DNA of 64,000 bases, from contig OZ024762.1 of assembly GCA_964016885.1 (NCBI GenBank), positions 17,608,001-17,672,000 on the forward strand, in the 5' to 3' direction. Below the pieces are notes generated by a model. That model was not told where the DNA came from, searched no databases, and saw nothing but the letters and a program-made list of their open reading frames with translations. The stretch is from Eledone cirrhosa (lineage: Eukaryota). Both the position numbers and the translations under genes were made by a program. Of the stretch, positions 1-64,000 are shown in pieces (within the stretch, counting starts at the first letter, position 1; every line of letters starts with the position of its first letter).

Positions 1-604
1 TTCATAGTGGTACATTGTTAGAAGTAACTAACTAAGCCTTCTCTCGACACTATCATTGCATATTTTAAAATCCACTTCTTTATATACTATATTTAGGTTT
101 AATCAATACATATATTGATGATTGGAATCATGGTCTTAAGATTACCCAAATCGATACTAACTATTACAAATACAGATCTCTCTAAGGCTATGTTACCTAC
201 ATATTAATTGTTCTGAAAAGATGCATCAGTCTTCTCCTCTATGGAGCAGAAACGTGGCCCCTCACAAAGACGATTGACAGCAGTGCCCTGAGGACCATCG
301 CAGCCTTAGTCTCGTTCAACGCAGTAGCACCTGGTCGGCTCTACCCATGATGATGCCGGTCTAGTCTAACAAGAATAGATGTACAAAATACTCGAATATA
401 AGGTGACCCTCCTCCCTATCTTATGTCTGAGAAGTGGGCAAAAATGCGAACCTTATTTACGTAGAATTTGAAGTTGGCGAAAATGGTCAAACTATTGACT
501 CCCTATATAAGTCAACCCTTTACGACATATTCCCTGGCTTCTATTCGTGTATATCCCGTTATATATGTACAAAACACTAGCAGTTACTTAATGGCTATAT
601 ATCC
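1..604. repeat. Inverted near-identical copy of 6145-6746
   Basis: 1-604 is the reverse complement of 6145-6746 apart from a few substitutions and one 2-bp indel. It includes a small LINE remnant (LLYGAETWPLTK, ~225-360). Confidence 0.95.
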
Positions 605-804
605 NNNNNNNNNNNNNNNNNNNNNNNNNNNNNNNNNNNNNNNNNNNNNNNNNNNNNNNNNNNNNNNNNNNNNNNNNNNNNNNNNNNNNNNNNNNNNNNN
701 NNNNNNNNNNNNNNNNNNNNNNNNNNNNNNNNNNNNNNNNNNNNNNNNNNNNNNNNNNNNNNNNNNNNNNNNNNNNNNNNNNNNNNNNNNNNNNNNNNNN
801 NNNN
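605..804. other. Assembly gap (200 N)
   Basis: Run of N. Confidence 1.
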
Positions 805-1420
805 TACTATAGAATACTGTATTATATATGTATATATACTTACTTCTATAGAACAATACACATATTAATACCTTTACTTCTGTATACATACTGGTAAGTA
901 TGAGAGAGATATAGAATATATATTCTATATATACAGAAATATCTAAACTTACTATAGAATACTGTATTATATATAATCTATTCTATATGTATATATACTT
1001 ACTTCTATAGAACAAAACACGTATTAATACCTTTACTTCTGTATACATACTGGTAAGTATGAGAGATATATTCTATATATACAGAAAGAGGTAAACTTAC
1101 TATAGAATACTGTATTATATATAATCTATTCTATATGTATATATGCTTACTTCTATAGAACAATACACATATTAATACCTTTACTTCTGTATACATACTG
1201 GTAAGTATGAGAGAGAGATATATTCTATATATATACAGAAAGAGGTAAACTTACTATAGAATACTGTATTATATATAATCTATTCTATATATACTTCTAT
1301 AGAACAAAACACACATTAATACCTTTACTTCTGTATACATACTGATATGTATGAGAGATATAGAATACATATTCTATATATACAGAAAGAGGTAAACTTA
1401 CTATAGAATCCTGTATTCTA
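805..1420. repeat. AT-rich tandem repeat, ~145-150 bp unit, ~4 copies
   Basis: TACTATAGAATACTGTATT...CCTTTACTTCTGTATACATACTG recurs at ~805, 950, 1098, 1251 and 1399. Confidence 0.85.
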
Positions 1421-4058
1421 TATATATACACATATGTATGTATATATATACATATGTATATATATATATACATATGTATGTATACATACGTAGATATACA
1501 TATGTATGTATACATACGTATGTATGTATATATATGTATACATACATAGGTATGTATACATACATACCTATGTAGAAACACATACGTATGTATGTAGAAA
1601 CACATACGTATGTATATATATACATACGTATGTATATATATACATACGTATGTGTATATATACATACGTATGTGTATATATATACATACGTATGTGTATA
1701 CATATACATACGTATGTGTATACATGCATACGTATGGATGTATGTATATATATACATACGTATGTATATATATGTATGTATGTATGTGTACATACATACG
1801 TATGTATATATACATACGTATGTGTATATATATACATACGTATGTATATATATACACATACGTATGTATTTATATACATACGTATGTATGTATGTATACA
1901 TACGTATGTATATATATATACACATACGTATGTATTTATATACATACGTATGTATGTATATATATACATACATATGTATATACATACGTATATATACATA
2001 CATACGTATGTATATATACATACGTATGTATATATATACATACGTACGTATGTATATATATACATATGTATATATACATACGTATGTATATACATACGTA
2101 TGTATATATATACATACGTATGTATATATACATACGTATGTATATACATACTTACGTATGTATATATATACATACGTATGTATATATACATACGTATGTA
2201 TATATACATACATACGTATGTATATATACATGCGTATGTATATATATATACATACGTATGTATATATACATACGTATGTATATATACATACGTATGTATG
2301 TATATATACATACGTATGTATATATACATACGTATATATATATACATACGTATGTACATATATATACATACGTATGTATATATACATACGTATGTATATA
2401 CATACGTATGTATATACATACGTATGTATATACATACGTATGTATATATACATACGTATGTATATATACATACGTATGTATATATACATAAGTATGTATG
2501 TATATATACATACGTATGTATATATACATACATACGTATGTATATATATATACATACGTATGTATATATACATACGTATGTATATATACATACATACTTA
2601 TGTATATATACATACGTATGTATATATACATACGTATATATACATACATACGTATGTATATACATACGTATGTATATATACATACGTATGTATATATACA
2701 TACGTATGTATATATATGTACATACGTATGTATGTATATATATATACGTATGTATATATATATACGTATGTATATATACATACGTATGTATATATACATA
2801 CATACGTATGTACATATATATACATACGTATGTATATATATATACATACGTATGTATATATACATACGTATGTATATATACATACATATGTATGTATATA
2901 CATACGTATGTATATACATACGTATGTATATACACATACGTATGTATATATACATACGTATGTATATATACATACGTATGTATATATACATACGTATGTA
3001 TATATACATACGTATGTATATATACATACATACGTATGTATATATATACATACGTATGTATATATACATACGTATGTATATATACATAAGTATGTATGTA
3101 TACATACATACGTATGTATATATACATACATACGTATGTATATATATATACATACGTATGTATATATACATACGTATGTATATATATATACATACGTATG
3201 TATATATACATACGTATGTATATATACATACGTATGTATATATACATACGTATGTATGTATACATACATACGTATGTATGTATACATACATACGTATGTA
3301 TATATACATACGTATGTATGTATACATACATACGTATGTATATATACATACGTATGTATATATACATACGTACGTATGTATATATACACATACGTATGTA
3401 TATATACATATGTATATACATACGTATGTATGTATATACATACGTATGTATGTATACATACATACGTATGTATGTATATACATACGTATGTATGTATATA
3501 CATACGTATGTATATATACACATACTTATGTATATATATACATACGTATGTATACATACATACGTATGTGTATATATATATACATACGTATGTATGTATA
3601 CATACGTATGTATATATACATACGTATGTATGTATATGTATACGTATGTATGTATATATATACATACGTATGTGTATATATATATACATACGTATGTGTA
3701 TATACATACGTATGTATATATACATACGTATGTATATACATACATATGTATGTATATATATACATACGTATGTATGCATACATACGTATATATATACATA
3801 CGTATGTATGTATATACATACGTATGTATATATACATACATATGTATGTATATACATACATATGTATATATATACATACGTATGTATGTATATACATACA
3901 TACGTATGTATGTACACATACATACGTATGTATGTATGCATACATATGTATATATACATACTTATGTATACATACATATGTATGCATATATACATATGTA
4001 TGTATACATACGTATGTATATATATACATATGTATGTATATATACATACATACATACA
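1420..4058. repeat. Compound palindromic microsatellite (TATATACATACGTATG)n
   Basis: 2.6 kb of almost pure purine/pyrimidine alternation with the self-complementary core TACATACGTATGTA. Confidence 0.97.
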
Positions 4059-5831
4059 TCTTTAATTCCTTAGCTATATTTATATAATACACGAGTCTAG
4101 AGATATAAGGGTATTAATATGCATGTAGGTTGTCTTTATATCTGTGTAGTGTAACTTCTAAATTTACAATGAAGATATGCTTTATATACACAAAAGTGTT
4201 TATATGGTGAGTATGCCTGTCTAGAGGAGAACAGGGTATTGATGTATCCTTTAAAGAAAAGGGTAACTGCGTACATATGGTTCTACATACTGTACTCTAT
4301 TGAACACAACTTCAATATATAATGGAGGTACTTCTTTCAATATAGAGAAGAAGGTATATTATAGACATGAAGTAAGCTTTGTGTGTCATATTGAATACAG
4401 TTTTTCTATATATGTGTGTATGTAAAGAACACTAAATTTCTTTGTATTTATACAGTTAGCTCTTTTGCTTCTTAGGAAGCATGTACACGTTCTACTATGA
4501 GATGCTTATACACAACTAGAAGAACAATAGCAGTAGTTTCCTAAGAGACGTATGTGTAGTATCTCGCGAGGATGTATTGATATGTATGTACAGATCAAAA
4601 CCTCTTATCTTATATATGTATGATCACTTCCAGGTTTCTACATACACGTGTATAATATAAAGAGACACACACAATGTGGGTTTAGATATATTATATAGAA
4701 TACAGTTTCTAATATACAGACATGTCTACATTGATGTTATTTACCTGTATATAGAGATGGCTTGTGTGTATCTAGGAAATAATTTATATAATATGAATCA
4801 AGTATACAGTGACAGAAGGTTTTTATCTTCCTACGGTGTAAGAGGTGTCTAGTGTGTGTATATATACAGGGAGTAAATAATAAGGGAACAAAGGAAAATA
4901 CTGGTTTATTCTTTTATTTCACAATTTATTTACCTTTCTTCTTGAGATAGGGTTGTAGTAGTCTCCAGGTCTGGTGCTGTTCCTTAGGAATATAAAATAG
5001 GTTAGTTGTGTATATAGTGAAGAACGTTTATATATGGATGATGTAGCTATCAAGCAGGTGATGATGCTAGAAGTAGTAGTAAGGAGTCTTACGGCAGAGT
5101 AATGGAGCTACCATGCTTCGTTAGATATAAAATATAACTGTATGGTTTAGCTTCTATATTCATATGTCTAGAGAAGGTTTAGTTTCATGTCTATTATTCC
5201 AGTATGAACAAGTTTGTATATTGCGCCTCATAAGTATCTGTTATGATAGAAGGGAGACCGTTTATATATGAATATAGCTTCATGTGTACGTATGTCCACA
5301 GGATTCTTCCTCTACATGGTTTAGAATAAATTTACGGCTAATACATAAATATGCCTGAAGTGTTTGTGTATTCAGGTATAAGGTTTATATACAGAAGATA
5401 AAATGTGTATAGAGAGGAAGCTTGGTTATATTTCCTTACAAGTATGTATATAGTATCAAGAGAAGATTTAGTTGTAACATGTTAGAAGAGGTGTGTATAT
5501 ATATACAGATCATGGTTAGTTTTATTTCATAATAGAGGAGGGTAACATGTATGTTTAGTTAAAGAGGTAGCTGCGTGTATATATTTAGTTTTGTTTCTTT
5601 AAAAGACATGGCAACTTACTTTTGTGTGTGTATATACGGCAAATAAAACTTTACATACCTCTTTACACGAACGTAAAATCCAAACCGGTATCGTTAATAG
5701 TCCCAGAGTAAATAGAATGATGAGAAATGACAACAAAGTAAGAAGAGTTCCACAAACCGGAAGTAGTTCAATGTCAACAAAGGGCAAATAATTCCAATTA
5801 AGGGGAGATAACTCTCGTCAAATTGTTTGGC

Positions 5832-6002
5832 AAAAACTCATGCGAGGGGGAGAGCAGGCCAGCATAAAGCCAGCCTGCTGTGGTCCCGGCCGACCCCCGC
5901 AACGATTCGAACTTCAGACACGATCGAGTGGTCATGCCATACCGAAGTACAACAGCGAAGCCAGAAACGCTACGTGCAGCGCCACGCACAAGCCGCAATT
6001 CT
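5832..6002 (-). ncRNA. Putative structured Pol III small RNA, copy 1 (family not recognised)
   Basis: GC-rich island in AT-rich DNA. TATAAGTA at 6027-6020, B-box-like GTTCGAATC at 5912-5904, T5 at 5836-5832. Stems need G-U pairs on the minus strand and show compensatory changes against copy 2. Confidence 0.6.
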
Positions 6003-6058
6003 ACAGAGTCAAATAGGCATACTTATAGCTAACATTTTCCTTCTTTTTTAAAAAAAAA

Positions 6059-6124
6059 AGAAACGGAAAGAAAGCAAGATAACACGACATATTCCGAGTG
6101 TTATCTCGTTTTCTTTCCGTTTCT
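6059..6124. promoter_or_regulatory. Inverted pair of a ~25-bp motif (GTTATCTYRY...CCGTTTCT) upstream of RNA copy 1; PSE-like candidate
   Basis: AGAAACGGAAAGAAAGCAAGATAACAC-12 nt-GTGTTATCTCGTTTTCTTTCCGTTTCT. The same motif pair lies upstream of copy 2. Confidence 0.4.
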
Positions 6125-7557
6125 CTTTCTATATAAATATAACGGGATATATAGCCATTAAGGAACTGCTAGTGTTTTGTACATATATAACGGGATATAC
6201 ACGAATAGAAGCCAGGGAATATGTCGTAAAGGGTTGACTTATATAGGGAGTCAATAGTTTGACCATTTTCGCCAACTTCAAATTCTACGTAAATAAGGTT
6301 CGCATTTTTGCCCACTTCTCAGACATAAGATAGGGAGGAGGGTCACCTTATATTCGAGTATTTTGTACATCTATTCTTGTTAGACTAGACCGGCATCATC
6401 ATGGGTAGAGCCGACCAGGTGCTACTGCGTTGAACGAGACTAAGGCTGCGATGGTCCTCAGGGCACTGCTGTCAATCGTCTTTGTGAGGGGCCACATTTC
6501 TGCTCCATAGAGGAGAAGACATGCATCTTTTCAGAACAATTAATATGTAGGTAACATAGCCTTAGAGAGATCTGTATTTGTAATAGTTAGTATCGATTTG
6601 GGTAATCTTAAGACCATGATTCCAATCATCAATATATGTATTGATTAAACCTAAATATAGTATATAAAGAAGTGGATTTTAAAATATGCAATGATAGTGT
6701 CGAGAGAAGGCTTAGTTAGTTACTTCTAACAATGTACCACTATGAATAAGACAGAAGGCGGTGTATGTAGATAGAATGTTTAGTTTTCCTGAGTATGAAG
6801 GGGTTTTAGTTATTATTCTTAGTAAAAAGACGGTTATATTATACATTTACGTCTCTAACATTCCTCCTGTATATGAAGGGTAGTGAAATATATTCTTGTG
6901 TCTCAGGAATAACTACGTGTTTATCGATGAATTTAAGGGACAACTAAAACATTACATACCTCTTTAGAAGAATGAAGGTGTATATTGATCTAGATAGGAA
7001 ACGTTTCTTCCAGTGTGTGGATTATAGAGGTGAATGCATACACTAAAGAATGTTAATATATATCTAAGACTGTATTTTCGAGTGTTTAGCAATGAATTAA
7101 AATATACATGGCAAATAAAGCGTTCGTATAGGTAAATTAGAGGGTATTTTACCTCAGCTAAAGAACATTTATATATATATAAATCTAGTTTTGTGTGTGT
7201 ATTTAGGTTTAAATAAAACAATATGTACGTCTCTAGAATCTTTCTGTATATAGAATAATTGTTTCTACTTTTGGCACAAGGCCAGCAATTATCCAGTGCA
7301 TTACTGGTACTTTATTTTATCGACCGCATAAGGATGAAAGGCATATAGAATAATGTATGTCTGTGAGTGTATATACGGCAAATAAAACATTACATACCTC
7401 TCACCATTAGTATAATATCCAGACTGATTCTATCAAATTACACGAGTAAATCCAAACGATGTTAACAGTTTAATTCAATAAAGAAGAATGACAACAAACA
7501 AGAATAGTTCCAATCAGGGGCAAGTAATTCAAACGATAACTCGGCGAATTTTTTAGT

Positions 7558-7716
7558 AAAAAATCAATGCGAGGCGGGTACGCAGGCCAGCATAAAGCCG
7601 GGCTGCTGCCGCCGCAACGATTCGAGCTTCAGACACATAGAATGGTCATGCCATATCGAAGTACAAGAGCGAAGCCCGAAACGTTACGTGCAGCGCCATG
7701 CACAGAACGCAACTCT
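7558..7716 (-). ncRNA. Putative structured Pol III small RNA, copy 2
   Basis: Paralog of 5832-6002. TATAAGTA at 7741-7734, GCTCGAATC at 7627-7619, T6 at 7563-7558, same hairpins. Confidence 0.6.
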
Positions 7717-7773
7717 ACTGAGTAAATTAGTCATACTTATAGTTAGAATTTTATTTATTAAAAAAATATATAT

Positions 7774-7955
7774 AGAAACGGAATGAAGGCGAGATAACTG
7801 AGGGCGTGGGGAAATATCTCTTTTTGAATATATTTCGTATGGTGAGAGTTGAGATCTCTACCGAATGATTATCAATATTATACTTCGTCTCCGAAATATT
7901 TTCAGAAAGAAATTACTTTTTCACGACCGTGTTATCTCACTTCCATCCCGTTTCT
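7774..7955. promoter_or_regulatory. Inverted motif pair upstream of RNA copy 2
   Basis: AGAAACGGAATGAAGGCGAGATAAC (7774-7798) and GTTATCTCACTTCCATCCCGTTTCT (7931-7955). Confidence 0.4.
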
Positions 7956-9389
7956 ATATGTAACAAGTTTAAACAACTAGTATTTAATACATATATATAT
8001 ATACAGAACAATAAGTATATTTACTTCAAGATAGTAATGTTTATGTTAATACAGAAAATAAAAAATGCAAACCATCGATCTTAGTAATTAGTATCAATCC
8101 CTAATTATCTATTTTGGTAATAAGCATCTTAAGACCATGATTTCCTTCACGATATGTGATTAGACCAAAATTTAGTATAATATATAAAGACTGTTCTCAG
8201 CTTATGACCAGTTTGCTTGGTGTTAAGTGTCTGAGAGTACAAGACTCTCCCTGGATAGTACGCTGGTCTACCACAGGACTAACTCCTCGGCTGTGAGTAC
8301 TGAAGCAATGTGATGAATGCAGAACTTCCAAACTGTGAGAGTTACATGCATGCATGGACCTGCAACTCCTAAGGGAGTCATACAGGCCACACATTGACAT
8401 ACAGTATTTCTAGGGCACTTTTTAAAACCTGGCAGACCCATCTCCTCTCCAGGTCTGAATACAGCAGATTTCTTCCAGAGAAACAGAAGAATCAACCTCA
8501 ATACTAGACTGGTACTTTGTTTTATCAACCTCAAATGGGTGAAAGGCAAAGTTGACCTCAGCAGGATTTTAATTCAGAGAACTGAAGGCATTCTGTTACA
8601 TTCATATATACATACATACTTTGTCTAATAAACAAAACATCTTCTCTCTCTACACACATAACATATAAAGCTACATTTATATATACCTCTTCTAAGAAAT
8701 TAAACCTACTCTAGACTTACACATAGATACAGTTATATATAAATACTTACCTTGTCAAATAAACACAACTAAATCTTCTCTAGACAGACACACAAAGCTA
8801 CATTTATATAAACATTCTTCTCTACAAACGAGAATCAGCTGAAAAGCTCATAGGCTGACTTTGAAGGAGTGATGCTAGAACTGCGAGATATTGTGGTTAG
8901 GTTCATTATCATAGGACTTGGTGGAGCAACCAAAATTCACTGCCAACTCATGTACAACTTTATGATGTTCGTGATTCATCGGTGAAAAGGAATGACTCTG
9001 ATAGTTCTGTTTCATGTGAGGAAGACTAAAAGGAAACCTTCAGAGTGTGCATTGAACAATATGGGATATTTCTAGAATGTAACTAATGCTAACTTGAATC
9101 ATCCTTGGACATCATCATACATAGTATATATATAGTGTGTTTAGTACAGTGTAGTTGTAGCTAACTAGGTATTTGGTTTTATGAAATGAAAGGGACAAAA
9201 AAACAAACTATATATATACACTGATACTTCAATGTGTTATAAGCAATCCAATACCACTGTTGGATACATAGAGTGCTTCATCCTGCTTACACCAAAGTTT
9301 ATGGATTAAGGTGGTGCAAACACAACACTTAAATAAAGGAAACAATATATGGCCATAGTACAGAAAATTCTTATAATATACATATATAT

Positions 9390-9428
<39 letters not shown>

Positions 9429-9429
9429 T

Positions 9430-9990
9430 CGGGCTGGATTCTGTTGAGGGTCTTTGCCACAAGTGACATCAATGAGATTACCCTGTAGTTGTTCATGTTA
9501 GAGAGATCTCCCTTCTTTGGTACTTAGATGATGTTAGTGATCAAGGGCAACTTTCTTCAGTGCCTGGTTACAGAACTCCAGGATGATATCATCAAAATCA
9601 CACCTCTTCATCACTTTTGATGCCTCTCCATCTTCTCCATGGGTCTTGATCTTCTTGGTTCTCTGAAGCCCCTCTCTGGCGAAGGTCCTGTCTCAATATC
9701 CAGTTCCTCAAACAGCTGTCTGATCCCTCTGGTATTCTGGGCTATCGAAGGTGGCTCTCCTAGTAGGGTCTTAAAATGGTCCAGCCTCTTCTTACCCCCA
9801 GATCTAACTCAAACTTCCTCTCTTCCTTCCTGTAATCTCGTTGATCATCATCCAGCTCTCTCTACACTCTGGCAACATATATGTTGATGCCCTAAGGACA
9901 AACACTGGTCTCTGGGAGAGATGGGACGATGATGGAGAACAGAGACCACTGGAGAGAACTCGTCCATGGATCTCGGGAATTTTACCTGCT
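9430..9990. mobile_element. Degenerate LINE remnant with 5' inversion
   Basis: 9430-9870 on minus encodes RT N-terminal VPKKGDLSNMNNYRVISLMSLVAKTLNR. 9875-9990 on plus is the 3' end (YVDALRTNTGL), also seen at 50230-50357. Confidence 0.65.
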
Positions 9991-10381
9991 CTCTTTCTCT
10001 CTCTCTATATATATATATATACACTGACCACCTACAAGGTTACATCTCAAAGGAGGTTTAAACCAGTTCTTTTATCCCGAAACTTTTTCAGGAACTGTAG
10101 ACAAGGAGTTTCTTATGGTTGTAGGTTTTTTGAAAGGGGAAAAATAACAGAAGGCAACACATAAGGTGATTGTCGTGTGAAGGAGGAAGATTGGTAGAGC
10201 AATGGACTCCATGGACACTGGTAAGGCTAACTTAGAACAGGATGGAAAGGTATCCATGGTGAGTGAAAAACCTAACCATTGTTTCAGCTACAGCAGCAGA
10301 GGAATTAAGTTACGGTGGGTTTGAAGAAAACAGAGTGGGATGTCTTCAATGTAGTGACTATATAGACCAGAGGCTTTCAAC

Positions 10382-11183
10382 ATAACTGATGAGTGTTTCA
10401 GTGGAGACCAGCAACTTCTGAGGAGCAGGGACTATAGTAGTAGAGATAGAATAGGCAGAGGGAACGGCATATTTAGGGGCTGGGGAGAAGCAGAGACCAC
10501 TGTAGCAGAGGTAGACTAGGTAGAGAGGGAACAGCATATTTAGGGGCTGGGGAGTGCTAGTGAGGAGCAGGAACCAGTGTAGTAGAGGTAGACTAGGAAG
10601 AGAGGGAATAGCATATTTAGGGGTTGGGAGGAGCAGAGATCATTGTAGTAGAGGTAGAGAAGGAACAGCATATTTAAGGGCTGGGGAGGAGCAGAGACCA
10701 TTGTAGTAGAGGTATAATGTGCAGAAGGAGGAGAGACAATAATTGTGGACCAGAACCTGTTGAATTGTTGATAAAGCTGGAGTGTCATCCCTTAACTGAT
10801 GAGTGTTTCAGTGAGACCAGCAACCTCTGAGGAGCAGGGACTACAGTAGTAGAGATAGAATAGGCAGAGGGAACGGCATATTTAGGGGCTGGGGAGAAGC
10901 AGGGACTACAGTAGTAGAGATAGAATAGGCAGAGGGAACGGCATATTTAGGGGCTGGGGAGAAGCAGAGACCACTGTAGTAGAGATAGAGAGGGAACAGC
11001 ATATTTAGGGTTGGGGAGGAGCAGAGACCATTGTAGTAGAGGTAGAGAGGGAACATCATATTTATGGGCTGGGGAGGAGCAGAGACCATTGTAGTAGAGG
11101 TATAATGTGCAGAAGGAGGAGAGACAATAATTGTGGACCAGAGCCTGTTGAATTGTTGATAAAGCTGGAGTGTCATCCCTTAA
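10382..11183. repeat. Nested tandem repeat (~55-65 bp subunits within a ~410 bp duplication)
   Basis: TGTAGTAGAG...GGAACAGCATATTTAGGGGCTGGGGAG subunits; the block starting TAACTGATGAGTGTTTCAG occurs at ~10383 and ~10792. Confidence 0.85.
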
Positions 11184-11755
11184 TGTAGCAACCTTGTCAA
11201 CATGAATGTCCTTGGGGGATAAACCCCTTTTCTACAGGTACTTGATAATACCACGATGCCAAATTTTGTCCATTTTCAAGAGGTCATTACTAATTACATT
11301 TGAAGTCCTCTTTCAACAGTCAGATGTCAGTTTACTTGGAAAGAAACAATGCAGTTATTAATAAGAAGAGTTGAAATTAATTCATGCAAGATTTCCCAGC
11401 TCTAGCATCAGTCCTTCATAGTCAGCCAACATTCGTACTTCTGCTGGGTCAAGCCCGACGGGGGCTGACGTCTTAAACAAGCCCCAACAAATAAGAAAGA
11501 TTTAGAAGAGAACACAAAAGTGACATTAGAATTATTGCTGGAAATAGCAGCCAAATATTTATCGCTCGCCACGTTTTAAAATAATGAAGGACACATTAGA
11601 AGATGTAGTTTTAGATAGTCATATATACACATATTGGTCAACGCTGGAATCTCATTGATTCTATATACATAAGTCGGTTTTCAGAGGACCTATTCAGGTT
11701 ATGGGAACTGTTTGTCCCCCGTGTAAAAATTTGGCGTATATATATATAATTTCGA

Positions 11756-11803
<48 letters not shown>

Positions 11804-12760
11804 TTATATATGTCTGTATGCATTTTGTTGAGGTTTAAATGGTGAACATTTCATAAGGTAGCTGTTGTTTACTTTCATTGACAAGTCAGACCTGAGCGAT
11901 CAAGACATATATTTACATATACATAATCAAAAGTAAAAACATTGTTAATATCTTCCTACACAGATAAAATATAAAAGATTGTATTTACATGTGTCACAGC
12001 TAATTCACCTCCGTAATTCTTAGGAAACCTGGCTTCTATTTCTAGCAAGTCGAGCGTAGACGTAGAGACGTGTTGCTGTTGTTTACTTTTATTCACAGGT
12101 CTTGAACGAGCAAGACAAGATGACCCGACATGTGTGTAATCCTGTGTTTATATGATTATCAAGGTACCCACATCTACATCGTTGAATGCACCTTTCATTG
12201 TTTTAAAAGGGGTTGTAGAAGACAGAACATCTGAGGGTGAGAGGCCGGAGATCGTCAGTGAGTGGCTTTAAATTAATTAGCAATGATTCTATGAAATAAA
12301 GAAGCGAAATGACTTTGAAGAAAAATAGGAGAACAATAGTAATTATAATGAGGCCGGTGTAGCGATTACATATTGCCCTTTGTTTACATTAACCACTCCC
12401 GACACCATGGTAATTAGATATTCAGATTACAGGGAGATGTGGGATGGAATTAATTCTTTTATTTATTTACTTATATCAAACAACAAACACGGTGGCAAGG
12501 AGTAAATTAAAAAACTCGCCTTTCTTTTAAAATAAAATTCAAGCCTAACCTCTCCCATGATGCAACAGTGCGGGTAAATAAGTTGATGCTTTAGCGACAT
12601 CAGTTCCTTAAATTTCACCAGGAGGAAATCTCAAGAACGATAACTCTGTCTTTACTTAATCGCAAAAATGGGTGCAAAAATTATTTCGAAACAACACTTC
12701 CTATGGACGAAAACGACAATATTAAAAGTATTTTGTGGATTTTTAATAGGTGAACACATC

Positions 12761-12796
<36 letters not shown>

Positions 12797-12799
<3 letters not shown>

Positions 12800-15700
12800 C
12801 ATCAGTCCTTCATAGGCTGACCAAGATACTCTCATGGAATGACCAAATGAGGTTTATTTTTCAACATACAAGATTGCACAGCTCTAGCATCACTCCTTCA
12901 TAGGCTGACCAAGATACTCTCATGGAATGACCAAATGAGGTTTATTTTTCAACATGCAAGATTTCACAGCTCTAGCATCACTCCTTCATAGGCTGACCAA
13001 GATACTCTCATGGAATGACCAAATGAGGTTTATTTTTCAACATGCAAGATTGCACAGCTCTAGCATCACTCCTTCATAGGCTGACGAAGATACTCTCATG
13101 GAATGACCAAATGAGGTTTATTTTTCAACATGCAAGATTTCACAGCTCTAGCATCACTCCTTCATAGGCTGACCAAGATACTCTCATGGAATGACCAAAT
13201 GAGGTTTATTTTTCAACATGCAAGATTGCACAGCTCTAGCATCACTCCTTCATAGGCTGACCAAGATACTCTCATGGAATGACCAAATGAGGTTTATTTT
13301 TCAACATGCAGGATTGCACAGCTCTAGCATCACTCCTTCATAGGCTGACCAAGATACTCTCATAGAATGACCAAATGAGGTTTATTTTTCAACATTCAAG
13401 ATTGCACAGCTCTAGCATCACTCCTTCATAGGCTGACCAAGATACTCTCATGGAATGACCAAATGAGGTTTATTTTTCAACATGCAAGATTGCACAGCTC
13501 TAGCATCACTCCTTCATAGGCTGACCAAGATACACTCATGGAATGACCAAATGAGGTTTATTTTTCAACATGCAAGATTTCACAGCTCTAGCATCACTCC
13601 TTCATAGGCTGACCAAGATACTCTCATGGAATGACCAAATGAGGTTTATTTTTCAACATGCAAGATTTCACAGCTCTAGCATCACTCCTTCATAGGCTGA
13701 CCAAGATACTCTCATGGAATGACCAAATGAGGTTTATTTTTCAACATGCAAGATTGCACAGCTCTAGCATCACTCCTTCATAGGCTGACCAAGATACTCT
13801 CATGGAATGACCAAATGAGGTTTATTTTTCAACATGCAGGATTGCACAGCTCTAGCATCACTCCTTCATAGGCTGACCAAGATACTCTCATAGAATGACC
13901 AAATGAGGTTTATTTTTCAACATTCAAGATTGCACAGCTCTAGCATCACTCCTTCATAGGCTGACCAAGATACTCTCATGGAATGACCAAATGAGGTTTA
14001 TTTTTCAACATGCAAGATTGCACAGCTCTAGCATCACTCCTTCATAGGCTGACCAAGTTACTCTCATGGAATGACCAAATGAGGTTTATTTTTCAACATG
14101 CAAGATTTCACAGCTCTAGCATCACTCCTTCATAGGCTGACCAAGATACTCTCATGGAATGACCAAATGAGGTTTATTTTTCAACATGCAAGATTTCACA
14201 GCTCTAGCATCACTCCTACATAGGCTGACCAAATGAGGTTTATTTTTCAACGTGCAAGATTTCACAGCTCTAGCATCACTCCTTCATAGGCTGACCAAGA
14301 TACTCTCATGGAATGACCAAATGAGGTTTATTTTTCAACATGCAAGATTGCACAGCTCTAGCATCACTCCTTCATAGGCTGACCAAGATACTCTCATGGA
14401 ATGACCAAATGAGGTTTATTTTTCAACATGCAGGATTGCACAGCTCTAGCATCACTCCTTCATAGGCTGACCAAGATACTCTCATAGAATGACCAAATGA
14501 GGTTTATTTTTCAACATTCAAGATTGCACAGCTCTAGCATCACTCCTTCATAGGCTGACCAAGATACTCTCATGGAATGACCAAATGAGGTTTATTTTTC
14601 AACATGCAAGATTGCACAGCTCTAGCATCACTCCTTCATAGGCTGACCAAGATACTCTCATGGAATGACCAAATGAGGTTTATTTTTCAACATGCAAGAT
14701 TTCACAGCTCTAGCATCACTCCTTCATAGGCTGACCAAGATACTCTCATGGAATGACCAAATGAGGTTTATTTTTCAACATGCAAGATTTCACAGCTCTA
14801 GCATCACTCCTTCATAGGCTGACCAAGATACTCTCATGGAATGACCAAATGAGGTTTATTTTTCAACATGCAAGATTGCACAGCTCTAGCATCACTCCTT
14901 CATAGGCTGACCAAGATACTCTCATGGAATGACCAAATGAGGTTTATTTTTCAACATGCAAGATTTCACAGCTCTAGCATCACTCCTTCATAGGCTGACC
15001 AAGATACTCTCATGGAATGACCAAATGAGGTTTATTTTTCAACATGCAAGATTGCACAGTTCTAGCATCACTCCTTCATAGGCTGACCAAGATACTCTCA
15101 TGGAATGACCAAATGAGGTTTATTTTTCAACATGCAGGATTGCACAGCTCTAGCATCACTCCTTCATAGGCTGACCAAGATACTCTCATAGAATGACCAA
15201 ATGAGGTTTATTTTTCAACATTCAAGATTGCACAGCTCTAGCATCACTCCTTCATAGGCTGACCAAGATACTCTCATGGAATGACCAAATGAGGTTTATT
15301 TTTCAACATGCAAGATTGCACAGCTCTAGCATCACTCCTTCATAGGCTGACCAAGATACTCTCATGGAATGACCAAATGAGGTTTATTTTTCAACATGCA
15401 AGATTGCACAGCTCTAGCATCACTCCTTCATAGGCTGACCAAGATACTCTCACGGAATGACCAAATGAGGTTTATTTTTCAACATGCAAGATTGCACAGC
15501 ACTAGCATCACTCCTACATAGGCTGACCAAATGAGGTTTATTTTTCAACGTGCAAGATTTCACAGCTTTAGCATCACTCCTTCATAGGCTGACCAAGATA
15601 CTCTCATGGAATGACCAAATGAGGTTTATTTTTCAACATGCAAGATTGCACAGCTCTAGCATCACTCCGACATAGGCTGACCAAATGAGGTTTATTTTTC

Positions 15701-15843
15701 AACGTGCAAGATTTCACAGCTCTAGCATCACTCCTTCATAGGCTGACCAAGATACTCTCATGGAATGACCAAATGAGGTTTATTTTTCAACATGCAAGAT
15801 TTCACTGCGCTAGCATCACTCCTTCATAGGCTGACCAAGATAC
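12797..15843. repeat. 88-bp satellite, ~35 copies
   Basis: Unit GCTCTAGCATCACTCCTTCATAGGCTGACCAAGATACTCTCATGGAATGACCAAATGAGGTTTATTTTTCAACATGCAAGATT(G/T)CACA, with a few 66-bp deletion variants between the internal TGACCAA repeats. Confidence 0.97.
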
Positions 15844-16251
15844 ATATATATATATATACATATACATATATACATATATATATACATATACATATATATA
15901 CATATATACATATATATACATATACATATATATACATATACATATATATATACATACATATACATATATATATACATACATATACATATATACATACATA
16001 TACATATATATATACATACATATACATATATATATATATACATACATATACATATATATATATATATATACATACATATACATATATATATATATATACA
16101 TACATATACATATATATATATATACACATACATATACATATATATATACATACATATACATATATATATATATACATACATATACATATATATATATATA
16201 CATACATATACATATATATACATACATATACATATATATACATACATATAC

Positions 16252-16282
<31 letters not shown>

Positions 16283-16538
16283 CATACATATATATATATA
16301 CATACATATATATATACATAGTTAGAGAAGCAAAAAATTGCTTATTGTGATCCAGTTTTTGTATATATATACATATATATATACATATATATATGTACAT
16401 ATATATATATATGTACATATATATATATATACATATATATATACATATATATATATACATATATATATATACGTATACATATATATACATATATACATAC
16501 ATATATATATATACATATACATATATATACATATATAC

Positions 16539-16576
<38 letters not shown>

Positions 16577-16636
16577 ACATATACATATATATACATATAT
16601 ACATACATATATATATATACATATACATATATATAC

Positions 16637-16674
<38 letters not shown>

Positions 16675-16676
16675 AC

Positions 16677-16714
<38 letters not shown>

Positions 16715-16786
16715 ACATATACATATATATATATACATATACATATATATATATATATGTATATGTATATATATATATACATATAC

Positions 16787-16823
<37 letters not shown>

Positions 16824-16827
16824 CATA
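15841..16827. repeat. (TA/TACA)n microsatellites flanking the left TSD of the RTE element
   Basis: Simple repeat interrupted only by unique sequence at 16321-16361. Confidence 0.95.
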
Positions 16828-19827
16828 AACCGCTCAAACGAGGTTGTAGAAATGTTTGAACGTAAGGAGGTTGATGTCTGCTGCATCCAAGAGACCAGGT
16901 GGAGGGGCGGGTCTGCTAGATTCATTGTGGCTAAAAAACGATGCTATAAGCTTTTCTGGGTGGGAAATGACAATGGGCTGGGTGGGGTAGGAATCATGTT
17001 AGCAGAAAAATGGGTGGATAAGATAATAGACGTAAATAGAGTAAACGAAAGAATAATTAAAATAAGACTTGTTCTAAATAGAACTACTGTGACGATAATA
17101 TCTGCGTACGCGCCCCAATCCGGACTGCCTGGCGCTATAAAAGACACTTTCTATGAGACACTGATCCTCACTACCTCCCAAATAACCGACAGTGACTATA
17201 TAATTATTGCTGGCGACCTAAATGGTCACGTTGGACAACATTGTGACGGCTATGATGAAATCCATGGAGGCTATGGGTTTGGTACTAGAAATGAGGAAGG
17301 CTCCAGAATCCTGGAATTCTGTGACGCAAATAACCTAACAATCTGTAACACTAACTTCAAAAAACGAGACAATCACTTGATCACCTACAGATCAGGGGAA
17401 CATACCAGCCAGGTAGATTATATCCTTACCAGAAGACATGACAGAGTGACTGTTGTAAACACTAAATCCCTCCCCCATGAAGAATGCACCTCCCAACATA
17501 GACTGATAATTAGCGACCTCATAGTCAGGACGAGACATACTCGACAGCAGAAGAGGACTATCCTCAAGAGAAAAATATGGAAGCTAAAGGACCCCACAGC
17601 CAGAAATAAATTTCAAAGCATATTACTTGATGCTTTCGACAGTAAGGAAGAGCATTTAGAGTCGGACAATATAGAGGGACAGTGGGAATTCCTGAAAGCA
17701 AACCTGCTGATGGCGGCAGACGAAGTCTGTGGCCGGAGCAGGCCTATAGGCAGGAGGAGAGTAACTTGGTGGTGGAACAGTAAGGTGGAGGAGTCGATTA
17801 AGGCCAAAAAGCAGGCTTGGAAAATATGGCGGGATGGGGGAAGTAGAGAAGACTATCAAGTGGCCAGGAGGGAAGCTAGGAGACAAGTGTACATCACAAG
17901 AAGGGAAGCAGAGGAAAGAAAGTTCAAGCATGTTCTACAACGCGAGGACCAAAAACGTGAGGTGTTCAGGATTGCTAGGCAATGTGTCAAGGAAAACCGT
18001 GATATTGTTGGGGAGAAGTGTGTTCTAAATGATGATGGCGTGCTCGCCATCACTGACGCTGATAAGAAGGTCGCTTGGAAGTGTCACTACGAGAGGCTAC
18101 TAAATGAGGAGAATAAATGGGAGAAGGATAGTCTCCCCCAGATCGATCCAATAGAGGGACCAGCAGTGTTAGTTGAAGGTAGTATAATAAGTAAGGCAAT
18201 CAAAGATATGAAGACGGGTAAGGCGGCTGGGCCTTCGGAAATAGTTGCTGAGATGCTGAAGGCCTCTGGAACGGTGGGACACATCATGGTCACCCGGATA
18301 GTCAACCAAGTCATACAGAATGGGGTTGTTCCAAAGGACTGGCATAGCAGCATCATCATTAACTGTTACAAGGGTAAAGGAGACGCCCTAGATAGGAGTA
18401 ACTATAGAGGGATTAAATTAATCGACGAGGTCATGAAGGTCACGGAAAAAGTAATAGTGCAACTAATCAGAGAGAGAATCGATCTAGATGAAATGCAGTT
18501 CGGGTTTGTGTCAGGCAAAAGTACCACAGACGCTCTTTTCATTGTACGACAACTACAGGAGAAGTACCTAGCTAAAAGTAAACCCCTATACTTAGCCTTT
18601 GTCGACTTGGAGAAAGCCTTCGACAGAGTCCCCCGTTCCATTATCTGGTGGGCTCTTAGAAAACTAGGTGTTGACGAATGGCTTGTGAGAGCTATACAAG
18701 CCATGTATAAAGAAACAGTGAGCAAGGTTAGAATTAACAACGAATATAGTGAAGAGTTTAGCGTAAAAGTTGGTGTCCATCAGGGCTCTGTTCTTAGCCC
18801 CCTACTATTCATTATTGCTCTTCAGGCTATAACAGAGGAGTTCAAGACCGGCTGCCCATGGGAACTCCTATACGCAGATGACCTAACGCTCATAGCTGAA
18901 TCAATGGCCGAGCTAGAGAAGAAATTCCAAACATGGAAGCACGGCCTAGAATCAAAAGGCCTTAAAATTAACATGGCTAAGACTAAAGTTTTAGTTTGTA
19001 GGAAAGAAAATAAGGCGCCGGTCCCTTCCGGGAAATGGCCATGCTCGGTGTGTAGGAAGGGCGTAGGTAGAAACTCCATTTTATGTCCCAAATGCAAAGT
19101 ATGGGTGCATAAAAGATGTAGTGGGATCACAGGTAAGCTAACTAAGAACACAGATTTTACATGTGGCCGGTGCTCTGGTGCAATAAGAAGCAGCAAGTGC
19201 CCACAAAATACTAGCTCTTTCAACTGCGCAGAGGGTTCTATAGAAATAGTGGACAGCTTCCGTTACCTGGGTGACAAAATCAGCAGTGGTGGGGGGTGCT
19301 CCGAAAGTACAGTAGCTAGAGTCAGAACTGGATGGAAAAAGTTCAGAGAGCTTATACCACTATTAGCCGCTAAAGGGTTCTCCCTAAAAATGAAAGGCAG
19401 GTTGTATGATGCCTGCATACGAACAGCAATGTTGCATGGCAGTGAGACCTGGGCATTGTGTGCAGAGGATATACGCAGACTAGAGAGGAACGAAGCTTGC
19501 ATGCTCCGCTGGATGTGTAATAGATATATTCGCGAACGGCAAAGCATAAACGAACTAAGGAAAAAATTAGAAATAAGAGGGATCAGATGTTGTTTACTCG
19601 AGAGAAGGCTACGTTGGTATGGTCACGTGATGCGCATGAAAGACGACAGCTGTATAGCAAAGTGCAGGGCAATAAAGATAGACGGTAGCCACGGAGTAGG
19701 CAGACCCAGAAAAACCTGGGACGAGTTGATAAATTCCGACCTCACACACTTACACCTCTCCAAGACAATGTCACTGGACCGAGAGCTTTGGCGGTACTCA
19801 GTAATAGAGAAGACCCGCGTTACCTAA
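16828..19827 (+). CDS. RTE ORF: APE endonuclease + reverse transcriptase + PHD-type zinc finger
   Basis: [21 protein letters not shown] and SQVDYIL (endonuclease); [28 protein letters not shown] and YADD at 18871-18882 (RT); C4HC3 at 19042-19173. No internal stops in 999 codons. The first ~145 aa of the ORF-track entry are microsatellite. Confidence 0.95.
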
Positions 19828-20309
19828 ATACAAAGTAAAACCTACTACAGTCAGCAGGCATCTCTAACAAAATACACCCCGTCCCACCACCCCCACCCCT
19901 TTCAATGTAAAGTTATGTTGGTGCCACAAAATCCAGGCCGAAACAAATGAGATCGTGTAGGTGTCATGACAAAAAAACACACAGTCCACGCTGTAATGTG
20001 ACCGTGTAGGCAACAAGGTAAAAACCTCCCAGTCCCACACTGTAAATGTGGTTGGTGTTAGGAAGGGCATCCAGCTGTAGAAAACCTGCCAGACAGTCCA
20101 CGCTGTAATGTGGCCGTGTAGGCAACACGGTAAAAACCTCCCAGCCCCACACTGTAAATGTGGTTGGTGTTAGGAAGGGCATCCAACTGTAGAAAACCCG
20201 CCAGACAGTCCTATGCGAGCAAGACAACCACTCTTGCCTCAAGTGGGAAAACTCCCGTCCAAACCCATGCAAGCATGGAATACGGACGTTAAACGATGAT
20301 GATGATGAT
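16828..20309 (+). mobile_element. RTE-clade non-LTR retrotransposon, near full length, slightly 5'-truncated
   Basis: Single ORF, 3' UTR with an internal ~110-bp duplication and a (GAT)n tail. 56-bp TSD at 16306-16361 and 20308-20363. Confidence 0.95.
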
Positions 20310-21104
20310 ATATATATACATAGTTAGAGAAGCAAAAAATTGCTTATTGTGATCCAGTTTTTGGTTAAGAAAGCTAGTTTCATGGATGGTTTCAACGTAC
20401 GGTTAGGGGTAACTCCACAAGTTTGTAAGAATTCCGTTCAATCTTGGAGTATAAATTATAAAAGAGAAAACACAGGTAAGCATTAAGAGAGAAGGATTTT
20501 ATCCAGGTATTTACGACCGTTTCATTGGTAAGTGCAACCATATATTGCTATACTGCAAATAGCAGCCACTCAATTATAATTGTTGTTCACAGTCCAAATT
20601 TTCAAAATAGTAAGTTACTCTTGAAATAATTCTTAATATATAGAGAAAAACATTTATTTGGAATTGTATTTACTCGTATAGAAAGAGAGGAATCAGAAGG
20701 TTAGGGGACAGACGGAATAGTATATAGAGAGAGAGGAAGGGGGAAGAGGTAGGAAGTAGAGTGACAAACTGAGATGGAGGGAGGGGTAGAGGTGGAAGGA
20801 TTCCTTGGTCAGTTTTGATAGCAGACTTCATGTCGTGGAATGTAGTGAGTTAAAGAAAATTAAATTGATCATAGTGGGAGGGGGAGATATAAAGAGGTAA
20901 ATATATATATAAAAAATAGAGATAAAGATAATTATGACAAAAATAAAAGCAAAGAAATCCTTCTCTTAATGCTTACCTGTGTTTTCTTTTATACTATATA
21001 TGTATACATATATATATATATACATATATATATACAAGTTATTCCGGGTTCAATTGGGGGTAACCAGTAAGTAAGGTACTCAATACATAGCAGAGAATAA
21101 CTGT

Positions 21105-21237
21105 TTAATGTAGAAAAACTTCTACAGGACTAGAACTGTTTCATTCATGAGAAATCATCAGGAAGGTGACAGTCAGCTTCCTGATGATTTCTAACGAATA
21201 AAACAGTTCTAGTCCTGTAGAAGCTTTTCTACATTAA
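21105..21237. repeat. Fold-back element with hammerhead-like core
   Basis: Imperfect palindrome. The minus arm reads CTGATGA-TTTCTCATGAAT-GAAAC-AGTTCTA-GTC. Confidence 0.55.
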
Positions 21238-21270
21238 ATATATATATATATTAGTTATGTAATAAACAAC

Positions 21271-21399
21271 ATAAGATAATTATTTCATTTACCAGTGGTT
21301 TCTTGAAAGCAGATGTATCTGTTTTCAGTCGTCAGAATGAATAAAAAACAGATACATCTGCTTTCAAGAAACCACTGGTAAATGAAATAATTATCTTAT
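21271..21399. repeat. Perfect inverted repeat, ~55-bp arms
   Basis: ATAAGATAATTATTTCATTTACCAGTGG...TCTGTTTT and its reverse complement around a ~19-nt spacer. Confidence 0.9.
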
Positions 21400-21477
21400 T
21401 TAACTAATAAGCTCTGTAACCTACACAGAGCCCTCTTTTTTCCTGTACCTTTCTGATGGAAATACTTCACACACACA

Positions 21478-21552
<75 letters not shown>

Positions 21553-21624
21553 TCATCATCATCTTCGTTTAAAGTCCATTTTCCACACTAGCATGGGTTA
21601 GACGGCTGTTGTCCCACTTGAGGC

Positions 21625-21655
<31 letters not shown>

Positions 21656-21859
21656 CATACATATACACACATGTATATATACATATAAACCATTGAATGT
21701 ATCTTACATATACCAACTGAAACCAGTAAAAGAATAAAAGTGTTGTTGATATATTTGTATTTTTATTATCATTTCATCCTTTTTTTCATTACATATTCTT
21801 CAATACAATCGAAGCTATTTAAAATAAACCTTTTTGTAGTATATAACGAGGAATGTGTA

Positions 21860-22155
21860 TGTGTTGGAGCTGTATTAGTCCTGACAAGGAGTGCTCCTGT
21901 TGATGTGATCAACGGAACAACCTACTCATGAGATCAGTGTCTAAGTGGCTGAATATTCCACAGACAAGTGTACACTTAATGCTGAGATTCAGCATATGAG
22001 ACAAGACTGGCTCTTTAAATTACAGGTACAACACATCATCACCAGCTGAAGTGGACTGGAACAACATGAAATATATGTTTTGCTGAAGGACATTGTAAAT
22101 TAAACATGACCCTAGGATTGTGAGTCAAACATTTTAACCCCTAAACCATGTGCCT
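21860..22155 (-). mobile_element. Degenerate tRNA-derived SINE
   Basis: Minus-strand head GGCACATGGTTTAGGGGTTA and a central domain like the SINE at 35114. Confidence 0.55.
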
Positions 22156-22249
22156 TCATATTGATCTGCTATGGTGACATTCAAACACAAGTTTGGCATT
22201 GTTTGTCTTCACTTGTTCACAAGCAAACATATATTTGACACTGTCTGTA

Positions 22250-25200
22250 TGTGTGTGTAGTTCGCAGCCAACACACATTCTACATTGTGTAGTTTGCAAC
22301 CAACACACATTCTACATTGTGTAGTTCGCAGCCAGCATACATTCTACATTGTGTAGTTTGCAGCCAACACACATTCTACATTGTGTAGTTCGCAATCAAC
22401 ACACATTCTACACTATGTAGTTTGCAGCCAACACACATTCTACATTGTGTAGTTCGCAGTCAACACACATTCTACATTGTGTAGTTCACAGTCAACACAC
22501 ATTCTACATTGTGTAGTTTGCAGCCAACACAGTCTACATTGTGTAGTTTGCAGCCAACACACATTCTACATTGTGTAGTTTGCAGCCAACACACATCCTA
22601 CATTGTGTAGTTCGCAGTCAACACACATTCTACATTGTGTAGTTTGCAGCCAACACACATCCTACATTGTGTAGTTCGCAGTCAACACACATTCTACATT
22701 GTGTAGTTTGCAGCCAACACACATTCTACATTGTGTAGTTTGCAGCCAGCACACATTCTACATTGTGTAGTTTGCAGCCAACACAGTCTACATTGTGTAG
22801 TTTGCAGCCAACACACATTCTACATTGTGTAGTTTGCAGCCAACACACATCCTACATTGTGTAGTTCGCAGTCAACACACATTCTACATTGTGTAGTTTG
22901 CAGCCAACACACATCCTACATTGTGTAGTTCGCAGCCAACACACATTCTACATTGTGTAGTTTGCAGCCAACACACATCCTACATTGTGTAGTTCGCAGC
23001 CAACACACATTCTACATTGTGTAGTTTGCAGCCAACACACATTCTACATTGTATAGTTTGCAGCCAACACACATCCTACATTGTGTAGTTCGCAGCCAGC
23101 ACACATTCTACATTGTGTAGTTCACAGTCAACACACATTCTACATTGCGTAGTTTGCAGCCAACACACATTCTACACTATGAGGTTTGCAGCCAGCACAC
23201 ATTCTACATTGTGTAGTTCGCAGCCAGCACAATTCTACATTGTGTAGTTTGCAGCCAGCACACATTCTAAATTGTGTAGTTTGCAGCCAACACACATTCT
23301 ACACTATGTAGTTTGCAGCCAGCACACATTCTACATTGTGTAGTTCGCAGCCAACACACATTCTACATTGTGTAGTTCGCAGCCAGCACACACATTCTAC
23401 ACTATGTAGTTTGCAGCCAACACACATCCTACATTGTGTAGTTCGCAGCCAACACACATTCTACATTGTCTAGATTGCAGCCAACACACATCTTACATTG
23501 TGTAGTTCACAGCCAACACACACATTCTACACTATGTAGTTTGCAGCCAACACACATTCTACATTGTGTAGTTTGCAGCCAACACACATCCTACATTGTG
23601 TAGTTCGCAGCCAACACACATTCTACATTGTGTAGTTTGCAGCCAACACACATTCTACATTGTATAGTTTGCAGCCAACACACATCCTACATTGTGTAGT
23701 TCGCAGCCAGCACACATTCTACATTGTGTAGTTCACAGTCAACACACATTCTACATTGCGTAGTTTGCAGCCAACACACATCCTACATTGTGTAGTTCAC
23801 AGTCAACACACATTCTACATTGTGTAGTTCGCAGCCAACAGACATTCTACATTGTGTAGTACGCAGTCAACACACATTCTACATTGTGTACTTTGCAGCC
23901 AACACACATCCTACATTGTGTAGTTCACAGTCAACACACATTCTACATTGCATAGTTTGCAGCCAACACACATCCTACATTGTGTAGTTCACAGTCAACA
24001 CACATTCTACATTGTGTAGTTCGCAGCCAACACACATTCTACACTATGTAGTTTGCAGCCAGCACACATTCTACATTGTGTAGTCCGCAGCCAACACACA
24101 TTCTACATTGTGTAGTTTGCAGCCAGCACACATTCTACACTGTGTAGTTCGCAGCCAACACACATTCTACATTGTGTAGTTTGCAGCCAACACACATTCT
24201 ACATTGTGTAGTTTGCAGCCAACACACATCCTACATTGTGTAGTTCGCAGCCAACACACATTCTACATTGTATAGTTTGCAGCCAGCACACATTCTACAT
24301 TGTGTAGTTCGCAGCCAACACACACATTCTACACTATGTAGTTTGCAGCCAACACAAATTCTACATTGTGTAGTTTGCAGCCAGCACACATTCTACATTG
24401 TGTAGTTCGCAGCCAGCACACATCTTATATTGTGTAGTTTGCAGCCAGCACACATTCTACAGTGTAGTTCGCAGCCAACACACATTCTACATTGTATAGT
24501 TTGCAGCCAATACACATTCTACATTGTGTAGTTTGCAGCCAACACACATTCTACACTATGAGGTTTGCAGCCAGCACACATTCTACATTGTGTAGTTCGC
24601 AGCCAGCACAATTCTACATTGTGTAGTTTGCAGCCAGCACACATTCTACATTGTGTAGTCGCAGTCAACACACATTCTACATTGTGTAGTTTGCAGCCAA
24701 CACACATTCTACACTATGTAGTTTGCAGCCAGCACACATTCTACATTGTGTAGTTCGCAGCCAACACACATTCTACATTGTGTAGTTTGCAGCCAACACA
24801 CATCCTACATTGTGTAGTTCGCAGCCAACACACACATTCTACACTATGTAGTTTGCAGCCAACACACATTCTACATTGTGTAGTTTGCAGCCAACACACA
24901 TCCTACATTGTGTAGTTCGCAGCCAACACACATTCTACATTGTGTAGTTTGTAGCCAACGCACATTCTACATTGTAGTTTGCAGCCAACACACATCCTAC
25001 ACTGTGTAGTTCGCAGCCAGCACACATTCTACATTGTGTAGTTCGCAGCCAACACACATTCTACATTGTGTAGTTTGTAGCCAACACACATTCTACATTG
25101 TATAGTTTGCAGCCAACACACATCCTACATTGTGTAGTTCACAGTCAACACACATTCTACATTGTGTAGTTCGCAGCCAACAGACATTCTACATTGTGTA

Positions 25201-26475
25201 GTACGCAGTCAACACACATTCTACATTGTGTACTTTGCAGCCAACACACATCCTACATTGTGTAGTTCACAGTCAACACACATTCTACATTGTGTAGTTT
25301 GCAGCCAACACACATCCTACATTGTGTAGTTCACAGTCAACACACATTCTACATTGTGTAGTTCGCAGCCAACACACATTCTACATTATGTAGTTTGCAG
25401 CCAGCACACATTCTACATTGTGTAGTCCGCAGCCAACACACATTCTACATTGTGTAGTTTGCAGCCAGCACACATTCTACACTGTGTAGTTCGCAGCCAA
25501 CACACATTCTACATTGTGTAGTTTGCAGCCAACACACATTCTACATTGTGTAGTTTGCAGCCAACACACATCCTACATTGTGTAGTTCACAGCCAACACA
25601 CATTCTACATTGTATAGTTTGCAGCCAGCACACATTCTACATTGTGTAGTTCGCAGCCAGCACACATCTTATATTGTGTAGTTTGCAGCCAGCACACATT
25701 CTACAGTGTAGTTCGCAGCCAACACACATTCTACAGTGTAGTTCGCAGCCAACACACATTCTACATTGTATAGTTTGCAGCCAATACACATTCTACATTG
25801 TGTAGTTTGCAGCCAACACACGTTCTACACTATGAGGTTTGCAGCCAGCACAATTCTACATTGTGTAGTTTGCAGCCAGCACACATTCTACATTGTGTAG
25901 TTTGCAGTCAACACACATTCTACATCGTGTAGTTTGCAGCCAGCACACATTCTACATTGTGTAGTCGCAGTCAACACACATTCTACATTGTGTAGTTTGC
26001 AGCCAACACACATTCTACACTATGTAGTTTGCAGCCAGCACACATTCTACATTGTGTAGTTCGCAGCCAACACACATTCTACATTGTGTAGTTTGCAGCC
26101 AACACACACACATTCTACACTATGTAGTTTGCAGCCAACACACATTCTACATTGTGTAGTTTGCAGCCAACACACATCCTACATTGTGTAGTTCGCAGCC
26201 AACACACATTCTACATTGTGTAGTTTGTAGCCAACACACATTCTACATTGTATAGTTTGCAGCCAACACACATCCTACACTGTGTAGTTCGCAGCCAGCA
26301 CACATTCTACATTGTGTAGTTCGCAGCCAACAGACATTCTACATTGTGTAGTTTGCAGCCAACACACACATTCTACATTGTGTAGTTTGCAGCCAGCACA
26401 CATTCTACATTGTGTAGTTCGCAGCCAGCACACATTCTACATTGTGTAGCTCGCAGCCAGCACACAATCTACATA
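22250..26475. repeat. 32-bp minisatellite, ~130 copies
   Basis: Unit TGTGTAGTT(T/C)GCAGCCAACACACATTCTACAT. Confidence 0.97.
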
Positions 26476-26827
26476 CACACACACACGGTCTTTAGTAAAG
26501 CCAAATTTAGCAGACACATATGTATAGACATGCTCACACACACAATATATATATGTATATATAGAGATACACACAGTCTTTAGTGAAGCCAAATTTAGCA
26601 TACACACAAATCCCTTCATTGGCTAAACCAACGTAGAAAATACAGAGAGTGGGGGTAGAGTTTTTACCCTCCCATTGATGGATACATGTCGAGAAATGGA
26701 ATTTAATGGAGACATTGCTGTGGTGAAAGAAGACAGAGTGAAAGATGTGTTAAGTACTCAGTATGTAGACCCTAACCCACCCTCATCCTAAAGGGCCCAC
26801 AAATTAAATGTTTTGCTACAATATATA

Positions 26828-27017
26828 ATTGTTTCTACTTTTGGCACAAGGCCAGCAATTATCCCAGTGTATTACTGGTACTTTATTTTATCGACCCCCA
26901 TAAGGAGGAAAGGCAAAGTTAACCTCGGCGGGATTTGAACTCAGACCATAAAGGGCCGTAACACTTTGCTGCAAAGCATGGCGTCAGACCCTCTACCGAT
27001 ACTGCCAATCCACCGCC
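26828..27017 (-). mobile_element. tRNA-derived SINE (family with the GAGTTCAAATCCCGCCGAGGTTAACTTTGCCTTTC core)
   Basis: A-box-like head, B box GAGTTCAAATCC and the tail GGTCGATAAAATAAAGTACCAG...GGCCTTGTGCCAAAAGTAGAAAC. Many copies in the window. Confidence 0.8.
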
Positions 27018-27223
27018 CTTTTGCTACAATAAATAATATACAAGGGTGGGGCCTGTTGAAATGTTCAGTCAGCCTCATGTTTAATTGCCCCTCATCAACA
27101 GTTAAGTACAGTGAACAGACACCCTCATTAGCAGTTAAGTACTGTGTCCATCAGTCTTAATATGTAGGTATGTAGCTCCTCCACCCCCCCAATTAACAGT
27201 CAAGCACTCTGTATTCATCAATC

Positions 27224-27313
27224 TCAGTATGTAGGCCCCTCATCAACGTCATCATCATCGTCATCACCATAATCTTCTCCATTATCAAAGTAGTTCAAAT
27301 TGTAATCATTGTC
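27224..27313 (-). CDS. POLR3G: RPC7 coding exon 5 (last): DNDYNLNYFDNGEDYGDDDDDDVDEGPTY*
   Basis: ttctgcag acceptor, phase 0. Matches the RPC7 acidic C-terminus pattern NDY..SYF..G...D..TY. Confidence 0.93.
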   Translation of the reverse strand, partial: DNDYNLNYFDNGEDYGDDDDDDVDEGPTY

Positions 27314-27329
27314 CTGCAGAAGAAAAAAC

Positions 27330-27365
<36 letters not shown>

Positions 27366-27406
27366 AGGAGGTTATAGTTCACTTGAAGCATTGTGTAATG
27401 AGGTAT

Positions 27407-27643
27407 AAACGTTTGTATATGTATAATAAAGCCAAAACAATGCAGGTATGGACATAAGCTATTTAGAACACTGTTTTAACCGCTTTACTTCCCTCCGAAG
27501 AAGAGATATTATCTCGAAAATTAAGGACATTTAAATAAATCTAAGGTAAAAGACTAATTGTCAACAATATCTTTTGCATTTGCATTCTTTATTTTATGTC
27601 CATACCTGCATTGTTTTGGCTTTATTATACATATACAAACGTT

Positions 27644-27650
<7 letters not shown>
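27407..27650. mobile_element. Fold-back element (~54-bp inverted arms) enclosing a hammerhead-like motif at 27492-27526
   Basis: CCT-CCGAAGA-A-GAGAT/ATCTC-GAAA-AT-TA-AGG between inverted arms, flanked by (TA)n. Confidence 0.55.
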
Positions 27651-27675
<25 letters not shown>

Positions 27676-28932
27676 CACACACACACACACAAGAAATAAT
27701 TAAAGAATCTTAATATTTTGGATACTAGTCCTTCATCAAAAGACAGAGTTAGAAATAAAAGATAAAATAGAAAGATAAAGAGTGAGAAGAGGCAGGAACA
27801 GGGGAAAAAAAAAAAACACATGCTTATTCAGTCAGATATTCTGATGATTTTGTGAAAAGTTAAGCAAAAATAACACACTAAAACAATGCTACATATTAGC
27901 TTCCTGCTTGATATAGTAGGTAAAGAGTGTTAACGTTTCGGACACTAGTCCTTCATTAGAAGATAGTATGAGAAAGAGAAAGATAGAGGAGAGTGAGAAG
28001 AAGAAATGGAAGACAAAGCATGTGTGTGTTGAGTCAGCCATTTTGTGTGTGTGTATATGAAAAGTTAACAAGGGAAAATAACACAGGAGAGCAACACACT
28101 ATGTATATATGTTAGTTTAACGCTTGATATAGTAGGAAGAGTTTTAGGCATTAATCCTTCATTAGAAGATATAATGAGAGAGAGAGAAGAAATAGAAAGA
28201 TTGATGAGAGTAAGAAAAGTAATAAAAGTGTGTAGTTAGCTATATTATGATGATGATGTCATGGTAGGAAGGCCATTGAGATGTAGAAAACTTGCCAAAT
28301 GAAGTCTTGTGTCAGGAAAACAAAACAATCTTCCTTCTCACAGACTCTGGAAGGAGTATCTGTTATTCACCATCTATATCTATGTATGTAGGTAAGCATA
28401 AGCAGTATCTCCTGGTGAAATTGTAGGGGAGCCATAGTGACATATGGTGCTTCTTTGGCATTTTAAACCTGGCAGAGTCCACCTTGCCTCTCCATGTCTG
28501 AACATAGCTGATTTCTTCCAGAGATAGAGAGAGAGAGACAGGGAGGGAGTGAAGAAGAATTGACACTAGTACTGGACTTGTACATTTTTGATCAACCTAA
28601 TTAAGAAGAAAGGCAAAGTTGACTTGAGCAGGATTTGAACTCAGGGCAGGGGAAGCCAGAATAAATACCATAAAGCATTCTATCTGACATTCTAATGTAT
28701 TGCTGCCTGTAGACCAATACTGACCTAGGATTAAGCAACAATACTACCATCATAAATACTGCAAGGCATTCTATCTGACAGTCTAACTCAACAAATTAAC
28801 TGTCTGTAGACCAGTGATTCCCAACCCTTTGTGCACCATGCCCCACTCAGCATCAAATTGTTATGTCTCCCTTTGACATGAAAACAGCAATGATCAACTG
28901 CAAGGTGTAAACAAATTGGTGTGGAGGTAGTG

Positions 28933-29661
28933 CACAATAACATGTGGAAGAAGAGGTGAGACAGGAGTTTCTGAGAGTAATGTGTACCATATAGGTGGTG
29001 CCAGATACACAATAACATGTGGAAGAAGAGGCGAGACAGGAGTTTCTGACAGTAATGTGTACCATATAGGTGGTGCCAGATACACAATAACATGTGGAAG
29101 AAGAGGCGAGACAGGAGTTTCTGACAGTAATGTGTACCATATAGGTGGTGCCAGATACACAATAACATGTGGAAGAAGAGGTGAGACAGGAGTTTCTGAC
29201 AGTAATGTGTACCATATACACAATAACATGTGGAAGAAGAGGTGAGACAGGAGTTTCTGACAGTAATGTGTACCATATAGGTGGTGCCAGATACACAATA
29301 ACATGTGGAAGAAGAGGTGAGACAGGAGTTTCTGACAGTAATGTGTACCATATACACAATAACATGTGGAAGAAGAGGCGAGACAGGAGTTTCTGACAGT
29401 AATGTGTACCATATAGGTGGTGCCAGATACACAATAACATGTGGAAGAAGAGGTGAGACAGGAGTTTCTGACAGTAATGTGTACCATATACACAATAACA
29501 TGTGGAAGAAGAGGCGAGACAGGAGTTTCTGACAGTAATGTGTACCATATAGGTGGTGCCAGATACACAATAACATGTGGAAGAAGAAGTGAAACAGGAG
29601 TTTCTGAGAGTAATGTGTACCATATACACAATAACATGTGGAAGAAGAGGTGAGACAGGAG
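28933..29661. repeat. 75/61-bp minisatellite in POLR3G intron 4
   Basis: CACAATAACATGTGGAAGAAGAGG(T/C)GAGACAGGAGTTTCTGACAGTAATGTGTACCATATA(GGTGGTGCCAGATA); the array resumes at 30014-30113. Confidence 0.95.
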
Positions 29662-30013
29662 TGTAGCGGTTGTCTCCCTTGTTTGGATTAACATCTAGAC
29701 GGGAAGTAGAACCCTTTCTGTAACTTCCGGTCAGAACCCTATAAAACTAACAACTTTAAGTTCTCATCCTCTCATTGCCCTTTCGGCACCAGGCCAAGAG
29801 CCTCTCATTTGCCTTCCGGTGCCTGGCCTTAGCCAGGCGTCCTCTGCCAGCCGCGTTTGCCTGGCAATCAAAACGGTAACGACTAACTTTGTTTCATTCT
29901 ATCATCTATTTCTTTGACATGTCAACTATACTATCTACCATTGTTAATTAAATATTATCTACACAAACAATGTATTCCTTGTTGCATTCATACAACCCAG
30001 TACTTTCGCTATA
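29662..30013 (+). mobile_element. Solo LTR (Gypsy-like)
   Basis: 352-bp insertion into the minisatellite. Termini TGTAGCG...CGCTATA, 4-bp TSD GGAG (29658-29661 and 30014-30017), internal TATAAAA and ATTAAA. Confidence 0.8.
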
Positions 30014-30354
30014 GGAGTTTCTGACAGTAATGTGTACCATATAGGTGGTGCCAGATGTACAACAACATGTGTGGAAGAGGAGATGAGACAGGAGTTTCTG
30101 ACAGTAATGTGTATCAAAGTTGCCTTGGTGTAAAAGTAATAGAGTAAAACCTGAGGTAAGTTCTCATTAACATCATTTTCAAATGGCCCCCTTAAACATT
30201 CAAATTTTTCAAGGGGGTGCATGCTCCACATTGGGAATCACTGCCTGTAGACCTATACTGACCTAGGGCTAAACAACAACACTACCATCATAAATACTTT
30301 ACTGACCAATACCAGAAACCTATGTTGACAAACAAATGAAGAAGATAGATTCAC

Positions 30355-30459
30355 CTCCTCTTCTTCCTCTTCTTCATAGTATTCTTCCAGCTCATTCTCT
30401 TCTCCTTCATTTTCTTCAGTTTCATTCTCTTCAGGATTGACATCTTTCTTCTCCAAAGT
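30355..30459 (-). CDS. POLR3G: RPC7 coding exon 4: TLEKKDVNPEENETEENEGEENELEEYYEEEEEEE
   Basis: ttttcag acceptor, gtgaat donor, 105 nt, phase 0/0, acidic region of RPC7. Confidence 0.9.
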
Positions 30460-30762
30460 CTGAAAATATTTATTGATAATACAGTGAACAAAAACAAAAA
30501 CAAAAAAACCCCAGCAACAATTATAAATATATCATCATCAGCAACATTGTTTAACACCTATTTTTCCATGCTTGCATGGGTTAGACAGGTCATCCACATT
30601 ATGAGACAAGTCTGGCCAGTTGGCTGCGCCATACCTTGCTCAAACGGAACTGTATTTTGGCTGGGATTTTTACAGTTGGATGCCCTTCCTAACACCAACC
30701 GTGTTTACAAAATATAAATATATATGGATGTATACAAATAAATATATATATATATATATATA

Positions 30763-31580
30763 TTGGGTTGGCAAGAAAGTAATTTTGGTCTTTTAATGTG
30801 AAATAAAAGTCATTTTTTTTCATACAAAAAAATGAACTTTAAACAATTATATATTTTCCATTTTGTTCGATGACCTTTTGCCGTCTTTCTGGTAACTTCA
30901 TGATTCCGCACTCATAGAACTTCTGGTCCTTATCAGCGAAAAACTGAAGCAAGTGTGATTTCAGGTCATCATCATTACTGAAAGTTTTACCATTGCGTTT
31001 GAGATGCATATCGCAAATATTGATTCGTTGTGTTAAGTGAATCTCTTTCAATTTATATGGACCCCCAATATCGAGCTTCTTAACGAGTCCAAGACATTTT
31101 AAGTGATTTTCAATTGTTGTGTGATACATTTAACCTCTTTGCAATCTCTCGCACAATTATATGACAATCAGATTCAATTATGGCTTTGATTCGGTCATCA
31201 ACTTCAGTAGGTAGACCAGAACGCTGGTCATCTTTGAGTGAAAAATCTCCAGAATGGAATTTTTAAAACCCTTTCTGACATGTGTGTTCTGTTAAGCAAT
31301 CAACACCATAAACTTCACATATCTCTTTGTGAACCTCAGCAGCTTTCTTGCTTTTATGGAAATAAAAAAGCAAAATATGGTGAAAATGTTTGTTTTTGCA
31401 CTCCATGTTAAAAGTGCAACTGAACTAACAGCTGTAAACAAAATTACACGCAATTTGCTTCTAAAGTAAGCTAAAAGTAACGGCTATCAAATGTCTAAAG
31501 GAAAAAATCTCAACATTGACAAAAGTCATTAAAAAAATCGTAACTCTATTTGTAAAAAACGAAATTACTTTCTTGCCAAC

Positions 31581-31584
<4 letters not shown>
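30763..31584 (-). mobile_element. Internally deleted mariner transposon
   Basis: TIRs TTGGGTTGGCAAGAAAGTAATTT within TA context. Transposase remnants MECKNKHFHHILLFYF...EICEVYG (HTH) and ...FYECGIMKLPERRQKVIEQNGKYI; the catalytic core is missing. Confidence 0.9.
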
Positions 31585-31617
<33 letters not shown>

Positions 31618-31976
31618 CTAACTAGAAGGGATATTTAATTTGTTGGAAATCCAACAAATATAAATGTTTATAACTGATTCAGAGCACTCGACAGATTTCT
31701 GGAGCAAATATTCAATGATATTAAATAAATGGAAACCATATTTATTCTATTATATATATTTCAAGGGTACCAAAAAACTTTGGTACACTTTCATCAGATA
31801 AAATACCCAGGGAATATTCAACTGATAAGGTATGATTTTCCTTGGCTATGTCAAAATTTATAAAACACTCTTCGTATTTTATCTGATGAAAGCGTACCAA
31901 AGTTTTTTGGTACCCTTGAAATATATATAATAGAATAAATATGGTTTTATAAATGTAGTTTCCATTTAATTAATAT

Positions 31977-32038
<62 letters not shown>

Positions 32039-32456
32039 GTATATATAGATATGTATATATATATATATACATACATATATTGGTTTGTGTGTGTATACAT
32101 ACATATATACGTATTATAAAGTGAAAATTACTGGAGGCCAAAAACCCTTTCTGACATGTGTGTTCTGTTAAGCAATCAACACCATAAACTTCACATATCT
32201 CTTTGTGAACCTCAGCAGCTTTCTTGCTTTTATGGAAATAAAAAAGCAAAATATGGTGAAAATGTTTGTTTTTGCACTCCATGTTAAAAGTGCAACTGAA
32301 CTAACAGCTGTAAACAAAATTACACGCAATTTGCTTCTAAAGTAAGCTAAAAGTAACGGCTATCAAATGTCTAAAGGAAAAAATCTCAACATTGACAAAA
32401 GTCATTAAAAAAATCGTAACTCTATTTGTAAAAAACGAAATTACTTTCTTGCCAAC

Positions 32457-32509
<53 letters not shown>

Positions 32510-32868
32510 CTAACTAGAAGGGATATTTAATTTGTTGGAAATCCAACAAATATAAATGTTTATAACTGATTCAGAGCACTCGACAGATTTCTGGAGCAAA
32601 TATTCAATGATATTAAATAAATGGAAACCATATTTATTCTATTATATATATTTCAAGGGTACCAAAAAACTTTGGTACACTTTCATCAGATAAAATACCC
32701 AGGGAATATTCAACTGATAAGGTATGATTTTCCTTGGCTATGTCAAAATTTATAAAACACTCTTCGTATTTTATCTGATGAAAGCGTACCAAAGTTTTTT
32801 GGTACCCTTGAAATATATATAATAGAATAAATATGGTTTTATAAATGTAGTTTCCATTTAATTAATAT

Positions 32869-32910
<42 letters not shown>

Positions 32911-33016
32911 GTATATATAGATATGTATATATATATATATACATACATATATTGGTTTGTGTGTGTATACATACATATATACGTATTATAAAGTGAAAAT
33001 TACTGGAGGCCAAAAA
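31266..33016. repeat. Direct tandem duplication of ~875 bp (mariner left end plus fold-back element)
   Basis: 31266-~32143 is repeated at 32141-~33016 and appears to differ only in (TA)n lengths. Confidence 0.9.
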
Positions 33017-33276
33017 TGTTGAATTTCCTTAATTATTTATTTCAGTGGCCAGGTTGTGTAAGAACCTGGTGACATCCTCAGGTGTCACACATAGTGACAT
33101 ACACACATAGTGACATACACACAAACAGCGACATACACACAAACAGCGACATACACGCACACACAGTGACATACCCACAGACTGACACACACAGTGACAT
33201 ACACACATACAGCGACATACACACACACACAGTGACACACCCACAACATATATTAGGGAGTAAAGCAGAAGTTTAC

Positions 33277-33398
33277 CTCCAAAGTCTGGAGAACTTCAGC
33301 AGCTTCAGCCTTGGTCGGAACATTTGGTTTCGGAGTAAACCTCACTTTCTTTAGCTTCTTCTTCAGTGTTTTCAGTTCGGAAGGAAGACGGTCCCAGT
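33277..33398 (-). CDS. POLR3G: RPC7 coding exon 3: (D)WDRLPSELKTLKKKLKKVRFTPKPNVPTKAEAAEVLQTLE
   Basis: AG/GT, 122 nt, phase 1/0. PDW.RLP.E is the conserved RPC7 motif. Confidence 0.92.
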
Positions 33399-33518
33399 CT
33401 ATATATTATACACACAAATATATATATATATATGCAAAAGTTTTATTTAAAATTGTTGGGTTACAATGAGTAAATATTTTATAACTGATATAAAGCACTC
33501 AACAAGTTTTGGAGTAGA

Positions 33519-34117
33519 TATACGATATTAAACAAATGGAAACTATATTTATAAAACCATATTTATTTCATTATACATATTTCAGGGATACCATATTAAA
33601 AATATGGCATGCCTTCTTCAGATAAAATACAATATATAAGCAGTTTTATAAATAAATTTGACGTACCATAAAATATTGATCAACTTCCATTTAAAAAAGT
33701 TGGTTTGGTAGTGAAATGTTTGTAAATATTTAGTGTTGAGCATAGTTAGAAAGAAAGACGGAGAAAAGGAATAAATGTATGTAAAGAAAAACAGAGAGAG
33801 ATAGAGAGAGATATGGGAGAGAGAAATAGTGAGGAGGTGAAAAATGAGAGGCAGCTGAGGTAACAGATGAATAATAATAATCATCATACAAATATGCTCA
33901 ACACTAAATATTTACAAACATTTCACTACCAAACCAACTTTTTTAAATGGAAGTTGATCAATATTTTATGGTACGTCAAATTTATTTATAAAACTGCTTA
34001 TATATTGTATTTTATCTGAAGAAGGCATGCCATATTTTTAATATGGTATCCCTGAAATATGTATAATGAAATAAATATGGTTTTATAAATATAGTTTCCA
34101 TTTGTTTAATATCGTAT
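33519..34117. mobile_element. Fold-back element, ~225-bp inverted arms each with a hammerhead-like core
   Basis: 33519-33743 is reverse-complementary to 33894-34117. The core TTTTATCTGAAGA...GAAATATGTA is shared with 31874, 32768 and 60298. Confidence 0.7.
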
Positions 34118-35113
34118 ATATATATATATATACCAGGTGTGTATATTAAATACACAAAAATATATATATATATATATAAATAGAAGGGATATTTAATTTG
34201 TTGGAAATCCAACAAATATAAATATAACTGTTTATAACTAATTTAGAGCACTCAACATGTTCCTGGAGTAAATATTCAATGATATTATGGTTTTATAAAT
34301 ATAGTTTCCATTTATTTAATATCATTGTATATATATATATTTGTGTGTATATTATACATACAAATAAATATATATATATATATATATATCAGGTGTGTAT
34401 ATTACACACACACACATATATCAGGTGTGTATATTATACACACAAATATAAATATATATATATCAGGTGTGTATGTTACACACACAAATATATATATATC
34501 AGGTGTGTATGTTACACACACAAATATATATATATCAGATGTGTATATTACACACACAAATATATATATATCAGGTGTATATATTACACACACAAATATA
34601 TATATATATATATCAGGTGTATATATATATATCAGGTGTATATATTACACACAAATATATATATATCAGGTGTATATATTACACACACACAAACATATAT
34701 ATATATATATATATCAGGTGTGTATATTACACACACACATATATATATATATATATATCAGGCGTGTATATTACACAAATATATATATATATATCAGGTG
34801 TATATATTATACACACAAATATATATCATCATCATCATCGATTAACGTCCATCTTCCACGCTAGTATGGGTTAGACGGGTCCTATTTTAAGGCAAGTTGT
34901 GTCAGGTGACCGTGTCTCCCTGAAATAGGGGTGCTTCTGGCAGGTTTTCTATGGCTGGATGCCCTTCCTAACGCCAACCACATTGACAGTGTGGGCTGGG
35001 TACTTCTTGCCGTGTCTTGTATAGCTGTGTATATTACACATACAAATGTACATTATGGATATCAAGTGTGGATACTACACACACAAATATACATGATAAT
35101 ACATGTATATATA

Positions 35114-35455
35114 GGCACATGGCTTAGTGGTTAGAGCATTGGCTTTGCAATCGAAAGGTTGTGAGTTCAATTCTCAGACCGGGTGATGTGTTGTTTCCTT
35201 GAGCAAGACACTTTATTTCACATTGCTCCAGTTTACTCAGCTGTAGAAATGAGATGATAGGGACTGGGGTCCCTATCATTCCACTGCAAAGTGGTCGTGG
35301 AGGTGCCACGGCAAAAAACGCACCCTGCACTCACTGTAAATGAGGTTGGTGTTAGGAAGGGCATCCAGCTGTAGAAATCAAGCCAGAATCAGTTCCCGTC
35401 CCACCCTTGCAAGCAGGGAACAAGTGGACGTAAAATGAAATGATGAAATGATGAT
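35114..35455 (+). mobile_element. tRNA-derived SINE with CORE/Meta-like centre and RTE-derived 3' tail
   Basis: A box TGGCTTAGTGG, B box GAGTTCAATTC and CCTTGAGCAAGACACTT. The tail GGTTGGTGTTAGGAAGGGCATCCAGCTGTAGAAA is shared with the RTE 3' UTR. Confidence 0.85.
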
Positions 35456-35842
35456 TAACTCTAACATAGCTCTGTATATGAAATACGTGAAGTTGTATAT
35501 CTAGCGACATACGGTATGTTTATAAATAAACATTTTCAAAGCCTTTTTCCCCCACTCAGATACCTTATAACTCATTTTTCTTCTTTATATTTGTTTTTAC
35601 ATTTCCTTCTTATTTATCTCTACTGCATTGACTAGGATATCAACTATATGATTACTTAATTATTACGTTCTATACTTTAAATTCACCTGTCATTAAATTT
35701 ACTTCAGGTTTGGGGGGGGGGGGGGGGGTCTCCTCATACACAAAACATGATATCCAGCCCTGACCATCGACTGCTACAAGGAATCAAACCTTGTATCTAG
35801 GTGCTTTGAACCATTAAGCTTAATTAGCCAGTATCTAGGAAA

Positions 35843-36352
35843 TCATCATCATCATCATCATCATCATCAGGTTTAGCGTCCGTGTTCCACGCTTGCATGG
35901 GTTTGGACGGGGGTTTTCCCACTTGAGGCAAGAGTGGTTGTCTTGCTCGCATAGGACTGTCTGGCGGGTTTTCTACAGCTGGATGCCCTTCCTAACACCA
36001 ACCACATTTACAGTGTGGGGCTGGGAGGTTTTTACCGTGTTGCCTACACGGCCACATTACAGCGTGGACTGTCTGGCGGGTTTTCTACAGCTGGATGCCC
36101 TTCCTAACACCAACCACATTTACAGTGTGGGGCTGGGAGGTTTTTACCGTGTTGCCTACACGGCCACATTTACAGCGTGGACTGTGTGTTTTTTTGTCGT
36201 GACTGACACCTACACGATCTCATTTGTTTCGGCCTGGATGTTGTGGGACCAACATAACTTTACATTGAAAGGGGCGGTGTGGATGGGGTGGAGGTGGTGG
36301 GACGGGGGTGTGTTTTGATAGAGATGCCTACTGACTGTAGTAGGTTTTTACT
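35843..36352 (-). mobile_element. RTE 3' UTR fragment (same family as 16828-20309)
   Basis: Near-identical to 19840-20309 in reverse orientation, with (GAT)n tail. Confidence 0.92.
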
Positions 36353-36429
36353 TGAGGTTCAATTCCATGTAGTGGCTGTCAACTTCTTTTTCTGTCTTTA
36401 AGGTCCTCACCCTATTTTATAGCATCTCT

Positions 36430-37236
36430 CCACATGAGCACCCCTCTAAACATTTCACGGACCTTGACTTTGTGGATGACATTGCACTTCTTACAGATTG
36501 CCTAGAAAATGCGCAACAACTTTTGACATCACTCCGGGAAGCAGCCATCCTTGTTAGCCTTTATTTCAACGAGGGTAACACAGAGTACATATCAAACTGA
36601 ACAGGCAACAGCATCAAAGCAATCAACGGCAGTGATATCAAGCAAGTTAAGGATTTTAAGTATCTTGGGTCCTGGATCATGGACTCTGAGAAGGATTTTG
36701 CCTCCAGAAAGGCTCAAGGATGGTCAGCTTGCAACAAGATAGATCGAGTTTGGTGCTCAAATCTTTCCAACCACACCAAGATCAGACTCTTCCAAGTAAC
36801 AATTCAACCAATCTTGCTATATGGAAGTGAAACATGGACGCTTTCATCCAAACAACAAAAGCACCTTGATGGCACTTACACTCGCCTGCTTCAACATATT
36901 CAGAACATAAGCTGGTGACATCTGACTTTGAGAGAGATATATGCCGGCCTCCCACGGATATCTGTCGTTGTACATAAAAGGAGAGTAAGATTTGCTGGCC
37001 ACTGCCATCGTGCCACCTATGAGGCTGTGTCCCCATTAGTGCTTTGGAAACCACAAGCAGTCACTGATAACAGGGGACACAAGCTCTCCTAACCCCGATG
37101 TCATCTCCAGAGATTCTGCTATTGAAATCCAGGACTTGGCAAATGTAATGAACGACAGACCCACGTGGAGATCAATTGTTGAGTCGATTTCGGCTGAGGC
37201 TGCTGGATGATGATGATTATGATGATGATGATGATG
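36430..37236 (+). mobile_element. Degenerate LINE 3' fragment (second family)
   Basis: DLDFVDDIALL, FKYLGSWI and ILLYGSETW with stops/frameshifts; (GAT)n tail. Confidence 0.85.
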
Positions 37237-37304
37237 ATATATATAAGTCATTGTTTGTTTTTTTAAATGTACCTGTGTATGCCAAACATAAAACAACATC
37301 AAAC

Positions 37305-37500
37305 CTGGTTGAAAACAATTGTTTCCATCGTTGCCACTGAACTGGTATTTATCAGAATATCGTTGAATGTCTTTCTTCTTTTCAGTTACTTTTAAGTAAA
37401 ATGGTGATTCGCAGATGGTTCCACGGAATTCATGTTTTAATGCAATCATATAATCCGATTCCTCACCTTGTAGAAGTGGCACAGCTTTCAATTCCAAAGT
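37305..37500 (-). CDS. POLR3G: RPC7 coding exon 2: TLELKAVPLLQGEESDYMIALKHEFRGTICESPFYLKVTEKKKDIQRYSDKYQFSGNDGNNCFQP
   Basis: AG/GT, 196 nt, phase 0/1. Matches the RPC7 pattern K.VPL..GEE..YM.ALK.E.R.T....P.....DI.RYS..Y. Confidence 0.93.
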
Positions 37501-38133
37501 CTAATGTGTAGAAATATATAAACATATATACATTTTATATGGGAGGTAAACAGAGTTACATATTATCTGAAATATGATTAAGAATGTATATATATATATA
37601 TATATATTCTTAATCATATATATATATATATATACATTCTTAATCATATATATATACATTTTTAATCATATATATATATATATATTATATATATATATAT
37701 ATACATTCTTAATCATATATATATATATATATATACATTCTTAATCATATATATATATATACATTCTTAATCATATATATATATATGTAGGCGCCACGGA
37801 AAAAGCACCCAGCACTCACTGTAAATGAGGTTGGTGTTAGCAAGGGCATCCAGCTGTAGAAATCAAGCCATGGTCAGCCGACCAGACAGTGCCCACAACA
37901 GGACAACCCGTCTAACCCATGCTAGCATGGAAGAACAGACGTAAAACGGTGATGATGATGATGATGATGATGATGATATATATATACATTCTTAATCATA
38001 TATATATATATATTATATATATACATTCTTAATCATATATATATATTGCAAGTAAGTATGTTTTGAAACAGTGAGCAGGTTTGAAAGTAGAAAAGCTTTC
38101 ACCGTATTTTGGTGAAAGCTATTCTGTTTTCTA

Positions 38134-38851
38134 CTAGAGAGGAACGAAGCTTGCATGCTCCGCTGGATGTGTAACAGTAATATACGTGAACGGCAAAGCA
38201 TAAACGAACTAAGGAAAAAATTAGAGATAAGAGGGATCAGATGTTGTTTACTCGAGAGAAGGCTGCGTTGGTATGGACACGTGATGCGCATGAAAGTCGA
38301 TAGCTGTATTACAAAGTGCAGGGCAATAAAGATAGACGGTAGCCACGGAATAGGCAGACCTAGAAAAACATGGGATGAGCTGATAAACTCCGACCTCACA
38401 CACTTACACCTCTCCAAGACAATGTCACTGGACCGTGACCTTTGGCGGTACTCAGTAACAGAGAAGACCCGCCTTGCCAGTAGGCATCTCTAACAAAATA
38501 CACCCCTCCCGCCGCCACCCCCACCCCATCCACACCACCCCGTTCTATGTAAAGTTATGTTGGTGCCGCGCCATCCAGGCCGAAACAAATGAGATCGTGT
38601 AGGTGTCACGACAAAAAAACACACAGTCCACGCTGTAATGTGGCCGTGTAGGCAACACGGTAAAAACCTCCCAGACCCACACTGTAAATGTGGTTGGTGT
38701 TAGGAAGGGCATCCAACTGTAGAAAACCTGCCAGACAGTCCTATGCGAGCAAGACAATCACTCTTGCCTCAAGTGGGACTACCCCCGTCCAAACCCATGC
38801 AAGCGTGGAACACGGACGTTAAACGTTGATGATGATGATGATGATGATGAT
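38134..38851 (+). mobile_element. 5'-truncated RTE copy (ORF C-terminus plus 3' UTR)
   Basis: Highly similar to 19480-20309; lacks the internal 3' UTR duplication. Confidence 0.93.
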
Positions 38852-39919
38852 ATAATATTATATATATACATTCTTTATCATATATATATTATATATAAAT
38901 ATTCTTAATCATACATATATATATTCATAATCATATATATACTGTATATATATATAAGTTAAAACAATTAAATAAAAATCAAGTTATTAGAGATATACTT
39001 CACTGCTTTACGATCGTTTCTAGATGGTGATAATACATTGTATCTATACTCAGTTATTGATCTATGTAAGTTTATGTGAGTTCTTCATACAGAATAGACC
39101 CCACAACTTACAGTGGATACTTCTGTGTATATATATATATATATTCATAATCATATATATACACATTCTTAATAATTTTATATATATATATAATATATAT
39201 ACATTCTTTATCATATATATATATATATATTAATTATTAAAAAATCTGAGGCTTGCAAACATAAATTGCACAAAACTTTCCTGTATTACAGCCCCACATT
39301 ATACCCTAACATATAGTACGAACTATACGCAGATATTTTACGTCTTGATGTGGTAGCTAAGTATATGTTATGTTTATACCATTACTTATTTGTATAGGTA
39401 AGTATATACTATCTGTATGTTTTGTGATATGGTAGCTAAGTATATGTTATGTTTATGTTCCATAAACACACCTTGCCCTGCTTGTGCCTTAGAGGGAATT
39501 TTCCAGGTGCAAAACCATGGTCATCTGTGATCAAAGGGAGCATACGATATATATATATATATATAAGTGAAAGCAACTGGTGCGTGTGTTTCTTATTCGC
39601 AACATGATTCTCCCAAAGCATAACAATATCGGTTTCAACACACGTTTTCAGATAAAGAATCTTGCTAAACAAATTCAGAAACGATATATATATATATATA
39701 TATATACGTGGAAAAGTAAGAAATCGGAGAATAGACGGTTAAAACATGTTTATTTTCCACGTGCTTACGCTCTGCTAACTCTCTAGCCCACTAAATATTA
39801 ACACTTCGAATATTTAATACTGCCGGCACTAGTATCGAGCACCTTTGGCATACGCTACTTGGCAAATAACTATATGTATCACATATCCTCCTCTTTTTTT
39901 CTCTCTCTCCATACGTAAA

Positions 39920-39974
<55 letters not shown>

Positions 39975-40786
39975 TATATATCACAGAAAAAAAAAAGAAT
40001 CAGTGTTGCGACAAATGGAATTTATTGGACATATTGCAATCGTTTCTCGAGGCACGATCGATGTGATGATCGAACCTGACTCTGAAAATCGCAAGGTCTT
40101 GATTCTACGAAGCAGATTTTTTTACGAGAGCATCGAGTGCTCATACGGCCTACCGCACACGGACGCTTTAAGTATCCAACACCAATTATATACATATACA
40201 CATATATACATATATTGTTATATTTGGGGAGAATCATATTGTTATAATATTGCCAGAAATATAAAATAAAACACACTCACTGTTTGGTTTGGATTGGTTT
40301 TCGCGTCTGTATATTTAAATCCCTATCGTTAGTTTACATAAAAAGTTATTGAAAGACAGTTTTCTGTTATATAAAAACTACAACTACACATTTTTTTCGT
40401 CAGAAAAAACCCCCAAACACATGTATTGAGTGCTCGTTGAGTTTGTGTATCACTGTTCTATGTATGTGGGAGCAGAGTTCACAAACACTTCTTCCAGCGG
40501 GTCCTGTCGGAAGCAACCGTCTCCGGGACCCGCAAGCGAGACCAGCCAAGTAGGGTATCCTCATAAAATGTATACATATTTTGATTACCTGTACAGGCAA
40601 TATTTATTAGAATGCTGTTGAAGAGTGTAACAGGACAAGTACTGTTTCATTCGCTTGATTTCAACCGAATTATATATAAATATTGTTTTATTTATATTAA
40701 TGTATCATGTGGGGGGAAATTATTCTAAAGGAACACCGGTTTAAATGTTAGTTGAAAGCAAATATAAAGGGATTGGAGATACTTAC

Positions 40787-40900
40787 AGGAAACAAAGGTG
40801 GTGGTTGGTGAATTGGTTGAGGAAGGGCATCGCCCCGGTTGAATCCTAAAAGCCCAATGTTAAACGTTGCACCACCGCGACCCCTTCCACGTCCAGCCAT
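40787..40900 (-). CDS. POLR3G: RPC7 coding exon 1: MAGRGRGRGGATFNIGLLGFNRGDALPQPIHQPPPLFP
   Basis: ATG at 40900, gtaagt donor, 114 nt. Matches the RPC7 N-terminus MAG..GRGR...TFNI...GF..G..LP.....PPPLFP. Likely co-ortholog of vertebrate POLR3G/POLR3GL. Confidence 0.95.
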
Positions 40901-41611
40901 ATCGGCTTCGTCTGGCACAAATGAGTATTACACGATGGAAAGGAAGGGAAGTAATTCTTCGGTGACAAAGGGAGATAATATTCGTAACAGCATGCGCTGG
41001 GGTTCCGTGTGAATTTATTTCCTAGGAGGTTTTTTTTTCTTTCTGTTTTCTACTAATCTGACCTCGAACTCACTAGAACCCCCCCCCCCCCCCCCACACA
41101 CACACACAAAAACAGGGGACTCGGGGGACTCGGATCTTTCTTTGGTGGAATTTTTTTTTTTTTGTTTTCAATGAATCTGAAATCCAATTTATTTGCAAAG
41201 ACCCCTTTTTCTGAAAATGGAGGTGAGAGAGAGGGGTTCCCTCGGAGTTACAGATAAGCACCTCTCTACTGTTTAAATTTATAGAAAAGTACCCACTGAG
41301 GTTCAGTGGGAATTTTTTTTCCTAGTTTTTTTTTTTTTTTTGTGTGTTTTTAACTAATCTGACATTCATCTAACACTCCCCCCTCCCCCCCTAAAAAAAC
41401 GAAAAAAAAAACAAAGGGGGACCCTCAGAGTTTTGCACCTTCGGAGAATATGCACTTTCATGGGAATATTTTCCTTATGTTTTTTCGCGTGCTTTCAAAC
41501 AACCCGACCTCTGTCGGAAAGTAACGATAAAATGGAAGGTGTAAGATAAATATTTGTATGTTCAGCTATCTCTACATCAGTTTGCCGAACACTAACGCAC
41601 AGAACTCATCC

Positions 41612-41945
41612 AGTAAGGATGAAAGGCAAAGCTAATCTCGGTGGGATTTGAACTCAGAACGTAAAGAGACGTAATGCTGTGAAGCATGTTGTCTGACGCT
41701 CTACCGATTCTGCCAATTTCATTGCCTTGTTGTAAAACGTGTCTATATTTTCAATCTGTAAGCATTAGTATCAGTAGAGGGTCGGACGCCATGCTTTGCA
41801 GCATAGAGTTACGGCCCTTTACAGCCTGAGTTTAAAATCCCGCTGAGGTTATCTTTGCCTTTCACCCTTACGAGGTCGATAAAATAAAGTACTAGTAATG
41901 TACTGGGATAATTGCTGGCCTTGTGCCAAAAGAAGAAACAATTAT
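41612..41945. mobile_element. Two divergently oriented tRNA-SINE copies
   Basis: 41612-41727 on minus and 41771-41945 on plus; same family as 26828-27017. Confidence 0.75.
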
Positions 41946-42993
41946 GTTATTATATTCATAGAAAAATATTGGATTGGCTGGCTGGTCCCATTGATTTTGA
42001 AGAGTTCATTCGCCCTTTTAACAGGTCTTGTTTATTTTTATGTTGCTGGGGTTACACTAACACTCCTCACCAGACTAGGATGAGGGAGACGGTTTAGTCG
42101 CTGACCGCTGGACCCAGAAACAGGTTGTACTGGGTTACATAGTACCAATAGCAAGCAGAAACCTGGCCTGGCCATATATATATATATATATATATGGTGG
42201 CTGCCAACTCGTTTTCGAGTACGGCCACTACTTTATATCCAAGTAGGAGAACCCCTACCGATACGCTGAACGAGTGTGACTTTTTAGTCCAGCCAGCGAC
42301 TTGAAAACTCTGATACAAACACTACACTTGTGACAATTATTGACACATAGTGCTGGGCCCATGTGACGACAAGTGCAGAGAGATCTACAGATATAAAGCA
42401 ATGCCTGTGCCATGAAGCTTTTATAGTGAGCAAAGGCTCTGCACAAAGCCAGTCCCACTCTCTTAACCAAGATGATATTTACCAAAAAGAAGAACAAGTC
42501 AACATCATTGTATATATATATACAGACGTATATTTAGACAGCGTCAAGAGAGTAGAGGCTGTTTTTAACCTTGTTATTTCTGTTATATATTTATATGGTA
42601 TGGATCTGTAATTCCGAGGGAGTCGTAAAGTCGCCATATTGATAAACGTTGTTTCTTAGAACATTTAAAAAAAACCTGGCGGCGCCCAATTGTCTCCAGA
42701 TCTGAATTCAGCAGATTTCTTCCAGTGAAAGTGTGAGAAAATGGAAGTGAGAAAGAGATATAGAGGAAGAATTGACCCCAGTACTAGACTGGTACTTGTT
42801 TTTATTCACCTTGAATGGATGAAAGGCAACGTTGACCTCGGTAGGATTTGAACTGAGAGAGCAATTAGAAAAAAGTATTCATAAAATTATAAAACAAACA
42901 AACAAAAAGTTGATAAATATTTTTTTTTTATTGTTGTTTATAAATTAATTCAACGATTGCTTTATTACATTTCATAAATACACCGGGTGGCTT

Positions 42994-43324
42994 TCAGTGG
43001 ATTGTTTCACATTCACAACCAGATTTGATTTTAATATGATCAAAATAGGCCGCTCTGGAATCGTCATAGGTTACCAAGGCATATTGGTAAATGTAACGCT
43101 GCACACATATCGATCTATAAGCGTTTTGTACGTATTTGCAGGGTTTGTTTAGAAATTCTTTGGTACAACGTCTGTGGTAAAACTCTTGAGTAAAATTACT
43201 TTCGTGGTAAAGATTCACATGTCGCCCAAGCCTTGTAATAGCTCCCTTAAGCGTGAAAGTTCCAGAAACGGAAGGACAGCAACTTGAGTAGGTTTCCTTC
43301 CTTGTAGAACTCCTAGAAACGTGT
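42994..43324 (-). CDS. Spaetzle/neurotrophin-like cystine-knot protein, last exon (mature domain)
   Basis: Acceptor after a strong pyrimidine tract, phase 2. HVSRSSTRKETYSSCCPS...QEFYHRRC...PCKY...CVQRY.YQYALV...IKIKSGCECETIH* with 7 Cys. AATAAA at 42966-42961. Confidence 0.85.
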
Positions 43325-43415
43325 CTGGTGGTTTAAAGAAAAGAAAAAAAAATATTTAGAGTAAAATATGTTAAGCAGACGACGACATATCTTATCAAAC
43401 AGACATACACACAGG

Positions 43416-43445
<30 letters not shown>

Positions 43446-43448
<3 letters not shown>

Positions 43449-43645
43449 AACCAGTAAGACCCCGACAGCTGAGCTCAAGCCGTTTCGACGGCTAATTCTG
43501 GACTAAATGAAAATTTATCCTGGTATTTAAATAGCCGATCTTCTCAAGGGGTAATTCCATATATAAATACCAGGATAAATTTTCATTTAGTCCAGAATTA
43601 GCCGTCGAAACGGCTTGAGCTCAGCTGTCGGGGTCTTACTGGTTC
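43446..43645. repeat. Fold-back of a dispersed family (also 53530-53730 and 60030-60185)
   Basis: GACCCCGACAGCTGAGCTCAAGCCGTTTCGACGGCTAATTCTGGACT and its reverse complement, embedded in (TA)n. Confidence 0.8.
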
Positions 43646-43725
43646 CTATTACCCACTCTACTACCTCAAGTATTGAGTACTTTGGTGCGTTATGGTCCAC
43701 CTGGTTCCTTACCACATTTCCTTCG

Positions 43726-43769
<44 letters not shown>

Positions 43770-43828
43770 CCTGTGTGTATGTCTGTTTGATAAGATATGT
43801 CGTCGTCTGCTTAACATATTTTACTCCA

Positions 43829-43850
<22 letters not shown>

Positions 43851-43861
<11 letters not shown>

Positions 43862-44712
43862 AAGAATCAAAGAACTGTTCAAAACATTATTGTGCTTACA
43901 GCTGTTTCCTCCAAACCGAGGTTTGGATTCTTCGGAGCAATTTATTAATGCATGGACAGTTATATGACCTCCTTTTCAGCCGAGAGACATACCAAATACA
44001 TATTCAAACATTGATACATATTCAAACATTGTGGGTCAACATTCATTACAGAATTTAGAGTGGCAGTACACACTTCGAGATTAGATTTATATTAATAGGT
44101 ACAATCAAAAATCAAAGATATAGGTTAAAGTACAACATGAAGATAAGTGGTTATATAGTGCAAATGTTATATGTGTGGCACGCATGTGCGTCTTGTTTAT
44201 ATAGTGTGGAGAGATATGTGTGGTAGAGGCACTTAGGTAGGTAAATAAGAGTGTTAGGTTGGTAGGTCTGGTGGCAAAGTCCTTATATGGACCAGACCTA
44301 CCAACCTAACACTCTTATTTACCTACCTAAGTGCCTCTACCACACATATCTCTCCACACTATATAAACAAGACGCACATGCGTGCCACACATATAACATT
44401 TGCACTATATAACCACTTATCTTCATGTTGTACTTTAACCTATATCTTTGATTTTTGATTGTACCTATTAATATAAATCTAATCTCGAAGTGTGTACTGC
44501 CACTCTAAATTCTGTAATGAATGTTGACCCACAATGTTTGAATATGTATCAATGTTTGAATATGTATTTGGTATGTCTCTCGGCTGAAAAGGAGGTCATA
44601 TAACTGTCCATGCATTAATAAATTGCTCCGAAGAATCCAAACCTCGGTTTGGAGGAAACAGCTGTAAGCACAATAATGTTTTGAACAGTTCTTTGATTCT
44701 TATATTTCATAT
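43851..44712. mobile_element. Long palindrome (~420-bp arms, 18-nt spacer) with a hammerhead in each arm; Penelope-like inverted repeat
   Basis: 43851-44272 is reverse-complementary to 44291-44712. Confidence 0.85.
44624..44670 (+). ncRNA. Type I hammerhead ribozyme motif (U4C core variant); mirror copy 43893-43939 on minus
   Basis: TGCT-CCGAAGA-ATCCAAACCTCGGTTTGGAG-GAAA-CAGCT-GTA-AGCA, with palindromic stem III ACAGCTGT. Confidence 0.65.
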
Positions 44713-44871
44713 AACTGCTCTGTAAATCATCTGATGTTTTTACATTGAGCTACTTAACTTACTGGTAATAAGGTAGTAATACATTACTGCCTACCACTAT
44801 TTAGGGTGTGTGTAAAATACTTACAACTGCTTAAGGTTTTGTGTTTACATAACCATAAATAGTATAACTAA

Positions 44872-44939
<68 letters not shown>

Positions 44940-45019
44940 CCTGTGTGTATGTCTGTTTGATAAGATATGTCGTCGTCTGCTTAACATATTTTACTCCAAT
45001 ATATATATATATATGTATA

Positions 45020-45070
<51 letters not shown>

Positions 45071-45216
45071 GTATATATATATATATATATGTATATAATA
45101 TTATAGAGTAAAAAGACCGGAGGCCGGACAGGTTGAATGCTGTCAATTATTTATTTCTGAAAACACTATGCACATTTCAATGGCCAGGTTACGTATGAAA
45201 CTGGTGACATCATCAG

Positions 45217-45280
<64 letters not shown>

Positions 45281-45403
45281 GTATATATATACATATATAT
45301 ATATGTATATATATATGTAAAAGGTAAACAGAAATAACAACACAATCGGTACAGTATATGGAAGGGATATATTAGGTTAACACTTGAAATACCAGGAAGA
45401 GGG

Positions 45404-45439
45404 TCTTAACGTTTCGGACGCTAGGCCTTCATCAGAAGA
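45404..45439 (-). ncRNA. Minimal type I hammerhead motif
   Basis: TCTT-CTGATGA-AGGCCTAGCGTCC-GAAAC-GTT-AAGA. Relatives at 27931-27965 (CTAATGA) and ~27710-27745 (degenerate). Confidence 0.55.
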
Positions 45440-45547
45440 AAGAATGAAAAAATAAGATAGATTGAGGGGACGGGCGGGTTAGAATTGGAAAAAATGTCTT
45501 TAGATAAAAATAACAGGTCTATTCATGTTGACATCTCTTGCCCATCA

Positions 45548-46475
45548 ACATCATCATCATCATCATCATCATCGTCGTCGTCATTTTTACGTCCACTTTT
45601 CCACGCTTGCATCGGTTGGACGGGTCCTTCTCAACGTGGCTTTACTCCACACGACGCGATTCTTTGTCATCACCTCTCAGTTTCAGTGATTTGAGGTCAG
45701 CTCTCAGAAAATCTGCCCAGGTCTTTCTTTGTCTACATCTACTGCGACTTCCTTCCACTGGCATTTCCTATCACTTCTTCACCCAACGATCATAATCCAT
45801 ACACATCACATGCCTATACCAACGATGTCTTCTCTCCTGCACACTACCTTGAATTCGTCTTAAACTCAGCTTCTCCTTCAAATCGTCCAGGCTCTGCCTC
45901 TCTTTCACACTTAGATTGTACATCCAGTGGAGCATGGTTCCTTCGTTTCTCTCCAGTCTACACATGTCCTCTGTAATCACAGCCCATGTTTCACTACCAT
46001 GCATTCTCTCCAGTCTACACATGTCCTCTGTAATCACAGCCCATGTTTCACTACCATGCATTCTCTCCAGTCTACACATGTCCTCTGTAATCACAGCCCA
46101 TGTTTCACTACCATGCATTCTCTCCAGTCTACACATGTCCTCTGTAATCACAGCCCATGTTTCACTACCATGCAGCATCGCACTTCACATACACTTCACA
46201 TACACTTCAGCATCGCACTTCACATACAGGTGTCATACAGTCGTCCTTTTGTATGCAGGGAGAAACCTTTAGTGGTCAACAGTGGGAGTAGTCCTCTCAA
46301 CCTTTTCCATTCTATCCTTATTCTAGCTATTATGCTCTCAGAGCAACCCCCTCCAATGCTAATTATGTTGCCTAGAGAGCAGAAACTACCAACCACTTCT
46401 ATGGGTCCTTCCTCTAACTGGAACAGGCTTACGTTACTGGCTACCTTTCCCTCGGTTACCCCTGTACACCCCCTA
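45548..46475 (-). mobile_element. Diverged RTE 3' fragment containing a 57-bp x4 tandem expansion
   Basis: MHGSETWAVITEDMCRLER repeated 4 times (45947-46172); (GAT)n tail at ~45550. Confidence 0.85.
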
Positions 46476-46572
46476 CAAATATATATTTACACACACACAC
46501 ATATATATATATATATATGTATTTATGTATATATGTATGTATATGCATGTATTATACATACAAACACACACT

Positions 46573-46608
<36 letters not shown>

Positions 46609-47165
46609 ATAATTGTTTCTACTTTTGGCACAAGGCCAGCAATTACCCAGTGCATTACTGGTACTTTATTTCATCGACCCTATGAGGATGAAAGGCAAAG
46701 TTAACCTCGGCGGGATATAATAATGGTTTCAGATTTAGACACAAGGCCAGCAATTTGGGGGGGGGGAGGGGAAAGTCGATTAAATCGACCCCAGTGTATT
46801 ACTGGTGCTTTATTTTATCGTCCCCGTAAGGATGAAAGGCAAATTTAATCTCGGCGGGATTTGAACTCACAAGGTAAAGGGCCATAACTCTATGCTGCAA
46901 AGCATGGTGTCTGACGCTCGACCGATTCTGCCAATAATAATGGTTTCAGATTTAGACACAAGGCCATTAATGTTTTTTTGGGGGAGGGTGGGGGGGGGAG
47001 TCGATTAAATTGACACCAGTACGTTACTGGTATTTTATTTTATCGATCCCAGTTAGGATGAAAGGCAAAGTTAACCTCAGCGGAATTTGAACTCAGACCG
47101 TAAAGGAACGTAACTCTCTCTATGCTGCAAAGCATGTTGTCCGACGCTCTACCGATTCTGCCAAT
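46609..47165 (-). mobile_element. Three tandem tRNA-SINE copies
   Basis: GGATGAAAGGCAAA...GGATTTGAACTC-type units at ~46609 (partial), 46720 and 46935. Confidence 0.8.
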
Positions 47166-47497
47166 ACTGATGAAACGAATCTATGAAATACAACCGACGC
47201 AGCCACAGTTGTTTTCTCAGTCAATAATTTAATCAAGTCTGTATTATGAAGACAACCCAAGAAAATCAGAGTGGACACTTATACGTTAATTAGTGAGAAA
47301 AACGATTTTGTGTGGGTGGAAAATTAGATTTTCCGACCCCGGAATCTATCTACATCTATCTATCTGTAAAATCCCCGGCATGTCTTTGTATTGTCCCCTT
47401 TTCTTGTTGCGCCCTTGTGGCTAATAAAGAAATCTATCTATCTATCTATCTTTGTATTGTCCCCTTCTTTTGTGCCCCTGTGGCTAATAAAGAAACA

Positions 47498-47551
<54 letters not shown>

Positions 47552-47556
<5 letters not shown>

Positions 47557-47752
47557 ATAATACTAAAAGTCTGTGATTGCTTGCTTGCTTGTCTGTAATG
47601 TAATACAGCCAAAAGGGCGCATAATGGCAAAATACTTTGAAAGGAAGTTGACCCTGAAATGGGAATACAAATAGAATAAAACAAGTTTCGCGTAAATCGG
47701 ACCACGGTTCCCGAGATATGGGGTTTTTCCGGGTACCTTCATAAATAGAGCG

Positions 47753-47814
<62 letters not shown>

Positions 47815-48488
47815 TGGTTGTGAGATAGTAGATTGAAAGAGAGACATAGAGAGAGGGAGAGGAGACAGAGAAGGAAAATGTAAGAGAGAGGGAGAGAGAT
47901 AGATAGATAGACAGAGAGCTGGTGGTGTTGTTGCGTATATATATATATATGTGAGTGTGTGTATATATATATATATATATATGTGAGTATATATGTGTAT
48001 GTGTCTATGATCAGGGAATATAGATAACAGACACGCCCCCCCCCCCCACACACACACATCTATATATATATGTATAAAAACACACACATTTATATATATA
48101 TATATACATACACACATGTATATATATGGACCTTCCAGTTTCATTTCACATTAGATACAAGTTTGTGTATATTTTGACCCTTTAGCATTTAAACCGGCCA
48201 TATCCGGCCAGAACTATCTCACCTCTTTCTGTTCAAACCAGCTGTAACTGGTTGTTTATACTGATGTTAATGTATTCTTCTCAAAATAAATGATCTCAAA
48301 ATCTCGTAGATTTGACATTATGTGAGATAATTATATGAAATAAAGTGTATACCATAGAAATACAATAGTATATATAGAGTAATGTAAATGCTAAAGGGTT
48401 AATTATTTAAAAATCATTTTTAAGTGAACATGATTTAAAAAAATATAATTTGAAGTGAACGTGACCCGTTGGGTCACGGGTGGTCTAG
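47552..48488 (+). mobile_element. Non-autonomous Helitron
   Basis: 5' TC (TCTATATAATACTAAA), subterminal hairpin CGTGACCC-GTT-GGGTCACG, 3' CTAG, inserted between A and T. Confidence 0.75.
48178..48398. mobile_element. piggyBac-type MITE nested in the Helitron
   Basis: TIRs CCCTTTAGCATTTA / TAAATGCTAAAGGG with TTGA/TTAA flanks. Confidence 0.7.
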
Positions 48489-49241
48489 TAGTTTTATATA
48501 ACTGACCTGTGTTGGTAATATTTTCTCAGTTAGTGTCGACTTCAACAAGTCTGATAAGCGAGAGTGTGTGCTGTATGTGTCCCTACATTGCAAGCCGGAC
48601 AAAACAAATTATCTTTCTGTGTAGACTGTCTTTTGCAGAGTCGAAAAGCAGACTGATCTTCTAAAGTAAAATTTATCTATTATTTCTCCCCGCGTACCAT
48701 TGGCGCTGCTAGTCCTCCCATCAGAGAACGTTACCTAAGTTACGGGGCTCTGGAGTTGTAGCTCAACATTAAGGTGATTGTATGTGGCAGACTAAGAAAA
48801 CCTATTGTGGGAAAATGTGAAAAGATTTCACTATATATATCATTTAACCTCCGTTTTCCCTGTCAGCAAGTGTTTGAGGAGTGGTCACAGGCCAATCCAA
48901 TACTTAGTAGTAGCAACTTAATTATATACTCTCGAGTATTGAATACCCTCACGCCACTCCGTTTATTAAATTTGGTTAATCTATCCCCGTCGAAATTTTA
49001 TTTTAAGTGGTAACATTCCTGCGACAGTTAATTTGCTTTATGTATTAAAAACATTATACGTGACATAAAAAGTACATTACTAGAAATTCCATACATTATA
49101 AAATAAATAAGATGGGTTGGGAGTCTCAATATGTTCCACTCCACCCACCCCACTTATTCCAGCCCCTGCTTATCCTCGCCCCATTATTTGGAACCCGAGA
49201 GTATGTTTACCATAGTAAAAAAAAAAAAATTAAGCATTTAC

Positions 49242-49406
49242 CTTTTGAAGAAATTTAAGTCAAGTGTCTGAGAAAACCCTCGGGTGTTACTTATAGACTC
49301 TTGTCTGTAATGACTGTCTATGGGAGCTCTGTAAGTAAAATGATATGTGGGAAGGACTTTTGTTAAAAATAGTGTTGATGGAATTGGTGAAATTGGTGAA
49401 ATAAGC
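49242..49406 (-). CDS. Spaetzle-like precursor, coding exon 3 (prodomain, ends ...LNFFK-R)
   Basis: acaacag acceptor, gtaaat donor, 165 nt, phase 2/2, open frame. Creates a KR dibasic site at the junction. Confidence 0.75.
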
Positions 49407-49566
49407 CTGTTGTAAACAAATATATACCTACACACACACACATGCACACGTACACACATATACACATACACACATACACATTCACACACACCCAGACCCA
49501 CACGCATATACACATACACATACATATATACACACACACACCCATATATATATCTATATATATATA

Positions 49567-50050
49567 CAGTCATTTTTTCATTTAATGACCATGAGGGTGA
49601 CCTTTTCGCGGGTCGGTCATTAAAAAAAAAAATAATGACTAAATTAAAAAATTTCGAAGATCAAAATAATTTTTTATTGAAAAATTGAAGAAACCTAATT
49701 TTTAAATGTCCTAATATAGTTCGTTATTAGCGGCCTTCTTCTTTTTCTTGGTTCTCAGCAAGTTTTCAAGCAGTTGACCAACAGTTATCAGCGCGCTGTT
49801 TTCATTTTTCAGAAAATATCTTTCAAGGCCCTCCAAATATGCCAAGGCGTCCGCATATCCAATTGTGCCCTTGGGCGGTTCTGTGATGCAAGATTCTTCT
49901 AGTTCTTCACATTCCATCGTATACTCATTGAGAGTTTTCAAAAAATCATCATCAATATCAATCCCCTCATCCTCAGTTGGGAAGTAGTTTAATTCAGCTT
50001 CTTCTCCTAGTGTTTCTTCTAGTGCGTATTTTCTATTATCATCTTGAAAT
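49567..50050 (-). mobile_element. pogo/Tigger-like transposon 3' end
   Basis: TA-CAGT terminus. The ORF ends with an acidic stretch and ALAYLEGLERYF...LLRTKKKK, typical of Tigger transposase C-termini. Confidence 0.55.
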
Positions 50051-50069
50051 TCCGGTTTTCTCATGGAGG

Positions 50070-50357
50070 ACTCCTCGTTGAAGAACTCAGAGCTGTACGG
50101 AAGCCTCCCAAAAGTCAGCTCGAAAGTATCACAGAGGAGACTGAGGTTAGCTGGACATGCTCACCGACATTCAGAGTTGACACTGCACTCAGTGCTCCTG
50201 TGGGACACACTAGAAAAGAGAAACCAAGGTTGACATATGTTGATGCCCTAAGGACAGACACCGGTCTCTTGGAGACGCAGGATATGGCAGCGATGATGAG
50301 GGACAGAGACCGCTGGAGAGAACTCGTCCATGGATCTCGGGAATTTTACCCAACCTA
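50070..50357 (+). mobile_element. LINE 3' fragment
   Basis: KPRLTYVDALRTDTGL...MMRDRDRWRELV; same family as 9875-9990. Confidence 0.7.
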
Positions 50358-50445
50358 GATAGAAAAATATGTATACATCCTTTCCTTTGTTTATTATATA
50401 ATAAACAGAGGTTGTTTACGTAAAACTGTCTCTCACAATAATATT

Positions 50446-50503
<58 letters not shown>

Positions 50504-50891
50504 CAAAATTCAATAAGACCAAGGATTAGTATTATTGTTATTTATTTATACATCTACGATCGTTTCAATGCGGTTAGAATATTTCACCAATTATATATAT
50601 TAAAGCAGCATTGCAAGAGAGTTTATTGGAAGCGCAAATAAAGTTGTTGAAAAAAAGTTGTCTCATGCACATTCTGTTCTGCATCACTACAGAACAAACA
50701 CCTCACTCATCTGTTTTATTACAAACTTTTTCAGAAATCGATAGAGAGGTAGATAAATAAATAAATAAAGAGAGAGAGAAAGGGGTGGGGTGCGGGTGGG
50801 GGTGGGGTAAGTGAGAAAAGGAGCAAGAGAGGTGCAGGGAGGGAGAGTAATATGTAAATCCAGTTGCTATAAATACGTGTATGATACTTAC

Positions 50892-50983
50892 AAGCGCTCT
50901 ATATCTGCCAATAATTCTAGCATCTCTGGTAGACTTGAATTCCTTGATTCAGTTAAAAGGCAGCGCGATGCTGCTAATAGCAA
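50892..50983 (-). CDS. Spaetzle-like precursor, coding exon 2: LLLAASRCLLTESRNSSLPEMLELLADIER
   Basis: ccag acceptor, gtaagt donor, 92 nt, phase 0/2. Completes the hydrophobic signal peptide. Confidence 0.75.
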
Positions 50984-50984
50984 C

Positions 50985-50987
<3 letters not shown>

Positions 50988-51034
<47 letters not shown>

Positions 51035-52390
51035 CTTTCTTTATTAACCACAAGGGTTTACACAAAGTAAAATTATTAAGGACAATACAGGACAATACAG
51101 GACGGTACAAATGGGCATTTCTGCGTGTAAAAAAAAACAAAAACAGGATGTAACAAAAAAAAAAACAATGAAAAATTCCCCAAATAGAAGGGAGACTTCC
51201 GAGAGACATTCGTGGAGAAAGGCCATTAAAAAAGCCACGGTGACCCTGACCACCAGGGCAAGTGCCCTCTCCCAGTTCTCCACCTCTAATTTACAGGTGC
51301 ATACTCAGAGCAGGCCCATTCACTCAGGCCATGCTTGCCTCTCTCACCCATCTTTCAACAAATTGCTGGGAAGGGACCACTTTCCTCTCCATCCTGATTT
51401 TCCTTTTCAAATGAAATTTGAAAAAGTTAATCAGGGCATCACCGAAGAGATAAGTCCTCGTCTTCAGCCCTCGTCCTCCACGACCTCTTTCGCCATGGCC
51501 ACCAAGCAGATAAAAAATGCCTGCCCTTCCTGGCTAAAGGAAGACGGTTGGGAAATCCTCACTATGGCCTCAGCTGATAGCCGGATGGATCCAGCAGGTG
51601 TTTTACATAAACCCACAAGTCAGCAATGCTTGGACACTGGACGAGTGCGTGCAGGACGGTTTCGTCGCCCTGCGCGCATCTCTGACAGGCCCGGCTGACG
51701 GCACTTCCATGCCCGTAGAGTTTATCCCGAACTAGCAAAGCTCCCCGGTAGCACTGCCAGGCCAGGGATTTCTGGATGTTGTCCATGGGCCCCAGCCCAA
51801 AAGTTCTCCCGAAGAGATTGGCTAGTTCATTTTCGTCGACGTCCAGTCTCCCCAAGGATGTCGTCGCTCTTTCCCTCCACTAACCCTCTATAGAATGCCA
51901 AGGTGGAGTTTCCACCGATCGCATCGCCCGATAGGTCGAGGGTTGTAAGCGCCTGAAGACATTCCAATCTCCAAGCGCACTCTCTCGGTCTTCGCTTGAC
52001 CCAGGACTGCAGCTCCGCCAAGGAGACAAGCTGGGGAAAGACGCGTCTAGCAAACGGCGACCACACCTCATTACCGTCGAGAAAGAGATGGAGATGCCGT
52101 AGCTTGAGCGCATGCTTCCGCATCATCAGCCACAGCATGTCCAGCCCTTCTCGTAGCGGGTGTTGACAAAAAATGGACTGACCATCGGAGCGCGTCCCTT
52201 CCACAAAAAGCGAAAGAGCAAACGTTCCAACACAGACAGCCGAGGCTTAGGACAAGGCACGACGGTCAGGCGGTAGTAGATGACGGACGCGATGTACGGG
52301 TTTGCCACCTCCGCTCGACCTTTCAGGGATAGCTTCCTCTCGGCCCATTTCTGGGTGAGAGAGGCCACCCTGCTCGTCACCTCGTATGGC
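50988..52390 (-). mobile_element. L1/Tx1-clade LINE 3' fragment
   Basis: RKLSLKGRAEV...YYRLTVVPCP, CCHC knuckle CQRCAQGDETVLHALVQC, frameshifts, AATAAA and (ATT)n tail. Confidence 0.85.
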
Positions 52391-52769
52391 ATATACACAA
52401 TGGTTAGAGAGAGAGAAGAGAGAAGAGAGAGAGAGAGAGGGAGGGAGATGGATGAGCCAGACTAAGGTGTCATTTGTAGTATTATGGATTGCCATCAGGT
52501 CACCGAGAAAACGTCTGGGGGGACAATGCAGCCCTGTCTGGTCAGGGTCTCCAAGGTCACATGCTGGGCTGTCTTTCATTTACCATTAATGGAGTTGATG
52601 GGCTGTCATGGCAATGTGTTGTGAGGATCCGATTAAGGGACACCCATTGCTTTCTAGGAAGGTCAAAACCGGCTGGTTTAAATGTGGGGTTTTGACATTG
52701 TAAATATAATTTTGAAAATTTGAAATAGAATTTCAGAAAAAAAGTATAAAAGAAAAGTTTAATACTTAC

Positions 52770-52793
52770 GCAGAACAGTTTTAAAACCACCAT
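52770..52793 (-). CDS. Spaetzle-like precursor, coding exon 1: MVVLKLFC
   Basis: ATG at 52793 and gtaagt donor, phase 0. An acceptor (ttgcag) just before 52838 implies an unlocated upstream exon. Confidence 0.7.
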
Positions 52794-52894
52794 AGTCCCA
52801 CTGGCAAAATGGAGCTTAAACTGACGAAATAATATAGTCTGCAATGGAGAATAGGTAGTTAGATAGATAGAGAGATATATAGATAGATAGACAG

Positions 52895-52994
<100 letters not shown>

Positions 52995-53397
52995 GAGAGA
53001 GAGATGAGAGAGAGAGAGGGGAGAGAGAGAGAGGGGAGAGAGAGAGAGAGGAGAGAGAGCAGAGAAGGAAAGAGAGAAAGAGAGTTTATTTCATAGAAAT
53101 TGTAGAGCTCAATACATTTGGAGGCTATGTTTGATATTCTGTTGATATTCTAAACCATTTTAGGAGCATTTAAAGTCGTTTATGTAAACCTATGTAGCGA
53201 TAGTATAGCACTGTATAAATTTATGTCCACTGGTACAAACGGTATCGACCTTAATGTAATGAAACTGTAGTGATATCCAGAGTTTCACTGAGGAGATGGG
53301 ACTGTTCGTCATTTTATTGTATTTCACATTGTCTCTGTCTTGTGCGCCTCTCATTTTCAATTCCTATTCTAAAGACTTAGTCATGCGGGATTGTTTA

Positions 53398-53479
<82 letters not shown>

Positions 53480-53807
53480 ATATATATATATGTATATATA
53501 TATATTTATATATATATATATTTATATATAGGAACGAGTAGGACCCCGACGGCTGAGCTCAAGCCGTTTCGACGGCTAATTCTGGACTAAAATTTTAGTC
53601 CAGAATTAGCTGTCGAAACGACTTGAGCTCAGCCGTCGGGGTCCTACTCGTTCCTATTACCCACTCTACTACCCTAAGTATTGAGTACTTTGGTGCGTTA
53701 TGGTCCATCTGGTTCCTTACCACATTTCCTCCGTTATATTTATATATATATATATTTATATATATATATATTTATATATATATATATTTATATATATATA
53801 CATACAT

Positions 53808-53872
<65 letters not shown>

Positions 53873-53884
53873 CGTACATATATA

Positions 53885-54510
53885 TATGATGGCTGCCCCT
53901 CGTTATCGAGTATGGCCATTGCACGATATACCATTATTAATAATTATTAATTAATTCTATCGTGCAATGCCTGTGCATGAAGATATTTTTTGTGAGGAAA
54001 GACTGTGCACAGAGCCAATCCCACTCTCTGAGAGACAGTAGCTATAACCCGAAAAGAAGAAAATATCAACATCATCGGTAACTACTGAGCTGAAGGTTTT
54101 ATGTTGAGGTTATCCCAGTTTCCTGAGTTGCCTTCTCCTAGAAGAATGCCCTGACAAAGGCTAGGGGTCCTTCACTCCCAGAGATTTAACCGCACGATCG
54201 GGTGTCCAGCCCGACTATTTCTATGTCCCCGCGCATATACATACACATGCACCCATGTATATACACATATACATATACATACATATGTACATGTGTATAT
54301 ACATGTTTACACACTTTTGGATGGCCGTTTACCCTTATGAGTTCTTCCGCCCTTTGTCAGGTTTTGTTTTTTGTCATGCAGGGTGTCCAAAATCACCCTC
54401 CTCACCAAGTAAACTTGGTGGGGTTGCCGGTTTAGTCGCCGACGACCCGACCATCCGACAGGTTGTACTGGGTTACATGTTACCAGTAGCACTCAAGAGT
54501 GACCCGACAT
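53885..54510 (+). repeat. Dispersed repeat shared with 42030-42510 (possible LINE 5' region)
   Basis: Shared CAGGTTGTACTGGGTTACAT, ATGRTGGCTGCC...CGAGTAYGGCCA and GCACARAGCCARTCCCACTCTCT blocks. Confidence 0.55.
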
Positions 54511-54702
54511 AATATATATATATACATATATACATACATATATATACATATATACATACATATATATATATATACATACATATATATACATATATACATA
54601 CATACATATATACATACATACATATATACATACATACATATACATATATACATACATACATACATACATACATACATACATACGTACGTACGTACGTATG
54701 TA

Positions 54703-54755
<53 letters not shown>

Positions 54756-55420
54756 ATTGTTATATTTGGGGAGGGTCGTATTGTTATGATATTGCCAGAA
54801 ATGATAATAAAACACACTCACTGTTTGGTTTTGGTTGGTTTTCGCCTCATTATATTTTATATCCCTATAGTTAATTTAGCTGGCAACCAATGTTTATTGA
54901 TTGACCAACAGTCAAAAATATAGATATGAATATATATATATATATAAATAACCAAATGTTAATAAGGTTCATTGATTACTCAATGAATATAGTTTTACAA
55001 TAGATTAAAAGCACTCAACAAGTAAGTTTTCTGGAGTTATTAATATTATTCAAAATATTAATAAATGGAGACATTCACATAATCGAAATATATATATCAA
55101 AACAATGTTCAAATGTATACACTTCGGTCTCCCCATCCTTTCTATCTAGTTCCCCTCTTTCTCCTCTCTCTATCTATTTCCCTCTTTCTGTCACCTCTGT
55201 CTATCTAGTTCCCCCTCTCTATCACCTCTCTCTATCTAGTTCCCTCCTCTCTCTCTCTCCCAACTATTTATCTTCTGAGAGATACATTGAGTTCAATTAG
55301 GCGATAATTTTCTCTCGATAGGTTTTAACAGAGTTGGATAATCTTCACTTGATCGCTTAATTGTCTTGGTGAATTTTCCAGTTCATATGATAAAATGGCT
55401 GGAAAGATCGATCCACCTAC

Positions 55421-55486
<66 letters not shown>

Positions 55487-55937
55487 GGGTGCAGACAGGC
55501 AGAGGAAATATAGAACACGGAATACGTTCGGTGCTTTTGATGGAAGCTCTCGGGAGATGGAACTGTCTCGTAAGATCCAACTGAATGAATGAAAACCAGT
55601 GTAAACCAGCGTAAACCAGCGTAAACCAGTGTAACTTAGTGTACACTAGCCAATGTTTAGGAAGTCAACCAATGGAATGTATGAATTGAAGAGTTATCAG
55701 AAAAGACTGGGTTGTTTGTAGCCAGTCTGGCAATATAGAAATATTTCTTTTGTTTGTTTCTGTGCAGTTGTTGTTGTTGTTGTTGTTGTTGTTGATGATG
55801 ATATTGTTGTTACTGTTGTTGTCTAGTCTCAGGTGTGTGTCTCGATACTGTAGACCAACTGTTGATGATCAAAGATCTTCCATACAACACCATGTCGTCT
55901 TTTCTTAATTTCATTTTCAGTCAGACAATAAAAGTTC

Positions 55938-56145
55938 GGTGGATCGACAGAATCGGTAGAGTGTCGGAGAAAATGTGTAGCAGTATTTGTTCCAGTCCTT
56001 TACGTTTTAAGTTCAAACCCCACCCAAAGTCAACATTGCTTTTCATGCCTTCAGGGGTCGATAAAATAAAGTATCAGTCAAGTACTGGGATCCATACAAT
56101 TAACTTACCCTTTCTAAATTTGCTGGTCTTGCGCCTAAACTAGAA
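55938..56145 (+). mobile_element. tRNA-SINE copy
   Basis: AATCGGTAGAG...AAGTTCAAACCC...GGGGTCGATAAAATAAAGTA. Confidence 0.7.
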
Positions 56146-56279
56146 ATCCTTATTATACAGACATACAGGACGGAGGATTGGCAAATTCGGTAGAGCATCC
56201 AACAAAATGCTTTGCGGCAATTAGTTACGGTCCTGTACGTCCTGATTTTAAATCTCGGCATGGTCGTTTGTATATCTCG

Positions 56280-56940
56280 GTCACAAACTATCATCAAACA
56301 ACAATGGAATGGTTGCTTCCGTATTCAACAAGAACAAGGAAGTACTATCATCAAAACGAGTTTCCTATCATTTGAAGGCTAAGATCTTTGATTCTTACAT
56401 CCTACCAGTTGTGTTATATGGTCTTGACTGTGTTAATTGGACGACAAGGTCACTTCGGAAACTCTCTACATTCCAGAACCACATCATGAGACTTATGACT
56501 GGCAAGTGACTCAGCGACCGTATCTGTATCAGTGAGCTGGTGTTGACTGTGTTAATTGGACGACAAGGTCACTTCAGAAACTCTCTACATTCCAGAATCA
56601 CATCATGAGACTTATGACTAGCAAGCGGCTCAGCAACCGTATCTGTATCAGTGAGCTGCTCAACATTACCAAACTTAGACCAATTACATCAATTGTCAAG
56701 TCAAGAGTACTCAAACTATACGGCCATATAAAAAGATCAACTCGTGGTGTGAGTAGGTTATGCCTGGAAGGAAGGTTGGCTGGAAAGAGAAGCAGTGGCT
56801 GGCAGCCGAAACGATGGCTTGATAATGTCAACTTATGGACTGGACTTGATCTTTGCTCTTTGAACTCTGCTGCTGGTGATCGAACTTTGTGGAGAGAGAT
56901 ATCTCATGTTGATGTGCAGTCTACAACTGGCGGAGTTTAG
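56280..56940 (+). mobile_element. LINE 3' fragment with an internal ~120-bp duplication
   Basis: ILPVVLYGLDC...LKLYGHIKR...LEGRLAGKRSSGWQPKRWLDNV. Confidence 0.75.
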
Positions 56941-57414
56941 CGTCACAAGAAAAGGAAGATGGTCGTTAGCTTTGTCTTTCATCCTCGCGAGGTCGATAAA
57001 ATAAAGTACCAGTAATGCACTGGGTAATTGCTGGCCTTGTGCCAAAAGTAGAAACAATTATTATTATCTTCACGTTCTGAGTTCAAATCTCGGCATAGTC
57101 GTTAGCTTAGCCTTTCATTCTATTGGGGGTAGATTTAATCGACTCTCCCTCCCCGCTAAAACTATTCTGACCCCTCCAAAAAATCAAAGGGTACTGAAGA
57201 GCGTCGTATGCTCTGTGTTCTGTGTGTCTGCAATTCTTCGTAATTGGCCAGATCTCTCCTGTACAAGGATGTCTCTGGATTTATGTTGTTCATTGACCAT
57301 CAGTACGTCTTCCCGTGGTTTATATTAACGTCTTTTATGTTCTTTTGCTGGTTTTTTATCAGGTCTAATAGTAATTTTATACATGGGGTTTGCCTTTTTT
57401 TTTCTGTGGAAAAT

Positions 57415-57715
57415 TTGAATACTCATATGTAATGATGGTTTTCATGAAGCAAATTTTGCAGACTGCTAATAACTTGTAGCCGAAGACCACCGGAAATATT
57501 TCTGCACCGTTGAGTAGCTTCTTCTTCGTTGTTGCCAAAAAAAGTAAACTCGAAGGAATTTTGGTTCTTCATTAGGCTGGGGGAGTAAACTGCCAATTAA
57601 ATGGTAACATTGTCCTTGGATTTTAAATGGTATGAAATAACCATAGTCAGTATGATCTTTTCCAGCTCCAAAGGACGTCATCTGAAATGCAGCATTATAC
57701 CGCATAACATTGCTT
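57415..57715 (-). mobile_element. Helitron Rep/helicase fragment
   Basis: RYNAAFQMTSFG...FKIQGQCYHLIGSLLP...PKFL.VYF matches the Helitron Rep N-terminal motif; frameshifted. Confidence 0.8.
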
Positions 57716-58371
57716 CTGAAGTGTTAAGCTTCGTTAGTATGGGTTGTAAGCAGTATACGAATAACAGGTGGACTGTAAGTAGTATATGGATAAAAGCTGG
57801 ACGGTAGATTAATTTCAAATAGTATAAGTTTTTCTTAGTTCTGTAAAATCAAACACTGTAAAACGAATTTATAAAAGCTAATGCAATATTGTTAAACATT
57901 CCTGTAGATCAAAGGATCTATAGTTTAAGCCGTTTCTAGACATTTATGGAACGTTACTATCTCTCTCTCTGAATATCTAACATTTTAATTGTATCTGTTT
58001 GTATAACGGCCTATCTCTCTCTTCCAGCCTCCCCCTCCGTGTGTCTCTCTCTTTAGATGTGTGTGTATGTACTTGTGTGCTTCAACCAGCCAACCAACCA
58101 GCTAACCATGAAACATCTCTCTTTTATATTATATATAGATATCTATTTCAATACAAACTAAGCTATATCAGATTCTCTATTAATATACTAACCGTGACAC
58201 TAAAACTTTCCTGTTATTATTATTAAACATTTCAAATTGTTTCCGTTTTCGTTTCGTTTCGCGTTCTTCGTTGATGAGATAAGAAAACCTTAGACGTTGC
58301 AGACAGGACTAACCCTCCCCCCCAACACACACACACACACACACACAATCATGCGCGACCTCTTTTGTGCA

Positions 58372-58408
<37 letters not shown>

Positions 58409-58499
58409 GATATTAACAAATGGAAACTATATTTATTTCATTAGTTCTTACGTATTAAAGGTAGTTTGGCTCAAGTTATTGGAAATGAAAACTTATATT

Positions 58500-58968
58500 A
58501 GGTCGCCAAGTATGAAATTTGTAGAAAACAAAACAAATTTCTAGAAATTTAATATTTGACGACACAATATGAAATTTGTAGAAATTTGTAGATAACAAAA
58601 CAAATTTCTACAAATTTAATACTTGACGACACAATATGAAATTTGTAGAAATTTGTAGAAAACAAAACAAATGTCTACAAATTTAATACTTGACGACACA
58701 ATATGAAATTTGTAGAAATTTGTAGCAAACAAAACAAATTTCTACAAATTTAATACTTGACGACACAATATGAAATTTGTAGAAATTTGTAGAAAACAAA
58801 ACAAATTTCTACAAATTTAATACTTGACGACACAATATGAAATTTGTAGAAATTTGTAGAAAACAAAACAAATTTCTACAAATTTAATACTTGACGACAC
58901 AATATGAAATTTGTAGAAATTTGTAGAAAACAAAACAAATTTCTACAAATTTAATACTTGACGACGCA
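58500..58968. repeat. 67-bp tandem repeat (~7 copies) with an internal hairpin
   Basis: AAATTTGTAGAAA...TTTCTACAAATTT within each unit. Confidence 0.92.
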
Positions 58969-60183
58969 ATACATACATACAGGTATTAAATTGAAAAACA
59001 CTAACTAACCTAAAATTAAAAAGCCGAGCTGAGGACACAATAAATTGCTATGGCCATCTGGTGACTCCTCCCGACCACTGTAGGGGGCCCGGGGAAATAT
59101 CCCTCTTTGCTCTCCATTAAATCTGGCCCTCCATACACACATATGCAAACATACAAATGCACACAAGCACATATACATACACAGACACATACACTTCGTA
59201 CATGCACACACACACACACACACACACACACAAGAACACACACACGTACACACACACACACACAAGCACACACAACACATCTTAGCTATGTAACCGGATG
59301 TAACCGGCCACCGGACAGTCGATCTTGTTATACAATAACATTAACTCACACATACACACACACACACACAGATACACACATACACACAGAGATGCACACA
59401 CACATAGATGCACACACACACACACAGATACACACACACAGATGCACACACACAGATACACACACGCACACACACACTCCCAGATGCACACACACAGATA
59501 CATACACACGCACACACATATATACACACAACACATCTTAGCTATGTAACCGGCCACCAGACAGTCGATCTGATTATACAATAACATTCACGCGCGCGCG
59601 CACACACACACACATAGATACACAGATATACACACACATACACAGATATACATACACCACACACACATATATACATATACACACAGAACAGCTATGTAGC
59701 CGCTCAACAGACAGACGATCTTATACAATAACACTCACACACCACACACACAGCAACACTGCTATGTAGCCGGTCAACAACACAGCTATATAGCCGGTCA
59801 ACAACACAGCTATGTAGCCGCTCAACAGACCATCTTATACAATAACAAATTAGACAAACATGGAAGAAGTAATTTCCTGTTATTAGCTGTAAAAACAAAC
59901 CCTGAATATATTGTGTGTATGTATGTGTGTATGTATGTGTGTATCTGTGTATGTGTGTATGTATGTGTGTATGTGTGTATGTGTGTATGTATGTATGTAT
60001 GTATGTATGTATGTATGTATGAAAATGTAACCCCGACGGCAGAGCTGGAGTCCAGAAATAGCCGTCGAAACGGCTTGAGCTCTGCCGTCGGCGTCATACA
60101 TTTTCCTATTACCCACTCTACTACCCTAAGTATTGAGTACTCTGGTGTGTTATGGTCCATCTGGTTCCTTACCACCTCCTTCG

Positions 60184-60251
<68 letters not shown>

Positions 60252-60431
60252 GATATATTAACAAATGGAAGCTATATTTATAAAACCATATTTATTTCAT
60301 TATACATATTTCAAGGGCCACCAAGGCAGATTATGGGGCGCTTTCATCAGATAAAATACAATACAGATTAGTTTTATAAATAAATATTGACATACCCTGA
60401 AAAAATGCAACTTTAACGGTTGGAGCTTCCT

Positions 60432-60493
<62 letters not shown>

Positions 60494-60523
60494 AGATCAA
60501 AAGATGGTTAAATGAGTTCCATG

Positions 60524-60594
60524 TATTTTATTATGCGCATTTCAAAAACAAATATCATCATGCAATAACATTTGTGTTTTCATCAGATAAAATA
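60524..60594 (-). ncRNA. Canonical type I hammerhead ribozyme
   Basis: TATTTTAT-CTGATGA-[long stem II, loop GCAT]-GAAA-TGCGCA-TA-ATAAAATA: 8-bp stem I, palindromic stem III, AUA triplet. It overlaps one arm of a fold-back element (60483-60548 / 60656-60722). Confidence 0.8.
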
Positions 60595-60803
60595 GGAGGA
60601 CATGATATGAAGGTTAAAAACACTTGTGGATAGTGCAGTTTTAAATCAACATATCATTTTTGAAATGCGCATAATAAAATACATGGAACTCATTTAACCA
60701 TCTTTTGATCTTATATATTATGTATACTCCAGTCCTACAAACTGTAGAGTGCTTCTTATCCGATATCTGCATTGCTTTATTGTACTACAATAAAACTCAC
60801 CTC

Positions 60804-60914
<111 letters not shown>

Positions 60915-61031
60915 GGTGTGTATATATACATCTCTCTCTCTATATATATATAATGGTGACAAATTAAGCATAAAAAAGTATCTATAAATATTGGTGTGTT
61001 GAATATCTTCATAACATAAACAACTCCAGTA

Positions 61032-63962
61032 ACAACAGAGAGAAAGCCAAGGGACCCTCCTACACACAACAGAGAGAAAGCCAAGGGACCCTCCTACACA
61101 CAACAGAGAGAAAGCCAAGGGACCCTCCTACACACAACAGAGAGAAAGCCAAGGGACCCTCCTACACACAACAGAGAGAAAGCCAAGGGACCCTCCTACA
61201 CACAACAGAGAGAAAGCCAAGAGACCCTCCTACACACAACAGAGAGAAAGCCAAGGGACCCTCCTACACACAACAGAGAGAAAGCCAAGGGACCCTCCTA
61301 CACACAACAGAGAGAAAGCCAAGAGACCCTCCTACACACAACAGAGAGAAAGCCAAGGGACCCTCCTACACACAACAGAGAGAAAGCCAAGAGACCCTCC
61401 TACACACAACAGAGAGAAAGCCAAGGGTCCCTCCTACACACAACAGAGAGAAAGCCAAGAGACCCTCCTACACACAACAGAGAGAAAGCCAAGGGTCCCT
61501 CCTACACACAACAGAGAGAAAGCCAAGGGACCCTCCTACACACAACAGAGAGAAAGCCAAGAGACCCTCCTACACACAACAGAGAGAAAGCCAAGAGACC
61601 CTCCTACACACAACAGAGAGAAAGCCAAGAGACCCTCCTACACACAACAGAGAGAAAGCCAAGGGACCCTCCTACACACAACAGAGAGAAAGCCAAGAGA
61701 CCCTCCTACACACAACAGAGAGAAAGCCAAGGGACCCTCCTACACACAACAGAGAGAAAGCCAAGAGACCCTCCTACACACAACAGAGAGAAAGCCAAGG
61801 GACCCTCCTACACACAACAGAGAGAAAGCCAAGAGACCCTCCTACACACAACAGAGAGAAAGCCAAGGGACCCTCCTACACACAACAGAGAGAAAGCCAA
61901 GGGACCCTCCTACACACAACAGAGAGAAAGCCAAGAGACCCTCCTACACACAACAGAGAGAAAGCCAAGAGACCCTCCTACACACAACAGAGAGAAAGCT
62001 AAGAGACCCTCCTACACACAACAGAGAGAAAGCCAAGAGACCCTCCTACACACAACAGAGAGAAAGCCAAGGGTCCCTCCTACACACAACAGAGAGAAAG
62101 CCAAGGGTCCCTCCTACACACAACAGAGAGAAAGCCAAGGGACCCTCCTACACACAACAGAGAGAAAGCCAAGGGACCCTCCTACACACAACAGAGAGAA
62201 AGCCAAGAGACCCTCCTACACACAACAGAGAGAAAGCCAAGGGACCCTCCTACACACAACAGAGAGAAAGCCAAGAGACCCTCCTACACACAACAGAGAG
62301 AAAGCCAAGGGTCCCTCCTACACACAACAGGGAGAAAGCCAAGAGACCCTCCTACACATAACAGAGAGAAAGCCAAGTGACCCTCCTACATACAACAGAG
62401 AGAAAGCCAAGGGACCCTCCTACACACAACAGAGAGAAAGCCAAGAGACCCTCCTACACACAACAGAGAGAAAGCCAAGGGACCCTCCTACACACAACAG
62501 AGAGAAAGCCAACGGACCCTCCTACACACAACAAAGAGAAAGCCAAGGGTCCCTCCTACACACAACAGAGAGAAAGCCAACGGACCCTCCTACACACAAC
62601 AGAGAGAAAGCCAACGGACCCTCCTACACACAACAAAGAGAAAGCCAAGAGACCCTCCTACACACAACAGAGAGAAAGCCAAGGGACCCTCCTACACACA
62701 ACAGAGAGAAAGCCAAGGGTCCCTCCTACACACAACAGAGAGAAAGCCAAGGGTCCCTCCTACACACAACAGAGAGAAAGCCAAGGGACCCTCCTACACA
62801 CAACAGAGAGAAAGCCAAGGGACCCTCCTACACACAACAGAGAGAAAGCCAAGAGACCCTCCTACACACAACAGAGAGAAAGCCAAGGGACCCTCCTACA
62901 CACAACAGAGAGAAAGCCAACGGACCCTCCTACACACAACAAAGAGAAAGCCAAGGGTCCCTCCTACACACAACAGAGAGAAAGCCAACGGACCCTCCTA
63001 CACACAACAGAGAGAAAGCCAACGGACCCTCCTACACACAACAAAGAGAAAGCCAAGAGACCCTCCTACACACAACAGAGAGAAAGCCAAGGGACCCTCC
63101 TACACACAACAGAGAGAAAGCCAAGGGTCCCTCCTACACACAACAGAGAGAAAGCCAAGGGTCCCTCCTACACACAACAGAGAGAAAGCCAAGGGACCCT
63201 CCTACACACAACAGAGAGAAAGCCAAGGGACCCTCCTACACACAACAGAGAGAAAGCCAAGGGACCCTCCTACACACAACAGAGAGAAAGCCAACGGACC
63301 CTCCTACACACAACAGAGAGAAAGCCAAGGGACCCTCCTACACACAACAGAGAGAAAGCCAACGGACCCTCCTACACACAACAGAGAGAAAGCCAAGGGA
63401 CCCTCCTACACACAACAGAGAGAAAGCCAAGGGACCCTCCTACACACAACAGAGAGAAAGCCAACGGACCCTCCTACACACAACAGAGAGAAAGCCAAGG
63501 GACCCTCCTACACACAACAGAGAGAAAGCCAACGGACCCTCCTACACACAACAGAGAGAAAGCCAAGGGACCCTCCTACACACAACAGAGAGAAAGCCAA
63601 GGGACCCTCCTACACACAACAGAGAGAAAGCCAACGGACCCTCCTACACACAACAGAGAGAAAGCCAACGGACCCTCCTACACACAACAGAGAGAAAGCC
63701 AAGGGACCCTCCTACACACAACAGAGAGAAAGCCAACGGACCCTCCTACATACAACAGAGAGAAAGCCAAGAGACCCTCCTACACACAACAGAGAGAAAG
63801 CCAAGGGACCCTCCTAGACACAACAGAGAGAAAGCCAAGGGACCCTCTACACACAACAGAGAGAAAGCCAAGGGACCCTCCTAGACACAACAGAGAGAAA
63901 GCCAAGGGACCCTCTACACACAACAGAGAGAAAGCCAAGGGACCCTCCTACACACAACAGAG
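61032..63962. repeat. 34-bp minisatellite, ~86 copies
   Basis: Unit ACAACAGAGAGAAAGCCAAG(G/A)GACCCTCCTACAC. Confidence 0.97.
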
Positions 63963-64000
63963 TTTTAAAAATATTTTTACACTATTGGCAGTATCAGTAG

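Follow-up and report, generated by a model that had tools for sequence, protein, structure and literature searches.

A candidate snaR-like family of RNA polymerase III genes in convergent inverted duplications of the Eledone cirrhosa genome

To our knowledge, repeat-derived RNA gene families transcribed by RNA polymerase III (Pol III), such as snaR, BC1, and 4.5S, are known mainly from mammals. BC1, BC200, and 4.5SI/4.5SH of rodents and primates are Pol III RNAs derived from repeats or tRNAs, with an upstream TATA-like element and their own terminator; most are single-locus genes, and we know of none that lies in convergent palindromes. The snaR genes number tens of copies in tandem clusters. 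According to PMC3045588, snaR is an Alu-derived Pol III RNA bound to NF90 and ribosomes, and its genes spread mostly by segmental duplication of the gene and a core of flank, with variable extra flank.

The gene family described here, represented by two copies in a window of 64,000 nucleotides (nt) of E. cirrhosa DNA, resembles snaR of the great apes as a candidate set of SINE-derived, lineage-restricted, structured Pol III RNA genes. It differs from snaR in length (150–200 nt versus approximately 117 nt), in its tRNA-Arg-like head in place of an Alu origin, and in arrangement, with at least 171 copies that lie mostly in convergent inverted pairs rather than in tandem clusters; expression and NF90 binding have been demonstrated for snaR and are putative here. 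A TATA-like element and a terminator are shared with BC1, BC200, and 4.5SI/4.5SH, for which the comparison was made through Rfam only and gave no match. With VA RNA (PMC6599070), the family has in common a length of approximately 160 nt, a tandem arrangement of two paralogs, and a predicted architecture of terminal stem, long apical rod rich in wobble pairs, and side domain, but it is cellular and multicopy and has no Rfam match to VA RNA or the EBERs. Compared with tRNA-Arg(UCG/ACG), it has approximately 40 nt where the tRNA has approximately 12, and no cloverleaf called by ARAGORN at its default score. Mollusc SINEs derived from tRNAs (PMC4758252, PMC4824008) are the other point of comparison. 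In some old copies, head and tail are collinear with a high-copy SINE, whereas the SINE core, tail repeat, and TSD are absent and the upstream flanks are kept.

Window copies and known RNA families

The original prediction of two minus-strand paralogs, each with a TATA box, an A-box-like element, a B-box-like element, and a T5-6 run, was confirmed in the sequence in all these parts. The features of the two copies are as follows.

7558..7710, minus strand: copy A, predicted Pol III RNA of 153 nt (up to 160 nt if the start is 7717), ending in T6 (7558-7563)
7734-7741, minus strand: TATA box of copy A, TATAAGTA, read in the sequence
7688..7698, minus strand: partial A-box-like element of copy A, in the D-arm region of the tRNA-like head
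7619..7627, minus strand: B box of copy A, located in the 3' strand of rod P2
7767..7962, no strand: inverted repeat in the DNA upstream of copy A, with arms of 32 nt and a loop of 132 nt
5832..5996, minus strand: copy B, predicted Pol III RNA of 165 nt (up to 171 nt), ending in T5 (5832-5836)
6020-6027, minus strand: TATA box of copy B, TATAAGTA, read in the sequence
5974..5984, minus strand: partial A-box-like element of copy B
5904..5912, minus strand: B box of copy B, the identical 9-mer being present in 36 of 38 distinct B copies
6041..6142, no strand: inverted repeat in the DNA upstream of copy B, with arms of 45 nt and a loop of 12 nt

Both copies carry TGGCGC and G(C/T)TCGAATC boxes, and the layout is that of a type 2 Pol III gene with a TATA box, namely, an internal B box, a TATA box near −30, and a terminator of at least four T. 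The A box is a poor match, only its first bases agreeing with the consensus. Because the first base of the U6 genes of this genome lies approximately 30 nt past the TATA start, we infer that the RNA starts at the conserved G at 7710 or 5996, which is 31 nt after the TATA start in copy A. A run of T4-7 is present in 58/58 A and B copies, although the T run was itself used to delimit the copies, and a nearby T4-5 terminator has been gained in 38/38 B copies. Copies A and B are identical at 88/99 positions in the 5' core, at 26/31 from the TATA box to the predicted start, and at 98/142 downstream. Copy A looks partly decayed, judging from its private changes in the closing pair of hairpin P3, which is broken, and in the B box, a non-family variant present in 1/20 distinct A copies.

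The pair is part of a much larger family than the duplication originally described: an 18-mer had 108 exact matches, of which 98 of the 100 listed were on contigs C22, C23, and C25, and the B-box 18-mer with up to one mismatch gave at least 171 copies, the control being 0 in both cases. DNA searches with A, B, and old-type copies returned 264, 222, and 286 candidates, respectively, and 40 of each were scored. In run X5 (organism B, from a second study, with the library kind not on record), a 151-nt contig covers 5841-5992 of copy B with five differences and one gap, which shows that the B type exists in that run; contigs of one study with an unrecorded library kind are no sign of a transcript. 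Runs X1 and X4 covered 30/30 bins and X5 covered 6/30, the X5 bins flanking copy B being empty.

The predicted lack of a match to known RNA families also held, with both the Rfam covariance models and ARAGORN empty on the RNA. Rfam 15 gave no match in the window at the gathering score; at E ≤ 10, none of the 40 matches in 4000-12800 fell on the RNA, and eight short loci sampled from the four subfamilies (A, B, C13, and old) had no match. The families in question were tRNA, 5S, U6, U6atac, SRP, 7SK, RNase P/MRP, Y, vault, VA, and EBER. ARAGORN called no tRNA gene at the default score and made noise-level calls at a lowered threshold. Likeness to 7SL or an Alu domain was equaled by 477 and 473 of 1000 shuffles for copies A and B, respectively, and the genome's own 7SL gave 25 true matches elsewhere. 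A 13/15 match of copy B to the 7SK 3' hairpin was reached by 8/150 shuffles and is absent from the old type. In a vault RNA, the B box should adjoin the 3' terminal stem; here, 65–100 nt follow the B box. The octamer-like motif near −78 that was seen by eye at four of five U6 loci is present in neither window copy, which argues against a U6-type (type 3) promoter, and the invariant VA RNA tetrastem (GGGU/ACCC) was found in 0/103 copies. A gapped two-motif search of metagenomes had a single match, a bacterial-looking chance hit without a TATA box or other likeness, and the same pattern had no match among viral sequences. Literature titles and abstract openings held no description of the family; Repbase and the 1994 octopus SINE paper lie outside this comparison and may bear on origin and novelty. 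That paper, by Ohshima and Okada, reportedly concerns the octopus OR1, OR2, and OK SINEs.

These searches also located other Pol III genes in the genome. A single 7SK gene over the cut-off (45 bits), with a TATA box and a T run, lies at G000:C2:194684573-194684851 (L211). Fourteen genes that resemble vault RNA exceed the RF00006 cut-off, the best of them scoring 43 bits. They are arranged in tandem at G000:C3:221183987-221251257 (L093-L100, L228) and have a TATA box near −30, a T run, and ends that pair, and two variants alternate among them. This cluster is separate from the family described here and may represent an unreported mollusc vault RNA, as literature titles show none. The 7SL, U6, and tRNA-Arg(UCG) genes form head-to-tail tandem clusters of approximately 20–40 copies each, unlike the convergent pairs of the present family; the cluster positions are G000:C12:42.10-42.13 Mb, C19:31.78-31.84 Mb, and C6:63.12-63.17 Mb.

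Predicted fold and selection on pairing

Copies A and B fold better than dinucleotide shuffles, with z values of −3.4 (1/200 shuffles as good) and −2.6 (2/200), respectively. Representatives of the A, B, old, and C13 types (4/4 subfamilies, 153–200 nt) adopt one predicted topology with z values of −2.1 to −2.6. In this topology, the 5' end pairs with the bases that precede the U run to form a terminal stem. A rod of approximately 18 bp, irregular in its pairing, has the B box in its 3' strand and is capped by two small hairpins, and a side hairpin of 10 bp lies close to the 3' end; in copy B, these elements are predicted as the terminal stem, the P2 rod, the cUUCGg hairpin P3, P4, and the 3' side hairpin P5. 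The cUUCGg loop is present in 16/20 A copies and 27/38 B copies. The rod, which is the main helix, was absent from the helices originally listed, and the 5' GTGCR/TGCAC hairpin that was listed is missing from the minimum-energy folds of the window copies and of the four subfamily representatives, where its bases fall in the terminal stem and the rod.

Pairing was counted in 26 copies chosen from 103 distinct ones, leaving out short and mis-started copies and the terminal stem. In these 26 copies, 91.4% of 1080 cells were paired, compared with 30–38% in slid controls. Two-sided covariation was scarce, being found at 3/45 pairs, a number reached by 349/500 shuffles, and RNAalifold recovered only the rod and the tip hairpins, with a covariation term of −0.61. 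By inspection, the terminal stem keeps its pairing through different letters and lengths in the old, A, and B types. The compensatory changes cited in the original prediction fared unevenly. GAATT/AGTTC to GAGTT/AGCTC rests on a letter found in 1/20 distinct A copies, AGATC being present in 16/20, and GGTATG to GATATG likewise occurs in 1/20; both changes are private to window copy A. The double change to GGCGG/CCGCC is present in 12/20 A copies, but CCGCC also stands opposite an unbroken 5' G run in 12/38 B copies, which indicates that the two sides are only loosely coupled.

We also classed variants in 119 copies against the commonest letter of each column; the classes were made without a tree, so a shared variant may be counted once though it arose repeatedly, or the reverse. 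At paired columns, pairing was kept by 21/40 variants present in three or more copies, by 4/20 doubletons, and by 9/46 singletons (Fisher p = 0.002). Shared variants are, however, richer in transitions everywhere (58:64 in the flank versus 21:52 for singletons), so part of the 21/40 reflects the mutation spectrum, and the direction of transitions at Watson–Crick pairs is the cleaner test. Among shared variants at such pairs, 12 transitions made a wobble and four broke the pair (p = 0.038); with the B-box columns included, the ratio was 13:6 (p = 0.08). For singletons, it was 4:7, and loops and flanks had no bias in wobble direction. The ratio of singleton to shared variants was 49:42 in stems compared with 73:122 in flanks (p = 0.01). 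Overall, p values of the tests for pairing selection ranged from 0.002 to 0.05, and these tests lean in favor of selection because the helices were picked from the same sequences and the copies by resemblance to the RNA. The results lend modest support to selection on pairing of the RNA strand among founders, while many individual copies drift; deletions or broken stems are present in many copies. The earlier view of a multi-hairpin Pol III RNA under structural selection holds for a lineage-specific gene of Pol III type outside Rfam and has modest evidence of pairing selection, whereas much of the covariation it cited consists of private changes of copy A.

The same data bear on a doubtful, although serious, alternative in which the family is a passenger: a Pol III unit of SINE origin, formerly active, would have been trapped in an unstable duplicon rich in satellites, with an inherited fold and an RNA that, if made, has no host role. 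Such a history would agree with the 3–9 kb of flank that young copies have in common at about 92–97%, with the many copies that are truncated or deleted, with private variants that break pairs at the chance rate, and with the scarce two-sided covariation. It is at odds with shared variants that favor pairing solely on the TATA-to-T-run strand and are fewer in stems than in flanks, with the survival of terminal-stem pairing through changes in subfamily length, and with the terminator gained in every B copy.

Genome layout, mode of spread, and origin

The window copies lie in one arm of a palindromic amplicon. On C22, C23, and C25, this arm recurs at about 88–97% identity, and its orientation is alternately inverted. 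Its parts in the window are as follows.

4061..12800, no strand: amplicon arm with copies A and B, at least 8.7 kb
1419..4056, no strand: TA-rich satellite, center of the convergent palindrome
12798..15843, no strand: 88-bp satellite, center of the divergent palindrome across from the TA-rich satellite
1..604, plus strand: end of the opposing, inverted arm; it matches 6145-6749 and stops at an N gap

The assembly gap (N run) at approximately 604-800 occupies the expected place of the palindrome's partner B copy. Further satellites in the window are at 22254-26474 (32 bp), 58514-58971 (67 bp), and 61032-63962 (34 bp). An RTE-like LINE with a long open frame at approximately 16830-19827 (plus strand), which by eye has the look of an endonuclease/reverse transcriptase, adjoins the 88-bp satellite, and 3' fragments of an RTE-like LINE are found at 38155-38493, 45771-46178, and 56605-56940.

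The family is dispersed on at least 14 large contigs. Older copies, mostly 170–200 nt, occur on C4, C7, C8, C9, C11, C12, C13, C15, C18, C20, C21, C23, and C24. Convergent pairing is the prevailing arrangement: 80 of 88 exact B-box matches form 40 convergent pairs, 2.9–14.1 kb apart (median, 7.1 kb), 4/4 C13 loci examined are such pairs, and old copies on C8 likewise come in pairs. At the C9 and C15 loci, there was no convergent partner within 10 kb. Inverted B-box repeats act as TFIIIC chromatin boundaries in fission yeast, and by analogy the paired, inward-facing B-box/TATA units might serve as TFIIIC-bound boundaries around a spacer or satellite. The pairing of young and old copies and the well-kept B box and TATA box are compatible with a role as DNA, but only 4/8 palindrome centers examined have at least 14% tandem repeat and the strand-specific pairing bias is left unexplained; we consider boundaries an improbable account of the family.

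Regarding the mode of spread, the TATA box is kept in 104/119 distinct copies with enough flank, the upstream hairpin arm in 99/119, and the downstream motif in 104/119. At 30 loci, a common core spans approximately −350 to +250 nt relative to the B box; its ends are ragged, and homology fades gradually. Palindrome arms range from approximately 0.4 to 21 kb and end differently at 7/7 palindromes, whose junctions had no common terminus and no consistent or convincing TSD. The kept TATA box, hairpin, and flanks, together with the faded edges and the lack of a terminus or TSD, exclude ordinary retroposition for most copies, and the junctions are a poor fit to a TIR or LTR element. A SINE had been named as the contrary outcome, recognizable by a high dispersed copy number with TSDs; many copies were indeed found, and a convincing TSD in none of seven palindrome junctions. 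Segmental duplication with a core of flank, as in snaR, was found instead, and we infer that the copies spread as DNA by inverted segmental duplication. Even among old types, the two arms of a pair can be 97–98% alike, pointing to recent formation or conversion. The predicted lineage-specific family outside Rfam stands, in the shape of hundreds of copies in inverted segmental duplications.

A non-autonomous mobile element (foldback, Helentron-associated, or TRIMp3/Helenus-like) that carries a tRNA-derived promoter in its repeats would also account for dispersal on at least 14 large contigs with common flanks, and for an upstream hairpin with a short complementary downstream motif; tRNA-bearing LTRs are known in animals (PMC10886601). 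In the same paper, TRIMp3 elements are defined by two direct LTRs with PBS/PPT and a TSD of 4–5 bp, whereas paired copies here are inverted, so that the Helenus/Ajax/Cassandra type does not fit. The fixed termini with TSD of a TIR or foldback DNA transposon were likewise absent at 7/7 palindromes, homology fades gradually, and no element-encoded protein is evident among the open reading frames listed. We accordingly give a mobile element little credence.

Several individual loci depart from the common structure. The truncated copy L141 ends in a SINE-type tail. At L036:4667-4876, a B copy has an inverted copy of its own middle in place of the 3' hairpin, forming a long perfect hairpin that looks like the product of a template switch. 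A subfamily at L182-L191, L151, and L152 (C13, C15, C20, and C11) has lost the TATA box and upstream hairpin to an AT-rich repeat and has still multiplied.

The head of the RNA points to a tRNA-Arg. In a split-half test, tRNA-Arg rows and one Arg-like copy called Gln were the top 7 of 26 tRNA rows, and 0–3 of 200 shuffles were as good, in a panel that is small and has few isotypes. Global alignment to tRNA-Arg beat shuffles for 2/5 queries. The 5' half aligns without gaps to tRNA-Arg for 32 nt, up to the anticodon, and T-arm likeness surrounds the B box. When the pattern was that of a tRNA lacking the insertion but having the anticodon stem of the old type, there was no match, and a looser motif retrieved the genome's tRNA-Arg genes. 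A high-copy SINE, of which a piece lies at 7255-7343, resembles the RNA in its expanded head and has a tail similar to the 3' hairpin (12/21 copies beat all 100 shuffles). Collinear likeness to this SINE gave z values of 3.8–4.4 in 3/5 old-type copies and of 0.6–1.8 in the other 6/9 queries, the young A and B types being at 0.6–0.7, and four non-tRNA controls were near 0. Profile searches of the SINE against the RNA, and the reverse, gave nothing significant. It is likely, on these alignments, that the family descends from a tRNA-Arg-like head, either directly or through a SINE.

Related sequences were noted in passing. Fragments of a very high-copy SINE lie inside the amplicon arm at 7255-7343 and 8508-8548. 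One tRNA-like body occurs with anticodons GGC, AGC, GAC, GTC, and GGT at the dispersed loci L231 and L233-L238, which are probably a tRNA-derived repeat rather than true tRNAs, and a tRNA-Arg copy with an ACG-type body but a TCG anticodon is found at L227:806-880, L245, and L246.

Proposed function

We favor the reading that these loci are a snaR-like gene family with some RNA-level selection, at a probability of roughly 0.7. The full statement, a snaR-like, repeat-derived Pol III gene family whose RNA would have a dsRNA-binding partner, falls somewhat short of even odds. In the mechanism that we propose, TBP on the TATA box and TFIIIC on the B box would set transcription by Pol III going near +31, and it would stop at the T run. 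The product would be a compact RNA whose ends are paired and whose rod is rich in wobble pairs; in this rod, the former 5' half of the tRNA would be paired with the former T arm. Founder copies would be selected for pairing while many single copies drift, and recent inverted duplication or gene conversion would keep the palindrome arms alike. By analogy with snaR and VA RNA, the putative partner may be ADAR, Dicer/TRBP, an NF90-like protein, or the ribosome; the shape of VA RNA engages PKR, Exportin-5, Dicer, and ADAR (PMC6599070).

A precursor role, in which Dicer or the piRNA pathway would cut the rod or terminal stem into 21–30 nt guides that silence the SINE or other targets, is very improbable: the long irregular rod, the paired ends, the weak likeness to the high-copy SINE, and the fact that VA RNA terminal stems are Dicer substrates (PMC6599070) would suit it, but the SINE likeness is low and is lacking in the young A and B types (z 0.6–0.7), and the RNA had no Rfam miRNA match.

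More specifically for the octopus lineage, the snaR-like RNA could be a host-encoded counterpart of VA RNA, an abundant dsRNA decoy that sets ADAR or Dicer activity, which we regard as a long shot. Coleoid cephalopods are marked by heavy A-to-I editing. If the decoy reading were true, hundreds of palindromic Pol III genes would amount to gene-dosage control of this editing, and if the RNA is abundant, a dsRNA-like molecule would be a direct candidate regulator of dsRNA-binding enzymes where editing is extensive. Apart from function, this is a new family of a known kind, in which the convergent palindrome is unusual as the unit of spread. It would be an independent mollusc case of a repeat-derived Pol III RNA gene family, one in which the copies run to hundreds, the subfamilies form a traceable series, and convergent inverted pairs are dispersed along the chromosomes.
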